From NCBI GenBank assembly GCA_013387205.1, contig WARV01000001.1, positions 86 to 64,085 of the forward strand: DNA of 64,000 nucleotides, written 5' to 3'. Made by a program: the position numbers and the translations under genes. This DNA comes from Patescibacteria group bacterium (GTDB taxonomy: Bacteria; Patescibacteriota; Doudnabacteria; UBA920). The notes under the pieces were generated by a model. The model saw only the letters and a list, made by a program, of their open reading frames with translations. It was not told the DNA's origin and did no database searches. This document shows, piece after piece, positions 1 through 64,000 of this stretch (the first letter of the stretch is position 1; the number at the start of each line of letters is the position of its first letter).

Positions 1-64
1 CGGCGGCGAGGTCGGCGGCGAGGTCGGCGGAGTCGGCGGAGTCGGCGGCGAGGTCGGCGGCGGC
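1..64. repeat. GC-rich tandem repeat of 9/12-bp units, (CGGCGG[CG]AGGT)n
   Basis: Direct reading: cggcggcgaggt units repeated about 5 times, in strong contrast to the AT-rich remainder of the window. Frame 2 encodes (GGEV/GGV)n and terminates at TAA 65-67. Confidence 0.8.
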
Positions 65-67
65 TAA
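2..67 (+). CDS. C-terminal fragment of a Gly-rich repeat protein (GGEVGGEVGGVGGVGGEVGGG*), truncated by the window edge
   Basis: Open frame from the window start through the repeat to TAA at 65-67. The frame upstream is unknown. Confidence 0.3.
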   Translation, partial: GGEVGGEVGGVGGVGGEVGGG

Positions 68-425
68 AAAACAAATACTACAAGACTGCCATAACTGGAT
101 AGTTAAAAGAACTAAGCAGTTAGAGGAAATTAATTAATCCAGGTGTTTGAAGGAAAGACCGCCTGGAGCCTAAAAACTAATAAACGTAACAACTATGGAA
201 CAAAATATAATTTTCTATTTAAACTTTCAGATAACCAACGATATTTACAAAGAATTGAATGGCCGTGATGTTGTTCCTGAATTAAGACGTACTGTAATGA
301 ATAGGTTTGCCGAAATACTACTTGAAGAAACTAGTAAGACCCCAGGGAAACATAAGGAATAAATTAGAATCATAATATTAACTCCGAGTTCCCCGCGCAA
401 CTCGTTAAAGAGCGTGAAAAACATT

Positions 426-905
426 ATGGAAATAAAAGAATTAGATGTGTATACATTTAGCTATAACCCAGAAGAATATAAAAAGCGTTTTATGCCAAAC
501 CATTGCTTTGATGGGCAACTAATTGCCTGTAAACACGGTGACGGCTTGCGCTTGGAAGATACCTACTGGAACAGTGGTGACAACAGAGTATTTACATTAG
601 AAGAAGCGTTAAGGTTAGGAACGCTGGAGTTTGTTTGCAATCTAAACGACGTGGAGAAAAGCCACAAATCGGATTTAAAATATTACGACAACAAAGACAT
701 TTTTGATTTGAGCTATCAGCACCACTGTTATGAGTCCTACTATCGGAGAAAAGGCGCGAAGCGCAGCAAAACTAAGATGCTGGAAACGGTAAATAAGAAA
801 CTAGTAGAAGCGCAAAGAGAAGCTGAATACCAGATGAGAAAAATCGAGCAACTATCAGCTACTCGAACCAAGATAGAGCTGGATGACTTAACTGTTTATA
901 TTTAA
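426..905 (+). CDS. Hypothetical phage early protein. The track begins at GTG 414; the ATG at 426 is more likely the start.
   Basis: ORF track entry. Preceded by conserved upstream motif copy 1 (391-416). Confidence 0.45.
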   Translation: MEIKELDVYTFSYNPEEYKKRFMPNHCFDGQLIACKHGDGLRLEDTYWNSGDNRVFTLEEALRLGTLEFVCNLNDVEKSHKSDLKYYDNKDIFDLSYQHHCYESYYRRKGAKRSKTKMLETVNKKLVEAQREAEYQMRKIEQLSATRTKIELDDLTVYI

Positions 906-955
906 ACCCTTAACCACCCCCACGCTCCGAACTAATAAAGAGCGTGGAAGAATGT

Positions 956-1117
956 ATGAAGAAATCTATTGTAATAGTCCTACTAAGTATATTTATTACT
1001 TGGACGTGGATTATACCAACACTGCGTAATATTATTGGCATTATTTCCAATCCGCACTTTCCGGCGCTTGTGTCTATCCCGATGGCTCAGTTTGGAGTAA
1101 TGGTAGTAAACAATTAG
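956..1117 (+). CDS. Small membrane protein (53 aa, one TM helix)
   Basis: Hand translation gives MKKSIVIVLLSIFITWTWIIPTLRNIIG... Preceded by upstream motif copy 2 with a GGAAG SD. Confidence 0.35.
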   Translation: MKKSIVIVLLSIFITWTWIIPTLRNIIGIISNPHFPALVSIPMAQFGVMVVNN

Positions 1118-1214
1118 GCTTTGACTGGCGAGATGGTTCTGTTAGTTACTTAACCAAATGCCCTATTAATCATCCTTAACCCACCCCACGCTCCGGGATT
1201 AGAGAGCGACAATA

Positions 1215-1385
1215 ATGAAAGATTACATTAACGACACTAGCATAACAACTACGAGTTCAACAGGTGTAGACTGCCCTCATCATACAGGCTGGTTCTTTAC
1301 GGTAGAGTTTTGGATATTCTACAAGCGGATGTTTTGGTGCGAGCTGTGCCATTCCGCTTTACCTGCAAGCAATATTAAATCTTAA
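1215..1385 (+). CDS. Small Cys/His-rich protein (56 aa; CPHH...CELCH)
   Basis: Hand translation. Preceded by upstream motif copy 3. Confidence 0.3.
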   Translation: MKDYINDTSITTTSSTGVDCPHHTGWFFTVEFWIFYKRMFWCELCHSALPASNIKS

Positions 1386-1463
1386 CCTAAGCTCTACCAG
1401 CAAGGCTTTAAGTTGCTGGGAAACTTATTATCTAAACGGCTTGCCGTCCTACCGGCGAAACAA

Positions 1464-1583
1464 TGGCAAAATATGGACATTGTGAAGATTGCGGAACCAC
1501 ATTAGAAACAGCAGGCTGTCCTAACTGTCAGGAACTTCTAGTAATACAATCTCAAAGCGAATACCCCTCTCTCGCCGACTAGC
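1464..1583 (+). CDS. Zinc-ribbon mini-protein (39 aa; CEDCG...CPNC)
   Basis: Hand translation gives MAKYGHCEDCGTTLETAGCPNCQELLVIQSQSEYPSLAD. Confidence 0.3.
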
Positions 1584-1715
1584 TTCGGCGGCTGGGGCGG
1601 GCAATAGATATGGGGCTTAACCCTATGCCGGAAAACGGCCTAAAGGTAGCGCTTGAAACATGATTCGCCTATGGTCTATTGTCCACCTTAGCCTTAATTA
1701 ACCATAAACAACAAT

Positions 1716-2288
1716 ATGAAATTAGAGAAACAAGTGGTCAGCCTAGAGCTGGCTAGAAGGCTTAAGGAACCCCTAGGTGCATCTAGTACCTGGGTAGATG
1801 TTAAGGGCTACAAGGGACTTTATCAAGTTAATGGATGTGGTTTCGTGCGCTCATTGAAACGCAGTAACGGGTACGGAAGTAGGCGGGCAAACCGCTTGTT
1901 GAGTTTGTACCTAAAGAAGGGTTATAAAGTCGTTGCATTAAGCAAACATAGGAAAACTAAATACTATACAGTCCATCAGCTTGTAGCTCGTGCCTTCCTA
2001 AAGAAGCCAGTCGGAACGGTTGAAGTGAACCACAAAGACGGCAACAAACTGAATTGTGGTTGGAGCAATCTTGAATGGTGTACGAAATCCTATAATCAGC
2101 AACACGCGAGACGTTTAGGCTTGCAAGGCGGTGAACATTCCAATACAGCAAAACTTACTATTAAGCAGGTACGGCAGATAAGGCGGCTTTACCCGAAAAT
2201 TAAGGCTTTGGCCCTCTCCAAGATGTTTGGCATACGAGAGAGTAGTATATACAAAATCCTTAAACGCCAAACTTGGAGGTATGTATGA
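1716..2288 (+). CDS. HNH homing endonuclease (NUMOD4-like N-terminus, HNH core, C-terminal HTH)
   Basis: Motifs KGYKGLYQVNGCGFVRS (NUMOD4-like) and VNHKDGNKLNCGWSNLEWCTKSYNQQHA (HNH_3). C-terminal LSKMFGIRESSIYKILKRQTW resembles an HTH. Confidence 0.8.
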   Translation: MKLEKQVVSLELARRLKEPLGASSTWVDVKGYKGLYQVNGCGFVRSLKRSNGYGSRRANRLLSLYLKKGYKVVALSKHRKTKYYTVHQLVARAFLKKPVGTVEVNHKDGNKLNCGWSNLEWCTKSYNQQHARRLGLQGGEHSNTAKLTIKQVRQIRRLYPKIKALALSKMFGIRESSIYKILKRQTWRYV

Positions 2289-2650
2289 AGCTGGAAGACC
2301 AAGTAGTTTCATTAGAACTTGCGAAGAAGCTAAAAGCCTTAAATGTGAAGCAGGAGAGCCTATGGTTTTGGGGAAGACGCGGCAATGCTCCGGCGCGTAT
2401 CTATTCTGAGCCAATGTATGAGACTGAACCTGGTGAATGGCACGAATACCAAGATGTCTGTTCCGCCTTCACCGTTGCCGAGCTGGGAGAAATGTGGATA
2501 GAGTTAGAAATCGATGAACCGTTACCGCATATTGGTGTTGATGGGTGGTATTGGTATAAAGGCGAACGTGAGATGAAAGCAAGAACCGAAGCCGACGCTA
2601 GAGGTGCAATGTTAGTATATCTTTTAGAAAATAAACTTATAACTTTATGA
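2285..2650 (+). CDS. Hypothetical protein. Its N-terminus (MKLEDQVVSLELAKKLKA) is paralogous to the N-terminus of the upstream HNH ORF.
   Basis: ORF track entry. The start overlaps the stop of the HNH gene. Confidence 0.5.
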   Translation: MKLEDQVVSLELAKKLKALNVKQESLWFWGRRGNAPARIYSEPMYETEPGEWHEYQDVCSAFTVAELGEMWIELEIDEPLPHIGVDGWYWYKGEREMKARTEADARGAMLVYLLENKLITL

Positions 2651-3027
2651 TACCCGAACAATGCATAAAAATAGCGATTGAGAATGGATATGACTTTTGG
2701 GGTTACAAAGACTTCAAAATGGATGATGAAAGAGTTGTCCTAATTTACAATGGCGACTGTATGGACGAAAGGCCGCTTTCTGATATAGCCCAAGACCCTG
2801 CTTTCTGGCAAGCCTTAGGCAAGGGGTTTGGGTGGGACGAAAAAGCATTTTGCAATCACTGTTACATTGACAAGCAAAGTTGGGAGGAGAAGCCGAGAAA
2901 GTGTGCAGGTGACTGGCTTAAACACGAATTTAATGACTGGCTCTACCACGCTCTCCGTTACTTTGAAACCCTCTTAACCGGCGGCAACCTGGAGCAGTTC
3001 TGGAAAAAATTATTACCAAAGGAGTAA
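2647..3027 (+). CDS. Hypothetical phage protein
   Basis: ORF track entry. Overlapping start/stop with its neighbours. Confidence 0.5.
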   Translation: MIPEQCIKIAIENGYDFWGYKDFKMDDERVVLIYNGDCMDERPLSDIAQDPAFWQALGKGFGWDEKAFCNHCYIDKQSWEEKPRKCAGDWLKHEFNDWLYHALRYFETLLTGGNLEQFWKKLLPKE

Positions 3028-3029
3028 AT

Positions 3030-3467
3030 ATGGAAAACTATGAACAGCTAAAGCAAGTCATCCAGGCAGCTAACCCCGGCATAGTAGATACAGCCAAACT
3101 AGAGAAACAGGTTCGCACCATAATAGCCACTCCTTGGCTTAACTATGCTAAACGAATTAAGGCTGATGACGCAGAGCTTGAAGTAATGCAAAAAATGATT
3201 GATATAAATACCATCCAGTTAATGGAAACCCTCGGTCGCCCCATCAGGCTTGCGGATGTGCTGGTGGCAATACAAAATACTGGCGTCGCTTGTGCTTTTT
3301 ATGGCGATAACAAACTTTGGTTGGTAGAGCCTGATTTGAAAGAGAACTTGCAGGGAAGAAAGAATTGTACTTGGAACCTCCTCCACGATTCCCTTGACTG
3401 GCACTACCACAACCAACCGGAGACGGTAAAGTTCCTTATAGAAGCATTAGTCCCTAAGAAAGGATAG
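3030..3467 (+). CDS. Hypothetical phage protein
   Basis: ORF track entry. Tightly packed with its neighbours. Confidence 0.5.
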   Translation: MENYEQLKQVIQAANPGIVDTAKLEKQVRTIIATPWLNYAKRIKADDAELEVMQKMIDINTIQLMETLGRPIRLADVLVAIQNTGVACAFYGDNKLWLVEPDLKENLQGRKNCTWNLLHDSLDWHYHNQPETVKFLIEALVPKKG

Positions 3468-3470
3468 GCT

Positions 3471-3728
3471 ATGGAAAACAACATTGAGAAAAAAGAATGG
3501 CAAAAAGTGTTTTTAGAAGCAGGAACGAAAGAAGTCGGACTTGATTTGTCGATTATGATACCAGTAGTGTCCTCCCTCCTCACCGAAGCCCGTCAGCAAG
3601 TGATTACAGGGATAAGGGAGATGGTAACCGAACGGTTGCGGAACTTTGCCAATACTCCAATATTAGACCGGAAAAATGGTTACGAGGAACTAGCCGATTT
3701 CCTTAAAGCCTTAAACAAACTTAGCTAA
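3471..3728 (+). CDS. Hypothetical phage protein
   Basis: ORF track entry. Confidence 0.45.
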   Translation: MENNIEKKEWQKVFLEAGTKEVGLDLSIMIPVVSSLLTEARQQVITGIREMVTERLRNFANTPILDRKNGYEELADFLKALNKLS

Positions 3729-3881
3729 AAACAATTATGACTAATCACCAACTTTATTTATTAATATCAAACTTATTCTTAATAGCCTCTTTCATATCTA
3801 ACAAGAATGATGGAATATTACTAGTTATTAGTTTTATTTGGTTAATGTTATCAATATTATCTTTAATCTTTAAATAATAAT

Positions 3882-4142
3882 ATGAAAGAAATCGAACTAA
3901 ATCCAGACGGCACATTTCCACGGAAGTATGCAAAGGCACAATATGTGACTTATACAGCCACTACCAGTTTTAACCCTGACTGGAAACCCGAACCGAAAAA
4001 GCCAAAGACGTGGAAAGGGCGACGGAAAGAAGTTAAGGATTTCATTGTTTACTTGTGGATTATGTGGTGCTTGGTTAGTGGAAGTCTATTGTTACTCTGG
4101 CAAGTAATACGGGTAATAGTTTGGATAATTAAGAAATTTTAA
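3882..4142 (+). CDS. Hypothetical protein with C-terminal TM helix
   Basis: ORF track entry. C-terminal hydrophobic stretch LWIMWCLVSGSLLLLWQVIRVIVWII. Confidence 0.4.
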   Translation: MKEIELNPDGTFPRKYAKAQYVTYTATTSFNPDWKPEPKKPKTWKGRRKEVKDFIVYLWIMWCLVSGSLLLLWQVIRVIVWIIKKF

Positions 4143-4146
4143 CCCT

Positions 4147-4347
4147 ATGGAAATTAATCTTTGCTGTGACGACTGCGGTATTGAAGCCAACAGGCTGACA
4201 TGCCTTAAAAAATATGGACATGAGCCGCTTAAAAAGAAGTTTGACTGCTCGACCTACCACTTAGGGCAGTGCGACAAATGCAAGCAGGAAAAGTGGATTA
4301 CGGAGGTTAGGGATTTTTACCATCCTGATTTTGACCTTATAAGCTAA
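4147..4347 (+). CDS. Small Cys-rich (Zn-ribbon-like) protein
   Basis: Cys pairs CCDDCG...C...CDKCKQ. Confidence 0.4.
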   Translation: MEINLCCDDCGIEANRLTCLKKYGHEPLKKKFDCSTYHLGQCDKCKQEKWITEVRDFYHPDFDLIS

Positions 4348-4364
4348 AACTAAAATTAATTATA

Positions 4365-4676
4365 ATGAAAAATAACCAGGAAAATTCACCATACTATCAC
4401 AGTGAACTAAAAGGATGCAAGTTAATAAAGCGTAAGATTTGGCCAAGTAAATCCTCTTCTGCAACGGATAAATACCGTTGGCTGGATGGAAGATACTGCC
4501 TTACCCACAAAACGGTTTGTTGCAGATGTGGTTGGCAGTTTGGTTATCATAACGGAGATTCCAGTGCGTGGTTGAATAAGATGTTTGCTAATTCTAAAAG
4601 AGATTATACAGTAACCCCGGAAATGAGAATAAAGCTTTTAAATAACTTAAGTAAAACTCCTAGTTGGCAAAAATGA
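4365..4676 (+). CDS. Hypothetical Cys-rich protein
   Basis: ORF track entry. Contains CLTHKTVCCRCGWQFGYH. Confidence 0.4.
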   Translation: MKNNQENSPYYHSELKGCKLIKRKIWPSKSSSATDKYRWLDGRYCLTHKTVCCRCGWQFGYHNGDSSAWLNKMFANSKRDYTVTPEMRIKLLNNLSKTPSWQK

Positions 4677-4915
4677 AGATTTCATGTCCACATTGCAAAA
4701 GAATAGTTATGGAAACAGATGGAAAGGTCATGACCATACTTTTAAAACGTAACAAAGATTTTATTACCATACCATTCTCCAGTGGTCCATTTTACCATAG
4801 TTTATGCGGAAATTCCTTTGCAATGCCCTTGTCAGAAATCACAATTAGGAGTATAATCATAACAGACACAATCAAAGAGGCTGCTTGCGAAACATCAAGC
4901 GTAAACCAAAGATAA
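4664..4915 (+). CDS. Small Zn-ribbon-like protein (SCPHCKR...)
   Basis: ORF track entry. Start overlaps the upstream stop. Confidence 0.35.
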   Translation: MAKMKISCPHCKRIVMETDGKVMTILLKRNKDFITIPFSSGPFYHSLCGNSFAMPLSEITIRSIIITDTIKEAACETSSVNQR

Positions 4916-5155
4916 CCTCATAATCCGGCCAAAAGCCGCCAGAATGACTGGAAAAGTTTCTCTTACTTTGCTTAAGGGAAGTTTTTACAGTTTTTATTAT
5001 GATACTAAACCGACATAACTGCTCTAACCCCGCATTTTATGGTAAAGAACTAAGGTTTGTGATAGACGGGCAATTAATTAATGATCCAGAGCTAAGAATA
5101 GAAGTTCCGGCTGAATTTGATTTTATACAGGGCTTATTTCCTAAGGATTACAAAA

Positions 5156-5329
5156 ATGCCAAAGATTACTTTAAGATGCGCTAAATGCTTTAATGAGATA
5201 AAGGAAAAACCGGTAATCGTGAATGCAGTAAAAGCATTCCATCCCGATTGTTATTACAAGAACATTGATGAAGTTGGACTAACTCCGGCACAAGTAAAGA
5301 AACTAAACAAAAAATGTGCAACAAGGTAG
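5156..5329 (+). CDS. Small Zn-ribbon-like protein (LRCAKCFNEI...HPDCY)
   Basis: Internal ATG with an AGGA SD. The track ORF 5117..5329 overlaps the 4999..5184 ORF. Confidence 0.3.
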   Translation: MPKITLRCAKCFNEIKEKPVIVNAVKAFHPDCYYKNIDEVGLTPAQVKKLNKKCATR

Positions 5330-5550
5330 GGTTTGGGAAAAATAGGATAGGTAAGACATTACGGACTTTTAGTAAGTTTAAAGAAATGCGAGCATATAAA
5401 TGCGATAGATGTGGAAAGTATCATTTAACAAGCCAAACAAGATTTAATCCAGTATATAATAGGTGATTTATGTGGTATAAGATTTTGATTCCCATACTAG
5501 CAGTAATAATCGGATGGATATTAGGAAAATTAAGTTTAAAAAATTAGTTT

Positions 5551-5964
5551 ATGGCATATAGGAAGATAAAAAAGAACGGGGAAGCTGCAAAGCCAACTTT
5601 AGGGAAAGGAAAACAACCTAAAGTTTCTTTGGATGTATTTACTAAGGTTACGAACGAATATTTGGAATACTGCGAAAAGAATAAACAAATACCCCTTATT
5701 AAGAAATTGGCGGTTTTATTGGGAATTGACACGGATACGCTTGTGAATTATCGCAAAAAGCCGCATTATTCGGCGATTTTAAAAAGAATTGATGATTTGA
5801 CTGAAATTGCTCTTTTGGAGAAGGGAATTAATGAAAATAAGCCTGTATTTCCTATGTTTTTGTTGAAATCAAAGTTTGGCTACGTTGAACAGCAGTATGT
5901 TAAGGCTGATGTAAGTTTATCCGGTTCGTTAGGTTTTAGCCCTTTACCAAGTAAGAAACGCTAG
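5551..5964 (+). CDS. terS: Phage terminase small subunit
   Basis: HTH-like segment IPLIKKLAVLLGIDTDTLVNYRKK and the FLLKSKFGY motif typical of small terminase subunits. Lies upstream of terL. Confidence 0.7.
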   Translation: MAYRKIKKNGEAAKPTLGKGKQPKVSLDVFTKVTNEYLEYCEKNKQIPLIKKLAVLLGIDTDTLVNYRKKPHYSAILKRIDDLTEIALLEKGINENKPVFPMFLLKSKFGYVEQQYVKADVSLSGSLGFSPLPSKKR

Positions 5965-6251
5965 TATTTACAGGGGTTTTATATACGCGTCGCATAAGGT
6001 GTCTTGGGCGACGCGGGATAATTTGCCCTAGGACAAGAGTAAATACCTGAAACGGCTAATGCATCAGCTTTAGGATAAACGCTTAACCTGGGGGCAAATA
6101 ACAACAATAGGGGGGTATACAAACGTTCACCGGGTGGGGGAACCCCGAATGTCCTTATAGGGACTCCAGTATATAAGTATCTGTCCCCAAATCTAATTTA
6201 ACCCCTAAAAGATTGTAACGCAAGCGTAACAATGTAACGATTCCGTAACAT

Positions 6252-6464
6252 ATGGCGAATATCGATTGTGATAATTGTGGTAAGAAGCTAATTAAGACTG
6301 TATTTTGTTGCGATAAATGCCGAGTTTATTATTTCCGTAAAAACCATAGTTCCATTGTTGTAACAAAACGTAACGTTACAGAAGTAACTGATTCATTCAA
6401 AGAGCGTAAACCATTGAAGGCTTGTAGTAAGCATGGAGGTTCATTCACCTGTGGCTGTTCCTGA
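6252..6464 (+). CDS. Small Cys-rich protein (CDNCGKK...CDKCR)
   Basis: ORF track entry. Preceded by a GTAAC(G/A) repeat cluster. Confidence 0.35.
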   Translation: MANIDCDNCGKKLIKTVFCCDKCRVYYFRKNHSSIVVTKRNVTEVTDSFKERKPLKACSKHGGSFTCGCS

Positions 6465-6590
6465 ATTTTTTTAAAAGCATAAAAAGGCTTTAACAATCTA
6501 ATCACCACATCAATTGGCAACCGTGTACACGTTGCGAATGTTGTGGTGACGTTCGCAGCATATACACCGTTATCAAGCGGTGTATTTTTT

Positions 6591-8012
6591 ATGGCTAAAC
6601 GGAAGAAAATAGCAATTTGGGAACCCCAGCCAAGACAAGAAGCTGCTTTAGTAAGGGATGAATACGAAATTTTATATGGTGGCGCAAGAGGAGGGGGTAA
6701 GACAGACGCTGGAATTCACTGGCTCCGCTATCCATTAGAAAGCTTTGTTGAATCCTGGAAGAAGCGTTCCCCGCTAGTTAGCTCTTTGGCAAGATACAAG
6801 GCATTAGTTATTAGAAGGAATGTTAATGATTTAAGCGATTGGTTGGATAGGGCGGAGTATTGGTATAAGAAAATTTACGGGAATTTTGTTACTTTTACCG
6901 GCAAACCCGTAGAAATAAAGTTTTTTGAAGGAGTAGATCCTGCAGCTTGTCCGACAATAAAAACCGGACACTTAAAAGACGAAGACGCTTACCAGAAATA
7001 TCAGGGACACGAATACCAAAGGCAGGTTATCGAAGAATTGACGCAGATAGCGGATATTAGGAATTACGAAAACTTAATAATGTCCTGCCGTTCCACTATT
7101 CCAGAAATCCAGCCCCAAGTTTTTTCCACGACAAACCCCGATGGCCCAGGATTCTACTGGGTGAAAAAAAGATTTTCTATCCCCGATTATCCTGGTAACA
7201 ATCCGATTGAAACGGTTGAAGACGTAAAAATGCCCGATGGGTCAGTAAAACAAATAAGAAGGGTGTTTGTAAAGTCTTTACTTTCCGATAACCGCAAACT
7301 TGACGAAGCTAATCCGAGTTACCGGGTGAACCTGGCTTCCATGTCTGACGAAGCCAAAAAAAGAGCCTGGTTAGAAGGTTACTGGGGCGAACCGATTATC
7401 GAGGGAGTAATTTACGAGAAAGAAATGAAGCAAGCCAGGTTTGACGGACGAATAGGAGAAGTTCCCTGGGACACCACAAAACCTGTTTACACCTATTGGG
7501 ATATTGGACGTGATGCGACCCCGATTTGGTTTGTGCAGTTTGTAGGTCACGCCATCCATTTTATAGATTTTTACGAGGCCAGTAATCAGGATTTAGCACA
7601 TTTTGCACAAGTTTTAAGAAGCAAGCCTTACTGGTATGGCGGACATTTTGGGCCTCATGACCTTTCGCACAAGAACATGGCTGGGGCGTCAACCTGGAGT
7701 TTAGCCCAAGATTTTGGGATAGTTTTTCAAACCCCTTTAGGTAAGGATTCAATCTCCGACGGGATTGAGATGGTTAAGTCCAAGTTTTCTAGATTCAAAT
7801 TTGACGCTAATAAATGCGTTGAGGGGATTAAGCGATTAAGTGCTTACCGCCGGGAACACGACGACGAAAAGAATGTTTTTAAGGACATTCCCGTACACGA
7901 TTGGGCTTCTCACGCATCCGACGCTTTGAGGTATATGGCAATGGCTCCCGAACCATTGGAACCAGGAGCATTAGACCAAAATTTTAATTTATACACAACT
8001 AAGTATAACTAA
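6591..8012 (+). CDS. terL: Phage terminase large subunit
   Basis: Walker A motif YGGARGGGKT and a C-terminal nuclease-like region. The track starts at 6543; the internal MAKRKK at 6591 is the likelier start. Confidence 0.85.
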   Translation: MAKRKKIAIWEPQPRQEAALVRDEYEILYGGARGGGKTDAGIHWLRYPLESFVESWKKRSPLVSSLARYKALVIRRNVNDLSDWLDRAEYWYKKIYGNFVTFTGKPVEIKFFEGVDPAACPTIKTGHLKDEDAYQKYQGHEYQRQVIEELTQIADIRNYENLIMSCRSTIPEIQPQVFSTTNPDGPGFYWVKKRFSIPDYPGNNPIETVEDVKMPDGSVKQIRRVFVKSLLSDNRKLDEANPSYRVNLASMSDEAKKRAWLEGYWGEPIIEGVIYEKEMKQARFDGRIGEVPWDTTKPVYTYWDIGRDATPIWFVQFVGHAIHFIDFYEASNQDLAHFAQVLRSKPYWYGGHFGPHDLSHKNMAGASTWSLAQDFGIVFQTPLGKDSISDGIEMVKSKFSRFKFDANKCVEGIKRLSAYRREHDDEKNVFKDIPVHDWASHASDALRYMAMAPEPLEPGALDQNFNLYTTKYN

Positions 8013-8013
8013 T

Positions 8014-9858
8014 ATGGCAGATTCAATGCCCGCTTGGAAAGCAAAAGCAATAGATATTGTCAGAAAAGAAGTTTTAGCTTGGGAACAGCCGATTTTTTGG
8101 ATTGTCCCCAAGGTGGCTTTTAACATGAGGCTGTTGATTGAACAGTTAATTAAAAATTACTGGGGCGTATTTGATGAACCCGTTGACCCGACTTCGGGAA
8201 AAGAAAAAATTTGGATGCACTTAACTAGGACGATGGTAGAATCCCAGGTTGAGGACACCATTATAAAATCTAAGGATGTTAATTTTAGGGCTAAAACTGA
8301 TATCGCAATCCCCTATAAGCCTTTAGTAAAGAACATTGTCAAAAACCACTTAGATAAAATTTATTTTGGCGATAAATTAAGGGATTTGGTTAGGGATATG
8401 GGCATGACCGGAACAGCAGTCTGGAAAATGCATCCTGACTTCGGCGACAAGCTTTTAAGAAGAGTGAGTGTCTTAAATTGTTACATTGACCCCTCAGTTG
8501 ATTCTATACAAGACGCCGAAAGGTTTACGGAACGCGCGGTGCAGACAATTGATGAAATAAAGGGGATGAAATCCTGGGAAGACACTGGTAAGTTAGCAGG
8601 CTCTAACCAAGTTCATAGGCAGGATTCTGTTGTATCAGGTGCTAACACTTCTCCTGAAGGATTGAAATTCGCAGAAGTCTTTGAAACCTGGGGAAAAATT
8701 CCGAAATGGGTTTTGAACAAGGAAGATAAGGGGGATGATTATGATATGGAAGAGGGACAGATTGTTTGTTCTAGGGATAACGGAACTTGGAATTTCCACT
8801 TTCTAAAAAAGAATACAACTAAAGATTCTACCGGGAGAATTATCAAGCCTTACGAAGAAGCGTGGTTTTCCAAGATTCCGGGCAGGTGGCATGGCGTTGG
8901 CCCTCCTGAAACTCTTTTACACCTACAGATTTGGTCAAATATTTCAGCAAACATTTACGTCAATCGGGAATTTATTTCTTCTCTTGGCTTGTTTCAGATT
9001 AGAAAAGGTTCAGGCATAACCCCGCAGATGATATCTAAGCTCGCCGCAAACGGAGCTATTCAGGTTAGTCAAATCGACCAGGACATTAAGCAGATACAAA
9101 TGGACGAACCTGGTCCGGCATTTTACAACAACCAGCAGTTTATTTACGAACAGGCGCAGAAGTGGACAAGGACATTTGAGATTGCCGGAGCTGACGATAT
9201 GCCAGCTTCCACTCCCGCAACCATAGGGGTAATCAAAAACCAATCCGCGCAAACCGCTTCTTCTCTTGTAAAAGAGGGGACTGGGATTTTCCTGCAACGC
9301 TGCCTTGGTCGCCATCTGATGCCAAATATTTTCAAGGATATAAAAATTGGAGATATCATCCACGCAACTGGGGACACATCCATGCTCCAGGCTTTGGACG
9401 ATGCGATCGTCTTTGACCTGTTAGCAAAACAACTGGATGAAATGGAAGCAAAGGGTGTAATAGTGACTCCGGAAAAGGTAGAACTTGAAGAACAAAGAAT
9501 TAGGCAGTTCTACCAAAAACAAGGTAATCAGAGGATTATTAAATATCTCAAAAACTTGGATTGGGCGGAATACGACGTAGAGCCATTTATTACCAACGAA
9601 GACTTTGACAAGGGAACAATGACGCAAAATCTCTTAACTGCCTTACAGATTGCCCCTGAATACAAAGACCAGATACTTAAAGAGTTGTTTGACTTAATGA
9701 ACCTTCCGCCATTGAAAGCCCCAACTCAAATGCAAGGGACGATGGCTGCACCGCAGCAGCAACCGATGATGAATCCAACTGAAAGGATGGCGCAGAACAA
9801 CACAATGGAACAGGGTGCGGCAGTTGGCAGGCCTATTGGGGGTGTAAATGTTAGATAA
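8014..9858 (+). CDS. Putative portal protein
   Basis: A 614-aa ORF immediately downstream of terL, in the canonical position. No diagnostic motif was verified. Confidence 0.55.
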   Translation: MADSMPAWKAKAIDIVRKEVLAWEQPIFWIVPKVAFNMRLLIEQLIKNYWGVFDEPVDPTSGKEKIWMHLTRTMVESQVEDTIIKSKDVNFRAKTDIAIPYKPLVKNIVKNHLDKIYFGDKLRDLVRDMGMTGTAVWKMHPDFGDKLLRRVSVLNCYIDPSVDSIQDAERFTERAVQTIDEIKGMKSWEDTGKLAGSNQVHRQDSVVSGANTSPEGLKFAEVFETWGKIPKWVLNKEDKGDDYDMEEGQIVCSRDNGTWNFHFLKKNTTKDSTGRIIKPYEEAWFSKIPGRWHGVGPPETLLHLQIWSNISANIYVNREFISSLGLFQIRKGSGITPQMISKLAANGAIQVSQIDQDIKQIQMDEPGPAFYNNQQFIYEQAQKWTRTFEIAGADDMPASTPATIGVIKNQSAQTASSLVKEGTGIFLQRCLGRHLMPNIFKDIKIGDIIHATGDTSMLQALDDAIVFDLLAKQLDEMEAKGVIVTPEKVELEEQRIRQFYQKQGNQRIIKYLKNLDWAEYDVEPFITNEDFDKGTMTQNLLTALQIAPEYKDQILKELFDLMNLPPLKAPTQMQGTMAAPQQQPMMNPTERMAQNNTMEQGAAVGRPIGGVNVR

Positions 9859-10156
9859 CGAAACCAAACAGACAATCGCCGATACGTCACTTTTGGCAAC
9901 CTTGAAAGATAACGACGCATGGAATTTGGCTAAAGAAAAACTTTTAGAGAAACTGTCTTTGCTTAATTCTGTTCAGTCTATACCAGTAGCCAATCGGACT
10001 TTTGAAGCTATCGGACAAGACACGGCAAATCGCACCCATGTCATCTCTGTCGTATTGGAATGGCTGGATGAAGTTGAGAGTTCGCCTGAAGTAGCTAAGG
10101 CCAACCGTGACGCCATTACCCCAAAGGATTCATTAAAATTTGTGATTCGAACTTAG
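9848..10156 (+). CDS. Hypothetical head-module protein
   Basis: ORF track entry. Overlaps the portal stop. Confidence 0.4.
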   Translation: MLDNETKQTIADTSLLATLKDNDAWNLAKEKLLEKLSLLNSVQSIPVANRTFEAIGQDTANRTHVISVVLEWLDEVESSPEVAKANRDAITPKDSLKFVIRT

Positions 10157-10249
10157 GAATTTTGGACTAACCCCTCTAACTGGGGGGTTTCCCCAAACTT
10201 CTTATGTAAAAGTCGAAAGAAGTTCTTAGCAAACGTAATCTAATTTCAC

Positions 10250-10807
10250 ATGGAAGAAGAAAACACACAAACCCCAGCGGCCAACCCTGGCGAAGAAGCT
10301 CCGACCAACGTTGCTTCACCAGAAGGCGCGCAGAATGGTGGTTCCAATCCAACTACCACCCCTGCCTTGAGTTTAGAGGAAATCAATTCTTTGACGGGTC
10401 ACAAGTATTCAAACCTTGATGACGCCAAAAAGGGATTGGTCAATCTGAAGTCTGCCGTTGGGAAAAAGGAAATACCAGTGGACAATCCTGCTTTGGTTAA
10501 GCAGGTCAAAACCCTGGAATTTTTCCTTGAGCATCCCGAATACAAGGATGCAAAATCTTTGATAACCAAATTCGGGGACGACCCGAACGAGGTGATTAAA
10601 GACCCGGTTTTCCAACAGGCTTATAAAGGCATACAGGCTGTGGTAGAAACTGAAAAACAGAAAACGACCATAACGTCCACCTCCCGTGTTGCCACTCCGC
10701 CGTCCGACGAAGCCCAAAAAGCTTTTAAGGCCGCGCAGGATTCAGGCCTCCCCGAAGATTGGGGAAGCGTGATTATGCAAAGATCGGGACTGGACATTAA
10801 GGAATAG
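10250..10807 (+). CDS. Acidic low-complexity protein, possibly scaffolding-like
   Basis: Position between portal and capsid. Acidic and Pro/Ala-rich. Inference only. Confidence 0.35.
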   Translation: MEEENTQTPAANPGEEAPTNVASPEGAQNGGSNPTTTPALSLEEINSLTGHKYSNLDDAKKGLVNLKSAVGKKEIPVDNPALVKQVKTLEFFLEHPEYKDAKSLITKFGDDPNEVIKDPVFQQAYKGIQAVVETEKQKTTITSTSRVATPPSDEAQKAFKAAQDSGLPEDWGSVIMQRSGLDIKE

Positions 10808-10890
10808 CAATGGCAATAGGTTTAGGTTAAATTAGACCTATTAAAATCGAGCCATATGCTGGAAAACCCTTAGAATCTTTAACCCTAACT

Positions 10891-11427
10891 ATGGAACAGT
10901 TTAAAGAATTGGGCAATCAGCAGGAAAGGCTTTCTCTTGTCTCTTATCTCTTTGGAATTATAGACGGCGAAGGTAGTTATCAGCTAGCTTCTGACATAAA
11001 TAAACATGGCCGTAGATATTTTTCCCCACAACTTAATATAAGCAACGCAAATCCAGGAATAATTGATTATTGCATAAAGGCTTTCAAACGTTTAGACGTA
11101 GCATATTATGTCTGGACGCCAAAAAAACACGGCAAAGAAAAATGCGTTTTATATCGATTGTGCGTAAAGGGAATAAAGAGAATGGCAAAATTTTTAGCGG
11201 TTGCGGCTTATTTCCCTCACGCTAAAATACGCCAAGCAAAGTTGTTAAAGAATTTTTGTGACTTGCGATTATCAATTGACCCAAAGAAAAAAGCCAGTGG
11301 TCACGAAATCACATACACAAATGCAGAAGTCGGATTCAAGAATGAACTTGGCCGACTAAACAAGGAATACAACACAAGAGGAAGAATCCTCAGAGACTAT
11401 ACGCTCGACTCTCTAAAAGAGAGATGA
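10891..11427 (+). CDS. LAGLIDADG-family homing endonuclease
   Basis: Motif YLFGIIDGEGSY (LAGLIDADG) with a single-motif size of 178 aa. Confidence 0.7.
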   Translation: MEQFKELGNQQERLSLVSYLFGIIDGEGSYQLASDINKHGRRYFSPQLNISNANPGIIDYCIKAFKRLDVAYYVWTPKKHGKEKCVLYRLCVKGIKRMAKFLAVAAYFPHAKIRQAKLLKNFCDLRLSIDPKKKASGHEITYTNAEVGFKNELGRLNKEYNTRGRILRDYTLDSLKER

Positions 11428-11503
11428 TATAGTCCGACCTTCCACGAAATTGGAAGATTAACAAAACGTAATTACCTACCAAGACCCTACCCGCCGGGAA
11501 GAT

Positions 11504-12346
11504 TTGATTGATGTGGTAACCAACGTGTCCGTCCAGGATACTCCACTCTTGTCAAACTTGCCGATGGGAACTGCCGCTAAGTCAACTTTGCACGAATATG
11601 CTACCGACAGCTTCGCCGATTATACCGATTCAGCCACCGCTGAAGGTTCCGGTGCTTCCGTTGTCGATTTGACTGCTCCGACACGCTCTAACAATGTAAA
11701 CCAAATTTTCAAGGATGACGTCAATGTCTCCAATACGGAAATTGCGGTTAATGGAGTGGTTGAGCCGTTCAAATACCAGCTCGGCAAAGTCATGGTGCAA
11801 CAGGCGAAAAATATTGAATTGGCTTTCATGGCCGGTTCAAGAAACTCCGGTAACTCCGGTGTCGCCCGCCGCCTCCAGGGTGTCATTAACGCAATTACCA
11901 CCAACGCTACTACCAGAGCTTCTGGAACTAGCTTGGGTGAAGTTGCTTTAAACGACATCTTGCAGATGATTTGGACTGGCACAGGTAAAGTCGCTACTAA
12001 CATTTATGTCGGTGCGACCTTGAAGAGAGATATCACCTCTCTGTCCACCACTGTTACCCGTTTCCAAGACGCTGCTTCAAAGCGTTTAACCAAACCGGTT
12101 TCAGTGTACGAATCAGATTTCGGTGTCCATGAAATCTACCTCCACAGGAACGTGCCGACTGGCGCGAACAACCTGACGTTGGTAGCTATCAACCCCGAAT
12201 TCCACCGCAAGTCCTACTTGCGCCCGACCCAGACCGTGCAGTTGCCGCCTGATGGCGATAGAACTCGCGCGATGATTGTTACCGAAGTCACCCTTGAACA
12301 CAAGGGAGAAAAGACTGGTGCAGTAGTCGGTGGATTCACCTCTTAA
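11504..12346 (+). CDS. Putative major capsid protein
   Basis: Position after the scaffold-like gene. Followed by a hairpin at 12367-12395. 280 aa. Assignment by synteny only. Confidence 0.45.
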   Translation: MIDVVTNVSVQDTPLLSNLPMGTAAKSTLHEYATDSFADYTDSATAEGSGASVVDLTAPTRSNNVNQIFKDDVNVSNTEIAVNGVVEPFKYQLGKVMVQQAKNIELAFMAGSRNSGNSGVARRLQGVINAITTNATTRASGTSLGEVALNDILQMIWTGTGKVATNIYVGATLKRDITSLSTTVTRFQDAASKRLTKPVSVYESDFGVHEIYLHRNVPTGANNLTLVAINPEFHRKSYLRPTQTVQLPPDGDRTRAMIVTEVTLEHKGEKTGAVVGGFTS

Positions 12347-12410
12347 TAACTTAGTTGTTATTTGTTCGCCCCCCTTATCCCAATTGAGGGGGACGACAAT
12401 TGGGAAACAA

Positions 12411-12782
12411 ATGAAAGAACAAGTGATAGGGAAAGAGCATTGGAACGTTGATAACGGGGATTTTAAGGGATTATGGGCTATCAATCCGGAAATGGCTCAA
12501 GGTGCTGACATTTGGCAGAAGATTGATGAGATTGTGATTGCCTACTCAAAATTAAATCCTGGCGAAGTTTTCTTGACCATACTGGAGAATAAAGCAGAAT
12601 CCGCAAGGCTCATGCACGAAACAGGGAAAACCAAGGGCGGAACGATGAGGTACGGTGCAGCATGGCCTCTGGGATTGTGGGTAAAGATAAAGCAACTCGC
12701 GCCGGACTTGTTTTTAAACAAGAAAAACTTCCATAAACTCTTAAGGAAATATCCAGGATTTACTATCGCAAAAAAAATATGA
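12411..12782 (+). CDS. Hypothetical protein
   Basis: Internal ATG at 12411 after the capsid terminator hairpin. Track ORF 12330..12782. Confidence 0.4.
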   Translation: MKEQVIGKEHWNVDNGDFKGLWAINPEMAQGADIWQKIDEIVIAYSKLNPGEVFLTILENKAESARLMHETGKTKGGTMRYGAAWPLGLWVKIKQLAPDLFLNKKNFHKLLRKYPGFTIAKKI

Positions 12783-15109
12783 AAACACTCTCTCTTTGTT
12801 TAATAGTTACCGCTGAAGATTTTAAAAAAGCCCTACCTGCCATAGAACAAATTAAGCCATTTGTAAATGAAGTTTGCATTACGGTCACGGACAGGACGGA
12901 AGGGTACGAAGATGGTGATAAATTAAAATTTTCTTACTTCAAATGGATTAATGATTTTGCCGCCGCTAGAAATTATAATTTTTCCCAAAGTTCTTGTGAC
13001 TGGATATTGTGGCTTGACGCTGATGACACTTTGGCTAATCCCGAAAAACTAAAAGGGTTAGTCCAATATGCGGAAGATAATCGGGTAGAAGGATATTACT
13101 TTTTATACAAATACGATTTTGACGCAAGCGGAAAATGCATAAACGAACACTGGAAAGCGCAGCTTCTTAAAAACAACGGGCATTTTAAATGGAAAGGCGC
13201 GATACACGAAGACCCTATCCAGGAACGCCCTGCAAGATGGGCGAAAGCTTACGATTGTGTTCGTATTCACCACTCCGACCACAAAAGGGGGAAGGAATCA
13301 AGCGAGCGCAATATGCGGATTCTGCTAAAGGAAAGAGAACGCGACCCCAAAGAGCCGAGAACCCTATTTTATCTAGGACGTGGATATATTGAATTGGAAG
13401 AATACCAAAAAGCCATTGACTGTTTAACTGAATACTTAGCCTTATCGGGATGGGATGACGAAAGGTATGAGGCAAGGCTGTTGATTGGAAGCTGTTTCAT
13501 GAGGACAAAACAGCATGAAGAAGCCTTGGGTTGGTATAACTCGGCTATTTTGGAGAAGGAAGAGTATCCAGACGCCTATATCCAAAAGGGCATGGCCTAT
13601 TTAAAGCTTGAAAAATGGGGACAAGCGCTTTCAAATTTTAAAACTGCCTTGGGTATGAACATCCCGGACGCTTCCACTTATTTCAACCCCATGCTTTACA
13701 AACGTGACTTATTCCTTGGAATCGCTTTTGCGTATTTGCAGATTGCCGAACTCGACCAGGCTTTGCCAGCAGTGCTGCAAGCTGAAAAAGCTGACCCAAA
13801 ATACCAAGAAACTTTGGATTTAAAAAAGATAATAGTTGAATTGAAATTTAAACACGATACTTCTAACCATTACGCCCGGTTAGCAAAATATTTAAAAGAC
13901 AAGAACCAGGAAGACAAGATTTTACCCTTATTATCTTCTGCACCGAAAGAACTGTTAGACGACCCTATTCTTCTTTCCTTGAAGTTCGCTTACCAGAAAC
14001 AATACACTTGGCCGGAGAAGTCAATTGCCGTTTATTGCGGTCCAACGGCTGAAAGCTGGACACCGGATTCACAGAATAACGGAGGGATAGGCGGAAGCGA
14101 AACCGCAGTAATCGAACTGACGAACAGATTGGCGGAAGATGGCTGGAATATCACAGTTTATAACCAATGCGACGCCCCGCCGGAAGGAAAGAGATACAGC
14201 AAGGTTTTATATAAAAATTACTGGACGTTTAACGTAGATGATGAATTTGATGTTTTGTGGGTTTGGAGATTGCCAGAACTTTTTGACTACGACTTGAATG
14301 CCAGACTGAAAATCTTAGATTTACATGATACCATGTCACCGGCAGATTTTACGCCTGAACGGGTGGCGAAAATGGACAAGATTTTTGTTAAGACAAATTT
14401 TCACCGTTCACTATATCCGAAAATCGCTGATGACAAATTCGTAATTGTCGGAAACGGGATTGATTTGAAGAGGTTTGAAGGAAAAGCAGAAAAAGACCCG
14501 CACCGATTCATGTATTCTTCCACACCAAACAGGGGGCTTGATACTCTGTTAAAGATGTGGCCGAAGATTAAAGAAAAAATCCCCGAAGCGACCCTGCATG
14601 TTTACTACGGTTGGAACACCTTTTACAAACTGGAGAAAAATAACCCAGAACGGATGATGTGGATGAAAAAAGTGCAGGAAATGATGAAACAGGACGGGGT
14701 AGTAGATCACGGGCGAGTTGGACAAAAAGAACTTGCCCAGGATATGTTAAAAACTTCCTTTTGGCTCTACCCCACTGACTTTCCGGAAATTGACTGCATT
14801 ACGGCCAAGGAAATGCAGGCAGCGGGAGTATATCCCATAACTTCTGGTTACGCAGCATTAGAAGAAAGCCAGATAAGTGGCATGAAGGTCAGGGGCGACA
14901 CTTACGACCCTGAGTGGCAAAAAGAATACATCAAGGAAGTGGTTAGTTATAAGGATGCAGAAATTAACCACGAGCATATTAAAACATTAAGTAAACAATT
15001 TTCTTGGGACAATGTAGCCCAAGTATGGAAGGAGCAATTAAATGGCGAAAGTTACAATAAAGAACTTGGGCGAGATTCAGCAAGCACCGAAGGAGAAATT
15101 TCAAATTAA
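12779..15109 (+). CDS. Multidomain glycosyltransferase: N-terminal GT2 (GT-A, WLDADD DxD motif), central TPR repeats, C-terminal GT1/GT4-like (GT-B)
   Basis: N-terminal LIVTAED...WILWLDADDTL, TPR-like repeats around residues 200-330, and a C-terminal region resembling group-1 glycosyltransferases. Confidence 0.7.
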   Translation: MKTLSLCLIVTAEDFKKALPAIEQIKPFVNEVCITVTDRTEGYEDGDKLKFSYFKWINDFAAARNYNFSQSSCDWILWLDADDTLANPEKLKGLVQYAEDNRVEGYYFLYKYDFDASGKCINEHWKAQLLKNNGHFKWKGAIHEDPIQERPARWAKAYDCVRIHHSDHKRGKESSERNMRILLKERERDPKEPRTLFYLGRGYIELEEYQKAIDCLTEYLALSGWDDERYEARLLIGSCFMRTKQHEEALGWYNSAILEKEEYPDAYIQKGMAYLKLEKWGQALSNFKTALGMNIPDASTYFNPMLYKRDLFLGIAFAYLQIAELDQALPAVLQAEKADPKYQETLDLKKIIVELKFKHDTSNHYARLAKYLKDKNQEDKILPLLSSAPKELLDDPILLSLKFAYQKQYTWPEKSIAVYCGPTAESWTPDSQNNGGIGGSETAVIELTNRLAEDGWNITVYNQCDAPPEGKRYSKVLYKNYWTFNVDDEFDVLWVWRLPELFDYDLNARLKILDLHDTMSPADFTPERVAKMDKIFVKTNFHRSLYPKIADDKFVIVGNGIDLKRFEGKAEKDPHRFMYSSTPNRGLDTLLKMWPKIKEKIPEATLHVYYGWNTFYKLEKNNPERMMWMKKVQEMMKQDGVVDHGRVGQKELAQDMLKTSFWLYPTDFPEIDCITAKEMQAAGVYPITSGYAALEESQISGMKVRGDTYDPEWQKEYIKEVVSYKDAEINHEHIKTLSKQFSWDNVAQVWKEQLNGESYNKELGRDSASTEGEISN

Positions 15110-15174
15110 ATATCATAGCGGAATTACAACCTTAGAAGATGTGATCAACCAGCTAAACGAACATTTTAAGGAAA

Positions 15175-16059
15175 ATGCCTAAGCTAAAGATTTCTTTTTT
15201 GTGGGATGGAGTGCGACTGCATTACGGCCAGAGATTTAAAGACGGGCTGTTTATGGCTCTTCAACACCTTAAGGAAAAGCATGAAGTTCGGATGTTTGAA
15301 CCTGACGAGATTGATAAAATAAATGGCTTTCGACCTGACGTGTTGCTGTATTGGGGTGCGTTGTGTGAGAATTCTAAACCCCTAGTTGCCTCTTACCCTT
15401 ATAAAAAAGCGATTTGTTTTGCCGGTGGACCGATTGAGCCAGGTAATGTGGACGGATTTGACCTTTACTTTACCGAATCAGAACAAAATGAATGGGAGTT
15501 TAAGGCTCTGAATAAACCATACATGAGGGCGTTTGGGGTAAATGAGGAACTGTATAAACCTTTACCATTAGAGAAAAAATATGACGCAATTTTCTTCGGC
15601 ACTCATGCGCTTTGGAAAAGGAATGACTTGTTTGCTAAAGCGGTTAAAGACAAAGGCGTGTCGATTGGCATTTTCCAAGACCACGAAAAAGAATGTTACC
15701 AAATCCCGCAAGCCGAGGGTTGTGAAGTCCATGACGAATTACCGAGGGAAGAAGTCGTTACGTTCATCAATCAAAGTCATATTGCCTTAAATACTGCTAA
15801 TTTCTGGGATGGGGGACAAAGGATGACCCTTGAGGCTATGGCTTGCGACGTTCCGCCGATAGTGATGAGCGATTCACCAAAAAACATGGAATATGTGGAT
15901 GAATCAGGGGTGGGGTTAGTAGTTGAACCAAACATAGAAGCGATAAGGGAAGCCATCGGAAGATTAAAAGGAACACAGGCGGGAAGAAAATACATTTTAT
16001 CAAAATGGACATCTAAACATTACGCTCAAAATTTAGAAAAAGGGCTATTACAATTATGA
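15175..16059 (+). CDS. Glycosyltransferase group 1-like (GT-B C-terminal-domain-like) protein
   Basis: Weak GT1-like C-terminal signature (...TLEAMACDVPPIV...). Embedded between the other glycosylation genes. Confidence 0.4.
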   Translation: MPKLKISFLWDGVRLHYGQRFKDGLFMALQHLKEKHEVRMFEPDEIDKINGFRPDVLLYWGALCENSKPLVASYPYKKAICFAGGPIEPGNVDGFDLYFTESEQNEWEFKALNKPYMRAFGVNEELYKPLPLEKKYDAIFFGTHALWKRNDLFAKAVKDKGVSIGIFQDHEKECYQIPQAEGCEVHDELPREEVVTFINQSHIALNTANFWDGGQRMTLEAMACDVPPIVMSDSPKNMEYVDESGVGLVVEPNIEAIREAIGRLKGTQAGRKYILSKWTSKHYAQNLEKGLLQL

Positions 16060-17126
16060 TTCCTATTTCCAAACCATCAGCCGACGACCAGACCAAACAA
16101 GATTTATTGGAAGTTTTAGATTCGGGCTGGTGGGGCAAGGGGCCAAAAGTTGAAGAATTTGAAAAAAAGTTTGCCGAATATGTTGGACAGCAATATGCCG
16201 TTGCTGTTAACTCCGCCACTTCTGCCCTGGATTTATGTTTAAAAGCTGCTGATATTTCCGGCGGCGAACTTTACACCACTCCATTGACTTTTGTTTCTGA
16301 CGCCATTGTGGGGGAGTGGAATAACATGACCGTGACGTTTGGAGATATCGACCCGGAAACACTCTGTTTAGACCCTAAAAGTTTTTATCCATCTAAAAAC
16401 ACTAAGGCGGTAATTGCAGTGGATTCTCATGGAAGGTTGGCTGACATTGATGGTTTTAGGAAAAAGTTTAACGGGTTGATTATTGAAGACGCCGCCCATG
16501 CCATGTACACCCCAGGAGCAGGAAAAGGTGATATGACCGTTTGGTCTTTCCAGGCAGTAAAGACTTTGCCTTGCGGTGACGGCGGCATGATTACCACTAA
16601 CAATAAGAAATATTACGACAAGTTAAAATCCTTAACTTGGTTAGGAATTGAAAAGCCAACATTCTCCCGTGTTTCAGACAAAGGCTACCAATGGGATTAC
16701 GATATTTTCCAATCAGGCATAAAAGCCTATATGAATGATTTAACGGCGGTAATTGGCCTTGGACAACTTAGAAGACTTGATGAAATGAACGCCTGGCGCA
16801 GGGGCATACAAGACCAATATAACGAAGCGTTTAAAAACCATCCACATATCAAGATTCCTGCTTATTCCCATACAGTTCAATATTATACGCCAAGATTTAA
16901 AGACCGTGACGAGCTATGCCAATACTTAGCTAGTAAAGGGATATGCAGCTCTGTCCATTTTAAACCTTTAACAGAGATGGATTACTGGCGCAAGCATTCC
17001 CGATCTGCTCCCATTCCTAATGTCTATCGAATTTGGCCTGAATTATTATCCCTGCCTGTGTATTACGGTTTAACTGGAGATGAAGTTAATCACATTATTA
17101 AAACAGTTCTTGATTTCTATGGCTAA
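16056..17126 (+). CDS. DegT/DnrJ/EryC1/StrS-family PLP-dependent sugar aminotransferase
   Basis: LDSGWWGKGPKVEEFEKKFAEYVG, IIEDAAHA, SFQAVKTL (PLP Lys) and GDGGMITTN. 4-nt overlap with the upstream gene. Confidence 0.85.
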   Translation: MIPISKPSADDQTKQDLLEVLDSGWWGKGPKVEEFEKKFAEYVGQQYAVAVNSATSALDLCLKAADISGGELYTTPLTFVSDAIVGEWNNMTVTFGDIDPETLCLDPKSFYPSKNTKAVIAVDSHGRLADIDGFRKKFNGLIIEDAAHAMYTPGAGKGDMTVWSFQAVKTLPCGDGGMITTNNKKYYDKLKSLTWLGIEKPTFSRVSDKGYQWDYDIFQSGIKAYMNDLTAVIGLGQLRRLDEMNAWRRGIQDQYNEAFKNHPHIKIPAYSHTVQYYTPRFKDRDELCQYLASKGICSSVHFKPLTEMDYWRKHSRSAPIPNVYRIWPELLSLPVYYGLTGDEVNHIIKTVLDFYG

Positions 17127-17700
17127 ACTGTCGGTCATTATTCCTCATTACCCATACGGTGACGAAATTAATAATAAGTTGGATGAATGTAGGAGCAAAC
17201 TGGAAAATTACGACGAACTTGTATTAGTTGTTAATCAGGGAATTGGTTTTGCAAAAGCAGTGAATTTGGGTTTTAAGATGGCAAAAGGTGATTTTCTGCT
17301 TTTAGTGAGTAATGACGTAATTTATACGGGCGGTGATATTCGGGATTTATGTGACCCAGAAGCAGTGACTTGTCCAGTAGTGAACGGAAGAAGGCAGGAA
17401 TTTTACGGATGCACCTTTTGCTTGCCGAGATGGGTATATGAAAAGATATGTGCCTTAAGAGGTGGAAAACAATTTTTAGATGAACAATTTGATATTGGTT
17501 TTTTTGAAGATGACAATCTAATTATGGAACTTCGCCAACTAAATATTCCTATGCGCTCAGTTAAAACAGTTTCCGCCGTAACCCAAGGCAGCCAGACTAT
17601 GAAGATTTTTGGTTCCGCTGACCCTTATAACAACAACCGCGCGAGATTTATTAAGAAATGGGGTGTAAGCAGTTCTAACCCGATTAAATATGAAGATTAG
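17119..17700 (+). CDS. Family 2 glycosyltransferase (GT-A)
   Basis: LSVIIPHYP, AKAVNLGFKMAKGDFLLLVSNDV and FFEDDNL. Start ATGGCTAA overlaps the DegT stop by 8 nt. Confidence 0.75.
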   Translation: MAKLSVIIPHYPYGDEINNKLDECRSKLENYDELVLVVNQGIGFAKAVNLGFKMAKGDFLLLVSNDVIYTGGDIRDLCDPEAVTCPVVNGRRQEFYGCTFCLPRWVYEKICALRGGKQFLDEQFDIGFFEDDNLIMELRQLNIPMRSVKTVSAVTQGSQTMKIFGSADPYNNNRARFIKKWGVSSSNPIKYED

Positions 17701-18349
17701 CGTAATTTGTGTTACCAACCGTAAAGGCGCAATAGCTTTCTTAAAGAAGCAGTTAGATAAACAGACCTTCAAAGACTTTGATGTTATCGTAGCAGATGAT
17801 AGTGGTGACGAAGATTTTTTCGAGCAGTTCAAGCCACGCCAAAAAAACGAAGGCGATGTTTGGAACTTAAACAAGGCATATAACGACTGCTTGAGCAAAG
17901 TAACTGGGGAACTAATTGTTTTTTTACAAGATTTTATTGAAATTCCCGCTAACGGATTAGAAAGATTTTGGGAACTTTATCAACTTTACCCAAATGATTT
18001 AATTACAGGTTGCGGACATAAATACGAAAACGGCAGGATTGCAGAAACGGACAGTAGGTGCTTTGGCGACAGAAAACTTGTTTCTTCTGACTGGACTTTT
18101 TATGAACTAAATTGGGCTTCTTGTCCCGCAAAAATTGCGCCAAGGTTTGAAGAAGATATGGACAAATTCTACGGTGGGGAAAATATCGTGTTTGCTTTAA
18201 AAGCCCATTTAAAAGGTTCGGAAATCTGGCTAGACCGGATAAACGAATGCAAGGGGCTTGCCCATAACGACAGGCCAAGTGACTGGGAAGATTTACACCA
18301 TAATAAGAATAATCGTTTAAATGACAAAATTAAGAGTTTAATTATATGA
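17690..18349 (+). CDS. Family 2 glycosyltransferase-like protein
   Basis: MKISVICVTNRKGAIAFLKKQLDKQTFKDFDVIVADDSGDEDF (GT-A N-terminus). Overlaps the upstream stop. Confidence 0.6.
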   Translation: MKISVICVTNRKGAIAFLKKQLDKQTFKDFDVIVADDSGDEDFFEQFKPRQKNEGDVWNLNKAYNDCLSKVTGELIVFLQDFIEIPANGLERFWELYQLYPNDLITGCGHKYENGRIAETDSRCFGDRKLVSSDWTFYELNWASCPAKIAPRFEEDMDKFYGGENIVFALKAHLKGSEIWLDRINECKGLAHNDRPSDWEDLHHNKNNRLNDKIKSLII

Positions 18350-19077
18350 ATTTTTCAGACATCCTCAATGAAATAACGTTTTTTACAGGAGCAGACAAGG
18401 GAAACAACACCCCTGCTAGTTTTGTTGATTACCCGATCACTGACCGGACGGCGCATGTTAACAATGCTTTAGAGGAAACTGTCACTGAAATACTGGACTC
18501 CCAGGATGGATGGGATTGGGATGACACAAACAACACCGATTATCCGATTGCGACCACCAATTTAGTTGCCAATCAACAAGATTATTCTTTCCCGGCTTCA
18601 CTGAAGATTTTAAAAATTAAGAGGGTGGAAGTCTGTTTTGATGGGGTGAATTGGAAAGTTGCTCAGCCGTTCGATATCAGCCAAAGACAGCTAGCGACAG
18701 ATACCACTTCCATATCTAATGATTTTTCCACGTTATCGCCCTTTTACGACCCACAGGCTAACTCAGTCTTTCTTTACCCGATTCCGGCCACTAACGTAAC
18801 GGGCGGGTTAAAGGTCTGGTTTTCCCGTGAACCTAGTTTATTTATTACCACCGACACCACCAAAATTCCTGGAATTGATACTCCTTGGCACTCCCGTTTA
18901 TCAATGAAGGCATCTTTGAAATACGCAGTAGCTAAAAACCTACCCCACTTAATAAATACTTTAAAACCACTTTTGGACGAGCAGGAAATGAAGATGAGGG
19001 TTTACTATGGTTCAAAAGAAAAAGACAGAAAATATCAATTTACTTCAGCTTATAACAATAATACTTATGGAAGATAA
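18346..19077 (+). CDS. Hypothetical virion structural protein
   Basis: ORF track entry. Overlaps both neighbours within the late operon. Confidence 0.45.
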   Translation: MNFSDILNEITFFTGADKGNNTPASFVDYPITDRTAHVNNALEETVTEILDSQDGWDWDDTNNTDYPIATTNLVANQQDYSFPASLKILKIKRVEVCFDGVNWKVAQPFDISQRQLATDTTSISNDFSTLSPFYDPQANSVFLYPIPATNVTGGLKVWFSREPSLFITTDTTKIPGIDTPWHSRLSMKASLKYAVAKNLPHLINTLKPLLDEQEMKMRVYYGSKEKDRKYQFTSAYNNNTYGR

Positions 19078-20828
19078 TGGCTAAAACTGACTTAACAATT
19101 CATAACTGGCAACTTGGCATCAGCGAATCGCCGCATACGGGATTTACTGACATGAGAAACGTGGATGTGATTACCCGTCCTGGCTCAGTGCGGCTCCAAC
19201 CAAAACTTCACCGAGTTATTCCAAATCCGACTACGAGTACTTTTACCGCCGACGCTTCTACTGATATTTTGACTGGAACAAATTTATCTACAACAATTAA
19301 CGGAGTTGGGTATTTTGGTGTTAGGGCTGTTACCTTTTCTTCTACCGGCACGTTACCGGCTGGTTTGTCACCAGCAACCCCGTACCACCTGACAATTGCA
19401 GGAGATGTAACGCATTACAAGGTTTCTACCACACTAGCTAACGCTAATTCCGGGGTTTATGTAAACATAACTGACGCGGGAACAGGAACGCATACCTTAA
19501 CTACGATTGACCCTGGCACAATGCAGTACATTAAGGATGACGGCACTGGCAATAACGTTTATGCGGTAGATAATAATTGTCGGGTATGGCAAAAAAACTC
19601 TGATTTATGGTATCTGGTGTCTGGTAATACGTTGACCTTAGGTTCTGGAAACGGGTTGGCTGTTTATAAAGGTTATTTATTAGTATTTCGCAATAACGCG
19701 ATTGACGCGTTAAATTTGTCTACCTTAGCTTGGACTAACTCAGGAACAGGCACTTGGAACAATCCTTTAAACGGCGGAACAGGAATACACCGAACTTGCG
19801 TTGGTCAGGACGATATCCTGTATTGGGGGGATGCTGACAGTTCTAGTAATCCATATATCGGAAGTTTGCAGCAAAACTCCGGAAAGGTTTTCGACCCAAC
19901 TGACGCAACCACTTACACCATAACCGCCAAGGCATTGTATCTGCCAATATACAAAACCGTAAACTGGCTGGCAGAACTTGGGACAAATTTAATGATAGCA
20001 ACGGCAGGAAAAGAAATTTATCCTTGGGACAGGCACTCGGCTACTTTTGGACTGCCAATTCTTTGCGCTGAACAAAACATATCCACCATAACCAATATTA
20101 ATAATGAGTTATACGTCACCGCTGGGAACAGGGGAAATGTTTATAAATACAACGGTTATTTATTGCAACCATTTAAAATTTTTCCAAAACATCTTTTAGC
20201 GACTGATTCAAGTACGGTTTCTGTTGGTGCTGCCGTGTCCCATAACCGAGAACTGCTATTTACTATACAAGCTGTTGGGGTTTCAGGGGTGTGTAGTCTA
20301 GACACCATAACAGGGGCGTTGGTCATAAAAAATTCTATTTCCACTAATTCGTACGGAACACTTAACGCCATAACACTTCCCGCTCTTTATTCAGATGGAG
20401 TGACTTATTTGGTTAGTTCTTGGGATAGGGATGTCTCAACTCCTAATGATCGGGGGCTTGATTCTTCCACGGCTGGCTCATCATATATTTTCCCTTCCGG
20501 ATATATTGGTTACGTTATTGGGCCATTAATTGACGTAGGTAATGCAAAACAGAAACGGACTTTTACAGAAACAGAGGTCATGTTCGACAAATTCTTGGCA
20601 ATGGGCGAGGGAGCCAAGGTATATCACCGCACTAATTCTACAACAACTTGGAATTTGCTTGGCACGTTTGATTACTCAACCTACGGGGCTGATGATTCTA
20701 TGAACTTGGTTAAAAACGCTTCCAATTGTGATTCCATCCAGAACAAAATCGAGTTGACTGCTAATTCCAATCAATCAACGCCTAACGTGAAATCTGTAAC
20801 CTTACGAGGAGGAGCTGTCGATGCCTAA
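19077..20828 (+). CDS. Putative tail protein (Thr/Gly/Asn-rich, possibly repeat/beta-propeller-like)
   Basis: Size, composition and position in the late operon. Confidence 0.4.
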   Translation: MAKTDLTIHNWQLGISESPHTGFTDMRNVDVITRPGSVRLQPKLHRVIPNPTTSTFTADASTDILTGTNLSTTINGVGYFGVRAVTFSSTGTLPAGLSPATPYHLTIAGDVTHYKVSTTLANANSGVYVNITDAGTGTHTLTTIDPGTMQYIKDDGTGNNVYAVDNNCRVWQKNSDLWYLVSGNTLTLGSGNGLAVYKGYLLVFRNNAIDALNLSTLAWTNSGTGTWNNPLNGGTGIHRTCVGQDDILYWGDADSSSNPYIGSLQQNSGKVFDPTDATTYTITAKALYLPIYKTVNWLAELGTNLMIATAGKEIYPWDRHSATFGLPILCAEQNISTITNINNELYVTAGNRGNVYKYNGYLLQPFKIFPKHLLATDSSTVSVGAAVSHNRELLFTIQAVGVSGVCSLDTITGALVIKNSISTNSYGTLNAITLPALYSDGVTYLVSSWDRDVSTPNDRGLDSSTAGSSYIFPSGYIGYVIGPLIDVGNAKQKRTFTETEVMFDKFLAMGEGAKVYHRTNSTTTWNLLGTFDYSTYGADDSMNLVKNASNCDSIQNKIELTANSNQSTPNVKSVTLRGGAVDA

Positions 20829-21072
20829 TATGATACCTGACAATCCCCTTAATAATCCACCGCAACCACGTTCCGACATAATGCCTTTACATAATCACGA
20901 CGGACAGACTTCGCCACGCATTAGTCCTGAAAATTTATTGGGCTTTCCTCTTATGACAGCCGTACCAACCGACAACGCACCAGACAATATTATTCGCTTA
21001 GCATACATTTCTGGCACTTATTATTTATACGCAAGAATTAATAAAACCTGGAAACGGGTAACATTAACTTAA
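20821..21072 (+). CDS. Hypothetical small late protein
   Basis: ORF track entry. Overlaps the upstream stop. Confidence 0.35.
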   Translation: MPNMIPDNPLNNPPQPRSDIMPLHNHDGQTSPRISPENLLGFPLMTAVPTDNAPDNIIRLAYISGTYYLYARINKTWKRVTLT

Positions 21073-21077
21073 ATTTT

Positions 21078-23279
21078 ATGGCCAATCGGTTTACAAACTT
21101 TTTTACTCAAACCATTCCTAGCATTGGCAAGGCCATTAGTACTGCTTGGAATGCCCCCAGCAATATCGGAAGTACTATAGGTGCTACGGCTAAAGATTAT
21201 TTCTTTAACCCATCACAGCCATCACTAGGGCAATCTTACCAGCAAGCGACAGCTAAGCCAATGTCTTTTCCAGTTACTCTCAATCAACAAGGGGGTTTTG
21301 TAAGCCCAAACCAACAGCCTACTGGTGGTGTTTCTGGCCCGCCAAGGTTATATTCCACGATTAACGGCCAAAATTTTGACCAATACGGTGAACCTTTTAA
21401 TAATGGCAATACTGGGAATATACAAACCGCTTCCCAAAATACGCAAACTGCTAATTTAGGAAGTAACGCCGGACAATCTATTAACTTTAACGGCCAAACA
21501 GTCGGGGGGTATGATTCTTCCGGTTCTCCTTTTGTGTTCGGTGGAGTACAACAAACAAGTCCTGCCACAAATTTTGGAGGAACTCCGTTAAACAGCACAA
21601 TTGATTCAACATCACTAGGCAATTCCACTACTAGGGCAGATATTAACTCCAGGATAAGTAAAAACCTAAATTCTTTAGATACGATGTTTTCCAGCCTTTC
21701 ATCCTTGGGTACGGTTCCCCAAGCAGAATTGGATATGCAACAGAAAGCCGCCCAATCAGCAGCAGCGGTTACTGGATTAAACGCCCAGGCCGCAGGGCTT
21801 TACAATCCTGATAATCAGGCAATTGCCTTACCTTTTCTACAGGGGCAAGCCCAAAGTAAATTAGTATCAGCACAATTACAAAACCAAATTAATCAAGCCC
21901 AACTTGCTTATATGCAAGGGAATAGGCAGTTTGCTTTTAACTCTGCTTCTACAATTTACAATGCGGCAAGGCAGAACCTGATGGACACTTTACAGATTTA
22001 CACTCAAACCGCACCACAGAATTTAGCTACAAATTACAACCCGACTACTGGTGCTTTAAACGCAGTGATGCGTAATCCTTTAACCGGCGAGCAATATACT
22101 GCTAATTTAGGAAATATTGGCGCACAAAGGACATTTACATCTACCAATATCGCAACTGACACTTACACTGGCGCATTGACTTTTGTTGGCACAATGTCAG
22201 ATGGAACGGTTGTTCAGCAACCCATTGGCGGCGGTGCTTCGTCTTTCCAGGGTGGTTCTTACAATATGGGTCAATCTATGCAGGGTGGATTTGGTAATAA
22301 TATAACGGGACTGACTACTCCGGCTGCCGTAAATAATAACCCTGGTAATTTGCGCGACCCACAAACTGGAGCATGGCAGGTCTTTAGTTCACCGCAAGAG
22401 GGATTCCAGGCTTTAATGAGTGACATCCAAGGCAAGCAAACAGGAAACACCAGGACTGGTTTAAATGGAAATTCCACCTTAGCACAGTTTACTTCGGTTT
22501 ACGCACCTGCTTCTGACGGCAATAATCCTGCTGGTTACGCACAGTCTATCGCCAAACAATTAGGAGTTTCGGTTAATACTCCAATAGGGCAAATCCCATC
22601 TGCTTCTTTGGCTGCTGCCGTAGCACAGCATGAGGACGGAAGATACTGGAACGCTATTACATCCGGCGTATCTAATGTTTCAGCTAACGTTCCTCCGGTA
22701 GTGCAGAAATATTTGGAAACTTTAAATAATATTCCTAATAGTGAATATATAAATTCCAATCGCGTCCCGGATAATTTGAAAAATGCAATTAAGAATATGG
22801 CTGGCGGTGTTGTTCCAGTTTTAACCGATGCGGAAGTATCTTCAGTTAAGAGTATAGCCACTACTGCCACGAACCTGGAAACCATGAGGGATTTGTCCAA
22901 CAAAGTTCTGGGTTCTGGTGCTTTGGGCAGGGTAGGGTCTTCATTTACTAATTGGTTTGATAAAACTTTCCAACCCAATACTCCCGATTCTCAGACAGTA
23001 GCAAGATTCAGGTCGTTTAGGGAAACCGCCGTAAAAAACATTCAGGCTTTAGCTGCTGGTGGGTCTGGGTTAAGAATAAACCAGGCTGAAATTGATACTG
23101 CCACAGCCAATCTTCCTACAATTTACGATAGTAAGGAAGTAGCTAATGCAAAAATAGACCAAGTGTTGTCATTCTTGCAAAATACCTTACAGCAAGTTTT
23201 ACCACATGCGGCCTTGGCAAGTAACCAAACACAAAACTCTACTCAAATTTTAGACGCCATCTTATCTCAATATAAATAA
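21078..23279 (+). CDS. Large Gln/Asn/Gly/Thr-rich virion protein (tail or internal protein)
   Basis: 733 aa, low complexity, in the late operon. Confidence 0.4.
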   Translation: MANRFTNFFTQTIPSIGKAISTAWNAPSNIGSTIGATAKDYFFNPSQPSLGQSYQQATAKPMSFPVTLNQQGGFVSPNQQPTGGVSGPPRLYSTINGQNFDQYGEPFNNGNTGNIQTASQNTQTANLGSNAGQSINFNGQTVGGYDSSGSPFVFGGVQQTSPATNFGGTPLNSTIDSTSLGNSTTRADINSRISKNLNSLDTMFSSLSSLGTVPQAELDMQQKAAQSAAAVTGLNAQAAGLYNPDNQAIALPFLQGQAQSKLVSAQLQNQINQAQLAYMQGNRQFAFNSASTIYNAARQNLMDTLQIYTQTAPQNLATNYNPTTGALNAVMRNPLTGEQYTANLGNIGAQRTFTSTNIATDTYTGALTFVGTMSDGTVVQQPIGGGASSFQGGSYNMGQSMQGGFGNNITGLTTPAAVNNNPGNLRDPQTGAWQVFSSPQEGFQALMSDIQGKQTGNTRTGLNGNSTLAQFTSVYAPASDGNNPAGYAQSIAKQLGVSVNTPIGQIPSASLAAAVAQHEDGRYWNAITSGVSNVSANVPPVVQKYLETLNNIPNSEYINSNRVPDNLKNAIKNMAGGVVPVLTDAEVSSVKSIATTATNLETMRDLSNKVLGSGALGRVGSSFTNWFDKTFQPNTPDSQTVARFRSFRETAVKNIQALAAGGSGLRINQAEIDTATANLPTIYDSKEVANAKIDQVLSFLQNTLQQVLPHAALASNQTQNSTQILDAILSQYK

Positions 23280-23280
23280 T

Positions 23281-24981
23281 ATGCCTTATTCAGAAGTACA
23301 ACAAAATACACAAATCCCAACCAGTTTTAATACTGCCCAGTTTATCCAGCAAGCCAGGCAATCGGGAGTTTCCGATGACCAGACTTTACAATATTTACAG
23401 AGCAAAGGCCTAGTTCCGGCTTCTACTAACGTGCAAAACAACGTAGAAGGCGCACAATTACACGATACAGGTTCATTTGCAGGGAACGTGGTCAATAGCG
23501 CAGGAAACTTGCTTAGTGGCGTTGGCCAAGCGATTGTTCATCCGATTGACACTGTTACTAATATCGGTAAGGGGATTATCGGCACAGGGGAATATTTAGG
23601 CGCAGCCGTTACGGGTGGACCAAAACCAACTGGTGAAGCCGCGGATGTTGCTGCTAATATTGGAAACTTTATTAAGCAAAGGTATGGTTCTTTAGAAGCA
23701 GCTAAGACTACTGCTTATCAAGACCCAATCGGGTTTTTAGCCGACGCTTCTTTGGTGTTAGGTGGTGCTGGCGGTGCAATAGGGAGAGCTGGAGAAGTTT
23801 CAAAAGTCGGAGAGATTGCTAAAGCTGGGGAAATGATTGGCAGAGCAGGGGATGTAGCTAATCCGTTTACAATCGCTGGAAAAGTTTCCACACCTATCTT
23901 GCGACCAGTCGGTGAGTTCTTGGGTAATCAAGTCGCTAATATGCTAGGAACAACTACGGGAGTTGGTGGTAGTTCCATTCGTGGTGTATTTAATGCAGCC
24001 AAAGAAGGCAATCCAGAAGCTATGCAAGCGGTCAGGGGTAGTGTCGGTGCTGACCAAATTATTGAAGATGCCCAAAATGCTTTCAATAAGTTAAAGCAGA
24101 ATAAAAATATAACCTACCAGCAGCAGTTGCAAAAAGTTAAAAGTGTTGCCGGTGAAGTTGATTACCAACCAGCAGTAGAAGAATTTAGAAAGCAACTTAC
24201 AAATAACGGAATTACGGTAAAATCTGGAGAATTACAGTTTGAAAACGCTCGCGGTTTTCAGTCGTCGGGCGAACAAGCTATTTTGCAGAATGTTTACGAT
24301 AAAATGGAACGTTGGGGCGATATGCCTTCTAATACTACTCTTTATGGATTAGATACCTTAAAGCAACAACTGGGGGAATTTGTGGAAATGTCAAATGGCA
24401 AGTCTAAAGCTTTGATAGCTTCCACGAAAACCGCATTGTCCGATATTTTAAAACAAAGTGATGAATACAAGAACCTTGTCGAACCTTACGAATCCACCAG
24501 TAGACTAATTGATGAGATTAGAACTGATTTAATGAGTAAAAATCCCGAAACGGCATTAAAAAAACTCACTCAAGCAGTTAAGCAAGATAATGAGTATAGG
24601 CAATCGTTAATCGAGGAACTAAATAAGGTTTCTCAACAGGATATTATGGCAGAGTTGTCAGGTTTGAATATGTCTAAACTGGTGAATACAGGAAAGTTGT
24701 CTACTTTTTTAGAAATGGGAACAGCATTTTTACATCCTCATTTGTGGCCTATTCTATTAGCTTCGTCCCCAAGGATAGTAGCAGAATTTATGAATACATT
24801 AGGTTATTCTGCAAAACAAATTGACGCAGGGTTATCGGTTATCAAAACGATGAAGCTCGCTCAAGTAGCAACTGGTGCAAGCAGGATTACCTCTTCCCAA
24901 CAAAATACTGCCAAAAAGAAACAGGGGTCTTCGTCCGAGCCTGGTATTTTGAATAATCGTGTTCAACCGCAAAAGCAATGA
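23281..24981 (+). CDS. Putative tail/internal virion protein with coiled-coil and Gly-rich repeats
   Basis: Repeats AGGAIGRAGEVSKVGEIAKAGEMIGRAGDVA. Position in the late operon. Confidence 0.4.
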   Translation: MPYSEVQQNTQIPTSFNTAQFIQQARQSGVSDDQTLQYLQSKGLVPASTNVQNNVEGAQLHDTGSFAGNVVNSAGNLLSGVGQAIVHPIDTVTNIGKGIIGTGEYLGAAVTGGPKPTGEAADVAANIGNFIKQRYGSLEAAKTTAYQDPIGFLADASLVLGGAGGAIGRAGEVSKVGEIAKAGEMIGRAGDVANPFTIAGKVSTPILRPVGEFLGNQVANMLGTTTGVGGSSIRGVFNAAKEGNPEAMQAVRGSVGADQIIEDAQNAFNKLKQNKNITYQQQLQKVKSVAGEVDYQPAVEEFRKQLTNNGITVKSGELQFENARGFQSSGEQAILQNVYDKMERWGDMPSNTTLYGLDTLKQQLGEFVEMSNGKSKALIASTKTALSDILKQSDEYKNLVEPYESTSRLIDEIRTDLMSKNPETALKKLTQAVKQDNEYRQSLIEELNKVSQQDIMAELSGLNMSKLVNTGKLSTFLEMGTAFLHPHLWPILLASSPRIVAEFMNTLGYSAKQIDAGLSVIKTMKLAQVATGASRITSSQQNTAKKKQGSSSEPGILNNRVQPQKQ

Positions 24982-25032
24982 TTATTAAGATAACTAATGA
25001 AGCTAGTGGCATAAATTTAGTTACTAAATACC

Positions 25033-25752
25033 TTAATTATTAACTGGTATTACTTGGTTAGTGATAGTATTGATGAACTTAAAATTTCTCAAGATAATTT
25101 GTGCGTCGGTAATTCCCGTGTAGTTTGGTATCATTGGCAATCTGACTTCACCAGAAAGCTTGTCAGTAGTAACGACAACCTTTTGATTTAAATTGTTTAC
25201 TGGTGCGATATCAATATTTGCTTGAATGAAATTATTATTCTGTATTCCATTAACCAGTACATACGGATTAGGCAAAATACCGGGTTTTAAACTAACCAAT
25301 GCATCAAAAGTTAAAGTGTTGTAACCCTCGGTATTTTCTTTGTTACTGGAGCAAGTATAAGTTCCGCCAACATTAAAATATGTAGTCTGACAATGGAATA
25401 CTAAAGGAGTAGTGACTGGCGTGGTGGTCTGGTTGGATGACGGAGTTTCAACTGTACCTGCCGGTTGAGGAACATACACAGGGACATAAACAGTTTCGGG
25501 TGTTGATTGCGGAACAGGAGATTGTCCAGAAGTTTGAGGTAGAGAACCTAAGCCTAAAGCTTGCCTAGTAGTAACTGTACCATCTTTCTTTAAGCACTCG
25601 CTATTCATAAAACAGATATATTGCGGTTCGGTAATTGAAACAGTAGTGTCAAAGATATTTCCGTCCAAAAATCCCATTAAAGCAGCTTTCGCAGGAGTAT
25701 ATATAGTGAAACCTAAAATAGCAAAAACCGCATAAAACAATGTTTTTTTCAT
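25033..25752 (-). CDS. Secreted protein with signal peptide and Thr/Pro-rich linker (moron on the opposite strand)
   Basis: N-terminal MKKTLFYAVFAILGFTIYTPAKA signal-like segment. It is the only minus-strand gene within the phage late region. Confidence 0.55.
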   Translation of the reverse strand: MKKTLFYAVFAILGFTIYTPAKAALMGFLDGNIFDTTVSITEPQYICFMNSECLKKDGTVTTRQALGLGSLPQTSGQSPVPQSTPETVYVPVYVPQPAGTVETPSSNQTTTPVTTPLVFHCQTTYFNVGGTYTCSSNKENTEGYNTLTFDALVSLKPGILPNPYVLVNGIQNNNFIQANIDIAPVNNLNQKVVVTTDKLSGEVRLPMIPNYTGITDAQIILRNFKFINTITNQVIPVNN

Positions 25753-25917
25753 AAATTTGTTTTAGTTAATTGACAATTTAGTTATAGACCCAATTAATTA
25801 TTTTGTCAAATTTAAAAGGGGCCTCTCGCTGAGTAAGCAGCGATTAGCCCATAAGACTAACCCATCTGCTTACTCAGACGTTACCCATAACTTATACCTA
25901 ATTAAATTTCTTGTCAA

Positions 25918-26178
25918 ATGGCAAACTTTACCACCCAAACTAAATCCGCATCTGTTTTTACAGGACAAGCCAAATCTTCTGCTCCGACTTTTGCCAATGC
26001 CACCAAAAATTCGGCATCGTTTTCCATAGTTGACAAATTGGTTTTGCTACTTCAGGAAATGGGCGATTTTCTTTTAATGGAAAATGGGGATTTTATTCTA
26101 GTTCGTGGTGTTAGCGATTACGGTTTTGCAAATCCTTCTAAAAACAACAGTTCATTTACCAATTTAACTAAAAACTAA
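25918..26178 (+). CDS. Hypothetical small protein
   Basis: ORF track entry. Precedes the fibre gene. Confidence 0.35.
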   Translation: MANFTTQTKSASVFTGQAKSSAPTFANATKNSASFSIVDKLVLLLQEMGDFLLMENGDFILVRGVSDYGFANPSKNNSSFTNLTKN

Positions 26179-27203
26179 TGGCAAATAAGAAAATATCAGA
26201 ATTAACAACTGGAACACCCCAAAATACTGATTGGGTTCCTTTTGTTGACATAGCAGCCGGAGAAACAAAAAAAGCCACCAAGTCTGATTTGAAAGGTGAT
26301 AAGGGTGACACCGGAAACGCCGCCACTGTAAATGTCGGCTCAACCACTACAGGGGCAGCAGGCACTTCGGCTTCCGTTACCAATTCCGGCACGACTTCTG
26401 CCGCTATCCTAAACTTTACTATTCCAAGGGGAGATACAGGGGCAACCGGAGCGACAGGGGCAACTGGCCCACAAGGGGCAAAAGGAGACACTGGAAATAC
26501 AGGTGCAACAGGGCCACAGGGTATCCAAGGCATTAAAGGTGATAAGGGCGTAAACTGGAAAGGCGCATATAGCGGTTCAACTGCCTATATTATCGACGAC
26601 GCTGTTTCTTACAATGGCAGTTCTTATGTTTGTATATTAGCTTCCACCGGAAACTTACCTACCAATACGACTTATTGGAATTTGATGGCGCAAAAGGGTG
26701 CGGATGGCTCAGGTTCCGGTTCCGGCGACGTTACCGGCCCCGCTTCCTCCACAGATAACGGCATAGTTAGATTTGACGGCTTGACAGGCAAGATAATCCA
26801 AAACTCTACTAACGTTGTGATTGATGATTCAGGCAACGTCGGGATTGGGACGACGAATCCGAGCGAAAAATTAGATGTAAATGGCAACATCACGAATGAA
26901 TATTTGACTTTAGCGGGAAACCAATTCAATGCGGTGGGAACTTCCAATGAAATCGCCGTAAATTATGCTAATAAAACAAAAGATTTGCATGTTTATACAA
27001 ATGTGGGAAACGGATTTTTGGTACAAGGAAGCAGCGGCAACGTCGGCATTGGGACGACTACACCAACAGCCTACCTCCATTTAAAGGCCGGTACAGCCAC
27101 GGCAAACACCGCTCCGATTAAATTAACCGCAGGTGTTGTGAATACTACCCCAGAAACAGGAACTATTGAATTTGATGGGACAGATTTCTATTTAAACATT
27201 TAA
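26178..27203 (+). CDS. Tail fibre protein with collagen-like Gly-X-Y repeats
   Basis: GDKGDTGNAAT...GDTGATGATGATGPQGAKGDTGNTGATGPQGIQGIKGDKG, with two GIGTT(N/T)P repeats at the C-terminus. Confidence 0.7.
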   Translation: MANKKISELTTGTPQNTDWVPFVDIAAGETKKATKSDLKGDKGDTGNAATVNVGSTTTGAAGTSASVTNSGTTSAAILNFTIPRGDTGATGATGATGPQGAKGDTGNTGATGPQGIQGIKGDKGVNWKGAYSGSTAYIIDDAVSYNGSSYVCILASTGNLPTNTTYWNLMAQKGADGSGSGSGDVTGPASSTDNGIVRFDGLTGKIIQNSTNVVIDDSGNVGIGTTNPSEKLDVNGNITNEYLTLAGNQFNAVGTSNEIAVNYANKTKDLHVYTNVGNGFLVQGSSGNVGIGTTTPTAYLHLKAGTATANTAPIKLTAGVVNTTPETGTIEFDGTDFYLNI

Positions 27204-27221
27204 TAAACTAACTAAACTAAT

Positions 27222-27491
27222 ATGGAATATATCAAGCAGGACGACAACACTTTAAAAGTTGTCACCCAGGTAGAAGTGCCTCAGACAGAAGAAAAGACTT
27301 ACGACTATGATTTTTTAAAGTCGCAAGAAGTTAGCATCTTAAAAAGCAAGAATGACTTTATCCAGGCCAGGGACAAGGAACTCGATGAAGTAAGGGGACT
27401 TTTAGCCCAGTGTGAGGCTTTGGGGATTAAGAGCAAGGTAGAAAGCGAATTGGCAGAGCAACAGGCGATTGAGCAACAATTAACAAAATAA
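27222..27491 (+). CDS. Small acidic coiled-coil protein, possibly a fibre assembly factor
   Basis: ORF track entry. Position between fibre genes. Confidence 0.35.
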   Translation: MEYIKQDDNTLKVVTQVEVPQTEEKTYDYDFLKSQEVSILKSKNDFIQARDKELDEVRGLLAQCEALGIKSKVESELAEQQAIEQQLTK

Positions 27492-27620
27492 CTATGACTT
27501 TAAACGACTTAAAAGCCAGGGCTTATGACCTATTAGCGGCCATGCAGTCTATCCAAAACCAGCTTAATGAAGTCAACGGCCAGATAGCTAACTTTAAAGA
27601 AGAAGTAAAGGAGAATAACG

Positions 27621-28163
27621 ATGGCGACAAGATACAAAATTAGAACCAGCAGGGATATTACCGATGCGGCTTTGACTGTGTTGGGGAACACTTCAGGGAC
27701 AAATACCGGCGACCAGACCATTACCCTAACCGGCGACGTGACCGGTTCGGGGACAGGTTCGTTTATCACGACCTTAACTGGCAAGCCTACTGGTGCGATT
27801 GTCGGCACGTCCGACACTCAAATATTGACCAATAAACGCTTCACTGCCCGCATCGGCACGGAAACCTCTTCTGCCACTTCTACCCCCACTGCCGATACGG
27901 TTGACCAGTGGAACGTTACGGCCTTGGCAGCGGCTGATACCGTGGCTGCGCCGAGTGGCACTCCCACGGACGGGCAGATGCTGATCTTGCGGATAAAGGA
28001 CAACGGAACAGCGAGAACTTTAACATGGAACGCTATCTATCGAGCTTCTAGTGATTTAGCTTTACCCACTACTACCGTGATTTCCAAGACTATGTATCTT
28101 GGGTTTGTATACAATGTGGCTGACAGCAAATGGGACTTTTTAGCATTTTTAAATAACTTCTAA
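27621..28163 (+). CDS. Putative tail fibre protein (Thr/Gly-rich)
   Basis: TGDQTITLTGDVTGSGTGSFITTLTG repeats. Confidence 0.45.
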   Translation: MATRYKIRTSRDITDAALTVLGNTSGTNTGDQTITLTGDVTGSGTGSFITTLTGKPTGAIVGTSDTQILTNKRFTARIGTETSSATSTPTADTVDQWNVTALAAADTVAAPSGTPTDGQMLILRIKDNGTARTLTWNAIYRASSDLALPTTTVISKTMYLGFVYNVADSKWDFLAFLNNF

Positions 28164-28165
28164 TT

Positions 28166-29620
28166 ATGGCAAATCTCTATGTTCGCAAAGCAGGGTCTGA
28201 TTCCAATAACGGGTCTACTGCTGCTTTGGCAAAACTGACGATTGGCTCAGCAGTCACAGCGGCTTCCGCTGGTGACAATGTTTATGTTGGCGCGGGTGTC
28301 TACAAGGAAGCCATCTCCGCCGCCGCCAAGCAGATAAACATCATTGGGGACATAACCGGAGCCAGCACGGGCGACGCTGGGGAGGTTATCCTCTCTGGAC
28401 TTAATGCTACGGATGACGGTTTTGGTGCGAATTTCACGCATGACTTAAGCTCTGGCGGTTCTCTGCAAAATCTGATTTTTTCTGATTGGTATACCAATAC
28501 AGGCACTTCTCTCATTTACTGCAATACACCGTCTAATGCCTTTTCGGTCACTGACTGCAAGTTTGTTAACATCATGTTTGGTACGGGCTTACAAGTTTTT
28601 GTCTTTAACTGGAATAGTGGCACGGGAGCCTTAACCCTCAAGCGGTGCGGTTTTTACAACTGCTGGCAGTATGGTAATAACAACTTTGCTGTAGTGCGGA
28701 TTTGGGACGGAGCGTCAGCTACCAAGCCGGTTATCGAAAACGTTGAGGTGGCTTTCTGTGGTGTTGCTCAAAATAATACCTCTGCCACAGTTTTCGGGTT
28801 TCGGCTGCTTACAGGGTCGGCTGGAACCTGGTCTATAAAAAACTGTTCTGTTCATGACTGTTCCTGGTTTGATTACGCCAGCAACGGCTCTGCGACTATT
28901 GCCTTTTCTATTGAAGGCTCTTTCATGCCCAGCGCCTATAACTGCTCGGTTTACAATATCCTATCCTATAATTTTGCTACTAATTACGGGTTTAAAGCTG
29001 ATAACAGCTGCACGGCCTATAACTGCAACGTGTTTAATACGAAGAGTGCTGGTAGTGGAACAAACACTGCGTATTCGACTATAACTAACAGTGGTGGAGT
29101 AGCTAAAAGTCCTTATCCCCTGCCGCCAGTCGCCTTGTTCTCTCGTTTTTCACCTTTGGCAGGCGCGGGTAACGCCACGGGCGCATCAGATGACATCTTT
29201 GGTAATCCTCGCCCTGCCTACGGCAACACCAATGGCAGTATTGGCACGGTTGAAGCAACCTTTAACAACGTCCAAAGAGACACCGTCGCTCCTGATGCGG
29301 GAACTTATGACTTAAGGGTTAACCCTCCCCAATACTTCAAGCGGACATTCCAAATACCGGTGACAGCTTCCACCGCGCGCACTGTGACAGTAAAAATCCG
29401 GATTGATGGCACTTGGCCTGCGGGAAGTCGCCCTAAAGTAACTCTTTCTGGGCAGGGGATGACTCTTTCAATCGCAACCAAAAACTCCACGACTGGGAGT
29501 TATGAACAATTGAGCGTATCAGGAACACCGTCCACAACCGGTCTGGCAACTTTAACTATCGAAGCGCACGCTACCAACACTGACGCTGATATGCACGTTG
29601 ATACAATAGCGTTATCTTAA
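28166..29620 (+). CDS. Putative tailspike/fibre with parallel beta-helix-like repeats
   Basis: Repetitive N/G/S/T-rich segments with periodic hydrophobics (e.g. NIMFGTGLQVFVFNWNSGTG...). Inference. Confidence 0.45.
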   Translation: MANLYVRKAGSDSNNGSTAALAKLTIGSAVTAASAGDNVYVGAGVYKEAISAAAKQINIIGDITGASTGDAGEVILSGLNATDDGFGANFTHDLSSGGSLQNLIFSDWYTNTGTSLIYCNTPSNAFSVTDCKFVNIMFGTGLQVFVFNWNSGTGALTLKRCGFYNCWQYGNNNFAVVRIWDGASATKPVIENVEVAFCGVAQNNTSATVFGFRLLTGSAGTWSIKNCSVHDCSWFDYASNGSATIAFSIEGSFMPSAYNCSVYNILSYNFATNYGFKADNSCTAYNCNVFNTKSAGSGTNTAYSTITNSGGVAKSPYPLPPVALFSRFSPLAGAGNATGASDDIFGNPRPAYGNTNGSIGTVEATFNNVQRDTVAPDAGTYDLRVNPPQYFKRTFQIPVTASTARTVTVKIRIDGTWPAGSRPKVTLSGQGMTLSIATKNSTTGSYEQLSVSGTPSTTGLATLTIEAHATNTDADMHVDTIALS

Positions 29621-29622
29621 CT

Positions 29623-29805
29623 ATGGCTTATACTGACTTAGGCACATTTGAAAATTGGCAGGACGCATCTACTCCCCCAAGTGGTTTTGTTTCGAATGAC
29701 TTCAACACATTTGAGCTTTGGCAGAACGCATCTACTCCCCCTCTAGTCTTTAACGAAGTAGGCACATCTCCGCGCAACTCCAACTTCTTCCTCTTTTTTA
29801 AGTAA
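29623..29805 (+). CDS. Small protein containing an internal 12-aa repeat (TFENWQDASTPP / TFELWQNASTPP)
   Basis: ~36-bp imperfect direct DNA repeat at 29641-29690 and 29703-29752. Confidence 0.3.
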   Translation: MAYTDLGTFENWQDASTPPSGFVSNDFNTFELWQNASTPPLVFNEVGTSPRNSNFFLFFK

Positions 29806-29880
29806 AACCCCCGTCCTCTGCCTGGTAAGAGGCAGGAACGAGGGTAAAACAATCTTAACACTTACCGGGAATTAAGCAAT

Positions 29881-30111
29881 ATGCAAGAAGAATCATTGGA
29901 GGTAAAACTCGCAAGATTAGACGAAAAATTAGATTTTGTCCTTAGAGATATAAAGGAATTAAAAGACGATACAAAATTGCGGGTAGATAAGCTTGAAACA
30001 CGGGTGGATAGGTTGGAAAAATCAGCCGGATTGTTTAAGGTTGTGGCCTGGGGCTATTACGTTATTGGTGCCGGTGTTATTGGTTTGCTCATTTATCATA
30101 TAGCGAAATAA
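29881..30111 (+). CDS. Coiled-coil protein with C-terminal TM helix (holin/spanin-like candidate)
   Basis: Heptad-like N-terminus and a C-terminal VVAWGYYVIGAGVIGLLIYHIA. Immediately upstream of the peptidase genes. Confidence 0.4.
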   Translation: MQEESLEVKLARLDEKLDFVLRDIKELKDDTKLRVDKLETRVDRLEKSAGLFKVVAWGYYVIGAGVIGLLIYHIAK

Positions 30112-30113
30112 TT

Positions 30114-30983
30114 ATGATTACAGGATGTTTACCAGATGAATTTGATAGTCGAGATTTTAAAGCCGAACCGCTTTTAGGCGCTTCTCCGGCTGTTGATTTT
30201 GAAAATAACCCATTATTTTTACCTAAGCCTCCGCTTTGGAATCAACAATCTTCCGATTCTTGCGTGGCTGCGGCTTGGAGTTATTACAAGTGGCAGTTAA
30301 GGAATAAAAGTTATTGCCGCAAGTCTATTTTTGCTTACATCGCGCAACAGTACGGGGCTTACATTCGGGACGGGGGACTAAGGGTAGTTAAATATGGAGT
30401 AGAAACCACGGACGAAACTCCAGACCCGGAGATTAGGACACCGGAAACAATGAGGGACAAGACTGGGCTTAATGAAAAGGACGCCTTAGACGACAGGGAA
30501 TTAGATAGTAAGATTGTCCCTAATAATATTGACGACACGGCTAAGGCTATTAGGGATTATAAAGGTGTTGTATTCGGAGTTACCGGACACAATGAGGGGT
30601 GGATAGATAAATCTAATCCTACGCCCCCGCCGCCGACCACGATGTCTGATAAGTTATGGGGACACGCTTTGTATTTATATGGCTACCACCTCCACGACGG
30701 GCAGAAGTGCGTTTTAGCCCGTTCTTCCTGGGACGAGTTAGACCATCACATTAAAGAGGAATATTTTTCCAGCGGAAATACTTTTTCGCCTTGGACACTT
30801 ATTCCGAGAAAGGACAACATGATAAAAAAGTTTATAGTGCAGGACGGTTCAAAATTAGGAGTGATGCTATTAGAGGGTGAAACCGGCATAGTGCAGTTTG
30901 CGCCGGATATGGATTCCTTTAAGAAACTTAGCGAAGTCGCTAAACTAGACACCCAAACTAAGACCATCGCCATACCGGAGTAG
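30114..30983 (+). CDS. Papain-like (C1-like) cysteine peptidase, putative lysis/cell-wall peptidase
   Basis: QQSSDSCVAAAWSYY matches the Q...C...W active-site region. LWGHALYLYGYH matches the His motif HAVxxVGY. SSWDE is a near-match to the NSWG box. Confidence 0.5.
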   Translation: MITGCLPDEFDSRDFKAEPLLGASPAVDFENNPLFLPKPPLWNQQSSDSCVAAAWSYYKWQLRNKSYCRKSIFAYIAQQYGAYIRDGGLRVVKYGVETTDETPDPEIRTPETMRDKTGLNEKDALDDRELDSKIVPNNIDDTAKAIRDYKGVVFGVTGHNEGWIDKSNPTPPPPTTMSDKLWGHALYLYGYHLHDGQKCVLARSSWDELDHHIKEEYFSSGNTFSPWTLIPRKDNMIKKFIVQDGSKLGVMLLEGETGIVQFAPDMDSFKKLSEVAKLDTQTKTIAIPE

Positions 30984-31013
30984 AATGCGAAATTTTTAAA
31001 AGGCTGTCTGCTT

Positions 31014-31436
31014 TTGGGATTCGGGATTAGCTTGCTAGTCGTGTTTCCAGAAAAAGCCGTTAGCCTGACAACGCCTCCGCCTGAATTTCCAGTATTAGTC
31101 GCTGATCCAAATATAACCGATAGGTTATATGACGAATGGCGGATGGTAAGAAAAAAGGTTAATAGTGATTACTGTTCCTGTGTCGATACCGCCCGTGCCT
31201 TGTCGGGAATAAATGTCGGACCAATAGGGTATGCTAAAAATCATCCTATTAATTCCAATACCCCAAATGTAGGAGCGATAATCGTAACAAGCGAAAGTTA
31301 TTACGGACACCTAGGAGTGGTGATTGCTATAAACGGTGATACTCTCACAATTCAAGAAGGAAATTATTTCAAATGCCAATTATCCAGCCGAAAAATAAGC
31401 ACAAACTACGACAAGATTATTGGCTATTACCATTAA
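31014..31436 (+). CDS. CHAP-domain peptidoglycan peptidase/amidase (endolysin-like)
   Basis: Cys in DYCSCVDTARAL and His in YGHLGVVIAINGDTLTIQEGN, at CHAP spacing. Confidence 0.55.
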   Translation: MGFGISLLVVFPEKAVSLTTPPPEFPVLVADPNITDRLYDEWRMVRKKVNSDYCSCVDTARALSGINVGPIGYAKNHPINSNTPNVGAIIVTSESYYGHLGVVIAINGDTLTIQEGNYFKCQLSSRKISTNYDKIIGYYH

Positions 31437-31488
31437 TTTATTTAGCAACATTAATCTATTGGCTGTTTATTTATACAGCCCTAAACCA

Positions 31489-31656
31489 ATGAACACTAAA
31501 CTCAAATTAGCCTTTCACTTATTGGCTCAAATCTTAGTGCAGGGAGCCGTGGCCGCTTTAGTTCCGCAAGGCGGGGAAAAGTATTATGCCGCAGTAGTTG
31601 CCATTGTCGGAGTCGTCGTTGCTTTCTACGACAACCAAACTGCCCAACAGCCGTAG
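31489..31656 (+). CDS. Small membrane protein (holin/antiholin-like candidate)
   Basis: Hydrophobic segments LAFHLLAQILVQGAVAALV and AAVVAIVGVVVAFY. The track ORF begins at a TTG at 31420; ATG 31489 is preferred. Confidence 0.35.
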   Translation: MNTKLKLAFHLLAQILVQGAVAALVPQGGEKYYAAVVAIVGVVVAFYDNQTAQQP

Positions 31657-31777
31657 CTTTTAGCTACGGTTTTTTGGCGGAAGGCGGAACCATTGGCGTC
31701 GCAATTCTTTCAAAGCCAGTAAGTCCTTTGGTCAATCCGCTTTCCACCTAAGAATTAATTGGTAAGAATTAATTTCA

Positions 31778-32536
31778 ATGAAGTATTTAGAAAGTGCCAT
31801 TGACCAACCAGAGGCGTATATTATCCCAATAGGGGACTGCCATATTGGAGATAGGGCTTTTGGGAAAAGAGGATTAAAACTATTACAGGGGTATCTTGAT
31901 TGGGTTAAGGAACATAAAAACGCCAGGATATTCTTAAACGGAGATATTTTTAATTGCGCTTCCAGGAATTCCAAGACTTCACCTTTTGAAACTGATAGTG
32001 ACGAATACCAAAGAGCCATAGATATATTTAAGCCTTACGCTTCGCAGATTATTGGGGCAAATGACGGAAACCATGAAGCCCGGATGTTCGACGAGTTCGG
32101 CGTTTCCCCTTTAGCATTTTTCTGCCGGGAGCTATCCATACCTTATTGCAAATATTCAGCGGTAGTTAGGTTGATGGTTGGAAAGCGTAACACGCAAGGA
32201 TATAGGGAAGATTACTATTTATATTTTCACCACACGACAGGGGGCGGTGGTAGCCTTGGCAGTAAACTCAATAGGGTCGTTAAATTGAGGGATATTGTCG
32301 AGGGGATAGATGTTTATGTCGGCTCGCATAACCACACTTTAATTACTGCACCACAAGAAGTATATTATCCAACGCAACACGGGGTTCAGAAAAGGCAAAT
32401 TTGGCACGTTGACGCCGGTTCATTTTTGGAATACGAAGACACTTATGCGGAAAAGGGGATGTTGCCGCCATCAAAATTAGGAAGTCCCCGCTTAAGGTTT
32501 GATAGCAAAAAGCATGACGTTCACGTTTCAATATAA
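31778..32536 (+). CDS. Calcineurin-like metallophosphoesterase (phage Ser/Thr phosphatase-like)
   Basis: Motifs IGDCHIGD, NGDIFN and GNHE. Histidines present downstream. Confidence 0.75.
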   Translation: MKYLESAIDQPEAYIIPIGDCHIGDRAFGKRGLKLLQGYLDWVKEHKNARIFLNGDIFNCASRNSKTSPFETDSDEYQRAIDIFKPYASQIIGANDGNHEARMFDEFGVSPLAFFCRELSIPYCKYSAVVRLMVGKRNTQGYREDYYLYFHHTTGGGGSLGSKLNRVVKLRDIVEGIDVYVGSHNHTLITAPQEVYYPTQHGVQKRQIWHVDAGSFLEYEDTYAEKGMLPPSKLGSPRLRFDSKKHDVHVSI

Positions 32537-32631
32537 ATTTATGGAAGATTCACCACTACATTTTAAACTTACAGACCACGACCCGATTACGGAAGAAGAT
32601 TTAAAATTTGAACCATTAAACGAAGGAGAGG

Positions 32632-33120
32632 ATGATTAATATGGAAGAAAAATTTTTACATTCCAAAGCTCTTTCACCCAATCCCAAAGACTTGCTTGGC
32701 ATGAAAAAGGTATCTATTACCAAAGTTCCAGCTACCGCACTTGCTCATTGCGCTCATGCCATGATGAATGGGGCTGATAAGTACGGAGCGTATAATTGGC
32801 GTGACAAAGCTGTATATGCTTCTATTTACGTTGACGCCTGTTTCCGTCACCTAACGGCCTGGTTTGAAGGTGAAGAAATTGCAACTGATTCCAAAGTTCA
32901 CCATTTAGGACACGCTATGGCTTGTCTGGCAATTATTCTTGACGCCAAAGAAACTGGCAACTTAATTGACGACAGGCCGGTAAACGACCAATCGCGCGGC
33001 GCATATACCAAGGTTTTAGCTGGAATGAATGAAAAGTTTACAGCTAACAAGGACTTAAAAGAGCAAATTATGGAAGAATGGGCTGACAGTGAAGCCTGCC
33101 AAAAACTAGCGGATAAATAA
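32632..33120 (+). CDS. Hypothetical phage protein. Weak resemblance to the phage dATP/dGTP pyrophosphohydrolase N-terminal-type domain (KYGAYNWRD).
   Basis: ORF track entry. Motif recalled from memory and not verified. Confidence 0.3.
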   Translation: MINMEEKFLHSKALSPNPKDLLGMKKVSITKVPATALAHCAHAMMNGADKYGAYNWRDKAVYASIYVDACFRHLTAWFEGEEIATDSKVHHLGHAMACLAIILDAKETGNLIDDRPVNDQSRGAYTKVLAGMNEKFTANKDLKEQIMEEWADSEACQKLADK

Positions 33121-33465
33121 ATGCCGGAAAACGACATCTGGAATGGTTCGTTTTCTCTTTTTGCCACTGTAATAGGGGATGATTGGGACGACGAAGATGA
33201 AGAATGACTACCACGATTGTGGTGAATTCTCACTACGATTCCTTTTTAGCCAGCAGGCGTGGGGTTGCCATCCCATACAAAACGATTGCGGCTTATGGAT
33301 AAGAGGCAACTGATTCCATAACCCAACAAATTTCAAGCAGACGAGGTGTCGTTTCCTTTTCTGCCGCCTGCTGGTTGAAAGGGAAATATAACCTATAGAG
33401 AATATTCTTTTTTTAAGCGGTCATACAAGCCCTAGGAAATTGCATGACCACTTTAAGGAGGAGCT

Positions 33466-33651
33466 ATGGAGCTGGCAGTCGGACTTCAAGTATTTAAAAA
33501 TGGCGTCCCTGTCCGGCTTCTATACAGGGTTGCCCAACTGGAGGGAAAAGAAATTTGGCACACAAAACCACTTTTTGTAAAGCAACCTGAAAGGGATGAA
33601 GTATTTGAGCCACACGACAGGATAACAAAACTACACACCCAAAAGGAGTGA
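33466..33651 (+). CDS. Hypothetical small protein
   Basis: ORF track entry, with an AGGAGG SD upstream (ttaaggaggagctATG). Confidence 0.4.
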   Translation: MELAVGLQVFKNGVPVRLLYRVAQLEGKEIWHTKPLFVKQPERDEVFEPHDRITKLHTQKE

Positions 33652-33711
33652 TTATGATACGTTACAACCGTAAACGTTGCAAAAGGAAGAAATGGCCAAA
33701 ACACAAATAAC

Positions 33712-33746
33712 CATGCCCGCCGGAGCTATAATCCGGCTTTTTTACT
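33712..33746 (+). terminator. Intrinsic terminator (GCCGGAgctataaTCCGGC followed by TTTTTT)
   Basis: Hairpin plus T-run downstream of the 33466..33651 ORF. Confidence 0.5.
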
Positions 33747-34020
33747 GAAACATAAAAGTTTTTTTGACGTTTTAATATACGATTTGACAGCTTTTTAAAA
33801 TAGGCGTATACCTAAGACATAATAAACTAAATAACCACTTATAACCTGTTAAATCGGGTTGCCCCAAATAAAGGGGGCTTGCGGATAAGTGATCAGACTA
33901 AAGGCCATTATTTGTGATACAATAAGAGCCTAGCCCTAAGTTTGGAAACAAAAATAGTGGCCAAAATTCTGTCTGTCACCATAAAGCCCGCAAGCTGAGT
34001 GGTTGGCAGGCAGTTTTTTT

Positions 34021-34890
34021 ATGAACAACGCGATTGTTACTTATTTGGAGTGGAAGGGGATAGCCCATGAGAGAGCATCTAAAGCCTATATAAAACCATT
34101 ACACAGGCTGGCTGAATATTTAAACAAAAAAGTTAGTGAACTTACTACGGATGATGTAAAAAAGTTCCTCAAATATTTAAAAGAGGAGCTTCCCAAGCTG
34201 TCTACAAGGGGGGATTGGCGCACAAACTTTTATTTCCATACGAATGTCATCCGTGATTTTATTAAACATTGGAATGATGAGGGGGTGTGTAATGTAAGGC
34301 CAGGAATTATCGAGGTTCCCAAGTACAGTTTCAACCCTTACCCATCGGTTACTATTGAAGAATTTGAGATGATGGATGATTATCTAGCCACCGAGCCAGA
34401 CAATTTTGCCAATCTTCAGAAACGGATGATTATACACTTTTTATGGTGGACGGGCGTTAGGGTATCAGAGCTTACCGATTTAAGATGGACTATTATTAAC
34501 CAATCCGAGCAGGGATTACCAATAAAAAATAAAAAGAACGGTGATATCAGATATATATTTTGGCCACCCCAAACCCACTTACTGCTTTTAAGATTTATCA
34601 GGGAAAGAAAACAGTTTACTGGGAATAGCCTATTAGTGACTTACCTGGGGAAAATGCACCCTCGCTGTGTCCAAAGGTTTTTAGAAAATTTAGGGAAAAA
34701 ACTGGGGATAACTTACCACCTATCACCACACTGTTTTCGTCAGGGTTGGGCAAAATATAGGTTGGAAAAGGGGGCGGATCTAAAACTAATAAAAGACGGA
34801 TTAGGCCACACTTCTTACGATTCTACGGACAGATACTTAATACTAAATTATAAACTGCAAAGGGAAAGAGCGGTGAAATATTTGACATAA
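34021..34890 (+). CDS. int: Tyrosine site-specific recombinase (phage integrase)
   Basis: Catalytic residues in context: TGVRVSEL (Arg), HCFRQGWA (His-x-x-Arg), LGHTSYDSTDRYL (His, Tyr). The track starts at 34003; ATG 34021 is preferred. Confidence 0.85.
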   Translation: MNNAIVTYLEWKGIAHERASKAYIKPLHRLAEYLNKKVSELTTDDVKKFLKYLKEELPKLSTRGDWRTNFYFHTNVIRDFIKHWNDEGVCNVRPGIIEVPKYSFNPYPSVTIEEFEMMDDYLATEPDNFANLQKRMIIHFLWWTGVRVSELTDLRWTIINQSEQGLPIKNKKNGDIRYIFWPPQTHLLLLRFIRERKQFTGNSLLVTYLGKMHPRCVQRFLENLGKKLGITYHLSPHCFRQGWAKYRLEKGADLKLIKDGLGHTSYDSTDRYLILNYKLQRERAVKYLT

Positions 34891-34919
34891 GGTGTTAGTG
34901 GTATTATGATTAGGTTAAT

Positions 34920-35075
34920 ATGGCTTATCCAAAAAACGAAGAACGAAATAAAGACTTGGTGAAGAAGCGTAAAAAAGACCCTAAGAAATGGACGTGGGGA
35001 GCTTTAGCTAAACATTTCCGAGTGGCTCGCCCTACCGCTGTTCAAATTTATAAGCGATGGGAGCATATTTATTAA
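34920..35075 (+). CDS. Small basic HTH-like protein (51 aa; Xis/regulator candidate)
   Basis: Hand translation gives MAYPKNEERNKDLVKKRKKDPKKWTWGALAKHFRVARPTAVQIYKRWEHIY. Sits immediately after int. Confidence 0.35.
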   Translation: MAYPKNEERNKDLVKKRKKDPKKWTWGALAKHFRVARPTAVQIYKRWEHIY

Positions 35076-35100
35076 TTGTTAGTGCTTGTGGATAACTTTC

Positions 35101-35129
35101 TTGACAAGTGTTAGTGCTTGGTATATAAT
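35101..35129 (+). promoter_or_regulatory. Perfect consensus sigma70 promoter, TTGACA-17 nt-TATAAT
   Basis: TTGACA at 35101-35106 and TATAAT at 35124-35129 with an exact 17-nt spacer. The spacer contains one copy of the 12-bp direct repeat TGTTAGTGCTTG (35078-35089 and 35110-35121). Confidence 0.55.
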
Positions 35130-35312
35130 ATAAATACCACTGAAAAAAATCCCTCGAACCTTGAAAATCCCATATCAATAAACAGTCTGGTTGGTTTAAC
35201 CCCTAGAACCTTGTTTATTGCTTAAAAACGCCTTACCCCGCCCCTTTTGTGGCGGGGAATGAGAATAATATCGCGTCGGACAATGTATGTTGCGCGACAT
35301 GGAAGATAAATA

Positions 35313-35345
35313 AAGCGCACGGGGAGTGCGCTTTTAATTTTTTTG
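35313..35345 (+). terminator. Intrinsic terminator (AGCGCAC-GGGGA-GTGCGCT followed by TTTAATTTTTTT)
   Basis: 7-bp GC stem plus a T-run, ~190 nt downstream of the consensus promoter. Confidence 0.55.
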
Positions 35346-35567
35346 ATATCCGATACTTTTTGATTAATTGATTAAATGATTATCTGATTTGCTGATTATT
35401 ATTTTCTACTGATCTTAAATGTCATTGTTAACCACTATTCTCTTTAATTATGTATGGTTAAATATGCTAATACTGTTAATTACAGCAATACGCCATAAAT
35501 AAAGAGTATTTGTCAAATGTGTATAGCCTCTCCCCTATATTCAATGTAAAAATATATAAATAAAAAT

Positions 35568-35593
35568 CCTGCGTTACCATTTGGTAACGCAGG
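35568..35593. repeat. 26-bp perfect palindrome CCTGCGTTACCA-TT-TGGTAACGCAGG (bidirectional terminator-like)
   Basis: Exact reverse-complement arms of 12 bp, flanked by A/T runs. Confidence 0.7.
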
Positions 35594-35625
35594 GTTGATT
35601 TAAGACTGGCATTTGGTTCATGGTA

Positions 35626-35820
35626 TTACAAACCAATTCTTAAAAATTCTCCCTGAACTTTGGAAACCGAAACCTGGTTCCATTCGCCGGGTTGATTCCG
35701 CTGGGAAATTTCCATTCCCGAATCAGGCAGAAAGCGCTCCAGCCTGAACACTCCGACGGTGGTCCGAAAGACTGTACCCGGGTTGAATACCCTGATAATG
35801 TTGTAAAGCTTTGGGTCCAT
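35626..35820 (-). CDS. Hypothetical small protein (64 aa)
   Basis: Strong SD (AGGAGGAAAA) immediately before the ATG on the minus strand. Confidence 0.4.
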   Translation of the reverse strand: MDPKLYNIIRVFNPGTVFRTTVGVFRLERFLPDSGMEISQRNQPGEWNQVSVSKVQGEFLRIGL

Positions 35821-35932
35821 TTTTCCTCCTACTGGTAGATGAACGACAGATTAAGACTATCAAAATATGTATATGCTGTAAAGAAGCTTGTGCAAATAAA
35901 AAACTCCCCAGATGGGGAGTTTTTTATTTGAT

Positions 35933-37123
35933 TTAATTTCCACCATTTTGTTTATAGCATCCTAAAATTTTAGGCGCATAGTTTCTTGTTTCGTTATAGC
36001 CAGTATTACACGTAGCAGTGGATCCTTGTGGGCCATTATAGAGACATTCCCATTTCTTTGTCGGCTGTCCTGCGCAGTCGTTTTGCCCTGCGCAAGTGAC
36101 GCTGTTTTGGCAGGCCATGCTGCCTCCGTTGTATCCAGCGGCGATATTTCTAACGTCGTTGCCGCAGCCATTGCGGCTAAGCAACTCTAAATATTTTGCT
36201 CCGATGCAAATGCTCTTGGTCGCGTTATTTGGGTTATTAAGCCATGCGCATGTTATGTTATCTGTCACTCCGCATGATGATTTTAAGTTGTTTGCCGTCT
36301 GGGGCAAAAGCTGCATAAGTCCGCACGAACCTGCATTAGATGTTGAATTTATATTACAACTCGATTCATTAACCATAATGGATTTAATTAGCGCTTCAGT
36401 ATTAATTCCTGGGATGCTGATTGCCGCAGCTGCATCCTTTATTGCAGTCCCATAATTGTTGCAATTGCTGTTCCAGCAAGTTACGTTTGCTGCTTGGCAC
36501 AAGTTGGCTGCTGTCATACTACTTACATTGGAACATGACCCATTGACTGAATTAACGCCAGCCTGATCGCGGGCAACGCCCTGGTATAAATTGGCAGTCG
36601 GAGCTTCCATTAACTCCAATCTTACACTCTGCGGCTGGATATTTTGGAATTTGACCAGGTCAGGATTAATAGCTCTTAGGAAGATAAAGCCAATGAATAA
36701 AATGATTAAGGATGTTACGGTACTGACTAATATGTTTTTCGCTTTGTCTACCGATTCCTGGCTGCCATCTGCAGACATATAAATATATCCGGCTATAACA
36801 ATAAAAAATACGCCGATTATGGAAGCTAAGATTATGGAAAAGCGATAAAGCCTGTTGATGCAGGTGTAAAGGTCGTTTTGGGCAGCATTATTTGCACCTA
36901 CTTGGCTGTCTGACCCGGTACCGAAAAAACTGCCGTTTTGGCTCCAATATTTTCCTTGGTTATTTTCAGTCGGCGCGCACAAATATTGTTTAATTTGGTC
37001 AGACACATGGTACTGGGTGTAATTTGGCGAGCTGCTAGTTTGTGCAAAAGCTAAATTTGCATAAGACAAAATAACTTGGACAAGAAGAAATGCCAAAAGA
37101 TATGTTTTTAATTTATTGGTCAT
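35933..37123 (-). CDS. Secreted/membrane-anchored lytic transglycosylase (SLT domain)-like protein with Cys-rich C-terminus
   Basis: N-terminal hydrophobic signal, an internal TM helix, and the SLT-like motif VNESSCN...AGSCGLMQLLPQTA. Confidence 0.55.
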   Translation of the reverse strand: MTNKLKTYLLAFLLVQVILSYANLAFAQTSSSPNYTQYHVSDQIKQYLCAPTENNQGKYWSQNGSFFGTGSDSQVGANNAAQNDLYTCINRLYRFSIILASIIGVFFIVIAGYIYMSADGSQESVDKAKNILVSTVTSLIILFIGFIFLRAINPDLVKFQNIQPQSVRLELMEAPTANLYQGVARDQAGVNSVNGSCSNVSSMTAANLCQAANVTCWNSNCNNYGTAIKDAAAAISIPGINTEALIKSIMVNESSCNINSTSNAGSCGLMQLLPQTANNLKSSCGVTDNITCAWLNNPNNATKSICIGAKYLELLSRNGCGNDVRNIAAGYNGGSMACQNSVTCAGQNDCAGQPTKKWECLYNGPQGSTATCNTGYNETRNYAPKILGCYKQNGGN

Positions 37124-37164
37124 TTTATTTAAAACGATCTTTTAATTTTTATTTCAAAAAAATA

Positions 37165-38460
37165 TTATTGTAGGAAATCTAAAGGATTATAAGTGTAGCC
37201 ATACGGGATCTTGTAAGGCCCGTAAATTCTGCCGTAGGCACCGTCGGATACCCCGAAGCCTTCTGCGTCGTAAACGCCAAAATGGATGTGGTAGCCTCTC
37301 TCCGGACCGTAAAGCTTTTTGGTTGTATTGCCGGTATTGCCTTCGTAACCGATCAAATCTCCTTGCTGCACTTTTTGCCCTGGTTTTACAATAAAGCTCC
37401 TGAAATGAGCGTATAATGTAATAATTTCTCTTGTACCGGTTTTTGTCGAAATGGAATGCTTAATTGCCACCCAGTTGCCGTAAGAAGCATCGGACCTGTC
37501 AGTATACAAAACCGTGCCGTCAGCTGCCGCATAAATCGGCTGGGCAGCCGGAGCCGCCACGTCAATACCGTTGTGGAAGTTGTATCCTAAGGCGGTAAAG
37601 CCCGTATTGCCGTATTTTTGCGTCAAAACGCCATCCATAGGCCAGGCAATAACGCCTTTTGACGGATTAATAGACCTGTTGCCGAGCTTGGTTCTGATTT
37701 TGCTATCCAAGTCTTCTATCTCTTTTTGCAAATTTTGTTCTTCTGTTTTACTGACAGATAGAAGTTTTTGGTAATTGCTTTCCAAACCGCGTGTCTGGTT
37801 TAAAAGCGTTTGCTTTTGGCCGCGCTGCTGGTTTAAGGAATCTTGGGTGATTTGCAGCTGGTTTTTCAGCTCCATCATTTTATCCATGTTAACCTGTAAT
37901 TCGTGCTGCTGCTGTTCCATCTTGGCTTTTAAATCTTTGATCTTTTGGGTCAGTTGGAAAATTTTATCCTGATAGCTTTGCGTGTATTGGACCTGGTCCA
38001 AAAATTGCGATAGGTTTTCGCTGCCAACTGTCGTCCTTAAAGCGTATTCGCCGTCAAATTCGTTTAATTCCTTAATCAGCTGGGCTAGGATTTTTTTATT
38101 TTCCTGAATGTCCGCAGCTTTTTGCTCAATCATTTTTTGCAGCTCGCTGATTTGCAACTTGGTATCTTCAATCTGGGTTTCTTTGGCTTGGATTTGCAGC
38201 TCAGTTGCGGCTATTTGATTATCGTAAATGGCTATTTCATTTTTTAAAGTGTTCGATTTTTTCCTGGTTTCGTCAATCTGCTGGGTGTATTGTTTAATCT
38301 GCTTGTTCAAACTGTCCAATTTCTTTTGCGTTTCGGATTTTTGTGCGTTAAGCTGGTCAACTGTGGAATCTGCCAGGGCATTATAAAAACCCAAGCTGCC
38401 AATTAAAAGTACAGCCAATAAACTCAAGGCTTTTGTTTTTATTTCTTTTCGGTATTTCAT
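37165..38460 (-). CDS. M23-family peptidoglycan metalloendopeptidase with long N-terminal coiled-coil (EnvC/LytM-like)
   Basis: HNGIDVAAPAAQPIYAAADGTV, GNWVAIKH and HIHFGVY motifs. N-terminal TM plus coiled-coil. Track start at 38514; the internal MKYRKE at 38460 is the likelier start. Confidence 0.8.
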   Translation of the reverse strand: MKYRKEIKTKALSLLAVLLIGSLGFYNALADSTVDQLNAQKSETQKKLDSLNKQIKQYTQQIDETRKKSNTLKNEIAIYDNQIAATELQIQAKETQIEDTKLQISELQKMIEQKAADIQENKKILAQLIKELNEFDGEYALRTTVGSENLSQFLDQVQYTQSYQDKIFQLTQKIKDLKAKMEQQQHELQVNMDKMMELKNQLQITQDSLNQQRGQKQTLLNQTRGLESNYQKLLSVSKTEEQNLQKEIEDLDSKIRTKLGNRSINPSKGVIAWPMDGVLTQKYGNTGFTALGYNFHNGIDVAAPAAQPIYAAADGTVLYTDRSDASYGNWVAIKHSISTKTGTREIITLYAHFRSFIVKPGQKVQQGDLIGYEGNTGNTTKKLYGPERGYHIHFGVYDAEGFGVSDGAYGRIYGPYKIPYGYTYNPLDFLQ

Positions 38461-38539
38461 TGCTATTATTATACCACAAATTGCTGTTTTTTCGTAGATA
38501 ATGCGCAAAATCAAAATAGTATGCGAATTATGCGAAAAA

Positions 38540-38562
38540 CCCCGCCTCTTAAAGAGGCGGGG
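38540..38562 (-). terminator. Intrinsic terminator hairpin CCCCGCCTCTT...AAGAGGCGGGG, copy 1 of a recurrent motif
   Basis: Immediately after the gltX stop, with a T-run on the minus strand. Confidence 0.6.
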
Positions 38563-38573
38563 TAAAATATTTA

Positions 38574-40088
38574 TTATAATTTATCCATCCCTGTCTGTAG
38601 CCGCTTTATCACTTCGTCTTTACCGTATCCCAAAGCCAGGACGGCTGCCACGTCAAACGGGGGCGGGCTGGCCTGCATGCCGGTTAGAGCCGCGCGCATT
38701 GGCCAAAGAACCGATCCGTTATCAAAATTATTATTTGCAATGAAATCTTTAATTTCTTTTTCCAATTCAGCTTTTATAAATTTATTTTCAGAAAAGCCTG
38801 ACAATAAGTCTGTAAGCATTGATAATTTATTTTTAGCATCTGTTGCATCAGCTTTTTTCCAAACCAGCAGGGAAGCGTCGTATTCCGGAAGTGCAAAAAA
38901 ATATTTCGTCCTCTCCCCTATCTCAGAAAGTTTTTTTAGCCTCTCTTTTTCCAGGACAGTAATCGCTTCCAAAAACCCGCGTTTAAATTTTTGCGTGTCA
39001 ACTCCACTCTTTTGCCAGTATGGAATGAGTAAATCCGTAAGCTCCCTATCCGTTCTGCTGCGGATATACAAGCCGTTCATCCAATCCAGTTTGTTAGTAT
39101 CGAAAATCGCGGCGGCTTTGTTGATTTTTGCCAAATCGAACTGGGAAATTAAATCCTGCATGGAGAAAATTTCCTGCTCAGTCTTTGGGTTCCATCCCAA
39201 AAACGCGACAAAGTTAACGAGTGCTTCCTTCAGGTAGCCTTTATTCAAAAAGTCTTCCACCGCCACGTCGCCCTGGCGCTTGGATAATTTAGTTTTGTCA
39301 GGATTAACAATAAGCGGGATGTGCGCCATTAGCGGAATTTGCCAGTTGAATGCCTGGTAAAGCAAAACATGCTTTGGCGTAGACGGCATCCATTCCTCGC
39401 CGCGGATTATGTGGGAGATTTGCATGAAGTGGTCGTCGATCACTACTGCCAAATGGTAGGTCGGAAAACCGTCGGACTTCAACAGAACATGGTCGTCCAA
39501 TATTTTGTTTTCGTAGGTAATGTCGCCGTAAATTAAATCGTGGATGACTGTTTGCCCTTCCAGTGGTATAGCGAATCGAACAACAGGGTTTCGTCCTTGC
39601 TCGCGGATTTTCGCCATTTCTTCTTCAATTTGCTCTTTGGTCAAATTGCGGCATTTTCTGTCATACATCGGCGGTTTTTTAAGCGCTACCTGCTCTTTGC
39701 GCACTTCTTCGAGCCGCTCTTCGCTACAAAAACAATAGTAGGCATGGCCTTTGCTGATAAGCTCTAACGCATGCTTCTGGTAGAGAGGCAAGCGCTGCGA
39801 TTGCAGGTATGGGGCAAGCTCCCCTCTTTCTTTAACCTGATTGTTTTCGTCTAAATAAAATCCTTCATCGAATTCAATCCCGAGCTGCTTCATAACCTTC
39901 AAAAGATTGTCTACCGCGCCTTCCACGAGCCTTGTCCTGTCCGTATCCTCAATGCGCAAAACCAGCTTGCCGTTATTTTTCCTGGCAAACAAAAATTCAA
40001 ACAGCGCTGTCCGCAAAGATCCAATGTGGACATACCCTGTCGGGCTCGGCGCAAAACGCACGCGGATTTGTGAGGTCGTATCAGTCAT
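38574..40088 (-). CDS. gltX: Glutamyl-tRNA synthetase
   Basis: PSPTGYVHIGSLRTA (HIGH), KLSKRQG (KMSKS) and class I GluRS architecture. Confidence 0.9.
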   Translation of the reverse strand: MTDTTSQIRVRFAPSPTGYVHIGSLRTALFEFLFARKNNGKLVLRIEDTDRTRLVEGAVDNLLKVMKQLGIEFDEGFYLDENNQVKERGELAPYLQSQRLPLYQKHALELISKGHAYYCFCSEERLEEVRKEQVALKKPPMYDRKCRNLTKEQIEEEMAKIREQGRNPVVRFAIPLEGQTVIHDLIYGDITYENKILDDHVLLKSDGFPTYHLAVVIDDHFMQISHIIRGEEWMPSTPKHVLLYQAFNWQIPLMAHIPLIVNPDKTKLSKRQGDVAVEDFLNKGYLKEALVNFVAFLGWNPKTEQEIFSMQDLISQFDLAKINKAAAIFDTNKLDWMNGLYIRSRTDRELTDLLIPYWQKSGVDTQKFKRGFLEAITVLEKERLKKLSEIGERTKYFFALPEYDASLLVWKKADATDAKNKLSMLTDLLSGFSENKFIKAELEKEIKDFIANNNFDNGSVLWPMRAALTGMQASPPPFDVAAVLALGYGKDEVIKRLQTGMDKL

Positions 40089-40120
40089 AAATTTGGGGTT
40101 AACTTTATAATTTTACCATT

Positions 40121-41473
40121 TCATGCGGTTTTTATCAATTCGGGCATCTGGGACAAATCGCTTAAAACCAATTTAATAAGTTCAGATTTTTGTTCGGTTA
40201 TGCTCTCTTTTAAATTCTGCCAGGGAACCCATTTGTATTCCACAAACTCATCCCAATCCAAGACGACTTCTTTTTCCTGCCCGAAAAATTTAAAATATGC
40301 AATTTTTTGTTCTTGGCCTTTGTAGTGATATCTCTTCCCAATGAACAGCGGCCTTTTGCCCATATCCTTCCAAAGGTACGCATGGGAATGGTTGGATATT
40401 TTAATCAAGTTGACGCTTCTCATTGCCGTTTCTTCCCAAAGCTCACGCTTTGCTCCTTCTGCAACATCTTCCCCAGGCTCAATCCCGCCCTGCGGCAACT
40501 GCCAATAATTTTCAAAATAATTTTTTGGATAGCCTAAAACATTAATCACTCCTTTTTCAGGATTGAACTTGCCAATAAAAATTTCGTTTTTGTCGTTCAG
40601 TACAACACTTACTACATTGGGCCTATAGGGCAGGCTTAAAAATACTTTGGTTTTGATTAATGCCCAAATTAGGCCAAAGGTGGCATTAAAGATGCGTTTA
40701 ATTCTGTAAGGCTGGGTAAATAGCCTAAATAGCCATTCTAGGCCCATTTTACGCATAAATTTGGGCGGATTTAGGCGTTTTCCTGCCAGATAATCAAAGG
40801 TACCGCCTAGGCCGATAATCATTTTTACAGGCAAATTTTCAAGGTTGGCCGCTATCCAGCGCTCCTGCTTAATTGGCCCGTATGCGACAAATAACAGGTC
40901 GGGTCGGGCTTTTTTTATGTCCTCGATTATACTGGGATCGTCTGGATTTTTGCCTGAAAAAAACAAGGACTGATTTTGACGGCCGTTTAAATTGGTCATA
41001 TGCGAAGAGAGTTTGTTTGCGGCCAGTTTTGCCGTATCGCCAAAACCTCCAAGCAAATAAATTGACCAGTTATTTTTGGCAGCCATCTTTGCCAAATCCA
41101 AAACCAGAGACGAGCCGGGAATGGTTTCTTTGATTTCAGATTTCACCCAGGAAGGCTTGAACAAAATTGCAGCCACACTGTATTTGGCTTGCCAGATCGC
41201 CTGGATAATTTTTGTGTAATATTTTTTCGCGGTAAGCGGGATAGTCACGTACTTGGCAGCCCAGATAATTCCCATGCCATCAGCAACCGCTATGTCTGCT
41301 TTGTTGAGCATGTCCAAAATTTTGCGGTCATTTAAAGCCGCCAGCAGAAATTCGGAATATAAAGTTGTCATCCAGGTTTTTTGGTTTTGCCTGATGCGAT
41401 TTTCTAAATTTTCAAGCAGTTCATTTTTACTAAGCTCGTCTACCTTTAACCCGGCAATATCTATCTTATTCAT
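40121..41473 (-). CDS. Fusion protein: WecB/TagA/CpsF-family glycosyltransferase N-terminal domain with a C-terminal NUDIX hydrolase domain
   Basis: TagA-like core (ADIAVADGMGIIWAAKY...GPIKQERW). C-terminal Nudix box GGIEPGEDVAEGAKRELWEETAM. Track start at 41716; ATG 41473 (MNKIDIAGL) is preferred. Confidence 0.7.
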   Translation of the reverse strand: MNKIDIAGLKVDELSKNELLENLENRIRQNQKTWMTTLYSEFLLAALNDRKILDMLNKADIAVADGMGIIWAAKYVTIPLTAKKYYTKIIQAIWQAKYSVAAILFKPSWVKSEIKETIPGSSLVLDLAKMAAKNNWSIYLLGGFGDTAKLAANKLSSHMTNLNGRQNQSLFFSGKNPDDPSIIEDIKKARPDLLFVAYGPIKQERWIAANLENLPVKMIIGLGGTFDYLAGKRLNPPKFMRKMGLEWLFRLFTQPYRIKRIFNATFGLIWALIKTKVFLSLPYRPNVVSVVLNDKNEIFIGKFNPEKGVINVLGYPKNYFENYWQLPQGGIEPGEDVAEGAKRELWEETAMRSVNLIKISNHSHAYLWKDMGKRPLFIGKRYHYKGQEQKIAYFKFFGQEKEVVLDWDEFVEYKWVPWQNLKESITEQKSELIKLVLSDLSQMPELIKTA

Positions 41474-41542
41474 ATATAATAGTATAACTGATTTTAACAT
41501 TTTTAGGTATCCAAAATTAAAAAAATAAGTTATAATGTACAC

Positions 41543-41833
41543 ATGGAAAGTATAGGAAAAATTGTTAAAATTAAGGGCAAATCGGAAAGGCAAAAGGTTA
41601 AAGTTAACCCTTACCTTCACTCCCCTGCCCACCTTTTGGCCGACGAGTTGTGCCTGAAATTTAATGATAAAAAGCACTTCGGGTTTTACTTGAAAATGGC
41701 CACTCTGTATGACCATAATTTTTTAAGGAATTTGGCCGGGCAAGTGTTGGAAGGCAAAAACGTCAAAACCCCGGGGAAGCTGTTCGCATATTTGATTAAG
41801 AAAAACAATCAGGAGAAGAAAATTTTTAATTGA
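41543..41833 (+). CDS. Hypothetical small basic protein
   Basis: ORF track entry. Confidence 0.35.
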   Translation: MESIGKIVKIKGKSERQKVKVNPYLHSPAHLLADELCLKFNDKKHFGFYLKMATLYDHNFLRNLAGQVLEGKNVKTPGKLFAYLIKKNNQEKKIFN

Positions 41834-41987
41834 CCTAATTATTCTAAAGAGTTTTGTCAATATAAATCCTAATGGCTAATGTCAAATTTTTAGAAATTGT
41901 GGTTTGGGATTTGTTTAGAGCCTGTCCCGTGCCTGACACGGGGTCAATTAGAAATTAGAGTAATTAGAATAATTTGATCGCTAAACT

Positions 41988-42491
41988 ATGGTTTTACCTA
42001 TTGTAACCTATCCGAATAAGATTCTTAGACAGCCGACTGAGCCGGTGACTTTTCCATTGTCCAAGGAAATGAAAAAACTGACTTTGGATATGATCGATAC
42101 TGTCAGGAAAGCTGATGGTATTGGCTTGGCCGCTCCCCAGGTCGGCAAATCGGTAAAATTAATTGTCATAAATTTGGAAAAAGAAGGCGTGAATATTTTT
42201 CCGCTTTATAACCCTAAAATAAAATCCAAGTCATTAAAAAAGATTGAAGTTGAAGAGGGGTGCCTTTCTGTTCCCCATGTTTTTGGGATGGTAAAGCGGC
42301 CGAAAAAAGTGACTGTTCAGGCGCAAAATTTTAACGGCGAGATTGTTGAAATTACCGACGACGGCTGGATAGCCAGGATTGCCCAGCACGAGATAGACCA
42401 CATTAACGGCAAGCTGATTATCGATCTGGCAAAAAAATACACCCAGGGAGAAGAAATTGTTAAAGAGTGGAAGAAGAAAAAGTACATATAA
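41988..42491 (+). CDS. def: Peptide deformylase
   Basis: GIGLAAPQVG, EGCLSVP and HEIDHING motifs. Confidence 0.9.
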   Translation: MVLPIVTYPNKILRQPTEPVTFPLSKEMKKLTLDMIDTVRKADGIGLAAPQVGKSVKLIVINLEKEGVNIFPLYNPKIKSKSLKKIEVEEGCLSVPHVFGMVKRPKKVTVQAQNFNGEIVEITDDGWIARIAQHEIDHINGKLIIDLAKKYTQGEEIVKEWKKKKYI

Positions 42492-42578
42492 TTCGAATTA
42501 CCCGAATCTTATCCAAATGACCCGAAAGGGAATTGTTTGGGGTATTCGGATGGTAATTCGGGGCATTAGGATTATAGA

Positions 42579-43115
42579 ATGAAGTTCATCAAAGACCTTT
42601 TATTTTTTGAAATAGAAACCACGGGGCACGATTCGGACAAAGACAATATTATCCAATTGTCTGCTGTACTGCTCGATAAAGACAATTTGCTGGAAAAAAA
42701 CAATTTTAACACATATGTCAGGGTCAGCTATTTGGACAGCGTGATTTTACAGCACTCTAAGCTGCTGCATACCGATTACGAAACGATAAAGAAAAGCCCG
42801 AAAGTTTATGACGCAATAAAAAAATTCAAGGACAAGTTCGGCAAAGATTTGCTGCTTGCCACCCACAGTGTGGGTAATATTTTGTTTTTGAAAAATGCGT
42901 TTAAAAAAGCTGTGGTTCCTTTTGAATACGACATGCACGTGATTGATTTGTGGACTTTGGGTTATATTTATACTTTGAACTACGGGCTGAAAAAGATGCC
43001 GACTTTCAACACTTTTGTAGATTATTTTAAGTTAAAACAAAAATATCCGCAGAATGCTATGGAGAAAGTCCGGCTCGAAGCGGAGATTTTTAGAAAGATA
43101 ATTAAAGAAGCATAA
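42579..43115 (+). CDS. DnaQ-like (DEDD) 3'-5' exonuclease domain protein, paralog A. The Exo III H...D residues appear to be absent.
   Basis: Exo I motif FEIETTG. The C-terminal region has QNAMEKVRLEAEIF where HDALAD would be expected. Confidence 0.55.
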   Translation: MKFIKDLLFFEIETTGHDSDKDNIIQLSAVLLDKDNLLEKNNFNTYVRVSYLDSVILQHSKLLHTDYETIKKSPKVYDAIKKFKDKFGKDLLLATHSVGNILFLKNAFKKAVVPFEYDMHVIDLWTLGYIYTLNYGLKKMPTFNTFVDYFKLKQKYPQNAMEKVRLEAEIFRKIIKEA

Positions 43116-43233
43116 AACCGCGGAACAAACGCGGATAGCGACGCAGATAACACGCGGAATGCGGTTATCAGCGAGAAATCCGCCACAAAGTGGCCCCTTT
43201 GGGGCGTAATAATCCGCGAGTAATCAGCGATGT

Positions 43234-43800
43234 ATGGATTTTAAAAAAGACCTTTTGGTTATAGACACGGAATTTTCCGGGTTCGACTTGAAAAAACACG
43301 ATTTGCTGCAGTTGGCAGCCGTGTTGCTCGACAGAAAAACTTTAAAGGAAAAAGCGCATTTTAACAGCTACATAAAACCAAAGCATTGGAGAACCAGGGA
43401 TAAGGCATCTATGGCCGTAAACAAGATTTCTTGGCAGCAGGTAAAGGATGCGCCTTCTTTGGAAAAAGTCATAAAGGAATTTGACCAGGCGTTTGATGCC
43501 GATAAGGTTATGCTTACTTCTTATGTCGGTTTTGCGGACAAGCGCTACCTGCTACATGCTTTCAGCGAGGCTGGGGTAAAATTTAAGTTCGATTACCATT
43601 ATTTCGACATCTGGTCTTTTTGCTACGCACATTTAGCCAGGCAAGGGAAACTTATAACCAAAAAAGATTTTGCCGGTTTTGGCATAGAAAGCATGCTAAA
43701 GATGTTTAAGATCAAGTCGACGGGAAAAATGCACGACGCATTAGCTGACTGCCGCATTGAAGCTGAGATATTAAGAAGAGTAATTAAAATTTATAACTAA
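43234..43800 (+). CDS. DnaQ-like (DEDDh) 3'-5' exonuclease domain protein, paralog B
   Basis: Exo I motif IDTEFSG and Exo III motif GKMHDALADCRIEAEIL. Roughly 30% identical to paralog A. Confidence 0.65.
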   Translation: MDFKKDLLVIDTEFSGFDLKKHDLLQLAAVLLDRKTLKEKAHFNSYIKPKHWRTRDKASMAVNKISWQQVKDAPSLEKVIKEFDQAFDADKVMLTSYVGFADKRYLLHAFSEAGVKFKFDYHYFDIWSFCYAHLARQGKLITKKDFAGFGIESMLKMFKIKSTGKMHDALADCRIEAEILRRVIKIYN

Positions 43801-43913
43801 TCTACAAATTTAACGAATAAAACGAATGACAACTAATGCGTACTAAGAAAGAATTAGTTGTCATTAGTTATTATTAGTATGTATTCGTTGATTAGTTAAT
43901 TATATTCGTAATT

Positions 43914-44837
43914 ATGAAGATTGTTTTTTTTGGGACATCGAATTTCGCCTTACCTATTTTGGAAGCTTTGGTTTCAAAGCATGATGTTGCGGCGGTGGTG
44001 ACATCTCCTGACGCGCCGGTTGGACGCAAGCGGGAATTTTCGGAAAGCCCGGTTTCGGCACTTGCTACGGATTTGAAACTAAAAACATTAAAGCCGGCCA
44101 GCCTTAAAGGCAATGACCTATTTCGTTTAGAGCTCGCAGATTTGAAAGCCGACATGTTTGTTGTGGCTGCTTACGGCCGGATTATCCCAAAAGATATTAT
44201 CGAACTGCCGCCGCATAAAACTTTGAATGTCCACCCGTCTAAGCTTCCCAAATACAGAGGTGCTTCCCCTATCCAATACGCGCTCTTAAATGGCGATACT
44301 GAAACCGGCATCAGTATAATGCAGATAGATGAAGAAATGGACCATGGCCCAATTTTGACAATGGAAAAAGCTGCCATAGACAGTGATGATAATTTTATCA
44401 CGTTGTCTGACAGATTGGCGCGAGCTTCGGCCAAATTGCTTTTGGCGGTTTTAGATGAATACGCAAATGGCAGGCTTACCCTTAAGGAGCAGGACCATAA
44501 AAGCGCAAGTTTTACAAAAATTATTACCAAACAGGATGGAAAAGTCGATTGGAATAAAACCGGCCAGGAAATTTTCAACCAGTTCCGCGCCTTTTACCCT
44601 TGGCCGGGATTATGGACGACATGGAACGGCAAAAAGATAAAAATCACCGGCTGTTCGCTGTCGGATTTGAATTTTCCAGACCAGCAGCCCGGTACGGTAA
44701 ATGCTAACGGAGTTGTTGTTTGCGGCAAGGATACGGCTGTTGAAATTTCCAGGCTGCAGATGGAAGGAAAAAACGAGGCTGGAATTTTAGATTTTTTGAA
44801 CGGTTATCCGCAGATTATAGGCAGTAAGTTGGAATAA
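43914..44837 (+). CDS. fmt: Methionyl-tRNA formyltransferase
   Basis: MKIVFFGTSNFALPILEAL N-terminus, HPSKLPKYRGASPIQ, and C-terminal domain. Confidence 0.9.
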   Translation: MKIVFFGTSNFALPILEALVSKHDVAAVVTSPDAPVGRKREFSESPVSALATDLKLKTLKPASLKGNDLFRLELADLKADMFVVAAYGRIIPKDIIELPPHKTLNVHPSKLPKYRGASPIQYALLNGDTETGISIMQIDEEMDHGPILTMEKAAIDSDDNFITLSDRLARASAKLLLAVLDEYANGRLTLKEQDHKSASFTKIITKQDGKVDWNKTGQEIFNQFRAFYPWPGLWTTWNGKKIKITGCSLSDLNFPDQQPGTVNANGVVVCGKDTAVEISRLQMEGKNEAGILDFLNGYPQIIGSKLE

Positions 44838-44847
44838 TAAACGCTCA

Positions 44848-44880
44848 AAAAACAACCCTGGACAAACCTAGGGTTGTTTT
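44848..44880 (+). terminator. Intrinsic terminator after fmt (AACAACCCTgg...ctAGGGTTGTT followed by TTTGTT)
   Basis: 9-bp stem plus a T-run. Confidence 0.55.
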
Positions 44881-44921
44881 GTTAAAATTATAAGCCAATA
44901 CGGAAAGAGGAGGAAGTTTAA

Positions 44922-45236
44922 ATGATTATAGAGTCTGTGATGCGTTTTGAGCAGTCTGGGAGAGTCGAGGTTTTTTTAGGGAAACCGGGTTGTGTGCGTT
45001 GGGTGCTTCTTGCTTATATCGAGAAACAATCTCGGGATAAGTATAAGTATAAATATGTAGAAATTACTGTCGTGGAATCGACCTTTGTTAAGGGGGATCG
45101 CCGGATCACTTTCAAACACGCAAGAGGCCGATCAATGGCCATTAAATGTTACAAAATCGTATCGATCCAAAAGGTGTCGGGTGCGTTGGTGACGATGAAA
45201 TTTCCACCTTTAGTTTCAGATGCAAAGCAAGACTAG
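44922..45236 (+). CDS. Hypothetical protein (104 aa)
   Basis: Strong SD GAGGAGG 7 nt upstream of the ATG. Confidence 0.45.
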   Translation: MIIESVMRFEQSGRVEVFLGKPGCVRWVLLAYIEKQSRDKYKYKYVEITVVESTFVKGDRRITFKHARGRSMAIKCYKIVSIQKVSGALVTMKFPPLVSDAKQD

Positions 45237-45291
45237 CAAGCGCCGTATCCTACAACAATTTTGGGATACGGTGTGCTTTTTAACATCTAGC

Positions 45292-45320
45292 GAATACCTC
45301 AACCGTCGGTTGAGGTATTC
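45292..45320. repeat. 29-bp perfect palindrome GAATACCTCAACCG-T-CGGTTGAGGTATTC
   Basis: Exact reverse-complement arms of 14 bp. Checked base by base. Confidence 0.8.
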
Positions 45321-45347
45321 ATACGCCTATAAACATTGGTTAAATTT

Positions 45348-45387
45348 AATTCCCGGAAAACGAGCGATCGCTCGTTTTCCGGGAATT
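45348..45387. repeat. 40-bp perfect palindrome AATTCCCGGAAAACGAGCGA|TCGCTCGTTTTCCGGGAATT
   Basis: Exact 20+20 reverse complement. Checked base by base. Confidence 0.8.
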
Positions 45388-45415
45388 GTGCTATCTGCTA
45401 ATCGCTATGAAAGGA

Positions 45416-47632
45416 TTACGGAATATAGATGTCTATTGGCGTTTGCCCAAGAAGGTTGCCGCTGAAATCTTTGGCGAGGAAATTTAAGTGATATGGGCCG
45501 CTGCTGTTCCAATTCCAGCTTGCCAAATCGACCCAGGCTTCCTTGTGTGGCGCGTCCTGCTGGCTGTCGCCCATCTGGTTCAACTGGTCGCCATCAACTT
45601 GCCAATACATGTTATAAGCGTTCAAATCCGTATCGCTTAGCACTGCCTTGAATGGCTGGGCGCCTGATACATGAGATCCGAAAGTCGGCCACCATATGCT
45701 TACTGTTTTGTTAGCCGGAGGATTAACCTGCAGCGTGGTTCCCCCGCCTTGCCGGCTCCAGCTTACTTTAGCCACCGCATTTACGGTGTGTTCGTAATAC
45801 TCTATCTTGACCAGGTGAGTTCCAGCCGTAAGATTTTTTGTCGCGTTATAAGTAGTCGCCGGCTGGTCAAAGAATTTGTCTATGACTGGAGTACCATCCA
45901 CCAAAACCCTTATGCCGTCATCGGCGGTAGCTGCAAAATTATAGTTATCTGCACTGAACTGGAAATTGCCTTGCCAGACCGCGGAGAAATTGTCAGACGG
46001 CACCTTAGGGTCGGGCGAACCCGCGCCCCAATCAAAATTAATCGAAGGGTCATTCCTGCTTAAGATGAAATTGTCAAAATTTCTGCCTGAATAATAGCAT
46101 CCGGTAAAGCTGTTGTTTGACGCAGTCGGGCAAGAGCCCTGTGACGGATTAATGCTACCGTTTTGGGCCCAGGACAACTTAGCAACCGCGCCGCCAGTGT
46201 GCTCATAATATTCCATTTTGACTAAATGCGTACCCGCAGCTAAAGTTATCGTGCCTGTGTAAGTTGTCGGGGGTTGGTCGATAAATTTATCGATTACCGG
46301 GATGCCGTCTACGAACACCCTGACTCCGTCATCAGCTGTCGCGGTAAAAGTGTAGTTGCCGGCGTTGAAACTGAAGTTCCCTTGCCAAACAGCCGAAAAA
46401 TTATCAGATGGCATTTTAGGGTCTGGAGATCCTGTTCCCCAATCGAAATTCATTGTCGGATCTATCCTTGTCATTACGAGGTTGGTAAAATTTTTGTCTG
46501 CGTAGTAGCATCCGGTAAAGGCATTGGTGGCAGGACCAGGACAGACAATCGTTGAAGTCAGGTGTGCCGAAGATTCACCTTCGGAAAACCAGTTTGTCAT
46601 TATCTGCTGGGCTTTCTTATTTTGGGGTGTGTATCCTGTATCCCCTTGTCCGCCTGCGTTTGGATCACTGCTCCAATCCCACAGCATCACGCCGTTTATG
46701 AAGCTTTGGCTGTTCCAGTATGAGAACAAGGCTTCGTAAGCATTGGCTTGCGTGGTTTCATCAAACCCTCCGCCCATGTTGTAATCCCACGGATGGTTAA
46801 ATGAATTCGGCACGCTTTTATAACCAATTTCCGTAAACATAATCGGCTTGTTCCATTTCTGGGCCAAGGGCTGAATGTCTGACATGTTATAGTTGTTCCA
46901 GGCGTTGGTCAGGCTCTGCGCTGAATTGTCCGTAAACATGTCATAATAAGCCGATATGCCTATAAAATCCAAAGCGTCCCAAAATTGTATATTGTTTTTT
47001 TCATCGACCATGCCGTTGTTCGGCGGCCCCCAGTTGGCACTGTAGGTCAGCTTGCCTGAATACAGTTTCCTGACGTTGCTGATCATGTTTCTCCACTGCT
47101 GGGTGTTGTCGTAGTTTTGGTCCGCGCCTGCCATGGAAGCCAGCTCTGCGCCGACACAATAAGATTCCGCCCCGTTCTGCTGGGCAATGGTCGCGTAGTG
47201 GGCAAGCATGCTATTGTAATTCGCAAACCAAGTTTGGCGGTCGGACGGGCGGATATTAGCCCTCCATTCCCCGGTGTAGCTTTGCAGGTGAGGCTTGACC
47301 ATAACCTTTAATCCCAATGAGTGGGCATATTTTATCGCTGCTACCAGCGAATCATCTGTTGGCGTGTTCCAGCCTTTTTGGATGTCAGTGGAATACAGGT
47401 TGGACTGGTAATAAGGTATTATCAGCGCCACGTAATTGGCTTTGGCCGCCGCTAAATTTTTTAAGGACTGCTGGAAAGTCTGGCTAGAAAAATCCGTATC
47501 CCAGCGCGGTTCAATAGAAGCGCCCTTTTGCCAATTTGAAACCGCAGCGGATGCGGTTTTAATTCCAATAAATGAAACAAACAGCCCCAAAAACGCCCCA
47601 ATTACGGTTAGTGTTAGGATTTTTTTTCTCAT
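45416..47632 (-). CDS. Secreted clan GH-A (GH5/26/113-like) glycoside hydrolase with two C-terminal PA14 domains
   Basis: Signal peptide. Acid/base region CVGAELAS and nucleophile-like IMFTEIGY. Two repeats of GCYY..NF...DP..NFDWG.GSPDPK.PSDNFSAVWQGNF (PA14). Confidence 0.7.
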   Translation of the reverse strand: MRKKILTLTVIGAFLGLFVSFIGIKTASAAVSNWQKGASIEPRWDTDFSSQTFQQSLKNLAAAKANYVALIIPYYQSNLYSTDIQKGWNTPTDDSLVAAIKYAHSLGLKVMVKPHLQSYTGEWRANIRPSDRQTWFANYNSMLAHYATIAQQNGAESYCVGAELASMAGADQNYDNTQQWRNMISNVRKLYSGKLTYSANWGPPNNGMVDEKNNIQFWDALDFIGISAYYDMFTDNSAQSLTNAWNNYNMSDIQPLAQKWNKPIMFTEIGYKSVPNSFNHPWDYNMGGGFDETTQANAYEALFSYWNSQSFINGVMLWDWSSDPNAGGQGDTGYTPQNKKAQQIMTNWFSEGESSAHLTSTIVCPGPATNAFTGCYYADKNFTNLVMTRIDPTMNFDWGTGSPDPKMPSDNFSAVWQGNFSFNAGNYTFTATADDGVRVFVDGIPVIDKFIDQPPTTYTGTITLAAGTHLVKMEYYEHTGGAVAKLSWAQNGSINPSQGSCPTASNNSFTGCYYSGRNFDNFILSRNDPSINFDWGAGSPDPKVPSDNFSAVWQGNFQFSADNYNFAATADDGIRVLVDGTPVIDKFFDQPATTYNATKNLTAGTHLVKIEYYEHTVNAVAKVSWSRQGGGTTLQVNPPANKTVSIWWPTFGSHVSGAQPFKAVLSDTDLNAYNMYWQVDGDQLNQMGDSQQDAPHKEAWVDLASWNWNSSGPYHLNFLAKDFSGNLLGQTPIDIYIP

Positions 47633-47719
47633 ATATTTACAATATTATTGTTAAGGCAGTTGACTGCCAATGGTTCGTTGGTTTTTCATTATTGTTAGTT
47701 TGGTTTGATTTGATATCTC

Positions 47720-47995
47720 CTATTTAATGTCGTGAGTGCCGCCGCGGATTGCCCGGCTTATCCAAATTAAAATAATGGCTCCTAAAATCGCCACTAAGAT
47801 GCTAGGCAGGTTAAAACCGGTGATCCCCCTCCCTCCAAGAAGGGACACCACCCATCCGCCTAAAAGACCTCCAAGGATGCCGAGAATAATATCTCCCAAA
47901 AGGCCCCTTGAATTTCCAGTGGCCAAAGAGGCAACCCATCCGGCTATGCCCCCGAGAATTATCCATAGAAAAATATTCATAATATTTTTGTCCAA
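47720..47995 (-). CDS. GlsB/YeaQ/YmgE-family transglycosylase-associated membrane protein
   Basis: Gly-rich TM repeats WIILGGIAGWVA...GILGGLLGGWVVSLLGG. Confidence 0.75.
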   Translation of the reverse strand: MDKNIMNIFLWIILGGIAGWVASLATGNSRGLLGDIILGILGGLLGGWVVSLLGGRGITGFNLPSILVAILGAIILIWISRAIRGGTHDIK

Positions 47996-48089
47996 TTTTA
48001 TGCATTTATAGGGACGATTCCTATTGTTTTAACTTACGACAATAAAAAAGCCGCCCTTTTGCGCATGTTTGCGGGCGGCTGACAACCTG

Positions 48090-48968
48090 TTATTTTAGGT
48101 ATTTATTTTTATTTTTAACATGTTCTTCAAAGGTTTTGCTGTATACCGGCTCCCCTGACGGCTGTTTATGGAGAAAATAAAAATAGTCGGTGCTGGCAGG
48201 TTCAAGAGCTGCCTGGATTGATGACAGCGAAGGGTTACAGATTGGACCCGGAGGCAGGCCTTTGTATTTATAAGTGTTGTAAGGCGAATCAATCTGCAAA
48301 TCGTCAGCTGAAGCGGTCGGGGTGTTTTTTTTGGTGATGTAATTTATAGTTGCGTCGCTTTGCAGCGGCTGGCCGGTATTTAGGCGGTTGTAAAAAATTC
48401 CGGCAATTATCTTCCTTTCATCAGCCAGCTGCTGTTTTGCTTCAAGAGTTGCCGCGTTCCTGCCGGTTTCTCTTTCTATAATGGATGCCAAGGTGAGAAT
48501 TTCGTAAACCGACATATGCCTTTTTCCAGCCTGGCCCTGCATCTCTTCCGTGAATTTTTGGGAAAAATTTTCCAGCATTTTTTTGATGATCAAAGAACTT
48601 TCCGCAACGTTGGATTCTTTGCTGGAGCCTGAATTTTTCGGGACACGGTATGTGTCAGGAAATAAGAAACCTTCAAGACTGGCTCCCGAAGGCTTGGAGC
48701 CAAGGAAAGGATATTTATCCGCCCTAAAATCCTTTTGCGCGGATATGAAGCTTTTTGCGTCAGTCAGGCCCTTTTTTTGCAAATAGCCGGCTATATCGTC
48801 CGTGGTCCAGCCTTCTATTATCGTAATGGTATCTTCCGGAGCCTTGGCTAACTGTTTTTGCAATCTTTCCAATTTTTTTTGCTGAGTAAATTTAAAAACG
48901 GCAAAGGAACCCAATGCCAAAAACACGATGAAGGAAACCAATAGCCAGATTGTAAATTTTTTTATCAT
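48090..48968 (-). CDS. mltG: Endolytic murein transglycosylase MltG (YceG family)
   Basis: N-terminal TM, FPDTYRVPK, ASIIERETG and GIFYNRL motifs. Confidence 0.8.
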   Translation of the reverse strand: MIKKFTIWLLVSFIVFLALGSFAVFKFTQQKKLERLQKQLAKAPEDTITIIEGWTTDDIAGYLQKKGLTDAKSFISAQKDFRADKYPFLGSKPSGASLEGFLFPDTYRVPKNSGSSKESNVAESSLIIKKMLENFSQKFTEEMQGQAGKRHMSVYEILTLASIIERETGRNAATLEAKQQLADERKIIAGIFYNRLNTGQPLQSDATINYITKKNTPTASADDLQIDSPYNTYKYKGLPPGPICNPSLSSIQAALEPASTDYFYFLHKQPSGEPVYSKTFEEHVKNKNKYLK

Positions 48969-49039
48969 TGTAGGATAGGCAAGCCAAAATCACTTGGAAA
49001 TTTTTAAGGCAGCCAATGAGTTGCTTTGAAAATAAAATT

Positions 49040-49480
49040 TTACTCGCCGATAATTTTTACCCAAATTTCCCTGTTTCGGCCTCCGTCGAATTCCAAGAAA
49101 AACAAGCTTTGCTTTCCGCCTAAAAGCATGTTTCCCTGCTCAATTATCACTTCCTGGGACGATCCCATGAGGAATGTTTTTATATGGGCGTGGCCGTTAG
49201 ACCTTTCGTTAGGGGCAACCTGTTGCCTGACTTCAAATAAATCATGGCTGTAGCTGATATCAATGGGAACCAAACGGTACATGGTTTTCATTAGGTCCTG
49301 GATTAGCAAAGGTTCGTTATGGTTCAGGCGGATGGCTGCTGTGGTGTGCGGAGAATAGACGACCGCAATGCCGCTTTTTACCATGGATTCGGAAACCGCG
49401 TGTCTGACCTGTTCTGTAACGTCTAAAATTTCAAATTGTTTTTTTGATTCAAGGCTGATTTTTTTAAAAAAAGTTTTCAT
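49040..49480 (-). CDS. yjbQ: YjbQ/UPF0047-family protein (secondary thiamine-phosphate synthase-like)
   Basis: VVYSPHTTAAIRLNHNEPLLIQDL and GHAHIKTFLMGSS motifs. Start at MKTFF (49480). Confidence 0.75.
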   Translation of the reverse strand: MKTFFKKISLESKKQFEILDVTEQVRHAVSESMVKSGIAVVYSPHTTAAIRLNHNEPLLIQDLMKTMYRLVPIDISYSHDLFEVRQQVAPNERSNGHAHIKTFLMGSSQEVIIEQGNMLLGGKQSLFFLEFDGGRNREIWVKIIGE

Positions 49481-49665
49481 TTTACATCTCAACTTTTTGT
49501 TCCAAAAAATTTTAATAATTTTGGAAGTATAATAATTTTTATTTTAAATTTTTATATTGCAGATTAAACAATTGATTTTCTGGTTGCACTTGCGAAATTC
49601 GTATAAAACTTTACGCACCTGTGTAATCTGTGAACAATATAATTATACTACAAATATCGCAAAAC

Positions 49666-49706
49666 AAAAACCCGCTTCCGGACATGCCGGATTAGCGGGT
49701 TTTTTG
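49666..49706 (-). terminator. Intrinsic terminator (AACCCGCT...AGCGGGTT with flanking A/T runs), likely bidirectional
   Basis: 8-bp GC stem. T-run on both strands. Confidence 0.55.
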
Positions 49707-49868
49707 AAGTAGTCTCAAAACCTCATTTTGGCTGCAATCCCAGAATTTTAGCTGCAAACTTTTCATCGAAACTCACCGTAGCCTTAAGGCTACGCCATCG
49801 TTTCTCTTCAAAGTTTTCGCTTAAAAATTCTGGGATTTCGCCACAAAAGCACGTTTTGAGACTACTTC
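49706..49868. repeat. 163-bp nested imperfect palindrome. Outer arms of 16 bp, GAAGTAGTCTCAAAAC / GTTTTGAGACTACTTC. Inner arms AATCCCAGAATTTT / AAAATTCTGGGATT. Central hairpin CGTAGCCTTAAGGCTACG.
   Basis: Exact complementarity of the outer 16-bp arms and the inner 14-bp arms. Located immediately 3' of hup. Confidence 0.7.
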
Positions 49869-49877
49869 TGACTTCAA

Positions 49878-50150
49878 TTACAGGATGGCGTCTTTTGCCT
49901 GTTTGGCTACGCGGAATTTTATAACGGTCTTGGCCGGGATTTGGATTTGTTCGCCGGTGGCCGGGTTCCTGCCCATTCTGGCATCGCGATGCTTTTTAAC
50001 CAACTTGCCCAATCCAGGAATGGTGAATTCGCCGTTCTTTTTGGTTTCGTTATAAGCTAATTCCACAACGGCTTCGAGCATTTCGCTTACTTCTTTGCGA
50101 GTCTTTCCCAGCTTGTCGGCCAGGGCTTGCAAAAGTTCTGACTTGGTCAT
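49878..50150 (-). CDS. hup: HU-family DNA-binding protein
   Basis: 90 aa with GFGKF-like core ...PGLGKLVKKHRDARMGRNPATGEQIQIPAKTVIKFR. Confidence 0.85.
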   Translation of the reverse strand: MTKSELLQALADKLGKTRKEVSEMLEAVVELAYNETKKNGEFTIPGLGKLVKKHRDARMGRNPATGEQIQIPAKTVIKFRVAKQAKDAIL

Positions 50151-50629
50151 ACTTTTTTTGTCTCCCTTTTCCTTTTCCCTCCCCTCTTTGGGAGGGTAAG
50201 GATAAGTACTTGCTTAAGTTAATTTCATAATAAATATAGCAAAAACCCTAATAAAATCAAGGGTTTTTAAAATAATGTCAAGGGTTAAGCATCGTTTATA
50301 ACCTTTAATTTTTAAAGAAAAATTTAATAAATGGCTTAATTAAGCGAAAAATAATAATTTTTTACAATTTTACCTTAAAAATAAATATCCACAAGCAAAT
50401 CAAAAACACATAGTTTTTATTTATCCTATGACGTTTTTATACTGATTTTAAGCAATGAAACTAACCCCTCTGCTAGCAGAGGGGTATCGGGGTAGTTTCC
50501 TTATCAAAGTGGAAGCTCAAAAGCTATGTATTGGGCAAAGCCCAAGACAAGCTAGTTCCGCTTCCTCACTTAATTCGGCCTCATCCCCGCAGCAAGCTGC
50601 GAAGGATTCGGCCTTCCATAAATAAATCT

Positions 50630-51664
50630 TTATAATATCACCATTCCGTCGCCGAATGAAAATAGCCGGAATTTTTTATCAATTGCCTGTTTGTATAATC
50701 TTAAAATGTTATTCCTGCCGGCAAAAGCAGACACGAGCATGAGCAGGCTGGATTTTGGCACATGAAAATTAGTGATAATGCCATCGACAAAATTAAATTC
50801 GTACCCTTCTTTAATAAACAAATCAGTGTTTCCAGAAAGCATTCTGATTTTGCTGTTTTTGCAGGAAGATTCCAAAGTTCTCACTGCGGTGGTGCCTACG
50901 GCTATAATAGGCCGGCCTTGCGCTTTGGCTTGGTTTAAAAAAACGGCTGTTTTTTTATCAATCTCAAAAAATTCTTCGTGCAATCTGGATTTTTCCAAAT
51001 TTTCTTGTTTTAAAGGAGCAAAGGTTCCAAGCCCTACATTTAAATTAATAAAGCAGCTGTCAAATCCCAGTTTTTTTAAATTTTGTAAAAGGGTTTTGGT
51101 AAAATGCAGGCTCGCAGTAGGCGCGGCAACGGAAAGGCCGGTCTTGGCAAAAACTGTTTGGTATTGTTTGCGCAATTCTTTTTCAGATAAAGGAGAGTGC
51201 TTGATATAAGGTGGGAGCGGTGTTATTCCGCGCTGCTTTAAGACTTTGGTTATTTGCGAAGAGATAAATAAAGGCTTTAAAATATAAAAATTATTTTTTT
51301 GGGAACTAACTTTGAATTTGATTTTTTTTGACAAGGTTAGCTCGTCCCCGATTTTTAATTTTCTATCAGAAAGTACGGTTATTAAATCATTTTTGTGGTT
51401 TATATACAATAATCTTGCCAAGCCGCCGGAAGGTTTTGTTATAACTAGCCTGGCCGGCACAACGGTAGTGTGGTTAAAAACCAGCACTGCGTCTTTTGGA
51501 AGATAAGCCCCGAGGTTTTTGAAAGTATCAAGAAAAGTTTTTTTGGTTTTTTTATTGAAAACCAAAAGCCTGGCGCCATCTCTCGGAGAAACCGGTTTTT
51601 GGGCAATGAGTTCTTTGGGAAAGCTGTAATCGTATTTTTTCAGAGTTTGTTCAAGATTTTCCAT
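50630..51664 (-). CDS. queA: S-adenosylmethionine:tRNA ribosyltransferase-isomerase
   Basis: FNHTTVVPARL, AVGTTAVRTLES and FSFGDGM motifs. Start MENLEQ at 51664. Confidence 0.85.
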   Translation of the reverse strand: MENLEQTLKKYDYSFPKELIAQKPVSPRDGARLLVFNKKTKKTFLDTFKNLGAYLPKDAVLVFNHTTVVPARLVITKPSGGLARLLYINHKNDLITVLSDRKLKIGDELTLSKKIKFKVSSQKNNFYILKPLFISSQITKVLKQRGITPLPPYIKHSPLSEKELRKQYQTVFAKTGLSVAAPTASLHFTKTLLQNLKKLGFDSCFINLNVGLGTFAPLKQENLEKSRLHEEFFEIDKKTAVFLNQAKAQGRPIIAVGTTAVRTLESSCKNSKIRMLSGNTDLFIKEGYEFNFVDGIITNFHVPKSSLLMLVSAFAGRNNILRLYKQAIDKKFRLFSFGDGMVIL

Positions 51665-51695
51665 GGAAAGATTATAGCAGGTTTTAAAGCTTATA

Positions 51696-51729
51696 AACAA
51701 GGATGCCCCTTGCAAGGGGCATCCTTGTT
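51696..51729. repeat. 34-bp near-perfect palindrome AACAAGGATGCCCCTTGCAAGGGGCATCCTTGTT, ~30 nt upstream of the queA start
   Basis: Arms exactly complementary over 15 bp. Confidence 0.7.
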
Positions 51730-51754
51730 CTGTTTATAAAAACCTTGGATTAAA

Positions 51755-51782
51755 AAGGACACCCCGATGAATCGGGGTGTCC
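51755..51782 (-). terminator. Hairpin GGACACCCCGAT-gaa-TCGGGGTGTCC with a T-run on the minus strand (terminator of the small peptide gene)
   Basis: 12-bp perfect stem followed, on the minus strand, by TTTTTAATCC. Confidence 0.6.
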
Positions 51783-51795
51783 TTTGAGATTTTTT

Positions 51796-51897
51796 CTAAT
51801 CGCTGTCAGCGTCATCCATTCCGCCCATGCCTTTGTCCATTCCTCCCTTGCGGCGGTCCATGCCTTCACCGGTGTCTTGCATGATGAATTTTTCCAT
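51796..51897 (-). CDS. 33-aa Gly/Met/Asp-repeat peptide MEKFIMQDTGEGMDRRKGGMDKGMGGMDDADSD
   Basis: Hand translation. Strong SD GGGAGGTG 6 nt upstream. Followed by the terminator hairpin. Confidence 0.45.
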   Translation of the reverse strand: MEKFIMQDTGEGMDRRKGGMDKGMGGMDDADSD

Positions 51898-52098
51898 AAT
51901 TAGCACCTCCCTTCGACTGGGGTTAAATTATCTCCCCTCCATAATTATCGTCTTAATGCTCAAACTTGGAGTAAGAGACGGCAGATTCTTAGTCAACTTA
52001 CCCAATGCTGCTTCGGGTATTCTTTTTTCGGGATAACCAAAACCAACTATCAAAATTCGCATGATAGTATGCCGAAAGTTTCCTCTTCTTTTATAAGC

Positions 52099-52968
52099 CT
52101 AAAAAAAATAATGCAAAAAGATTTTTACAACTTCCACCAGCCCCCAAATTCCTAAGCCAATGAATGCCAGTGTGCCGAAAAAAGATACCCATTGGTTCCT
52201 AACCCATTCCACGGTTTTATTTGGGTTTAAAAACAAAGCGATATTTAATATCATATGCCCGCCCAAAACCCCTAAACTGAATCCGAAAACATTGACGATG
52301 CTGAACAGAGGTACGTATCCGGCAAAATCATCCAGGCCCAAAATAAAAGGGACGGTGAGGGAGAAAAATAAAAGGCTTTTCCAGGGCAGGCTGTCCCTCC
52401 CCCGCATTTTCGAGCCGAGGTCGGGTAAAATTTTTGACAAAATCGGCCGGATGAATTTTAGCGTAGCGCTTAAAAATTTATCAAGTCCCAGGTAAAAATA
52501 TTTTTTGGCGCTCTTTTCGCCTTCCCAGTTTTCAAAATGCTCCAACCCGGAAAAAGCCAGTTCAAACAATACGAGCGATGCGATTAAAATCATTAGCCCC
52601 AGTAAGATATCCAATTCCTTAAAAAAGCTCCATAATACCAGAATTGCCATTGTACCGAGCCCGTTGCCCACGGCTGTACCGACTTCAATCGCTATCCGGT
52701 TTTTCCAGCCTGGATTTCCGCTCATCAGCCTGCCCATGAAAATAGCAAAATCAACGGAAGTCTTTAAATAAATAGTCAGTCCGATTATTATATCGACCCA
52801 TCGCAACCGCATGCTTATCTGTTCCATGTTCGGAAGTAAATTCAACAGGCGAATTATGTAATAGACAATAACGCCCAGGACGAAAAAAACTACCATTGTC
52901 AGTGCCAGTGGAATTAGTTGTTCATAAATTAATCCTTTTTTGTTTTGTGCGGTTGAACTGGTTTCCAT
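52099..52968 (-). CDS. Multi-pass integral membrane protein, family not recognised
   Basis: About 8 hydrophobic helices. Confidence 0.5.
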   Translation of the reverse strand: METSSTAQNKKGLIYEQLIPLALTMVVFFVLGVIVYYIIRLLNLLPNMEQISMRLRWVDIIIGLTIYLKTSVDFAIFMGRLMSGNPGWKNRIAIEVGTAVGNGLGTMAILVLWSFFKELDILLGLMILIASLVLFELAFSGLEHFENWEGEKSAKKYFYLGLDKFLSATLKFIRPILSKILPDLGSKMRGRDSLPWKSLLFFSLTVPFILGLDDFAGYVPLFSIVNVFGFSLGVLGGHMILNIALFLNPNKTVEWVRNQWVSFFGTLAFIGLGIWGLVEVVKIFLHYFF

Positions 52969-52979
52969 GGTTCAATATT

Positions 52980-53513
52980 TTAATTAAATATTTCAGAGGA
53001 CAATTGTTTATAAATATTATAATCCCCACTGCTAAAACAGACAAAAATAATTTCAGTGATATTTGTCAAAGGGCGTGCTTTTATATATTCTTGGGTTGTC
53101 TCTAGGGCAATTGGCGCGGCTTCTTCTATAGGATAACCGTACGCGCCGGTTGAGATGGAAGGAAAAGCAATGCTTGTAATTTTATGCTTATCGGCAAGCT
53201 CCAGGCTATTTTTATAGCAATCTTCCAAATATGAAGCCGCGTAATCGCCCTGCTCTTTATATACCGGCCCGACAGTGTGGATGACAAACTTGGCAGGCAA
53301 ATTGTAACCCATGGTGATTTTTGCTTCGCCGGTTTTGCAGCCGCCTAAAGCCATACAGGACCTAAGCAGATCCGGCCCGGCAGCTTTGTGGATAGCTCCG
53401 TCTACTCCCCCGCCGCCCATAAGCTTGTTGTTAGCCGCATTTACTATCGCATCAACAGCAAGTTTGGTTATGTCGCCTTGGATAATTTTTATTTCTGTTT
53501 CATTTACTTTCAT
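52980..53513 (-). CDS. Macro-domain protein (O-acetyl-ADP-ribose deacetylase / YmdB-like)
   Basis: IIQGDITKLAVDAIVNAANNKLMGGGGVDGAIHKAAG and GxG motifs. Confidence 0.85.
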   Translation of the reverse strand: MKVNETEIKIIQGDITKLAVDAIVNAANNKLMGGGGVDGAIHKAAGPDLLRSCMALGGCKTGEAKITMGYNLPAKFVIHTVGPVYKEQGDYAASYLEDCYKNSLELADKHKITSIAFPSISTGAYGYPIEEAAPIALETTQEYIKARPLTNITEIIFVCFSSGDYNIYKQLSSEIFN

Positions 53514-54142
53514 GGAAAAATTTATTTATTGCCGGAATGATTTTGCTTCGGTCTTTAATTATTATTGCCGGTTTGCCTTTTTGCAGAATGGATTTTGGAT
53601 GAAAGCCGTCAATTACCGCCAAGGATTTTACCCTGCATTTTTCCGCCTCGATAATGTCACCTAAAGTATCAGTGATAAACAGGCAGTTTTTAGGACCAGC
53701 CTTGTATTTTTTTATAATCTTTCTTATTTTTTCTATTTTGCTGGTATGAGAGTCATATCCTAAAATATCATTAAAATATTTTATAACCTTATGCTTTTTA
53801 AGAAATTTCTTGATTGTTTTGTCTTTGGCGGACGAAATTATTGTTAAATGATATTTTGCGGCAAGTCTTCTTACTATTTCCGGCATGCCGGAAATTATTG
53901 GAAGTTCGTGCAGCCTTGGCTCATAAAGTTTCCAGTATTTTTTTTTGGTCTGCCATGCAAAATTTCGGAGTGAGCTTTAAAAATTCATAAATGTTCCCCA
54001 TAAACATTTTTTGGAACGTCTTTTTGCTTATTTTAAACCCTTGTATTTGCTCGTTGCATTGGTGGACGATTTTTGTCGAATCAACCAGGACTCCGTCAAA
54101 ATCAAACATCAGGATTTTATTGGACAAGGTTTTCTTTTTCAT
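53500..54142 (-). pseudogene. HAD-superfamily hydrolase split into two ORFs (53921..54142 N-terminal part, 53500..53886 C-terminal part) by a frameshift in an A9 homopolymer
   Basis: Motif I FDFDGVLVDS in the upstream ORF and motif IV ITDTLGDI in the downstream ORF. A T9 run on the + strand at 53938-53946. Removing one A fuses the two frames (...DQKKYWKLYEPRLHELPIISGMPEIVRRLAA...). Confidence 0.6.
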
Positions 54143-54150
54143 TTAACCGA

Positions 54151-55287
54151 TTATTCTCTTTTTAAATATTTTTTTCCTTTAATTTTTTCCGGTAAGTAGC
54201 TTTCTTTGTCGTATTTTTCGTAACCCGTGCCGTAGCCCAATTCGTCCATGAGTTTCGTAGGCGCGTTGCGGATCTTAAGCGGTATGGGCAGGTTGCCGAA
54301 TTTTTTTACGTCTTCAAGCGCTTTAAAATACGCATAGTACGCGCTTCTGTCTTTTTTACACAAGCAAAGATAGGTTACTCCGTGTGCCAGGTTAATTTGG
54401 CATTCGGGCAGGCCAATTGTTTCGCAGGCGCGGAAAACTTCGTTGGCTACCACTAAAGCCGTGGGCTGGGCCAGGCCGATGTCCTCGCTGGCAAAAATCA
54501 CCATCCTGCGGGCAATGAATTTCGGGTCCTCGCCCGAGTCTATCATTCTTGCCAGATAATACAGGGCAGCATCAGGCTGGCTGGCGCGCATGGATTTGAT
54601 GAACGCGGAAATGGTATTATAATGTTCCTCGCCCTGCTTGTCGTATCTTAAAAATTTTGACTGCAGCGTATCTTTTAGCGTTTCTACCGTAACTTTGCTG
54701 TAAAGTTTGATTGTGTTTTCAATCATGGTAATGGCTTGACGCGCGTCGCCGTTGGCCATATTGGCCAGCCACTCCTTGGCGTCTTTTTTCATCTTGATGC
54801 CGGTTTGTTGGATAATTTTTTCCATGTCCTGCGTCGGTAATTCGTTTAAAGTAAAAACCCGGCAGCGCGATAGCAGCGCCGGGATAACTTCAAAGGAAGG
54901 ATTTTCCGTGGTCGCGCCGATTAAGGTCAATCGGCCCGATTCCACGAAAGGCAGTAAAAAATCCTGCTGTGCTTTGTTAAAGCGGTGGATTTCATCCAAA
55001 AACAAAACTTTAGGCCGCAAAGTGGGCTGCCTATCCTCTACAATTTTCCTAATATCGTCTTTCCCCGCCGAAACCGCGGACAGTTCATACATCTCCGCAT
55101 TTAACGCATTAGCGTAAATCCTAGCCAGAGTGGTTTTGCCGACGCCTGGCGGCCCCCATAGTATAAAAGAGAACAGGTGTTTCTGTTCTATGGCAACCTT
55201 TAAGGGTTTGTATTCCCCTACCAAATGCCCCTGCCCCACAAAACTTTCCAGGTTTTTGGGTCGAATTTTATTAGCTAGCGGTTCCAT
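54151..55287 (-). CDS. rarA: Replication-associated recombination protein A (AAA+ ATPase)
   Basis: GPPGVGKTTLARIYA Walker A, LFLDEIHRFNKAQQD, and MgsA C-terminal region. Confidence 0.9.
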   Translation of the reverse strand: MEPLANKIRPKNLESFVGQGHLVGEYKPLKVAIEQKHLFSFILWGPPGVGKTTLARIYANALNAEMYELSAVSAGKDDIRKIVEDRQPTLRPKVLFLDEIHRFNKAQQDFLLPFVESGRLTLIGATTENPSFEVIPALLSRCRVFTLNELPTQDMEKIIQQTGIKMKKDAKEWLANMANGDARQAITMIENTIKLYSKVTVETLKDTLQSKFLRYDKQGEEHYNTISAFIKSMRASQPDAALYYLARMIDSGEDPKFIARRMVIFASEDIGLAQPTALVVANEVFRACETIGLPECQINLAHGVTYLCLCKKDRSAYYAYFKALEDVKKFGNLPIPLKIRNAPTKLMDELGYGTGYEKYDKESYLPEKIKGKKYLKRE

Positions 55288-55421
55288 ATGATAAGTGTAA
55301 CAAGCCCAAAATCCGCTGGCAAGATGAAAGTATGGATAGCTACTGTAATTTCTGCGTAGGTAGAAATTAATATTTTGATTATTATCAATGTTCTGGATCC
55401 CAGACTCTATCTGGGATGGAA

Positions 55422-55495
55422 CAAAATGAATGGCTCAACTTAACCCCGTCAAATTGTATTCTTATTTGACTGGGGCGGTTGAGCCATTCATTTTG
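55422..55495. repeat. 74-nt long hairpin. 18-bp perfect outer stem CAAAATGAATGGCTCAAC / GTTGAGCCATTCATTTTG plus an imperfect inner stem.
   Basis: Base-by-base check. Lies in the rarA/yeaD divergent intergenic region. Confidence 0.7.
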
Positions 55496-55506
55496 CCTAA
55501 TTTGGG

Positions 55507-55534
55507 CACTTCGATACATCGATGTATCGAAGTG
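55507..55534. repeat. 28-bp perfect palindrome CACTTCGATACATC|GATGTATCGAAGTG
   Basis: Exact 14+14 reverse complement, ~70 nt upstream of the yeaD-like start. Confidence 0.8.
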
Positions 55535-55607
55535 GGGCTGGCTTGACTTTAGGAGATAATAACCATAAAATGAGATGAAACTGTTGTACCCGAGAAAAGG
55601 AGGGATA

Positions 55608-56468
55608 ATGATAGAGTATGGACTAGGAAATGGCGGATTGAAGCATTTGCTGATAAATAGCAAGTCGGCAACAGCTGAAATTTATTGCCAAGGAGCCCAC
55701 CTTATCCGCTGGCAGCCAAAGAGCTGTCCGCATCCGGTTTTTTGGATTAGCAAGAAGAGTTTGTTTGAACCAGGGAAGCCTATTCGCGGCGGCAGTCCAA
55801 TTTGTTTTCCCAAAGTCGGGCTAGCCCAGGGCAATGCCAAGTATCCCATGCACGGGCCTGTGAGGTTTGAAGAGTGGAATTCGGTACCCCCTGCCCCGCA
55901 GAATGACGACACGGTCCAAGTCGGCTTTAAGCTGGCAAGTAACCAGCGCACTCTTGCTGTCTGGTCGCACAAGTTTGAGCTGGAGACGTGTTTTGTCATC
56001 AATCCCGAGCTTAAACGCGTTGTTACCATCCGAAATACGGGCGACGCGCCGTTTTCTTGCGAAATTCTTCTTCACGACTATTTCGCGATTGGCAATCTCA
56101 GGAGAGCGCGAATTTTCGGGCTGAAAGACTCTTTGTATTTCAACAAGCCGACTGGAGAAATCTTCAGTGAGGGAAACGAGTGGGTTTCAATTGCCGGTGA
56201 GACCGACCGGGTTTACTCAAGCGATGGTCCGGTGATTTTGGATGACCCTGGTTTTCGGCGGAGAATCAACATCGAAAAAACCAACTCTAAGTCAACAGCA
56301 GTCTGGAACCCATGGGTCGAGAAGTCCAAAGCCATGCCTGATTTCGGCGACGATGAATACCTGGAAATGATTTGCGTTGAGTCCGGCAACGCCCTTAATG
56401 GCGCAATAACCGTGGAACCCGGCAAGGAGTTTACCATGAGTGTTGTTGTCAGGGTCGAGATGTACTGA
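55608..56468 (+). CDS. D-hexose-6-phosphate mutarotase (glucose-6-phosphate 1-epimerase, YeaD-like aldose-epimerase family)
   Basis: Motifs including GGSPICFP, HGPVRFEEW and the HDYFA region. Start at ATG 55608 with an AAGGAGGG SD. Track start 55575. Confidence 0.7.
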   Translation: MIEYGLGNGGLKHLLINSKSATAEIYCQGAHLIRWQPKSCPHPVFWISKKSLFEPGKPIRGGSPICFPKVGLAQGNAKYPMHGPVRFEEWNSVPPAPQNDDTVQVGFKLASNQRTLAVWSHKFELETCFVINPELKRVVTIRNTGDAPFSCEILLHDYFAIGNLRRARIFGLKDSLYFNKPTGEIFSEGNEWVSIAGETDRVYSSDGPVILDDPGFRRRINIEKTNSKSTAVWNPWVEKSKAMPDFGDDEYLEMICVESGNALNGAITVEPGKEFTMSVVVRVEMY

Positions 56469-56538
56469 GGCGCAAAATGCGCGCTACAAAACACCTCAGG
56501 CGGCAGTAATGTTGCTTGAGGTGTTTTTTATTGCTAAA

Positions 56539-57489
56539 TTATTTCAAATTTTTATCCGTATAAACCAAAGCTGGTTCAATGGTTCTTCCCCACTCGCTCC
56601 AGGTGTGGCTGCCTTTGCCTATCACGAATTCATGACTAATATTTTTTTGTGTAAGCAAACTGTCGAACTTTTTGTTTTCATCTTTCAGGCTTGGCAAGTC
56701 AATTTTACCGACTGATAAAAATATATGGGTATTAGGGTCAAGCTTTAAGTTATTTATATACTGAACTGGCATGTTTTCGTTTAAAGCCTGCTGGTTTTTG
56801 TCCAATGTTTTGTTTAGAATTCCTTTCCAGTTATCGAAATACCCGCCGAATGACAAAATAATACTGAACAAATCGTTGTGCCTTAATCCCAAATTCATCG
56901 CCGCGTATGCCCCGGAAGATATACCGCCAATGCCGCGGCTGCTGCGGTCATTTTTAGTTCGGTATCTTTTTTCTGCTTCGCTTATCGTGTCTTTTATAAT
57001 GTAATCTTCCATTTTCTGGTCAACGGTTGTCGCGTTGACATACATAGACGCTTTGATTTTCGGCCCGTTGCCGTCGGGAAAGACAACCAGCATCGGCTTG
57101 ATTTGTTTTTCCGATATCATTTTATCCAGCTTTGCCTGGATGTCGGTGTTTATTATCCAATCCAAATCATTGCCCGGGTCGCCATGAAGCAAATATAATA
57201 CGGGAAATTTTTCGTTAGGATTTTCATCATAAGCTTTTGGGACGTAAACCCTGAATTCCTTGGGTGCTTCTTTAAGCGAGGGGCTGTTAAAATACACCAC
57301 ATCGATCCTGCTTTCAAACGAAGCAGGAGTTTTTTTGGTGATTTTGTAATAGTTTTTGTAAACCCATTGTTGGCTTGGTACAAAGATATCCAAAATCTGC
57401 TGCCAAAACACGGCAATAATTACCCCAGCTAAAGCGGTAATTATCAAGATTTTTAAAATAGTAGGCATAGATTTAATTTTATTTATCAT
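56539..57489 (-). CDS. Membrane-anchored alpha/beta-hydrolase esterase (esterase D / putative esterase family)
   Basis: N-terminal TM. PVLYLLHGDPGNDLDWI and GISSGAYAAMNLG (GxSxG) motifs. Start uncertain (57489 or 57468). Confidence 0.65.
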   Translation of the reverse strand: MINKIKSMPTILKILIITALAGVIIAVFWQQILDIFVPSQQWVYKNYYKITKKTPASFESRIDVVYFNSPSLKEAPKEFRVYVPKAYDENPNEKFPVLYLLHGDPGNDLDWIINTDIQAKLDKMISEKQIKPMLVVFPDGNGPKIKASMYVNATTVDQKMEDYIIKDTISEAEKRYRTKNDRSSRGIGGISSGAYAAMNLGLRHNDLFSIILSFGGYFDNWKGILNKTLDKNQQALNENMPVQYINNLKLDPNTHIFLSVGKIDLPSLKDENKKFDSLLTQKNISHEFVIGKGSHTWSEWGRTIEPALVYTDKNLK

Positions 57490-59137
57490 ATTTAATTTCT
57501 TCGCCTGTGTGAACTTGGGCGAGGGCCAGTGCAATTTTCGGCAGGTCGGCATCGCTTTGGTAAGCCAAATACCTGGGCTGCCATGAAGGGTTGAATTTAA
57601 TTTTAAAGGCAGCCAGCGACTGGTAGTTGTAAAAGCTATTTATGTTTTTGTAAATAAAGTCCAAAGCTTTTTGCGCCATTGGCGAATCGGAAATATAATT
57701 TTCGGAAATCGATGCCGTTGCCAAACCTAAACTGGCTTGGGTTAGTCCTTCTGATTTAAATTTCAGCAAGGCTTCGGTTAAACACGTGTCAACCAGGCCG
57801 CTTGGCGCGTTTTGCGACCTTAACATTAAATCCAGCGTGCGGCCTCTGCCTTGGTTAAACGGAAAGAACGAAAAGCATCCAACCAGGTTATTATTTTCAT
57901 CTTGCGCTGTTAATATTAATCCTTCCTTGTCGGGAGGAAACGGGAAAAAATCCATGGAAAAAGTCATGGGCGCGGATTTGCGGGTTTTAAGCCAGCTTTC
58001 GTAAAGTTTCTGGATTTTTACCAATTCTTTCCAGGGCAATTCTTCCATGTTATGCCAAATATACCTGATATTTTTTTTCTTTATGTGATTGTAGCTGTTG
58101 CGGACATTTTTCATTTCCGGAGTGTTTAAATCGAATTTCGACAAGTCTATAATCGCGTCCTCCCCCACCCTGATCATCTTTAGCCCCATTTTTTTATAGA
58201 TATCCTTAGAGCCATCAGTCGTCTGGTAAAACACCGTAGTCATTCCGTGCTTTTGGATTTTTTCAAAGAATTCTTTGGAAAAATTTTCCAGTTCTTCCTT
58301 TGGCCCCATTGGGTCGCCGAGTACCGTAACTATCCCGGTTTTAATTTTATACGCTATTAAGCAATTGCCGGATTCTGAAATAAAATATCTTTTGTCATCC
58401 ATCAGGCTTAAGTAAGAAACAGGATGGGCGCCGAAATTCCCCACAATGTCTTTTGCTTTTTCCAAAGATTCTTCCGTAGGCTGGTCTTTGAAAATTTCCG
58501 GGGCGAACAAAACAACAAGCACTGAAATTAACGCTGCCGCACCGACCGTGGATATGGAATCTTCAAACCACCTGGCTCTCCTTGTTGTCGAAATAAGCGT
58601 GTTCTGCCCGATGCCGAATATCGAGTATTCGTAATCTTTATAAACATTAGGCCAGGTGACTTGCCTGGTGAACTGCCTTGGCAGCAAAAAGAACCCTATG
58701 GTGGAATAAGCCAAAAGCAGCAGCAAGACAGCCGCCGCTAGCGCCATTCTTTTATATAACCTAAGCGTGGCACTCCTTACAGAAAATTCCGCCTTGAAAA
58801 TTATCAGTAAGATTAGCGGTATTAGCAACACCACGACTGCATCCAAATCGAAATTTTTTGTGACATTAAAAAAAACGGCAAAGGATAACACCAAACAAGA
58901 AATCCACCACGCGCGGTATTTGCGGTTTTTTAGTCCCCAGGCCAAAAAGATCAAGCCAAAGCCGGCCAAAATCGCTCCAGTTCTGGAGATGTGCCTTATG
59001 CCTAACGGCAACAGCTCTTCCAAAATAAGCATTCTTCCCGGATGTATGCGGAAAAAAGCGGAATAGATGGTAAGTATTCCGGAAAGGAAAACTATTATAG
59101 CAACAACTGCCGCGGCATTAATCTTAAGTTTTTTCAT
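57479..59137 (-). CDS. MprF-like membrane protein: N-terminal TM domain plus C-terminal aminoacyl-phosphatidylglycerol synthase-like (DUF2156) domain
   Basis: About 6 N-terminal TM helices. The cytoplasmic C-terminal domain resembles the lysyl-PG synthase domain of MprF. Recalled from memory. Confidence 0.5.
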   Translation of the reverse strand: MKKLKINAAAVVAIIVFLSGILTIYSAFFRIHPGRMLILEELLPLGIRHISRTGAILAGFGLIFLAWGLKNRKYRAWWISCLVLSFAVFFNVTKNFDLDAVVVLLIPLILLIIFKAEFSVRSATLRLYKRMALAAAVLLLLLAYSTIGFFLLPRQFTRQVTWPNVYKDYEYSIFGIGQNTLISTTRRARWFEDSISTVGAAALISVLVVLFAPEIFKDQPTEESLEKAKDIVGNFGAHPVSYLSLMDDKRYFISESGNCLIAYKIKTGIVTVLGDPMGPKEELENFSKEFFEKIQKHGMTTVFYQTTDGSKDIYKKMGLKMIRVGEDAIIDLSKFDLNTPEMKNVRNSYNHIKKKNIRYIWHNMEELPWKELVKIQKLYESWLKTRKSAPMTFSMDFFPFPPDKEGLILTAQDENNNLVGCFSFFPFNQGRGRTLDLMLRSQNAPSGLVDTCLTEALLKFKSEGLTQASLGLATASISENYISDSPMAQKALDFIYKNINSFYNYQSLAAFKIKFNPSWQPRYLAYQSDADLPKIALALAQVHTGEEIKYDK

Positions 59138-59323
59138 GGCAGAAAAGCTAAAATTTATATTTCTAACCTAATAATGAAATTATATCATTCTTAAACAAAA
59201 AAGCGCCAGGTATAGCGATTTGCGCTAAGTATTTGCCTCTATATGAACTTCGGTGCAGGGTTTGTTTTTCTTCCGTTTGATAGTTGTCCAAGGATCTAAT
59301 GATTATATTTAACATTTAAAGCA

Positions 59324-59941
59324 CTAGTATGTGATCGTGGGGGTCTTGTGCAGGTAGGTGTCATCGGTCAGTGCTTTAAGCATGAAATCTGCCGTGTCGG
59401 CACGGGAAATGGTCGGCCAAAAACCGGTTTTGATATTTTCTCCGGCGCGATATCTTCCCGTTTTTGATTTATTGGTAAGCGCGACAGGCCTGACAATTAC
59501 CCAGTCAATCTTACTGCTTGCTACTATCATTTCCATTCTTTCTTTGTCTTGCATATTGCTTTTAACAACCCACCAAAGGGTCTTGCTATAAAATTTTTGC
59601 CTGGTGTCATAAACCCCATAAGCTGATTCCACTACAAATTTTTTAATTCGATGCCTTTCCATGGCATTGATAATATTTTCCGCACCTTCAGAGCAAATAG
59701 TTTTATTCTTTGAGCCGGCAGAATTACCTAAAGCAGAAAGCACTGCTTCGTGGCCTTTGACCGCCAAATTGACCTGGGCAGGGTTCAGTACGTTACCCTG
59801 GTACAGCTGCAAATTTTTATGCTTAAAAGGAGATCTTAGAACGTCACGCACAAATGCCGTCACGTTATGGCCTTGTTCCAGGGCCTGTTTGACCAGTTCT
59901 TTTCCTGTTCTGCCCGTCGCTCCAAAAACGATAATATCCAT
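59324..59941 (-). CDS. NAD(P)H-binding Rossmann protein (NmrA/atypical SDR-like)
   Basis: IIVFGATGRTGKELVKQALEQGHNVTAFVR (GxxGxxG). Confidence 0.7.
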   Translation of the reverse strand: MDIIVFGATGRTGKELVKQALEQGHNVTAFVRDVLRSPFKHKNLQLYQGNVLNPAQVNLAVKGHEAVLSALGNSAGSKNKTICSEGAENIINAMERHRIKKFVVESAYGVYDTRQKFYSKTLWWVVKSNMQDKERMEMIVASSKIDWVIVRPVALTNKSKTGRYRAGENIKTGFWPTISRADTADFMLKALTDDTYLHKTPTITY

Positions 59942-59953
59942 AACTAATAAATA

Positions 59954-60709
59954 CTATTTTACTTTTGGAAATTTTTGGTGATAATGCCTAATCCTAATTG
60001 ATGACGTTTGCAGATACCTTTTCCTTGTAGTTTCGGGAAATCTTTCTATGGCGTAGCGGAGCATGGTGCGCGGCATGGTTTTGCAGTGTTTTTGCAAAAA
60101 CTTTTCTTCGATTTCCTGGCTGCACCTTTTGCCCACTTCCCTGAGCATCCAGCCAACGGCTTTGTGGATAAGATCGTGCTTATCTTTTACAAGCTTCTCC
60201 GAAATTTTTATGGCCCATTCCGGCCGGCCGTAATAAGTGAAATAAAGCGTGGCAAGAATGGCAATGCGCTTCTCCCACAAACTTTTGGATTTAGCAAGTT
60301 TAATAAGAACGCTTTTATCCTTTTCAAATAAATATCCGCCAATAATATGCGGCGCGGTCAAATCCACCAAATCCCAGTTGTTGATATATTTAGTGTTCTT
60401 TAAATACAACCTGTAGATTTTTTCCTGCAAATCTTCGAATTTTTTAAATTTCAAAACCAGGATAATCAAGGCAATTAACCTTTCTTCGTGGAATTTGCCG
60501 TGCAATAACTTTTCAGTGTCAGATAGCGTTATATCGTTGAAATATTTTTTTGCCAATATCCGCTGCTTGGGTACGACTATTCCTAAAAATAAATCCCCTT
60601 CCCCATATTGTCCTTTGCCGGTTTTAAAGAAACGCTGTAAGACTATGGCTTTTTGCGGGTCAGCGAGTTTTTTTAGGTCTGTCTGCAAACTTTTCAAATT
60701 GTTTTGCAT
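59954..60709 (-). CDS. DNA alkylation repair enzyme (AlkC/AlkD HEAT-like repeat family)
   Basis: LKKLADPQKAIVLQRFFKTGKGQYGEGDLFLGIVVPKQR matches the family N-terminus. Start at MQNNLK (60709). Track start 60775. Confidence 0.7.
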   Translation of the reverse strand: MQNNLKSLQTDLKKLADPQKAIVLQRFFKTGKGQYGEGDLFLGIVVPKQRILAKKYFNDITLSDTEKLLHGKFHEERLIALIILVLKFKKFEDLQEKIYRLYLKNTKYINNWDLVDLTAPHIIGGYLFEKDKSVLIKLAKSKSLWEKRIAILATLYFTYYGRPEWAIKISEKLVKDKHDLIHKAVGWMLREVGKRCSQEIEEKFLQKHCKTMPRTMLRYAIERFPETTRKRYLQTSSIRIRHYHQKFPKVK

Positions 60710-60824
60710 TATATTGAAATTTTCTTTTGGAGGCGTTGAGACAGCCGGCAGGCTGTTTTGTCCAGGCAGGTTCATTCAACTGGCTTTAAGTTTAATGTGC
60801 ATTAATTATAGCATTTCTGGGTTG

Positions 60825-62510
60825 CTATTGTTCAAATGATTGAACGCGTTTTGGAAAGGTTTCGGTGGATGGGGTAGTCATAACATTAATTTTTGGACTG
60901 CCTAAAATTGAAACGTTGCTGGAAGAATTTTTTTGGTAAGTGACTGAACCTGTGGCAAACACCTTGGCCCTGGAAGCGCCGCTGGCATTGATATTGGCGT
61001 CTTTAGCCGCTAATTCGCTTGCGTCAAGCTGTGATACTCCGGCAAGCTCAGCTTTTATGGAATCGGCAGTTCCTGTTAGGCTTAACCTGCTGACGCCATC
61101 TATTTGGACAGTGATATTTTTGCTTTCCATATTTACATTACCTTCGCTGGCTCCGCTTAAAGAAATTTCGGTTGATGTCGAAATTATTTTATCCGAAAAG
61201 ACATTGGAAATGCCGGATGCCGTAATTTTGGAAAATTCCGGCGCTGTAATTTCAAAGTCGATTTTCCTGCTTACGCAGAAAAGGCAGATTTTTTTTGTTG
61301 TTTTTTTGCCTACAGTCAAAGTATTATTTTTGCTTTCAACCAAAGCCCTGTCCAAGTCCCTCATTCTACCGGTAGCCCTTATTGAATAAGTATTTCCCTG
61401 GACAAGTTTGTAATTATTCATTCCTGCTAAATCCAGATTGCTGAAATTTCCAATGCCGGAAAATTCCCTGGTGGTAATTTGGTTGTCCGGGGCGGAATGG
61501 ATTTTATTTACGAAATCCGGCACGGATTGGATGGCAAGCACACCTCCGGCAATTAATGTCGCCAGCCATACGCCGAGCAGGCTTAAGCCCAGTCCCGAAG
61601 AAACTGTTTTGCGTTTGTTTAATACGGCCATTCCCAGAAGGAATAAAAACAATACTGGTATAAATACTGCCACATATATTGCTATCACCAAAGCGTAGTA
61701 AGCCGGGCTGCTGGCTAAGATGGCAAATGAGGGGTTCAGGTAAGGCGAATGGATATTGAATATGCTTGATGCGGCCACGAATGTCAGCCCGCTTAAAAAC
61801 AAGATTGAAATAATGACAACAACCAATCCGGCCAGCCTGCCGATTGTGCCAAAAAGTATTTTGGCCGCCTTGCCTAAGCCAGCCGCCATATGGCTAACAA
61901 ACGGTTTCATTTTTTTTGTCGAATCTTTTGCTTCCAAAGCCTTTTCTTTTATAGTCTGGCTAATGGAATTTATATTCAAGGACTGTCCCTTCATTTGCAT
62001 TTTTTCCGTGGGGGTTTTTGCTTCCGGGATGATTATCCATAAAACAATGTAAATCGGGATTATTGTCCCCCAAGCAAAAAGCAAAATTAAAAACGCCAGC
62101 CTGACCAAAGTCGAGTCTATATCAAAATACGCGGCAATTCCAGAACAGACGCCGGCGATTATTTTATCGTCCGAATTCCTGTAAAATCTTTTGCCGGCCA
62201 GTTCTTCTCTTTGCGTATTTCCGTTGTTGTTTTTTTCCAGGTTCCCTTCGGATAAATCTTCAATGGTGCCTAATTCCTTAATGATGTTGTCTACATTCTG
62301 CTTGGTTATTACGGTTTGAGTATCCCCTTTGGAGTTTTCTATGAATTTTTCGGCAATCCTTGCTTCCATGTCGGAAATTATTTCCGCACTGCCGGGGTAC
62401 TCAGCAAAGTGGGCTTTAATGGCGCTCAAATAGGCGTATAGTTTTTCGAAAGCCGGTTCTTCCACAAAAAAGTTCCTGCCGCCTATGTTTATGCTAATTG
62501 TTTTATTCAT
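60825..62510 (-). CDS. PspC-domain membrane protein with large extracytoplasmic C-terminal domain (DUF2807/DUF4097-like beta-rich putative adhesin domain)
   Basis: PspC motif KRFYRNSDDKIIAGVCSGIAAYFDIDSTLVRLAFLILLF, multiple TM helices, and C-terminal repeats (...LSGASEGNVNMES..., ...LTGTADSIKAELAGVSQLDASEL...). Confidence 0.65.
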   Translation of the reverse strand: MNKTISINIGGRNFFVEEPAFEKLYAYLSAIKAHFAEYPGSAEIISDMEARIAEKFIENSKGDTQTVITKQNVDNIIKELGTIEDLSEGNLEKNNNGNTQREELAGKRFYRNSDDKIIAGVCSGIAAYFDIDSTLVRLAFLILLFAWGTIIPIYIVLWIIIPEAKTPTEKMQMKGQSLNINSISQTIKEKALEAKDSTKKMKPFVSHMAAGLGKAAKILFGTIGRLAGLVVVIISILFLSGLTFVAASSIFNIHSPYLNPSFAILASSPAYYALVIAIYVAVFIPVLFLFLLGMAVLNKRKTVSSGLGLSLLGVWLATLIAGGVLAIQSVPDFVNKIHSAPDNQITTREFSGIGNFSNLDLAGMNNYKLVQGNTYSIRATGRMRDLDRALVESKNNTLTVGKKTTKKICLFCVSRKIDFEITAPEFSKITASGISNVFSDKIISTSTEISLSGASEGNVNMESKNITVQIDGVSRLSLTGTADSIKAELAGVSQLDASELAAKDANINASGASRAKVFATGSVTYQKNSSSNVSILGSPKINVMTTPSTETFPKRVQSFEQ

Positions 62511-62847
62511 GTTTTTTTATTAAAGAGTTAATTGAGTTTGATAAGTTCGACCAGCTTTTTTCATGGCTTTTCAGGCTTTCTTTGCCTTTGCTTGTTAGGC
62601 GGTAATATTTTCTGGGAGGGCCGGATTTAGATTCTATCCAGGTGTATTCCAGCACTTGCAAACTTTTGAGCCTGGATAGCAGCGGGTACAAAGTCCCCTC
62701 GACAATTATCAGGTTGTTCTCCTTTAGTTCTTTAATGATGTCCGAAGGATAAATTTCGCCTTTGGAAATTATAAGCAATACGCAGAATTCCAATACTCCC
62801 TTGCGCATTTGGACAGTCGCGTTTTCCGCATTGGTTTCTTGTGGCAT
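62503..62847 (-). CDS. PadR-family transcriptional regulator
   Basis: GVLEFCVLLIISKGEIYPSDIIKEL...GTLYPLLSRLKSLQVLEYTW (winged HTH). Overlaps the start of the PspC gene. Confidence 0.8.
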   Translation of the reverse strand: MPQETNAENATVQMRKGVLEFCVLLIISKGEIYPSDIIKELKENNLIIVEGTLYPLLSRLKSLQVLEYTWIESKSGPPRKYYRLTSKGKESLKSHEKSWSNLSNSINSLIKKHE

Positions 62848-63000
62848 AGGTATAGGTTAAGTGTCTTAGGTATATTATATACTATACTACCTTGTATAGC
62901 AAGGTATTAGGCTGTGGATAATTTCCAGCCAAAAAAAAGACGGTATGATGCAAAACTTTCTAAGTTTAAGCGAATCATGGTCCGTCTTAAGATTGTCGGG

Positions 63001-63408
63001 CTAAGGTGTGCTGTTTGTATTGTCTTGTTCCAGTAAACCCATAATCACCTGTTTGACTTCTATCATGAAATCGGGTTCTTTAAATACAAAAGCATGGCAC
63101 ATGGCCTCAAATTCATGGATTACAGAAGTGGCGTAGCCGATTATTTTTATGGCCTGGTCTATTTCCCTGATTTTATTGGCTAACAGAATTCCTTCAACGC
63201 TCCCAATCATCCCCTTACTGAGATTGCCGTCTATCAACGCAATCCTTATTCCCAATTTTGGCAGATTGGGAACCGCTTCGTAAGCTTCTGAAAGACTAGA
63301 AGCCATGAGGGGGACTTCAAAGCCCCACTTTTCCAGAAAATTTTTGGCGTATAACCTGATTGAGTCAGTGTCTTCCGCCAAAAAAACCTTAATGCCCTTT
63401 TGCAGCAC
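63001..63408 (-). CDS. Stand-alone response-regulator receiver (REC) domain protein
   Basis: KVFLAEDTDSIRLYAKNFLEKWGFEV...IALIDGNLSKGMIGSVEGI...KIIGYAT (phospho-acceptor Asp context). Confidence 0.65.
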   Translation of the reverse strand: MLQKGIKVFLAEDTDSIRLYAKNFLEKWGFEVPLMASSLSEAYEAVPNLPKLGIRIALIDGNLSKGMIGSVEGILLANKIREIDQAIKIIGYATSVIHEFEAMCHAFVFKEPDFMIEVKQVIMGLLEQDNTNSTP

Positions 63409-63495
63409 CTTGTTATTTCCTCCTTTAAGATGTTTTGTGTTGCATTATATTATACGACGAATTGGCCTTTTAATATTAACTAGCTATTTAAAAAA

Positions 63496-63518
63496 CCCCG
63501 CCTCTTAAAAAGGCGGGG
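63496..63518 (-). terminator. Intrinsic terminator hairpin CCCCGCCT-cttaaaaa-AGGCGGGG, copy 2 of the recurrent motif
   Basis: Near-identical to the 38540-38562 hairpin. T-run on the minus strand after the 63530..63907 gene. Confidence 0.6.
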
Positions 63519-63529
63519 TTGTTGTGCCG

Positions 63530-63907
63530 TTATTGCCGGTTTTCTGGTTCAGCCTGGTTGACTTTTTTAAACTTTACGCTGAAGATGGGTTCGTATTGGT
63601 TTCTGTCTTCGTCTTCCACTTTTACCGTCTCCCCTTTCATCAGCGTGGATATGGCCAGGTCCGCCAAAAGTTCCTTATCCAGTTCCAAATCTTTTTTTAA
63701 GGCTTCTATTTTTTCCTGGGTTTGCCCGAGTTCGGCTTTGGTTTCATTTTCTATCTGCAGTTTTCTCAATTTATATCCGCGCAGTTTTTCCATTGTCTCT
63801 TTGTATTCTTTGGATACAGACAAGGCATCTTTGTATTGCTGCTGGATATTTTTTCTTTCTTTTTTTGTGCTTCGCACGCGGTTGAAAACGTCCTGTATGT
63901 TTTGCAT
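63530..63907 (-). CDS. Hypothetical coiled-coil protein
   Basis: ORF track entry. Charged heptad-rich sequence. Confidence 0.4.
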   Translation of the reverse strand: MQNIQDVFNRVRSTKKERKNIQQQYKDALSVSKEYKETMEKLRGYKLRKLQIENETKAELGQTQEKIEALKKDLELDKELLADLAISTLMKGETVKVEDEDRNQYEPIFSVKFKKVNQAEPENRQ

Positions 63908-64000
63908 TTATATTTTTAGGGTTGGTTAAATATTTAACAAGCAGGCCGGAAAACATTTTCCGGCCTGCTTTAAAATGGCAAACCGGTTATTCCTGCTTTT

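Follow-up and report, generated by a model that had tools for sequence, protein, structure and literature searches.

A 646-nt group I intron (positions 10823 to 11468; this and the other features mapped between 10250 and 12346 lie on the forward strand) very probably interrupts the major capsid protein (MCP) gene of a phage, and this intron, a parasite of the capsid gene, carries a LAGLIDADG homing endonuclease gene. The window, i.e. the whole stretch of DNA which was analysed, comprises 64,000 nucleotides. The intron was identified by a sub-threshold match to the Rfam family RF00028, by covariation in 12 further loci and by RNAalifold. Its GC content is 37.8% compared to 48.6-49.9% in the flanking genes. 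The initial annotation had placed a LAGLIDADG motif, three ORFs and two short gaps correctly, and its proposal of an intron in a split capsid gene was borne out: the endonuclease gene is located inside a group I intron which interrupts the capsid gene.

Exons of the major capsid gene

The endonuclease ORF (10891 to 11427) is flanked by an ORF of 185 aa with an acidic N-terminus (10250 to 10807) and by an ORF of 280 aa with a TTG start (11504 to 12346). The gaps without an ORF, 83 nt (10808-10890) and 76 nt (11428-11503) long, had been described as about 80 nt of non-coding DNA. The lengths are right; yet the gaps contain a ribosome-binding site, a first exon of 13 nt, the RNA elements P1, P3, P4, P5, P7' and P9, the terminal omega-G and 35 nt from the start of exon 2, i.e. 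intron ends and exon parts. The 280-aa ORF matched the Pfam family SU10_MCP (PF17236; E=1.3e-64) with profile positions 7-290 of 292 aligned. Because the match begins at profile position 7, only about six N-terminal residues are absent from this ORF. The frame is open as far back as 11462. When 10822 was joined to 11469 the product was in frame and read MAIGLITYQDPTRREDLIDVV..., the beginning of an SU10-type MCP of 296 aa with the N-terminus MAIGLITYQD; the N-terminal peptide predicted after splicing is (M)AIGLITYQDPTR. About 100 uninterrupted MCP homologues (identity up to 68%, typically 296 aa) begin with MAIGLITYQD as well, and many are exactly 296 aa long and aligned over 100% of the spliced MCP. 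In one intron-less relative (L017) the DNA across the site consists of ATGGCTATAGGTT followed directly by TAATTACCTACC. The identification of the 280-aa ORF as a capsid protein in the initial annotation holds, but the length is an artefact of ORF calling.

Exon 1 (10810 to 10822; ATGGCAATAGGTT) encodes M-A-I-G plus the first base of a leucine codon, and exon 2, delineated by homologues and Pfam, extends from 11469 to 12346. Exon 1 starts 2 nt past the stop codon of the acidic ORF (10805-10807). A Shine-Dalgarno-like AAGGA (10799-10803), 6 nt before the capsid ATG at 10810, was read from the sequence, and we infer that it is the ribosome-binding site of the capsid gene. The ATGGCAATAGGTT mini-exon is also present in the 12 related loci.

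The initial annotation had also considered a single head gene with the 185-aa and the 280-aa ORFs as its two exons. Both indeed flank the insert, and scaffold-capsid fusions occur in some phages. This possibility has practically no probability because the acidic ORF terminates at a stop codon of its own, behind which a ribosome-binding site and an ATG are located, and P1 and the 5' splice site follow the 13-nt exon, not the end of the acidic ORF. Further, the two genes remain separate in intron-less relatives, and the 296-aa MCP homologues lack a scaffold domain. In L015 an uninterrupted MCP gene follows 8 nt after the end of a homologue of the acidic ORF (29% identity, tblastn), and in the intron-less P0039 locus a distinct 188-aa gene is located immediately upstream of the MCP gene, a correspondence of gene order only. 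The scaffold-like acidic ORF thus is a gene in its own right and not an MCP exon, although Pfam and PHROG searches with its 185 aa gave no match. Some database records name these MCPs 'capsid and scaffold protein'.

Could the endonuclease gene be free-standing like seg and mob genes, with capsid translation starting at TTG 11504 or at an internal methionine? Naive ORF calling does yield three separate ORFs. In the public record the MCP has 260 aa from an MGTAAK start (M11564) and the endonuclease is entered as a gene of its own, and all Rfam matches remained below the gathering score. Nevertheless, this reading is very improbable. It removes 16-36 N-terminal residues with hardly any variation among about 100 homologues, and it leaves unaccounted for the ATGGCAATAGGTT mini-ORF with codons for precisely the MAIG(L) which is missing, the frame open to 11462, the covarying ribozyme helices and the same arrangement in 12 loci. 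We therefore rejected it. Relatives with two separate ORFs, which the initial annotation would have taken as evidence against an intron, do exist and the intron is real nonetheless; that expectation was mis-specified. An intein was also rejected because the frame of exon 1 meets a TAA (10828-10830), the endonuclease has its own start and stop, and an intein Pfam match was absent. A group II intron was ruled out by the presence of a group I core.

Among GenBank phages a blastn search with the region gave no match, the closest MCP had 35% identity (tblastn), and a cultured relative was not found among these records. The phage carries two homing endonuclease families as had been suggested: in addition to the LAGLIDADG gene, the gene at 1716-2288 encodes a protein with HNH_3 and NUMOD4 domains.

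Structure and covariation of the ribozyme

A scan of the whole window against Rfam at the gathering cut-off of 50 bits gave nothing. The intron was exposed in a permissive E-value mode only, i.e. a default Rfam scan is blind to it. RF00028 then matched the 3' core at 11237-11456 with 35.5 bits (E=9e-7 locally, 2.2e-5 for the whole window), and a second piece, P4/P5 at 10857-10922 (model positions 60-96), with 16.4 bits. The low score presumably results from the 537-nt ORF, by which the core is divided. Relatives which lack the ORF but share the core sequences scored 70.7, 61.4 and 47.4 bits, the first two above the 50-bit cut-off.

Twelve further metagenomic loci have an identical layout with the intron at the same site, and each allows an in-frame splice to the conserved N-terminus. 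Most were retrieved by exact-protein look-ups; few were returned when viral and metagenome contigs were scanned for endonuclease peptides. In all 13 loci the base at the in-frame 3' splice site is G. In the alignment 92.8% of 825 base-pair cells were paired compared to 32-44% in a control with the partners slid. Compensatory changes were observed in 25 of 70 pairs, and none of 500 shuffles reached the observed covariation score. RNAalifold independently returned P1, P3, P4, P5, P5a, P5b, P8 and P9 at the same columns. A related locus (L021) needs separate mention. The usual 3' splice site of the family was rejected there since the product would be only 17 aa; a site 35 nt further downstream with a 6-bp P10 fits better. 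The capsid gene of L021 contains additional introns and was reconstructed in part.

All core helices from P3 to P9 were mapped, including the P3/P7 pseudoknot. In the P1 hairpin (10815-10842) the internal guide sequence 10834-10842 forms 9 bp with 10815-10823. The wobble pair U10822-G10835 marks the 5' splice site; it is present in 10 of 12 loci and moved by one position in L005 and L013. Exon changes at codon wobble positions are compensated in the guide sequence (columns 9/31 and 12/28; 12 loci). The P1 loop contains the in-frame TAA at 10828-10830 which ends translation of unspliced RNA. The P10 guide AAUUA (10830-10834) pairs with the start of exon 2, UAAUU (11469-11473); 73.9% of the cells were paired with four pairs counted. 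The 5' strand of P3, UCGAGC (10847-10852), has its partner at 11403-11408; it was 100% paired with compensatory changes in two pairs, and RNAalifold found P3 too. The P4-P5 arm (10857-10922), located by Rfam, covariation and RNAalifold, consists of P4 (10857-62/10917-22), P5 (10868-70/10911-13), P5a (10876-82/10901-07) and a weak P5b (10884-85/10893-94). In P5a all seven pairs covary in the RNAalifold table; in the helix as counted with six pairs, five changed on both sides. The endonuclease ATG (10891) is in the terminal loop of this arm.

The 5' strands of P6 (10923-25) and P6a (10930-40) find their partners at 11387-89 and 11374-84, respectively, within the codons of T-R-G-R-I-L of the endonuclease (11374-11389). 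Since these strands pair across the endonuclease ORF, the body of the ORF constitutes the P6a loop. In the ORF-less relatives of L021 P6a is closed by a short hairpin, which the Rfam alignment places as P6/P6a. P6 was invariant across loci. P6a was the weakest helix with 81.8% of the cells paired and three compensatory pairs; RNAalifold did not recover it and preferred a small local hairpin there. The 3' half of the catalytic core (11393-11435) comprises P7 (11393 and 11395-401 with 11428-35, A11394 bulged), P3' (11403-08), P8 (11409-13/11419-23) and J8/7, which contains the endonuclease stop TGA (11425-27). Rfam posterior probabilities were high along UCAGAGACUAUACGCUCGAC...GAUAUAGUCC in this part. 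P7 was 96.9% paired and, being almost invariant, is supported by sequence match only; P6 and P7 both match the Rfam consensus. P8 was 98% paired with three compensatory pairs. P9 (11439-11456), a hairpin with a GAAA-containing loop located by Rfam, covariation and RNAalifold, was 100% paired with compensatory changes in five of six pairs. Hence, compensatory changes were present in P3, P4, P5, P5a, P8 and P9, all of them recovered by RNAalifold. The last base of the intron is the omega-G, G11468.

Is the intron decaying, with a dead capsid gene as in a defective prophage, or is it an assembly artefact? The source is an uncultured metagenomic contig. The chances for this are very slim: the U-G pair at the splice site, the omega-G, P7 with its bulged A and J8/7 are all intact, the exons are intact and in frame, and the same design recurs with compensatory substitutions in independent samples.

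The endonuclease and the overlap of its gene ends with the ribozyme

The intron-encoded protein of 178 aa is a single-motif LAGLIDADG homing endonuclease, as judged from motif, fold and relatives. Its motif YLFGIIDGEGSY covers residues 19-30. D25-G26-E27-G28-S29, the metal-binding DGEGS motif, is invariant in 12 homologues. The 178-aa protein itself missed the Pfam gathering score for LAGLIDADG_1/_3 (15.4 vs 22.5 bits), and eight of 12 close homologues had weak LAGLIDADG_3 matches. A profile search identified 506 relatives at E<=1e-10. Ten of the more distant ones were tested and all passed the Pfam LAGLIDADG thresholds with 26-65 bits. The AlphaFold model (mean pLDDT 78.5, pTM 0.74) has helices at residues 16-27, 55-67 and 95-105 and strands at 28-36, 42-52, 73-75 and 88-93, i.e. 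alpha-beta-beta-alpha-beta-beta-alpha. In a Foldseek search the best matches were I-Vdi141I, I-CreI, I-CvuI, I-MsoI and I-TnaI (E down to 4.5e-6, probability 1.00), and the top 50 PDB matches were all LAGLIDADG enzymes. By sequence, the sole match of the profile to PDB chains was insignificant (E=0.45). The predicted fold together with the relatives which pass the thresholds secured the LAGLIDADG assignment despite the sub-threshold Pfam score.

A single motif implies a dimer, and by the model the enzyme is probably a homodimer like I-CreI. The latter, from the intron Cr.LSU in the chloroplast 23S rRNA gene of Chlamydomonas reinhardtii (1bp7, 1n3f), also is a single-motif, homodimeric protein of about 160 aa encoded by a group I intron, and it is among the best structural matches (TM about 0.53-0.62). 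In contrast, its host gene is an rRNA gene and not protein-coding, and sequence identity is only 18-20%. I-CreI recognizes a clear pseudo-palindrome of 22 bp, whereas the presumed target here has a weak two-fold symmetry (TAGGT-N6-ACCTA, five of nine positions). A candidate intron-less target is the L017 sequence ATGGCTATAGGTTTAATTACCTACC.

Both ends of the endonuclease ORF overlap core helices. The first approximately 50 nt constitute L5/P5'/P4'/P6/P6a, the last approximately 54 nt P6a'/P6'/J6-7/P7/P3'/P8. P6a is maintained by covariation between codons at opposite ends of the ORF, and it is the RNA which dictates the conserved peptide ends GNQQERL and GRILRDYTL.

LAGLIDADG maturases are known from fungal mitochondria. 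By this precedent the intron could be real and the protein mainly a maturase or an inactive relic, not an active homing endonuclease. With the protein termini locked to the RNA core, requirements of the RNA could in part explain why the ORF persists, and the weak symmetry of the target points in the same direction. We regard this as unlikely. DGEGS and about 50 other positions are invariant across homologues down to 47% identity, and ORF-less relatives retained the same core, i.e. the ribozyme does not obviously depend on the protein. Furthermore, the patchy distribution of the intron on the MCP tree and its compositional contrast argue for ongoing mobility. The intron-bearing MCPs were nearer to intron-less MCPs (87%, 78%, 74% and 67% identity) than to each other; the MCP in the window shared 39-61% with the other full-length intron-bearing MCPs. 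Apparently, the intron has spread in a patchy, horizontal manner among SU10-type capsid genes.

Splicing, homing and known phage introns

The splice junction, the covarying RNA structure, the protein fold and the patchy distribution were established computationally; the steps of splicing are inferred from the standard pathway of group I introns. First, the late transcript would fold into the P1-P9 ribozyme. Guanosine would attack after U10822, held as a U-G wobble by the internal guide sequence. P10 would align exon 2, and the omega-G (G11468) would be released. The ligated message, AUGGCAAUAGGUU joined to UAAUUACC..., would encode the 296-aa capsid protein MAIGLITYQD.... If a co-infecting relative has a capsid allele without the intron, the endonuclease may cut this allele near ATGGCnATnGGTT^TAATTACC; repair would then copy the intron into the cut allele, i.e. 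homing.

Most classical phage group I introns are of subgroup IA2, with P7.1/P7.2, and encode GIY-YIG or HNH enzymes. The present intron is without P2 and without P7.1/P7.2 and carries a LAGLIDADG gene; also, the first exon of 13 nt is unusually short. As in the introns of T4 td, nrdB and nrdD, SPO1 DNA polymerase, Twort orf142 and the Tuc2009 capsid gene, a putatively self-splicing group I type resides here in an essential gene and would be spread by an intron-encoded endonuclease (PMC3706429; PMC2988022). Several introns per structural gene, as in the related locus L021, have a counterpart in Twort.

Group I introns which reside in capsid genes and carry LAGLIDADG genes have been described before. 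In mycobacteriophage LittleE the capsid gene has an intron with an I-CreI-like LAGLIDADG gene, gp14 (Pope et al., 2013; PMC3706429). There, too, a group I-type intron in the gene of the major capsid subunit was recognized against intron-less relatives, exon 1 ends with U and the intron with G, and the LAGLIDADG endonuclease of about 177 aa is related to I-CreI (PMC3706429). However, the LittleE endonuclease gene is on the opposite strand, whereas the present endonuclease gene has the sense orientation, and both of its ends overlap the ribozyme core. In LittleE splicing was demonstrated by RT-PCR and N-terminal sequencing while the intron type was assigned tentatively (PMC3706429); here, the intron is known computationally and P1-P10 were mapped with covariation. 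Capsid family and host of LittleE are unrelated to those of the present phage.

As the intron starts 13 nt into the capsid gene, P1 (10815-10823) is inside the footprint of an initiating ribosome. With P1 in this position and the TAA at 10828 after six codons, splicing and the initiation of translation on this late gene, the one with the highest expression, could be mutually exclusive. It is doubtful, though conceivable, that the intron gates capsid synthesis or that the endonuclease serves as a weapon against the capsid gene start of intron-less competitors. The latter idea derives from the PhiPA3 intron, for which a role of the intron-encoded endonuclease in phage-phage competition was demonstrated experimentally (PMC11620839). 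The PhiPA3 nuclease is encoded by an intron of an essential gene and can cut the corresponding allele without intron when a relative co-infects (PMC11620839); enzyme family and target gene differ, and in the present phage a competitive role is only a possibility. If either proposal is true the element would not be just a neutral parasite.

The present intron family leaves the principles of group I introns unchanged. Its recognition restores a 296-aa MCP where public annotation cuts the protein to 260 aa. The same annotation problem affects at least 13 metagenomic phage loci as well as ORF-less and HNH-bearing relatives. The intron family is a clean natural case of a homing endonuclease ORF with both ends welded to ribozyme helices.

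The junction of the major capsid gene

Three forward-strand ORFs of the initial annotation were recovered at their places, an acidic ORF of 185 aa (10250-10807), a LAGLIDADG ORF of 178 aa (10891-11427) bearing YLFGIIDGEGSY and flanked by spacers of 83 and 76 nt, and a capsid ORF of 280 aa (11504-12346) with a TTG start. The gene at 1716 indeed encodes an HNH_3/NUMOD4 protein. The Pfam SU10_MCP match of the capsid ORF (E = 1.3e-64) starts at profile position 7 of 292; thus the ORF is short of about six residues, and its frame is open upstream as far as 11462. Two nt past the stop codon of the acidic ORF lies a seven-codon mini-ORF with an upstream AAGGA (AAGGA-N6-ATG GCA ATA GGT TTA GGT TAA). 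In the public record (NCBI, 67,807 bp) the gene call for the major capsid protein (MCP) starts at an internal Met and gives 260 aa (11564-12346; P0001), the endonuclease is entered as a separate unnamed protein and the intron is not annotated.

With high confidence we predict from sequence and covariation that a group I intron (10823-11468, 646 nt) interrupts the MCP gene. A permissive Rfam search returned two Intron_gpI matches on the forward strand, 11237-11456 (35.5 bits, E = 9e-7), in which the P7/P3'/P8/P7'/P9 part had high posterior probability, and 10857-10922 (16.4 bits), spanning P4/P5. Because both are below the gathering score of 50 bits, a default Rfam scan of the whole window reported nothing; in an E-value scan of the whole window Intron_gpI was the sole RNA match. 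By inspection, AAUAGGUUU (10815-10823) pairs with AGACCUAUU (10834-10842) as P1, which puts a U-G wobble at U10822/G10835. The final intron base is G11468, and the UAAUU that follows it pairs as P10 with AAUUA (10830-10834), immediately 5' of the guide G. Ligation of 10822 to 11469 keeps the reading frame and would give a 296-aa protein beginning MAIGLITYQDPTRREDLIDVV.

At E<=1e-20, a search with the spliced protein gave 460 homologues. Among these, the closest uninterrupted proteins were 296 aa long and 64-68% identical with 100% coverage, and about 100 of 120 homologues among the matches listed start with MAIGLITYQD or a near variant. In the intron-less relative L017, ATGGCTATAGGTT and TAATTACCTACC abut at the predicted insertion point, nearly the same as the ligated exons of the window. 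The suspicion of an intron in a split capsid gene was supported by Rfam, junction and covariation. The proposal that the acidic ORF is a capsid exon failed, since intron-less relatives have a separate scaffold-like gene which stops directly before the MCP ATG. The intron-less relative L015 has a homologue of the acidic ORF (29% identical) before an uninterrupted MCP, and the gene order at the P0039 locus matches. The acidic protein itself had no Pfam or PHROG match. L015 is a 4.3-kb contig from a MAG labelled Woesearchaeota; L017, possibly a prophage, is on a 9.5-Mb chromosome from a MAG labelled Acidobacteriota.

Structure and covariation of the intron family

For the endonuclease, 11 homologues with 47-73% identity were found. 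Their contigs and one locus from a metagenome scan made up 12 further loci (L001-L003, L005, L007-L014), all with a common layout: a first exon of 13 nt (L005 and L013, 14 nt), an intron of 645-697 nt whose last base is G, and an in-frame junction that brings back M[AP]IGL[ILN][TS][YH]. In L005 (343-1044) and L013 (472-1176) the 5' splice site is 14 nt past the ATG, between GGCCT and A, versus 13 nt, between GGTT and TA, with corresponding shifts of U-G pair and 3' splice site. Inside one intron family the insertion point has slid by 1 nt.

Twelve distinct introns were aligned with the ORFs deleted, P1, P3, P4, P5, P5a, P5b, P6, P6a and P7-P10 were assigned and pairs were counted. Standard pairs occupied 92.8% of 825 cells; in a control with the 3' partners slid by 1-3 columns pairing was 32-44%. 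Both sides changed in 25 of 70 pairs, and in 500 shuffles pairing, compensatory-cell count and covariation score always stayed below the observed values. Pairing was 100% in P3 and in P9, with two and five compensatory pairs; in P5a and P8 compensatory pairs were 5/6 and 3/5. RNAalifold without an input structure found P1, P3, P4, P5, P5a, P5b, P8 and P9 at matching columns. It is unable to predict the P7 pseudoknot, and at P6/P6a, which it did not recover, it picked a small local hairpin. P6 (GGA/UCC) is unvarying across the alignment. P6a pairs 10930-10940 with 11374-11384 over the ORF, with 11 perfect pairs in the window; family-wide, 81.8% of its cells were paired, with three compensatory pairs. 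A core-motif scan turned up ORF-less relatives of the intron. In three introns of L021 the window's GCAGGAAAG...AAUCCUCA sequences recur, joined by a short hairpin which Rfam places as P6/P6a (70.7, 61.4 and 47.4 bits). We take them as independent support for the predicted P6a.

The endonuclease and the ribozyme core

The endonuclease had been considered possibly free-standing. Instead, its ORF sits within the predicted group I intron, as the loop of P6a. The window intron has no P2 and no P7.1/P7.2. The start codon is in the terminal loop of P5a/P5b, the initial 50 nt or so traverse P5a', P5', P4', P6 and P6a, the final 54 nt or so P6a', P6', J6/7, P7, P3' and P8, and the TGA stop is located in J8/7. 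Because the ORF ends overlap the ribozyme core, the protein termini GNQQERL and NTRGRILRDYTL are almost unvarying in the family. DNQQERL and ESSETIR also occur in L018, L020, L023 and L024, within an unrelated Cys-rich HNH-like ORF whose frame runs through the same RNA core. In these IMG/VR contigs the P4'/P6...P7/P3' core sequences are just 47 nt apart and the HNH-like ORF around them has some 170 aa or more, apparently a case of a related ribozyme core with a different endonuclease family. L019 (455-735 in match orientation, on the minus strand of the locus) has another core variant with a different upstream ORF, and a second group I-like core (..GAAGGUGUAGAGAC) about 250 nt further downstream.

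Against Pfam LAGLIDADG_3 the endonuclease scored 15.4 bits (cut-off 22.5). A profile search gave 2023 relatives, 506 at E<=1e-10, with two-domain forms among them; all ten relatives scanned passed Pfam LAGLIDADG thresholds. DGEGS is unvarying through the 12-sequence endonuclease alignment. An AlphaFold model from this alignment (mean pLDDT 78.5, pTM 0.74) has the order helix-strand-strand-helix-strand-strand-helix. Its best 50 PDB matches were all LAGLIDADG enzymes, with I-Vdi141I and I-CreI, both single-motif homodimers, at the top (E about 5e-6, probability 1.00). Symmetry of the presumed target was weak.

Spread, further introns and precedents

The GC content of the intron is 37.8% versus 48.6% and 49.9% in the neighbouring genes. 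Each intron-bearing MCP is closer to some intron-less MCP (L012-P0112, 87%; L003-P0061, 78%; L008-P0034, 74%; window-P0002, 67%) than to its intron-bearing fellows; the window MCP is just 39-61% identical to the other full-length ones. This pattern would fit repeated homing or repeated loss.

Further interruptions were seen in relatives. MCP exon 2 is broken after 23 codons in L002 (3597-4520) and L007 (2018-2137), at DIVSK and DVVTK followed by a stop; in L002 an HNH ORF (3713-4393) precedes the capsid frame, which resumes near 4517. Probably a second intron is present about 22 codons into these genes; Rfam at E<=0.01 gave no match over the breaks. L004 (= L022; 2860-5272) is from a more distant phage with a 40% identical endonuclease, and its intron is at the identical 13-nt position, directly after ATGACATGGGGAT. 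A second Rfam group I match (4195-4409, 36 bits) precedes the remaining capsid ORF (4454-5272); therefore two introns are predicted in this gene. L021, a 98.8-kb IMG/VR contig, carries its three ORF-less introns in one capsid-like gene (5255-6589, minus strand); their core family is that of the window intron, and a Cys-rich HNH-like ORF is at 3845-4570. The 3' tail of the first intron contains a 35-nt relic of an SU10-type exon 2 (TAATTACACAGAACCC..., reading LITQNPLIRREL). Its 3' splice site appears to be a new one, for which P10 has 6 bp; together these features suggest a past move to a new site along with flanking exon sequence.

Right after the head genes a sugar-modification block (12779-17126) encodes a 776-aa GT2+TPR+GT4 protein (12779-15109), a GT1-family protein and a DegT/DnrJ/EryC1 aminotransferase (E = 6.5e-74). 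It is also beside the capsid gene in L002, L003 and the P0039 locus and may have a role in virion or host-surface glycan modification. In L003 the homologous TPR/glycosyltransferase gene (2918-4573), which follows the capsid gene, has a Pfam Intein_splicing match; the window copy has no intein.

Metagenomic jumbo phages are reported to have plentiful introns with HNH, GIY-YIG and LAGLIDADG genes (PMC12880540), and in PhiPA3 an intron endonuclease helps phage competition (PMC11620839). Group I introns in capsid genes are documented in lactococcal phage Tuc2009 and in mycobacteriophage LittleE, where splicing was demonstrated and the intron carries a 177-aa I-CreI-like LAGLIDADG gene (PMC3706429). 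Hence the window intron adds an unannotated case to a known type. Distinctive, though with precedent, are the 13-nt first exon, the sense-strand ORF which overlaps the ribozyme core at either end, and a well-sampled intron family with strong covariation.

Follow-up and report, generated by a model that had tools for sequence, protein, structure and literature searches.

What would a prophage of a Patescibacteria (CPR) host gain from five sugar-enzyme genes lodged among its head genes, and which molecule would their products glycosylate? We addressed this question in a window of 64,000 nucleotides, i.e., the whole stretch of DNA analysed, in which these genes form one compact cassette. The reading that we favour, at a probability of roughly 0.6, is late cytoplasmic O-glycosylation of the phage's own virion proteins, probably the capsid.

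A five-gene cassette inside a phage head module

The window encodes a GluRS that shares 65-74% identity with Patescibacteria and Doudnabacteria proteins, placing the host in the Patescibacteria and bearing out the suggestion of an earlier note on this DNA that the host would be CPR-like. The host part of the window also codes for pilin-like and SLT proteins. The inserted element is a prophage of the 40-kb tailed-phage class, with its integrase at 34003-34890, 15.6 kb downstream of the cassette, and a phage-encoded nucleotide diphosphohydrolase-like domain (PF18909) at 32632-33120.

Upstream of the cassette lies an SU10-type major capsid protein gene (10810..12346, + strand; PF17236 SU10_MCP, 1.3e-62; phrog_1328, major head protein). 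This gene is interrupted by a group I intron (~10823-11468) between exon 1 (10810-10822) and exon 2 (11469-12346); the intron, which matches Rfam Intron_gpI at 35.5 bits (E 3.8e-07, under the gathering score), contains a homing-endonuclease ORF (10891-11427). The spliced capsid protein has 296 aa, with an N-terminal exon and a restored length that agree with those of relatives. The cassette had been described as directly following the capsid gene; a small conserved gene (12411..12782, + strand; 123 aa) intervenes, its stop overlapping the start of the first cassette gene by 4 nt (ATGA). In cassette-free relatives, its positional counterpart is a ~100-aa gene next after the capsid gene, and the 123-aa product is 32-41% identical to that of the same-position gene in close relatives. 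A search of 1.84 billion proteins matched the 123-aa protein to 59 cluster representatives, and hhalign linked it weakly to Bjorn gp64; its AlphaFold model (pLDDT 88) retrieved only uncharacterised phage proteins from BFVD and no match from the PDB.

The cassette itself (12779-18349) consists of five intact, co-directional genes on the + strand, all of them where the earlier note had put them: a 776-aa GT-A/TPR/GT-B fusion (hereafter the big GT), a 294-aa GT-B enzyme, a DegT aminotransferase, and two short GT-A enzymes. The gene beyond it, previously taken for a tail gene, encodes an SU10-type head-tail adaptor (18346..19077, + strand; PF24175 SU10_adaptor, 1e-07), orthologues of which sit 3' of the cassettes of relatives; the cassette is thus bounded by the capsid and 123-aa genes on one side and the adaptor gene on the other. 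Of the 4-10 nt overlaps that had been reported throughout, those present measure 4, 8, 11, and 4 nt, while the big GT and the 294-aa GT-B gene are separated by a 65-nt gap; this gap excepted, overlaps of 1-11 nt run through the junctions from the small gene to the gene past the adaptor. In GC content, the cassette genes are like neighbouring phage genes, and their location in the late head operon, distant from the integrase, was confirmed.

The enzymes and the acceptors they suggest

HMM searches and an AlphaFold model of the big GT (12779-15109, + strand; pLDDT 90.8) upheld the claimed architecture of glycosyltransferase, TPR, and DegT domains. The N-terminal GT-A (GT2) domain (aa 1-168; 12779..13282, + strand) was assigned by Pfam, profile, and Foldseek comparisons; Glycos_transf_2 matches aa 48-123 at 34.2 bits (cut-off 23.3), PHROG 13126 spans aa 49-357, and a DxDD motif (D80, D82, D83) is invariant across 30 homologues. 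The central helical-repeat domain (aa 170-405; 13286..13993, + strand) is all-helical in the AlphaFold model and matches several TPR families at aa 190-295 (TPR_16, 7e-12), as well as the TPRs of OGT and SPINDLY. The C-terminal part (aa 412-756; 14012..15046, + strand) adopts a two-Rossmann GT-B fold and is GT4-like: Glyco_transf_4 and Glycos_transf_1 match aa 437-723 under the Pfam cut-offs, homologues carry PF13439 and PF00534, and both GGxGGSE (aa 436-441) and E670, of an E-X7-E-type motif, are invariant across the same number of homologues (30). Inteins interrupt three big-GT homologues, all exactly between FPEIxC and ITA.

Among solved structures, the best match of the N-terminal profile was GmaR (22ao, 2.6e-32), then SunS (7msp/7msn, 1.8e-22) and ThuS, and Foldseek placed SunS and ThuS first (SunS 7msp: TM 0.70, rmsd 3.1), followed by SPINDLY and OGT. 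All five modify proteins or peptides directly, and by analogy this would favour a protein acceptor here. The likeness to SunS and ThuS in both sequence and fold, together with the fact that SunS is also prophage-encoded, could further be taken to indicate a glycocin-type system, in which a small secreted antimicrobial peptide is modified as in the SPbeta sublancin locus. To this we give almost no credence: with the SunS family model, the score of 41.7 bits falls far short of the 350-bit cut-off; the cassette is without a Cys-containing precursor peptide, ABC exporter/peptidase, or thiol-disulfide oxidoreductase; the adjoining 123-aa protein is cysteine-free and is matched by a counterpart in phages without the cassette; and the extra GT-B domain, the four further enzymes, and the head-operon setting fit such a system poorly.

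Glycosylation of DNA is a classic role for phage glycosyltransferases, and diverse glycans on phage DNA are on record (cited in PMC12619734). Modified bases could thus be glycosylated against restriction, as in T4-type glucosylation, and the PF18909 domain noted above counts in favour of this reading. However, neither a hydroxymethylase nor a thymidylate-synthase-like gene turned up among the phage ORFs of the window or in the annotation of MW202524, a complete related genome; moreover, the TPR domain and the GmaR/SunS homology indicate protein acceptors, and the genes lie in the head module rather than the replication module. DNA hypermodification is for us a very improbable function of the cassette.

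The second gene (15175-16059, + strand) encodes a GT-B family glycosyltransferase (Glycos_transf_1, 5.5e-09, 36.2 bits; cut-off 26.4) with same-position orthologues at 39-61% identity in relatives. The two GT-A (GT2) enzymes lie at the end of the cassette, with Glycos_transf_2 scores that barely exceed the cut-off of 23.3. That of 193 aa (17119..17700, + strand; 24.7 bits) was listed as an ORF from 17080, but start analysis makes the ATG at 17119 its most likely start, which gives the 8-nt overlap with the DegT stop; it matches phrog_29879 (galactosyl transferase, 2.4e-4) and has orthologues in related cassettes. That of 219 aa (17690..18349, + strand; 27.9 bits), whose stop and the adaptor start share 4 nt, is the most widespread accessory enzyme of related cassettes after the big GT, and most related loci have an orthologue of it (24-63% identity); among GenBank phages, it was found only in a Manatee Spring metagenomic phage.

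Between these glycosyltransferases is a DegT/DnrJ/EryC1 PLP-dependent nucleotide-sugar aminotransferase of 356 aa (16056-17126, + strand; PF01041 over its full length, 6.5e-74), the start of which overlaps the 294-aa GT-B stop by 4 nt. It retains the PLP-binding lysine motif (SFQAVK, compared to SFHAIK of ArnB) and matches ArnB 1mdo at 1.2e-45; its best NCBIfam models are PseC (223 bits) and ArnB (181 bits), both under cut-off. No dehydratase was found in the window, and the phage must thus depend on the host for its supply of keto-sugar.

This enzyme speaks for a role at the host surface. Paceibacterota genomes contain homologues that are 64-68% identical, and the host-type gene to which the window DegT is 68% identical sits in a Bac_transf/Wzx/RmlA/dTDP-sugar isomerase/RmlB-like/Wzy locus, i.e., one for surface polysaccharide, which counts against virion glycosylation. 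It also fits the view of two published surveys, in which CPR-phage glycosyltransferases and O-antigen sugar genes are read as remodelling the host surface (PMC11310336, PMC12911398). The cassette of this integrase-bearing prophage would then serve lysogenic conversion, or an auxiliary function, by altering host surface polysaccharide or glycoconjugates via lipid-linked intermediates and the host Wzx/Wzy machinery, so that the CPR cell would adhere differently to its partner or superinfection would be blocked. Yet an initiating phosphoglycosyl transferase, a flippase, a polymerase, and a Gtr-type membrane protein are all absent from the cassette, and none of its five proteins has a predicted membrane helix, although the missing helices are not decisive since peripheral glycosyltransferases of lipid-linked pathways also lack them. 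In addition, the genes lie in overlapping frames within the head operon, far (15.6 kb) from the integrase, and the closest characterised relatives of the big GT glycosylate proteins or peptides, not lipids. With the gene-order data below also speaking against it, we hold surface remodelling to be rather unlikely.

Gene order in related phages

The earlier note had called such a cassette unusual. Within this uncultured phage lineage it is common: at least 278 IMG/VR stretches code for big-GT relatives, at least 110 full-length homologues are listed, and sugar aminotransferases occur in at least 13 related cassettes; among cultured phages, no such cassette was found in the GenBank phage records (n=50,697). 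Comparison of gene order with related phages showed the capsid-adjacent position to recur. Among the 72 IMG/VR loci with at least 3 kb of upstream sequence, 55 have an SU10-type capsid gene on the same strand upstream of the big-GT homologue (median 497 bp), and the same is true of ~26 further loci from genomes and assemblies, or ~27 with the one that has a different capsid family. In a Dehalococcoidia prophage (L024) with a Phage_capsid_4-family capsid, the order is capsid, small ORF, big GT, GT-B gene, while another relative (L060) has a 63% identical DegT copy in the same gene order as the window. Complete circular phage genomes keep this adjacency, as do phages with capsid proteins only 25-37% identical to that of the window, which counts against host-surface remodelling. 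Given the strong HMM E-values and the same order in dozens of independent contigs, the cassette is not a product of chance. The cassette-free relatives (Bjorn, phiM5, and three Manatee Spring phages) run directly from capsid gene to ~100-aa gene to adaptor, which indicates that the cassette is an insertion into the head module.

Accessory genes differ between phages, and include methyltransferases, SDR epimerase/dehydratases, a cytidylyltransferase, and two unrelated types of DegT, with an SDR-type (RmlB/epimerase-like) gene immediately upstream of DegT in at least six loci; such variation is as expected for glycan tailoring.

In 17 of the 72 IMG/VR loci, for the most part those of the most distant homologues and of jumbo-size contigs, no capsid gene was found upstream of the homologue, with a replication initiator there in 2, and cellular homologues exist outside phage contexts (e.g., Chitinophaga); both observations count against virion glycosylation. 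An alternative is a protein target outside the virion, either a host type IV pilin or other receptor appendage or a phage non-structural protein, with superinfection exclusion or host takeover as the proposed effect. The homology to GmaR-, SunS-, and OGT-type enzymes applies equally to this proposal: GmaR modifies flagellin in a comparable manner, CPR hosts rely on pili, pilin-like and SLT proteins are encoded in the host region here, and a quarter of viral loci carry the homologue without a recognisable adjacent capsid gene. Such a target is nonetheless unlikely in our estimation, as it leaves the strong, repeated capsid adjacency, second capsid family included, unexplained; an exclusion gene would be expected as an independently expressed moron, not translationally coupled between head genes, and the cassette is not linked to any candidate host target.

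Since the conserved neighbour is the capsid gene, the capsid is a better candidate target than the downstream fibre proteins put forward in the earlier note. In phages with the cassette, the capsid protein mostly terminates in a G-[FY]-x-[ST]-type tail, with Ser/Thr among the last four residues in 16/20 cassette-bearing versus 1/5 cassette-free phages. This difference is confounded by phylogeny, as all cassette-free capsids fall in a single clade. The last residues of the L024 capsid protein are TTTRSNAS. The preference once expressed for protein or virion glycosylation over Gtr-type seroconversion is favoured by the comparative data, namely the conserved place beside the capsid gene, the lack of membrane segments in the cassette proteins, and the GmaR and SunS/ThuS homology of the big GT; from these we infer glycosylation of the virion itself.

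A proposed route and its known counterparts

For virion glycosylation, the route would be as follows. The cassette would be transcribed and translationally coupled with the head genes. The TPR domain of the big GT is proposed to bind the protein substrate, i.e., a folded or nascent structural protein, most likely the major capsid protein. Its GmaR/SunS-like GT-A domain, by its sequence relatives a proposed protein-directed priming glycosyltransferase, would attach the first sugar from a nucleotide sugar straight to a Ser/Thr side chain, and the fused GT-B domain is proposed to make the second transfer. Elongation of the glycan, the role proposed for the 294-aa GT-B enzyme, would be shared with the two small GT-A enzymes. 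For one transfer step, DegT would convert a host-made keto-deoxy nucleotide sugar, probably a dTDP-4-keto- or dTDP-3-keto-6-deoxyhexose, to an amino-deoxy sugar donor. If this is true, each phage would bear a surface glycan of its own as the accessory enzymes change from one phage to the next.

Parts of this scheme have known counterparts. OGT and SPINDLY (GT41; O-GlcNAc/O-fucose transferases) likewise place a TPR superhelix before a GT-B domain acting on protein Ser/Thr; however, their global superposition with the big GT is poor (TM ~0.27, rmsd ~22), Pfam assigns the GT-B domain of the big GT as GT4-like rather than GT41, and a GT-A domain is added. Giant viruses glycosylate their virions, as with the capsid of chlorovirus PBCV-1 and the fibrils of Mimivirus, for which virus-made viosamine is produced via the DegT-family protein L136. 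They too encode glycosyltransferases and a DegT-family sugar aminotransferase, with which virion glycans are built without recourse to the glycosylation machinery of the host, but are viruses of eukaryotes with complete nucleotide-sugar pathways, compared to the aminotransferase step only in this phage. Gtr-type O-antigen seroconversion cassettes of temperate phages (P22, SfV, SfX) are also made up of prophage-encoded glycosyltransferases; there, the membrane proteins GtrA, GtrB, and GtrC are encoded beside the integrase/attachment site and expressed by the lysogen, whereas here all proteins are predicted to be soluble and the genes belong to the head operon.

GmaR of Listeria monocytogenes, a flagellin O-GlcNAc transferase composed of a glycosyltransferase and TPRs, adds sugar straight onto a polymerising structural protein (PMC9638930). 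In both GmaR and the big GT, a TPR domain comes after an N-terminal GT-A domain of ~180 aa; in place of the linker/antirepressor domain of GmaR, the big GT has a GT-B domain, and its gene belongs to a phage head operon. The glycocin S-glycosyltransferases SunS (SPbeta prophage yolJ) and ThuS similarly pair a GT-A domain with a helical repeat domain, but the big GT has its added GT-B domain and the cassette is without peptide substrate or export genes.

A close functional parallel is found in the mycobacteriophages Che8, Corndog, and Myrna, described as self-glycosylating the C-termini of capsid and tail-tube proteins (Freeman et al. 2023, Cell Host Microbe, cited by PMC12619734, PMC12363180, and PMC11600133). 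Both systems combine phage-encoded glycosyltransferases with sugar-tailoring enzymes (such as methyltransferases) for cytoplasmic self-glycosylation, which in the present phage is predicted. No sequence similarity between them is detectable, and the big GT, 294-aa GT-B, and 219-aa GT-A proteins had no actinobacteriophage match among the 50,697 GenBank phage records. The earlier note had also placed mycobacteriophage glycosyltransferases among structural genes; those of cluster F1 lie near the genome 3' end (PMC11256854), in contrast to the position between capsid and adaptor genes here. What sets the present system apart is its GT-A/TPR/GT-B fusion, an amino-sugar aminotransferase within the cassette, and a CPR bacterium as host.

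Layout of the cassette and its prophage setting

The five enzyme genes at window positions 12779-18349 probably act in the glycosylation of virion proteins, a reading to which we assign a probability of about 0.6 on sequence and modelled structure. All five ORFs are intact, lie on the plus strand and form part of the head operon, 15.6 kb upstream of the tyrosine integrase (34003-34890), as the earlier note had held in placing them in the late operon rather than beside the integrase. Upstream are the genes for the small terminase (5551-5964), the large terminase (6543-8012) and the portal (8014-9858), then a scaffold-like gene, the SU10-type major capsid gene (10810-12346) and a 123-aa gene (12411-12782); downstream follow an SU10-type adaptor (18346-19077), large virion-associated proteins, a collagen-like fibre (26178-27203) and a CHAP lysin. 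The cassette had been described as directly following the capsid gene and preceding the tail genes; the head operon is the right one, but the 123-aa gene intervenes and the adaptor comes next. The 4- to 10-nt overlaps likewise noted are largely as described, i.e., 4 nt (123-aa gene/first enzyme), 4 nt (second/third enzyme), 8 nt, 11 nt and 4 nt (last glycosyltransferase/adaptor), except that a 65-nt gap after the first enzyme is the sole non-overlapping junction. The cassette genes have a GC content (0.38-0.42) like that of the adjoining phage genes, and a promoter/terminator scan of positions 5000-24999 gave fewer sites than shuffled sequence.

For the fourth gene, 17119 is a likelier start than 17080; with this start, a membrane-helix-like segment is absent from all five cassette proteins and from the 123-aa protein. 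Gtr-type seroconversion, which the earlier note had ranked below virion glycosylation, is rejected on account of this lack of membrane proteins in the cassette. DNA glycosylation is also rejected, no base-hydroxymethylating enzyme having been found in the window or in a related genome.

Cellular genes begin at ~35.9 kb (GluRS, a WecG-NUDIX fusion, def, fmt, YceG and QueA, among others), and because the GluRS is 65-74% identical to Patescibacteria group and Candidatus Doudnabacteria proteins, the element is, judging by these genes, a prophage of a CPR bacterium, in keeping with the CPR-like host proposed before. Among the minus-strand host genes near the prophage end (35933-41716) are one (35933-37123) that joins a type IV secretion pilin-like domain to an SLT transglycosylase and another (40121-41716) that fuses a WecG/TagA glycosyltransferase to a NUDIX domain. 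The prophage itself has genes for a metallophosphoesterase (31778-32536) and for a protein (32632-33120) with a dATP/dGTP diphosphohydrolase N-terminal domain (PF18909, 2.2e-25), a domain associated in phages with the manipulation of nucleotide pools; the window showed no PurZ-like gene. A 239-aa minus-strand ORF (25033-25752), whose N-terminus is moderately hydrophobic and which matches no family, breaks the plus-strand late operon between the virion and fibre genes, and may be a moron.

Predicted activities of the five enzymes

Within the first, 776-aa enzyme (12779-15109), Pfam detects a GT2 (GT-A) domain at aa 48-123 (PF00535, 34.2 bits against a cut-off of 23.3), a TPR region at aa 190-295 and, below the cut-offs, a GT4/GT1-like region at aa 437-723 (20.6 against 28.5; 16.7 against 26.4). 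An AlphaFold model built from 30 homologues (pLDDT 90.8) resolves these into GT-A (aa 1-168) and a two-Rossmann GT-B fold (aa 412-756), separated by a repeat domain made up entirely of helices (aa 170-405). Despite the sub-cut-off HMM scores, the C-terminal half is thus assigned to GT-B through its modelled fold, the PF13439 and PF00534 domains carried by homologues, and its invariant GGxGGSE and E670, which bears out the GT2-TPR-GT1 fusion recognised in the earlier note. Given that DxDD (D80, D82, D83), GGxGGSE (aa 436-441) and E670 do not vary across the 30-sequence alignment, both catalytic domains look functional.

Against PDB sequences, the profile of this family matches the glycosyltransferase domain of GmaR best (2.6e-32), followed by SunS and a ThuS-like protein, with the TPR part matching the TPRs of OGT and SPINDLY. 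Foldseek superposes the model on SunS (7msp) over the GT-A and helical parts (TM 0.70, rmsd 3.1), while OGT and SPINDLY resemble it in architecture only. SunS and ThuS S-glycosylate glycocin peptides, and the SunS family goes with a Cys-containing glycocin precursor. A glycocin system is rejected for the window, as the enzyme lies outside the SunS equivalog family (TIGR04195, 41.7 bits against a cut-off of 350) and neither a peptide precursor nor an exporter occurs nearby.

Several relatives of the large enzyme depart from this layout. Three (P0008, P0080, P0106) harbour inteins (230-350 aa, with homing-endonuclease domains) that share one insertion site, FPEIxC|ITA, within the GT-B E-X7-E-type motif (window residue ~673). 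In a distant subgroup, exemplified by the numbered locus L031 (9953-13314), the enzyme is divided around residue 561-575, between the GT-B halves, and its C-terminal piece is fused to a protein homologous to the window's 219-aa GT-A; this recurs in L021, L026, L032, L034, L039, L042, L101, L103, L111 and L127 and is therefore a repeated alternative domain layout, not a one-off frameshift.

The 294-aa protein (15175-16059) is a Glycos_transf_1 member (36.2 bits against 26.4), and the 193-aa (17119-17700) and 219-aa (17690-18349) proteins score marginally as GT2 (PF00535, 24.7 and 27.9 bits against 23.3). The GT-B-like protein and the two GT-A enzymes named in the earlier note are therefore all above the Pfam cut-offs, the latter two only just.

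The remaining, 356-aa protein (16056-17126) is, as had been proposed, a PLP aminotransferase of the DegT/DnrJ/EryC1 family, matched over its full length (PF01041, 6.5e-74; 249.7 bits against a cut-off of 19.8; aa 9-351 of 356). Its PLP lysine motif SFQAVK aligns with SFHAIK of ArnB, and the EDAAHA motif is also kept. Tested against the NCBIfam equivalogs PseC, ArnB, LegC, DesI and WecE, it falls far below the cut-offs of its nearest two, PseC (223 against 423.5) and ArnB (181 against 631), and below that of WecE (91 against 435). The closest relatives (64-68% identity) are very numerous, on long Paceibacterota, Nomurabacteria and Parcubacteria contigs as well as on phage-sized ones. One, 68% identical, sits in the surface-polysaccharide locus of a Paceibacterota genome, in the order Bac_transf, Wzx-like, RmlA-like, dTDP-sugar isomerase, RmlB-like dehydratase, GT2 and DegT, with a later Wzy, a context that suggests a dTDP-keto-6-deoxyhexose as substrate. 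No dehydratase or nucleotidyltransferase homologue was found in the window, so the keto-sugar would have to come from the host, and we infer that the phage relies on this host-made precursor.

The host origin of the DegT gene favours the main rival to virion glycosylation, namely that CPR-phage glycosyltransferases are auxiliary metabolic genes remodelling the host surface, as two surveys have classed them (PMC11310336, PMC12911398); the position of the cassette in the head operon, the missing lipid-pathway component and the homologies of the enzymes all argue against this rival.

The earlier note had also considered an amino-sugar step in such a cassette unusual, a view that the wider comparison does not support. 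A 63% identical DegT occurs in the same order (large enzyme, GT-B, DegT, GT-A) in an IMG/VR locus (L060); a second, unrelated DegT type (23-30% identical) is present in at least 10 other cassettes, directly after an SDR-type (RmlB/epimerase-like) gene in at least 6; and further cassettes carry SAM/FkbM methyltransferases, SDR epimerases or a cytidylyltransferase. By these gene contents, the amino-sugar step is a recurrent tailoring option, and no peculiarity of the window prophage. Locus L054 (1-16157, from an 18-kb contig) is made up almost wholly of co-directional genes for glycosyltransferases, methyltransferases, SDR proteins and two DegT-family aminotransferases (one 67% identical to that of the window), with HNH/AP2 endonucleases scattered among them, and looks like an extreme form of the cassette.

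Association with the capsid gene across phages

At least 110 full-length homologues of the large enzyme are listed (34-60% identity), many on 37-47 kb contigs, and at least 278 IMG/VR stretches encode its relatives; cellular homologues also exist, e.g., in Chitinophaga. Searching 50,697 GenBank phage records with the large enzyme, the 294-aa GT-B and the 219-aa GT-A (tblastn) returned no cultured-phage match, the only full matches being Manatee Spring metagenomic phages. Assemblies and genomes share one gene order throughout: portal, scaffold, SU10-type capsid, ~120-aa gene, large enzyme, variable enzymes, adaptor. Of 72 IMG/VR loci for which 3 kb or more of upstream sequence is available, 55 have a capsid gene ahead of the large enzyme on the same strand, with a median of 497 bp from capsid ORF end to enzyme ORF start, i.e., one small gene. 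In the other 17, scanning the upstream ORFs with Pfam and PHROG revealed no capsid gene; these exceptions are for the most part the remotest homologues and contigs of jumbo size, two having a replication initiator upstream. The pairing persists with capsids merely 25-37% identical to that of the window, and even in a Dehalococcoidia prophage with a capsid from another Pfam family (Phage_capsid_4). In one relative (MW202497), the enzymes lie between the terminase and portal genes instead.

Cassette-free relatives of the same capsid type, some cultured and some metagenomic (Bjorn, phiM5, MW202710, MW202481, MW202462), run directly from capsid to a ~100-aa gene to adaptor, and by this comparison the cassette has been inserted after the small gene and ahead of the adaptor. 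Because these relatives have a counterpart, the 123-aa protein is probably a core head-module protein, not a cassette-specific factor. It matches Bjorn gp64 weakly by hhalign and nothing in Pfam, PHROG or NCBIfam scans; its confident AlphaFold model has no counterpart among solved structures, and BFVD returns uncharacterised phage proteins only.

Two further features of these head modules may be recorded. One of the closest relatives (L011/L015; OY969418.1, 5374279-5396525; capsid 61% and large enzyme 59% identical) lies in a 9.5-Mb chromosome labelled Acidobacteriota, and others fall in bins assigned to Saccharibacteria, Peribacteria, Gallionella, Dehalococcoidia and DPANN archaea, which means that the lineage spans phyla or else that many bins are contaminated. 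A GroEL/Cpn60-family chaperonin gene lies inside the head/glycosylation module of two related phages, at L035 (8073-9662) and L002 (MW202497, 35734-37302).

A group I intron of ~646 nt (10823-11468) breaks the window capsid gene; it harbours an ORF for a homing endonuclease (10891-11427) and scores 35.5 bits (E 3.8e-07) with Rfam Intron_gpI, under the gathering score. Exon 1 (ATGGCAATAGGTT) encodes MAIG(L) and ends in U, the intron ends in G, and splicing restores the N-terminus MAIGLITYQD and the 296-aa length of relatives. The capsid gene occupies two or three ORFs in L020 (5772-7418), L038, L045, L060, L065 and L067, with a homologue of the window endonuclease (29% identity) between the pieces in L020, suggesting from gene structure that capsid-gene introns recur in the lineage.

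Capsids of cassette-bearing phages lack a 12-20-aa loop of the cassette-free capsids and mostly end in G-[FY]-x-[ST]; that of the window ends in GGFTS and that of the Dehalococcoidia prophage in TTTRSNAS. Ser or Thr occurs among the last four residues in 16/20 cassette-bearing against 1/5 cassette-free capsids, a contrast that is phylogenetically confounded, the cassette-free capsids being one clade. In mycobacteriophages, glycans are reported to lie at the C-termini (PMC12619734). The S/T tail is thus a suggestive candidate acceptor site that we do not claim, owing to that single clade, and the loop and tail contrast points weakly to the capsid as target.

Proposed virion glycosylation and known systems

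A TPR-bearing, protein-directed primer, soluble extenders, variable tailoring, tight coupling with the genes of the head and a deeply conserved placement next to that of the capsid together argue for virion glycosylation, whereby the phage would glycosylate its own structural proteins in late infection, the capsid protein being the most likely acceptor. The cassette as an observation is well supported and the mechanism moderately so; that the capsid specifically is glycosylated we advance tentatively, at somewhat less than even odds. A broader and, taken whole, rather unlikely reading is that a large, wholly uncultured group of podophage-like viruses (~40 kb), infecting CPR bacteria and other phyla too, coats its capsid with strain-variable complex O-glycans, the GT-A/TPR/GT-B enzyme serving as a "capsid glycosylase" that primes and swappable tailoring genes diversifying the product. 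Here one sugar would be a host-type amino-deoxy sugar, made by an aminotransferase captured from a host surface-polysaccharide locus, such that the particle glycan would resemble the host surface.

If the cassette does glycosylate particles, virion glycosylation would be widespread among environmental phages and would use a different enzyme solution, i.e., a TPR-guided fusion of two glycosyltransferases plus amino-sugar synthesis, and glycosyltransferase genes in CPR phages would need a reading other than host-surface remodelling. Were the broader reading also true, the "auxiliary metabolic genes" among them would largely be virion-building genes, and serotype-like capsid diversity would exist in phages. 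Because the capsid gene and the enzyme are paired in a conserved way, they offer a simple experimental handle on phages that cannot be cultured, and a soluble enzyme glycosylating a self-assembling shell could serve the glyco-engineering of particles.

A search of the accessible literature found no description of the cassette. Besides its glycosyltransferase and TPR parts, GmaR has linker and antirepressor domains that bind MogR. The large enzyme, with GT-B as its C-terminal half and the antirepressor domain absent, is not such a bifunctional protein; it is functionally like the GT-TPR part of GmaR but no orthologue. GmaR adds O-GlcNAc to Listeria flagellin, with its glycosyltransferase domain followed by TPRs (PMC9638930). 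The characterised close relatives of the large enzyme all transfer sugar directly onto protein or peptide in the cytoplasm. Phage-encoded glycosyltransferases are common to the window phage and to mycobacteriophage virion glycosylation, but the mycobacteriophage enzymes (Che8 gp110, Corndog gp38) show no detectable homology: tblastn with three cassette enzymes matched no actinobacteriophage among the 50,697 records, and they are thus not detectable relatives. Gtr cassettes comprise the membrane proteins GtrA (flippase), GtrB (bactoprenol glucosyltransferase) and GtrC beside the integrase/attachment site, whereas the window cassette is devoid of membrane-helix-like segments and distant from the integrase. 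To our knowledge, mycobacteriophages are as yet the only phages shown to glycosylate their own particles. Phage self-glycosylation as such is therefore already known; what is new here is the architecture of the enzyme, its location, the hosts and the added amino-sugar step.

Follow-up and report, generated by a model that had tools for sequence, protein, structure and literature searches.

Genetic organization of the locus

The 64-kb stretch of DNA analysed here (the window) contains a prophage with landmark genes on the plus strand, followed by host genes from approximately 35.9 kb onward. The prophage landmarks are the genes for the large terminase (at 6543), an SU10-type major capsid protein (11504), a 733-aa tape-measure/lysin-like protein (21078), a collagen-like tail fibre (26178), a CHAP lysin (31014), and the integrase (34003); no tRNA or tmRNA was found in the window. 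Two more fibre genes occupy 27621-28163 and 28166-29620, and a pilin-SLT protein is encoded in the host part at 35933-37123. The CPR-like host suggested in a preliminary description of this DNA was borne out by the host GluRS, which is 74% identical to that of a Patescibacteria MAG and 68-69% identical to those of Doudnabacteria, placing the host in the Patescibacteria near the Doudnabacteria. Inside the tail/ejection block lies a short region with the following genes:

23281-24981, plus strand: convergent upstream neighbour, a 566-aa virion protein of the ejection/tail-hub type (homologues P0003-P0021)
24887-25012, minus strand: candidate 41-aa single-pass membrane protein (MPLASLVILIIIAFAV...), 20 nt 3' of the main gene
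25033-25752, minus strand: gene for a predicted exported protein of 239 aa, founder of the family (ATG start; stop codon 25033-25035; homologues P0022-P0040)
25918-27203, plus strand: downstream genes in divergent orientation, for a protein of 86 aa and a collagen-like tail fibre of 341 aa (Pfam Collagen and CBM_5_12; PHROG tail-fibre families)

The reverse-strand ORF at 25033-25752 was present as first described, and its description as the lone minus-strand gene over approximately 35 kb also held, with the 41-aa hydrophobic ORF at 24887-25012 as the one qualification. All other minus-strand ORFs of at least 80 aa in positions 1-35000 were nested inside longer plus-strand ORFs. Homology identifies 25033-25752 as a genuine gene and not a chance ORF, because a phmmer search of 1.84 billion representatives uncovered a family of 20 homologous clusters, the lowest E-value being 4e-31. 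The GC content of the gene (0.368, against 0.42 for the prophage) falls in the lowest 7% among 720-nt windows, which is a weak signal; in other loci, the family gene lies 0-3 points under its own locus.

Domain architecture of the predicted protein

As read from its sequence, the product consists of four parts:

25684-25752, minus strand: signal peptide, aa 1-23 (MKKTLFYAVFAILGFTIYTPAKA), with a predicted signal peptidase I cut after A21-K22-A23 and no lipobox (inspection and family alignment)
25549-25683, minus strand: conserved two-Cys N-terminal domain, aa 24-68 (ALMGFLDGN...YICFMNSECLKKDG...TRQALGL), with conserved C47 and C53; family signature
25399-25548, minus strand: Pro/Thr/Gln-rich linker, aa 69-118, holding the conserved TVYVPVYVP at aa 87-95 (alignment)
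25036-25398, minus strand: orphan C-terminal domain, aa 119-239, with C121 and C134; low-confidence prediction of an all-beta fold; the module that varies among family members

The classical signal peptide noticed at the outset has the features of the Sec type, judged by inspection and from the family alignment: an n-region of MKK, a 16-residue hydrophobic core with a maximum Kyte-Doolittle hydropathy of 2.5 over 10 residues, and A-K-A at positions -3 to -1, with the cut falling between AKA and the following A. AlphaFold placed a helix at residues 5-13, and in most of the 20 family members the conserved LMGF motif follows directly on a small-x-A site. Sec-type export with a cleavable signal peptide is therefore predicted. 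A search for the lipobox pattern [LVI][ASTVI][GAS]C in the first 35 residues found it in none of the 20 members, the target included, indicating that the gene product is not a lipoprotein; the protein also carries neither a lipid anchor nor a wall-sorting motif.

The N-terminal domain begins at the predicted mature N-terminus and was modelled by AlphaFold as five short strands with a pLDDT of 86-94. This 45-aa domain between the signal peptide and the linker had been overlooked in the preliminary description. The Thr/Pro/Gln-rich linker reported there is indeed present. Synonymous sites in the codons for VYVPVYVP vary between loci, which argues that the motif is selected as a peptide and not as DNA; a role as a DNA recombination site for domain shuffling was ruled out on the same grounds. 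As for the proposed beta-rich domain, a low-confidence AlphaFold model (pLDDT below 50) predicted eight strands in the C-terminal domain. No homologue of this domain (aa 119-239) was found among the 1.84 billion representatives.

A conserved N-terminal half joined to variable C-terminal domains

All phmmer matches cover only approximately aa 1-125 of the target; for example, the target and P0022 are 57% identical over aa 8-127. G27, F28, and C53 are invariant across the family, and the target carries the family signature, a domain of the form LMGFxDG...YICFxDGxC...TR..LGL together with the linker motif. The N-terminal half is conserved, and the 20 members carry at least 12 types of C-terminal domain. 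The number of cysteines is even in every member, with two in the N-terminal domain and none, two, or four in the C-terminal domain. One recurrent C-terminal type was modelled as an FN3/Ig-like beta-sandwich, and one family member matches the FN3-like Pfam domain Pur_ac_phosph_N at 2e-4. On these models, the FN3/Ig-like C-terminal domains of the family look like binding modules and not enzymes.

The target had no match in Pfam, PHROG, PADLOC, or the sequences of the PDB, and Foldseek returned nothing from the PDB at E <= 0.001. A word-indexed protein search with the target found the target itself as the sole match, and the profile version of that search found just four proteins. No match was obtained in IMG/VR with the target, the 566-aa neighbour, or two family profiles, in the GTDB representatives with the family profile, or in GenBank phages by tblastn; a scan of the JGI metagenomes yielded one locus, identical to locus L011. 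By its sequence, the family is an undescribed one, defined by a predicted exported N-terminal domain, a VYVPVYVP linker, and a variable C-terminal domain.

A decoy of the RBP, with a C-terminal domain copied from the adjacent fibre, was rejected at the sequence level: no BLASTP similarity was detected between any family C-terminal domain and the proteins of its own locus, even at E <= 1. A target of a diversity-generating retroelement (DGR) was also rejected, as no template/variable repeats were found: within positions 1-36500, the gene at 25033-25752 takes part in no repeat of 24 nt or longer. No reverse transcriptase was found among the approximately 30 larger prophage ORFs that were scanned, a set that leaves out the small ORFs of 1-6.5 kb.

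Promoter-like sites and a hairpin in the upstream spacer

Inspection of the 165-nt spacer upstream of the gene (25753-25917), where a promoter of its own had been suggested, revealed in silico two promoter-like sites and a hairpin:

25781-25809, minus strand: P2, the proximal of the two promoter-like sites, TTGACA-17 nt-TATAAC; its -10 element ends 28 nt short of the ATG
25827-25880, no strand assigned: very stable hairpin between P1 and P2, with a 12-bp perfect outer stem (CTGAGTAAGCAG/CTGCTTACTCAG) and a 9-bp inner stem
25891-25917, minus strand: P1, the distal promoter-like site, TTGACA-15 nt-TATAAG, which directly adjoins the start codon of the divergently oriented gene on the plus strand

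Strong sites of the form TTGAC[AT]-N15-18-TAnnnn occur nine times in the 64-kb window (128 kb of two-strand sequence), and two of the nine are in this spacer. Elsewhere, three lie at the integrase end and two in the host part, and none was found within approximately 30 kb of structural genes. P2 aligns with the family-gene promoters of loci L009, L010, and L092, and P1 closely resembles the upstream element of L009. The pattern TTGAC[AT]-N12-14-GG-(-10) precedes the family gene in the window and in all five other loci for which DNA was available. We predict that the gene is transcribed from one or two sigma-70 promoters of the host type, which share their class with the sites preceding the integrase.

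The 133-nt spacer RNA with the hairpin has a folding energy of -39.5 kcal/mol (z = -5.4), and none of 200 shuffled sequences was as stable. Leader hairpins are likewise found in L009, L010, and L092, and the intergenic hairpin has no match in Rfam. A leader, an attenuator, or an operator is a candidate role for this element. No intrinsic minus-strand terminator was found in 24982-25032, where one had been suggested, or beyond; the 276 nt downstream fold no better than their shuffles (z = +0.96).

Recurrence of the gene at one position in divergent phages

Using the 566-aa neighbour as the query, we searched for related phages. The family gene could be placed in seven contexts (the window, L005-L007, L009, L010/L011, L092, L093, and the P0024 contig), with DNA for six of the seven. 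In all seven, it is alone and antisense between genes for large ejection-type and fibre proteins, with fibre adjacency wherever this is visible, and no family member was found outside a phage context. These loci are highly divergent from one another: the family protein is the only protein shared by the window and L005 that BLASTP detects and the best-conserved protein shared by the window and L093, and the fibres of L005 and L093 are at most 37% identical. In the closest relatives of the prophage, the slot is occupied by an HNH_3 gene (L001) or by two small genes (L002), or is empty (L004 and the P0005 contig), and the flanking structural genes are retained.

The gene had been described as a moron, which is partly right: it has its own predicted promoter and its slot is variably occupied, but it lacks a terminator and its placement is recurrent. 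A sporadic, one-off insertion does not agree with the same antisense position in seven of seven contexts across very divergent phages. These findings support the view that an accessory gene with a promoter of its own lies in reverse orientation within the tail/ejection block.

The location within the structural block could also mean that the product is a virion or assembly component (a fibre, decoration protein, or chaperone) and that its N-terminal hydrophobic segment is not a signal peptide. The fibre-like neighbours in L005, L009, L010, and L093 likewise start with signal-peptide-like segments, so such N-termini might mean something else in these phages. Nevertheless, we consider a virion role very improbable: the gene is on the opposite strand behind its own promoter in all contexts and is missing from the closest relatives that keep the flanking structural genes, a canonical small-x-A cleavage site directly precedes the conserved domain, and the cysteines are paired in 20 of 20 members.

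The small downstream ORF and cassette-type explanations

The 41-aa ORF shares 95 nt with the 3' end of the convergent gene for the 566-aa protein and reaches a maximum Kyte-Doolittle hydropathy of 2.9 over 15 residues. The C-terminal tail of the 566-aa protein is present but poorly conserved. A small hydrophobic ORF follows the family gene in seven of seven contexts, and its position in the other family loci matches that in the window. L001, L002, and L003 have conserved 41-42-aa two-pass ORFs at this place without an exported-protein gene upstream, and the small ORF of the window is only weakly similar to them. A search of the window for a frameshifted copy of the two-pass ORF of these relatives gave a weak local similarity covering the second membrane segment and tail (score 28).

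A conserved N-terminal half, at least 12 C-terminal types, and a non-conserved small membrane-protein ORF directly downstream at every locus resemble polymorphic toxin-immunity cassettes, in which the conserved part would deliver a variable C-terminal effector (a toxin or bacteriocin) and the small membrane protein would be the cognate immunity factor. We regard this as improbable. The C-terminal domains that could be characterised resemble binding beta-sandwiches of the FN3/Ig type and not toxin folds; they span only approximately 100-150 aa and lack catalytic motifs. Moreover, L001-L003 keep the small two-pass ORF without the exported-protein gene, which argues against a strict toxin-immunity pairing.

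A membrane protein and an exported protein side by side also recall some lysis cassettes, and the pair might serve lysis or egress: the exported protein would help to open the wall or S-layer at release, and the small one would be a holin or antiholin. This role is disfavoured and appears even less probable than a toxin, since the prophage has a separate plus-strand lysis block at 29881-31656. Its products are a coiled-coil protein of 76 aa that contains a membrane segment, a 289-aa protein resembling Cys/His peptidases, a CHAP lysin (Pfam, 2e-7), and a two-pass protein of 78 aa. The cassette itself runs antisense to the late genes behind a promoter of constitutive type, and no enzymatic or muralytic domain was detected in the target.

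Possible function of the predicted exported protein

Surface exclusion, adhesion, immune evasion, and altered attachment to a host cell had been put forward as candidate functions. By analogy with Llp of phage T5, we propose, with a probability of roughly 40%, that the gene encodes a surface modification expressed from the prophage or early in infection, most plausibly one that masks the receptor and excludes superinfecting phages. Host RNA polymerase would transcribe the cassette in the lysogen and/or during early infection; this would not depend on late transcription, which would probably oppose it. The protein would be exported and fold with one disulfide per domain. Its conserved N-terminal domain would then dock on a conserved envelope component of the Patescibacteria cell, the linker would cross the wall, and the variable beta-sandwich module would bind a strain- or phage-specific surface target. 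The outcome would be superinfection exclusion, and progeny would be kept from adsorbing to debris. The small membrane protein may anchor the exported protein or act as its partner, or may itself be a further exclusion factor. That the exported protein stays on the cell is an assumption, because it has neither a lipid anchor nor a wall-sorting motif.

Export, a spacer, and a variable Ig/FN3-like binding module would also fit a lysogenic-conversion adhesin, that is, a protein that decorates the Patescibacteria cell and alters its adhesion, for example to its bacterial host cell or a substrate, and does not block phages. The host-type promoter is compatible with such a protein, and the host belongs to the CPR, a group that includes episymbionts. 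However, no sign of an attachment function was seen, and the constant place beside the fibre genes, in seven of seven contexts and in phages only, is better explained by a function linked to the phage receptor. We therefore consider an adhesin unlikely, and receptor masking remains our preferred reading.

A broader and still more doubtful proposal is that phages of Patescibacteria carry a dedicated, modular surface-display system made up of a conserved docking domain, a fixed VYVPVYVP spacer, swappable binding modules, and a small membrane partner. Such a system might let prophages remodel the surface of the ultra-small host cells and thereby affect receptor masking, episymbiotic attachment, or both. 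The docking domain would then probably recognise a conserved CPR envelope component, because no virion protein of these phages is as well conserved.

To our knowledge, almost nothing is known about host recognition, entry, or protection in phages of the CPR/Patescibacteria, or about the surface of the host cell. If the protein acts at that surface, there must be a conserved partner in the host envelope for its conserved half and a diversifying one for its variable half. The variable domain of a receptor-masking factor would point straight at the phage receptor, and an adhesin would bear on the effect of lysogeny on episymbiosis. Either way, the family has a signature motif with which CPR viromes can be mined, and its upstream regions may supply native promoters for use in a lineage where genetic tools are scarce.

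Comparison with known systems

The morons that lambdoid phages carry within or behind their tail genes (HK97 gp15, lambda lom, and bor) are usually encoded on the same strand and end in a terminator of their own. Like them, the gene studied here is an additional gene with its own predicted promoter, inserted where relatives have two structural genes side by side; its product is predicted to be targeted to the envelope, and an exclusion or conversion role would be expected. Unlike them, the cassette is antisense, lacks a detectable terminator, and is found again and again in one slot, as a family-level feature of phages that have diverged widely. Ltp of Streptococcus phage TP-J34, a prophage exclusion lipoprotein of a Gram-positive host, has a comparable order of signal peptide, flexible linker, and extracellular domains; it is expressed from the prophage and acts at the cell surface. 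In contrast to our protein, Ltp is lipid-anchored and encoded in the lysogeny module, and the two are not homologous.

CPR bacteria are thought to be without an outer membrane. Llp of T5 and BF23 and Cor of T1 and phi80 are lipoproteins of approximately 60-80 aa that act at the outer membrane of Gram-negative hosts, whereas the present protein has no lipobox, is about three times larger, and combines a conserved N-terminal domain with a swappable C-terminal domain. It shows no sequence or fold similarity to the known exclusion proteins (Llp, Cor, and Ltp). The resemblance to Llp and Cor is one of arrangement: all are encoded next to fibre or RBP genes, and all are exported and expressed apart from the late structural genes, in both respects by prediction for the present protein. 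T5 Llp is exported, encoded beside the RBP gene, and expressed early, and BF23 Llp is not homologous to it and is cognate to the RBP of its own phage, so that RBP and blocker form a functional module (PMC9586334, PMC4728585). The polymorphism of our family may follow the same logic, in that Llp and Cor are non-homologous between phages that use different receptors.

Prophage setting of the minus-strand gene

The first 35 kb of the window are a prophage encoded almost entirely on the plus strand, with cellular genes from approximately 35.9 kb (a pilin-SLT fusion, an M23 peptidase, GluRS, QueA, and others). This GluRS shares 74% identity with its counterpart in a Patescibacteria MAG and 68-69% with those of Candidatus Doudnabacteria genomes, which supports the CPR host guessed in the preliminary description. 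The gene at 25033-25752 (minus strand, ATG start, 239 aa, TAA stop) was borne out exactly, as was its position as the sole minus-strand gene of this region, any further minus-strand ORF of 80 aa or more being nested in a longer plus-strand ORF. To this we add a 41-aa hydrophobic ORF (MPLASLVILIIIAFAVEHDYSKY...; 24887-25012, minus strand) directly 3' of the gene; the two are referred to together as the cassette.

Landmarks of the prophage (positions in the window)
6543, large terminase
8014, portal/adaptor-like protein
11504, SU10-type major capsid protein (Pfam, 1e-62)
12779-17700, glycosyltransferase and aminotransferase genes
21078, 733-aa protein with a lysin-like segment
23281, 566-aa protein
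26178, collagen-like tail fibre
31014, CHAP lysin
34003, tyrosine integrase

The capsid protein shares no more than 35% identity with podovirus capsids in GenBank. The 12779-17700 block lies within the structural operon, with the capsid gene on one side and the adaptor gene on the other, and contains a GT2-TPR-GT4 fusion, a GT2, a DegT-type aminotransferase, and related genes. Speculatively, its role could be virion or surface glycosylation, with the Pro/Thr linker of the exported protein described below as a substrate. The possibility that the cassette is a lysis accessory is weakened by a separate, probable lysis block at 29881-31656. That block encodes, besides the CHAP lysin of 140 aa, a 76-aa coiled-coil protein whose C-terminus holds a membrane segment, a 289-aa protein that has Cys/His peptidase-like motifs and matches nothing in Pfam, and a 78-aa two-pass protein resembling a holin. 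The first host gene past the prophage (35933-37123, minus strand) fuses a T4SS-pilin-like N-terminal domain to an SLT lytic transglycosylase and is followed by the M23 peptidase gene, whose product has a coiled coil; envelope-remodelling genes directly adjoin the integration site. At 4-60, a GC-rich tandem repeat with 9-12-nt units (CGGCGAGGT / CGGCGGAGT) lies in surroundings of 42% GC.

A family of modular proteins predicted to be exported

The 239-aa protein and its relatives had no match in Pfam, PHROG, PADLOC, or PDB sequences, and a word-indexed search of 5.8 billion clusters matched the protein to itself alone. An exhaustive phmmer search of 1.84 billion representatives recovered 19 relatives (144-276 aa, E-values down to 4e-31), with similarity limited to approximately residues 1-125 in all of them. 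The family alignment showed a fixed order of signal peptide (MKK, a hydrophobic core, then small-x-A), conserved domain, spacer, and differing C-terminal domain. The conserved N-domain (~45 aa, LMGFxDGxxYD..G..YICFxDGxCLxxD....TR..LGL) directly follows the signal peptide and carries two Cys five to seven residues apart, and the linker is a Pro/Thr/Gln spacer, usually with TVYVPVYVP. The codons for VYVPVYVP vary at synonymous sites between loci; its interpretation as a DNA recombination site was rejected on this ground, and selection acts on the peptide. The C-terminal domain (~100-170 aa) varies between members: all-against-all BLASTP found only two recurring types, one in five members and one in two, and the remaining 13 of 20, including that of the window protein, were singletons.

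A lipobox, suggested for prediction in the preliminary description, is absent from the window protein and the other 19 members. The Cys count is even in 20/20 members, the N-domain contributing two and the C-domain none, two, or four, as would be expected of disulfide-bonded extracytoplasmic domains. These paired cysteines, the signal-peptide cleavage site, and the opposite gene orientation all weaken the alternative that the product is a virion component. On sequence evidence, we consider it established that the gene is real, that its product is modular and predicted to be exported, and that it defines a new phage-restricted protein family, which appears to be undescribed.

AlphaFold modelled the N-domain as five short strands (pLDDT 86-94) and the orphan C-domain of the window protein as eight strands with a pLDDT below 50, so that Foldseek matches of the latter are meaningless. 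The model of the five-member C-domain type (pLDDT 60-85) gave structure matches that were weak (best E = 0.013) but uniformly to FN3/Ig-like beta-sandwiches and carbohydrate-binding modules, and one further member matched the FN3-like Pur_ac_phosph_N domain (2e-4). These matches suggest that the variable modules resemble binding domains, not enzymes or toxins. Tests did not support two other proposals, namely that the gene is a DGR target and that the C-domain is a decoy derived from an RBP.

Antisense placement and occupancy of the slot

In all seven contexts compared, namely the window and the contigs of the homologues P0022 (loci L005-7), P0023 (L009), P0025 (L010/L011), P0024, P0034 (L092), and P0026 (L093), the family gene stands alone on the strand opposite its large neighbours. 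Its convergent partner encodes a very large protein (546-1535 aa, one with an LPD38 domain), and the divergent genes are of fibre type (collagen-like, DUF2341/Laminin_G_3, or GNVGIGTT-repeat proteins). L009 and the window share the order adaptor, 583-aa protein, two large proteins, antisense gene, collagen-like fibre. The conserved antisense placement beside fibre genes is established. The family gene gives the sole BLASTP match of the window to L005 (59% identity across 105 aa) and the sole match to L093 besides a weak lysin match; the phages are very divergent, and the N-terminal half of the family is thus better conserved than any virion protein. Such conservation implies that the host target is strongly constrained or that the cassette has been exchanged between phages.

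In distant loci, large fibre-like proteins adjoining the cassette (GNVGIGTT repeats; DUF2341/Laminin_G_3) have N-termini that are unusual for tail fibres and that the fibres of the window (26178, 27621, and 28166) lack.

Fibre-like proteins with signal-peptide-like or membrane-anchor-like N-termini
L005 7272-9299, minus strand
L010 2688-5012, minus strand
L093 4772-6610, minus strand
L009 1-579, minus strand
L005 5355-7271, further such protein
L093 2925-4772, further such protein

Related phages found through homologues of the 566-aa neighbour (43-59% identity) differ in what occupies the slot of the gene: a minus-strand HNH_3 homing-endonuclease gene in L001, two small minus-strand genes in L002, and nothing in L004 and the P0005 contig; L003 ends too early to be judged. 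A 41-42-aa two-pass membrane ORF (MG.f.liLG.IVL.tGAVPFG.P...) is mutually conserved in three of these phages.

Two-pass membrane ORFs
L001 9604-9729, minus strand
L003 9679-9807, minus strand
L002 9742-9870, minus strand

These ORFs overlap the 3' end of the 566-aa homologue gene in antisense by 38-89 nt, and the one-pass 41-aa ORF of the window lies in the same place (overlap 95 nt) and aligns weakly with their second membrane segment and tail. The homologues have the overlapped C-terminal tail of the 566-aa protein, though in poorly conserved form, and the two-pass ORF looks like a conserved gene overlapping in antisense. In the distant family loci, the gap separating the family gene from its convergent neighbour holds a strongly hydrophobic 25-75-aa ORF that is not conserved in sequence. 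That a small membrane-protein ORF accompanies the gene is established, and the most fitting description of the reverse-strand unit is therefore a variable leading gene, predicted in the window to encode an exported protein, with a small membrane-protein gene after it. The persistence of the small ORF without the exported gene in L001-L003, together with the binding-type folds of the C-domains, weakens the alternative of a polymorphic toxin with the small membrane protein as its immunity partner.

Predicted promoters, leader hairpins, and termination

The 165-nt spacer upstream of the gene contains a proximal site (TTGACA-17-TATAAC, its -10 ending 28 nt before the ATG) and a distal site (TTGACA-15-TATAAG) abutting the start codon of the divergent gene; these are promoter-like sites, identified in silico, in the stretch where the preliminary description suggested looking for a promoter. 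Exact TTGAC[AT], a spacer of 15-18 nt, and a -10 of T-A-n-n-n-n matching TATAAT at no fewer than 4/6 positions occur together at only nine sites across both strands of the 64-kb window: two upstream of the gene, one each before the integrase, before the 51-aa HTH ORF past it, and in the non-coding 35.1-kb region (all listed below), two in host DNA, and none in the ~30 kb of structural genes. Each family gene of the five other loci with DNA has an equivalent site, TTGAC[AT]-N12-14-GG-(-10), which in L092 is a perfect TTGACA-16-TATAAT. By these motifs, the promoters are established as host-type and of the same predicted class as those of the lysogeny genes.

Strong sigma-70-like promoters cluster at the lysogeny end.

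Promoter sites at the lysogeny end
33784, plus strand, before the integrase
34882, plus strand, before a 51-aa HTH ORF (34920-35075) past the integrase
35101, plus strand, perfect TTGACA-17-TATAAT in a non-coding region

The last lies in a stretch of ~850 nt with no convincing ORF, Rfam, or tRNA match, and could be part of the attachment region or the promoter of a small RNA that is not annotated.

Between the two sites upstream of the gene is a very stable hairpin (25827-25880) with no Rfam match; folding of the 133-nt spacer RNA that includes it gives -39.5 kcal/mol (z = -5.4). Leader hairpins also precede the family genes in L009, L010, and L092, and CGAGAG follows the hairpin in the window and L092. 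Ahead of the family-gene promoter, two unrelated loci (L005 9300-9365 and L093 6855-6880) have direct repeats of GTTTCAC(A/G)C, which could serve as an operator or as an element of the divergent gene's promoter.

Past the cassette, we found neither an intrinsic terminator, which the preliminary description had suggested looking for, nor unusual structure. The fibre genes downstream showed no strong promoter on the plus strand, so that late transcripts presumably run across the cassette in antisense. The label of moron stands in part: the gene has its own predicted promoter, a variably occupied slot, and slightly low GC (0.368 versus 0.42), but no terminator was found, and the cassette is recurrent and position-specific in this phage group, not a sporadic insertion.

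Proposed role and comparison with known systems

Receptor-level superinfection exclusion is the role that we infer as the best fit. Expression of the cassette would come from the prophage or fall early in infection and would not depend on the late genes; the N-domain would dock to a conserved envelope component; and the variable beta-sandwich would be displayed and bind a diversifying target. An adhesin-type conversion factor is a further rival reading. The kind of element is already known: an independently expressed, envelope-directed accessory gene beside receptor-binding genes. The closest analogy is Llp of phage T5, a likeness of logic, not membership, since the window protein differs in lacking a lipobox, in lacking homology, and in the type of envelope. 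The gene for T5 Llp adjoins that for the receptor-binding protein and has early expression, and its product blocks FhuA; Llp of BF23 is non-homologous to that of T5 and cognate to its own receptor-binding protein; and the genes for Llp and the receptor-binding protein form one functional module (PMC9586334, PMC4728585).
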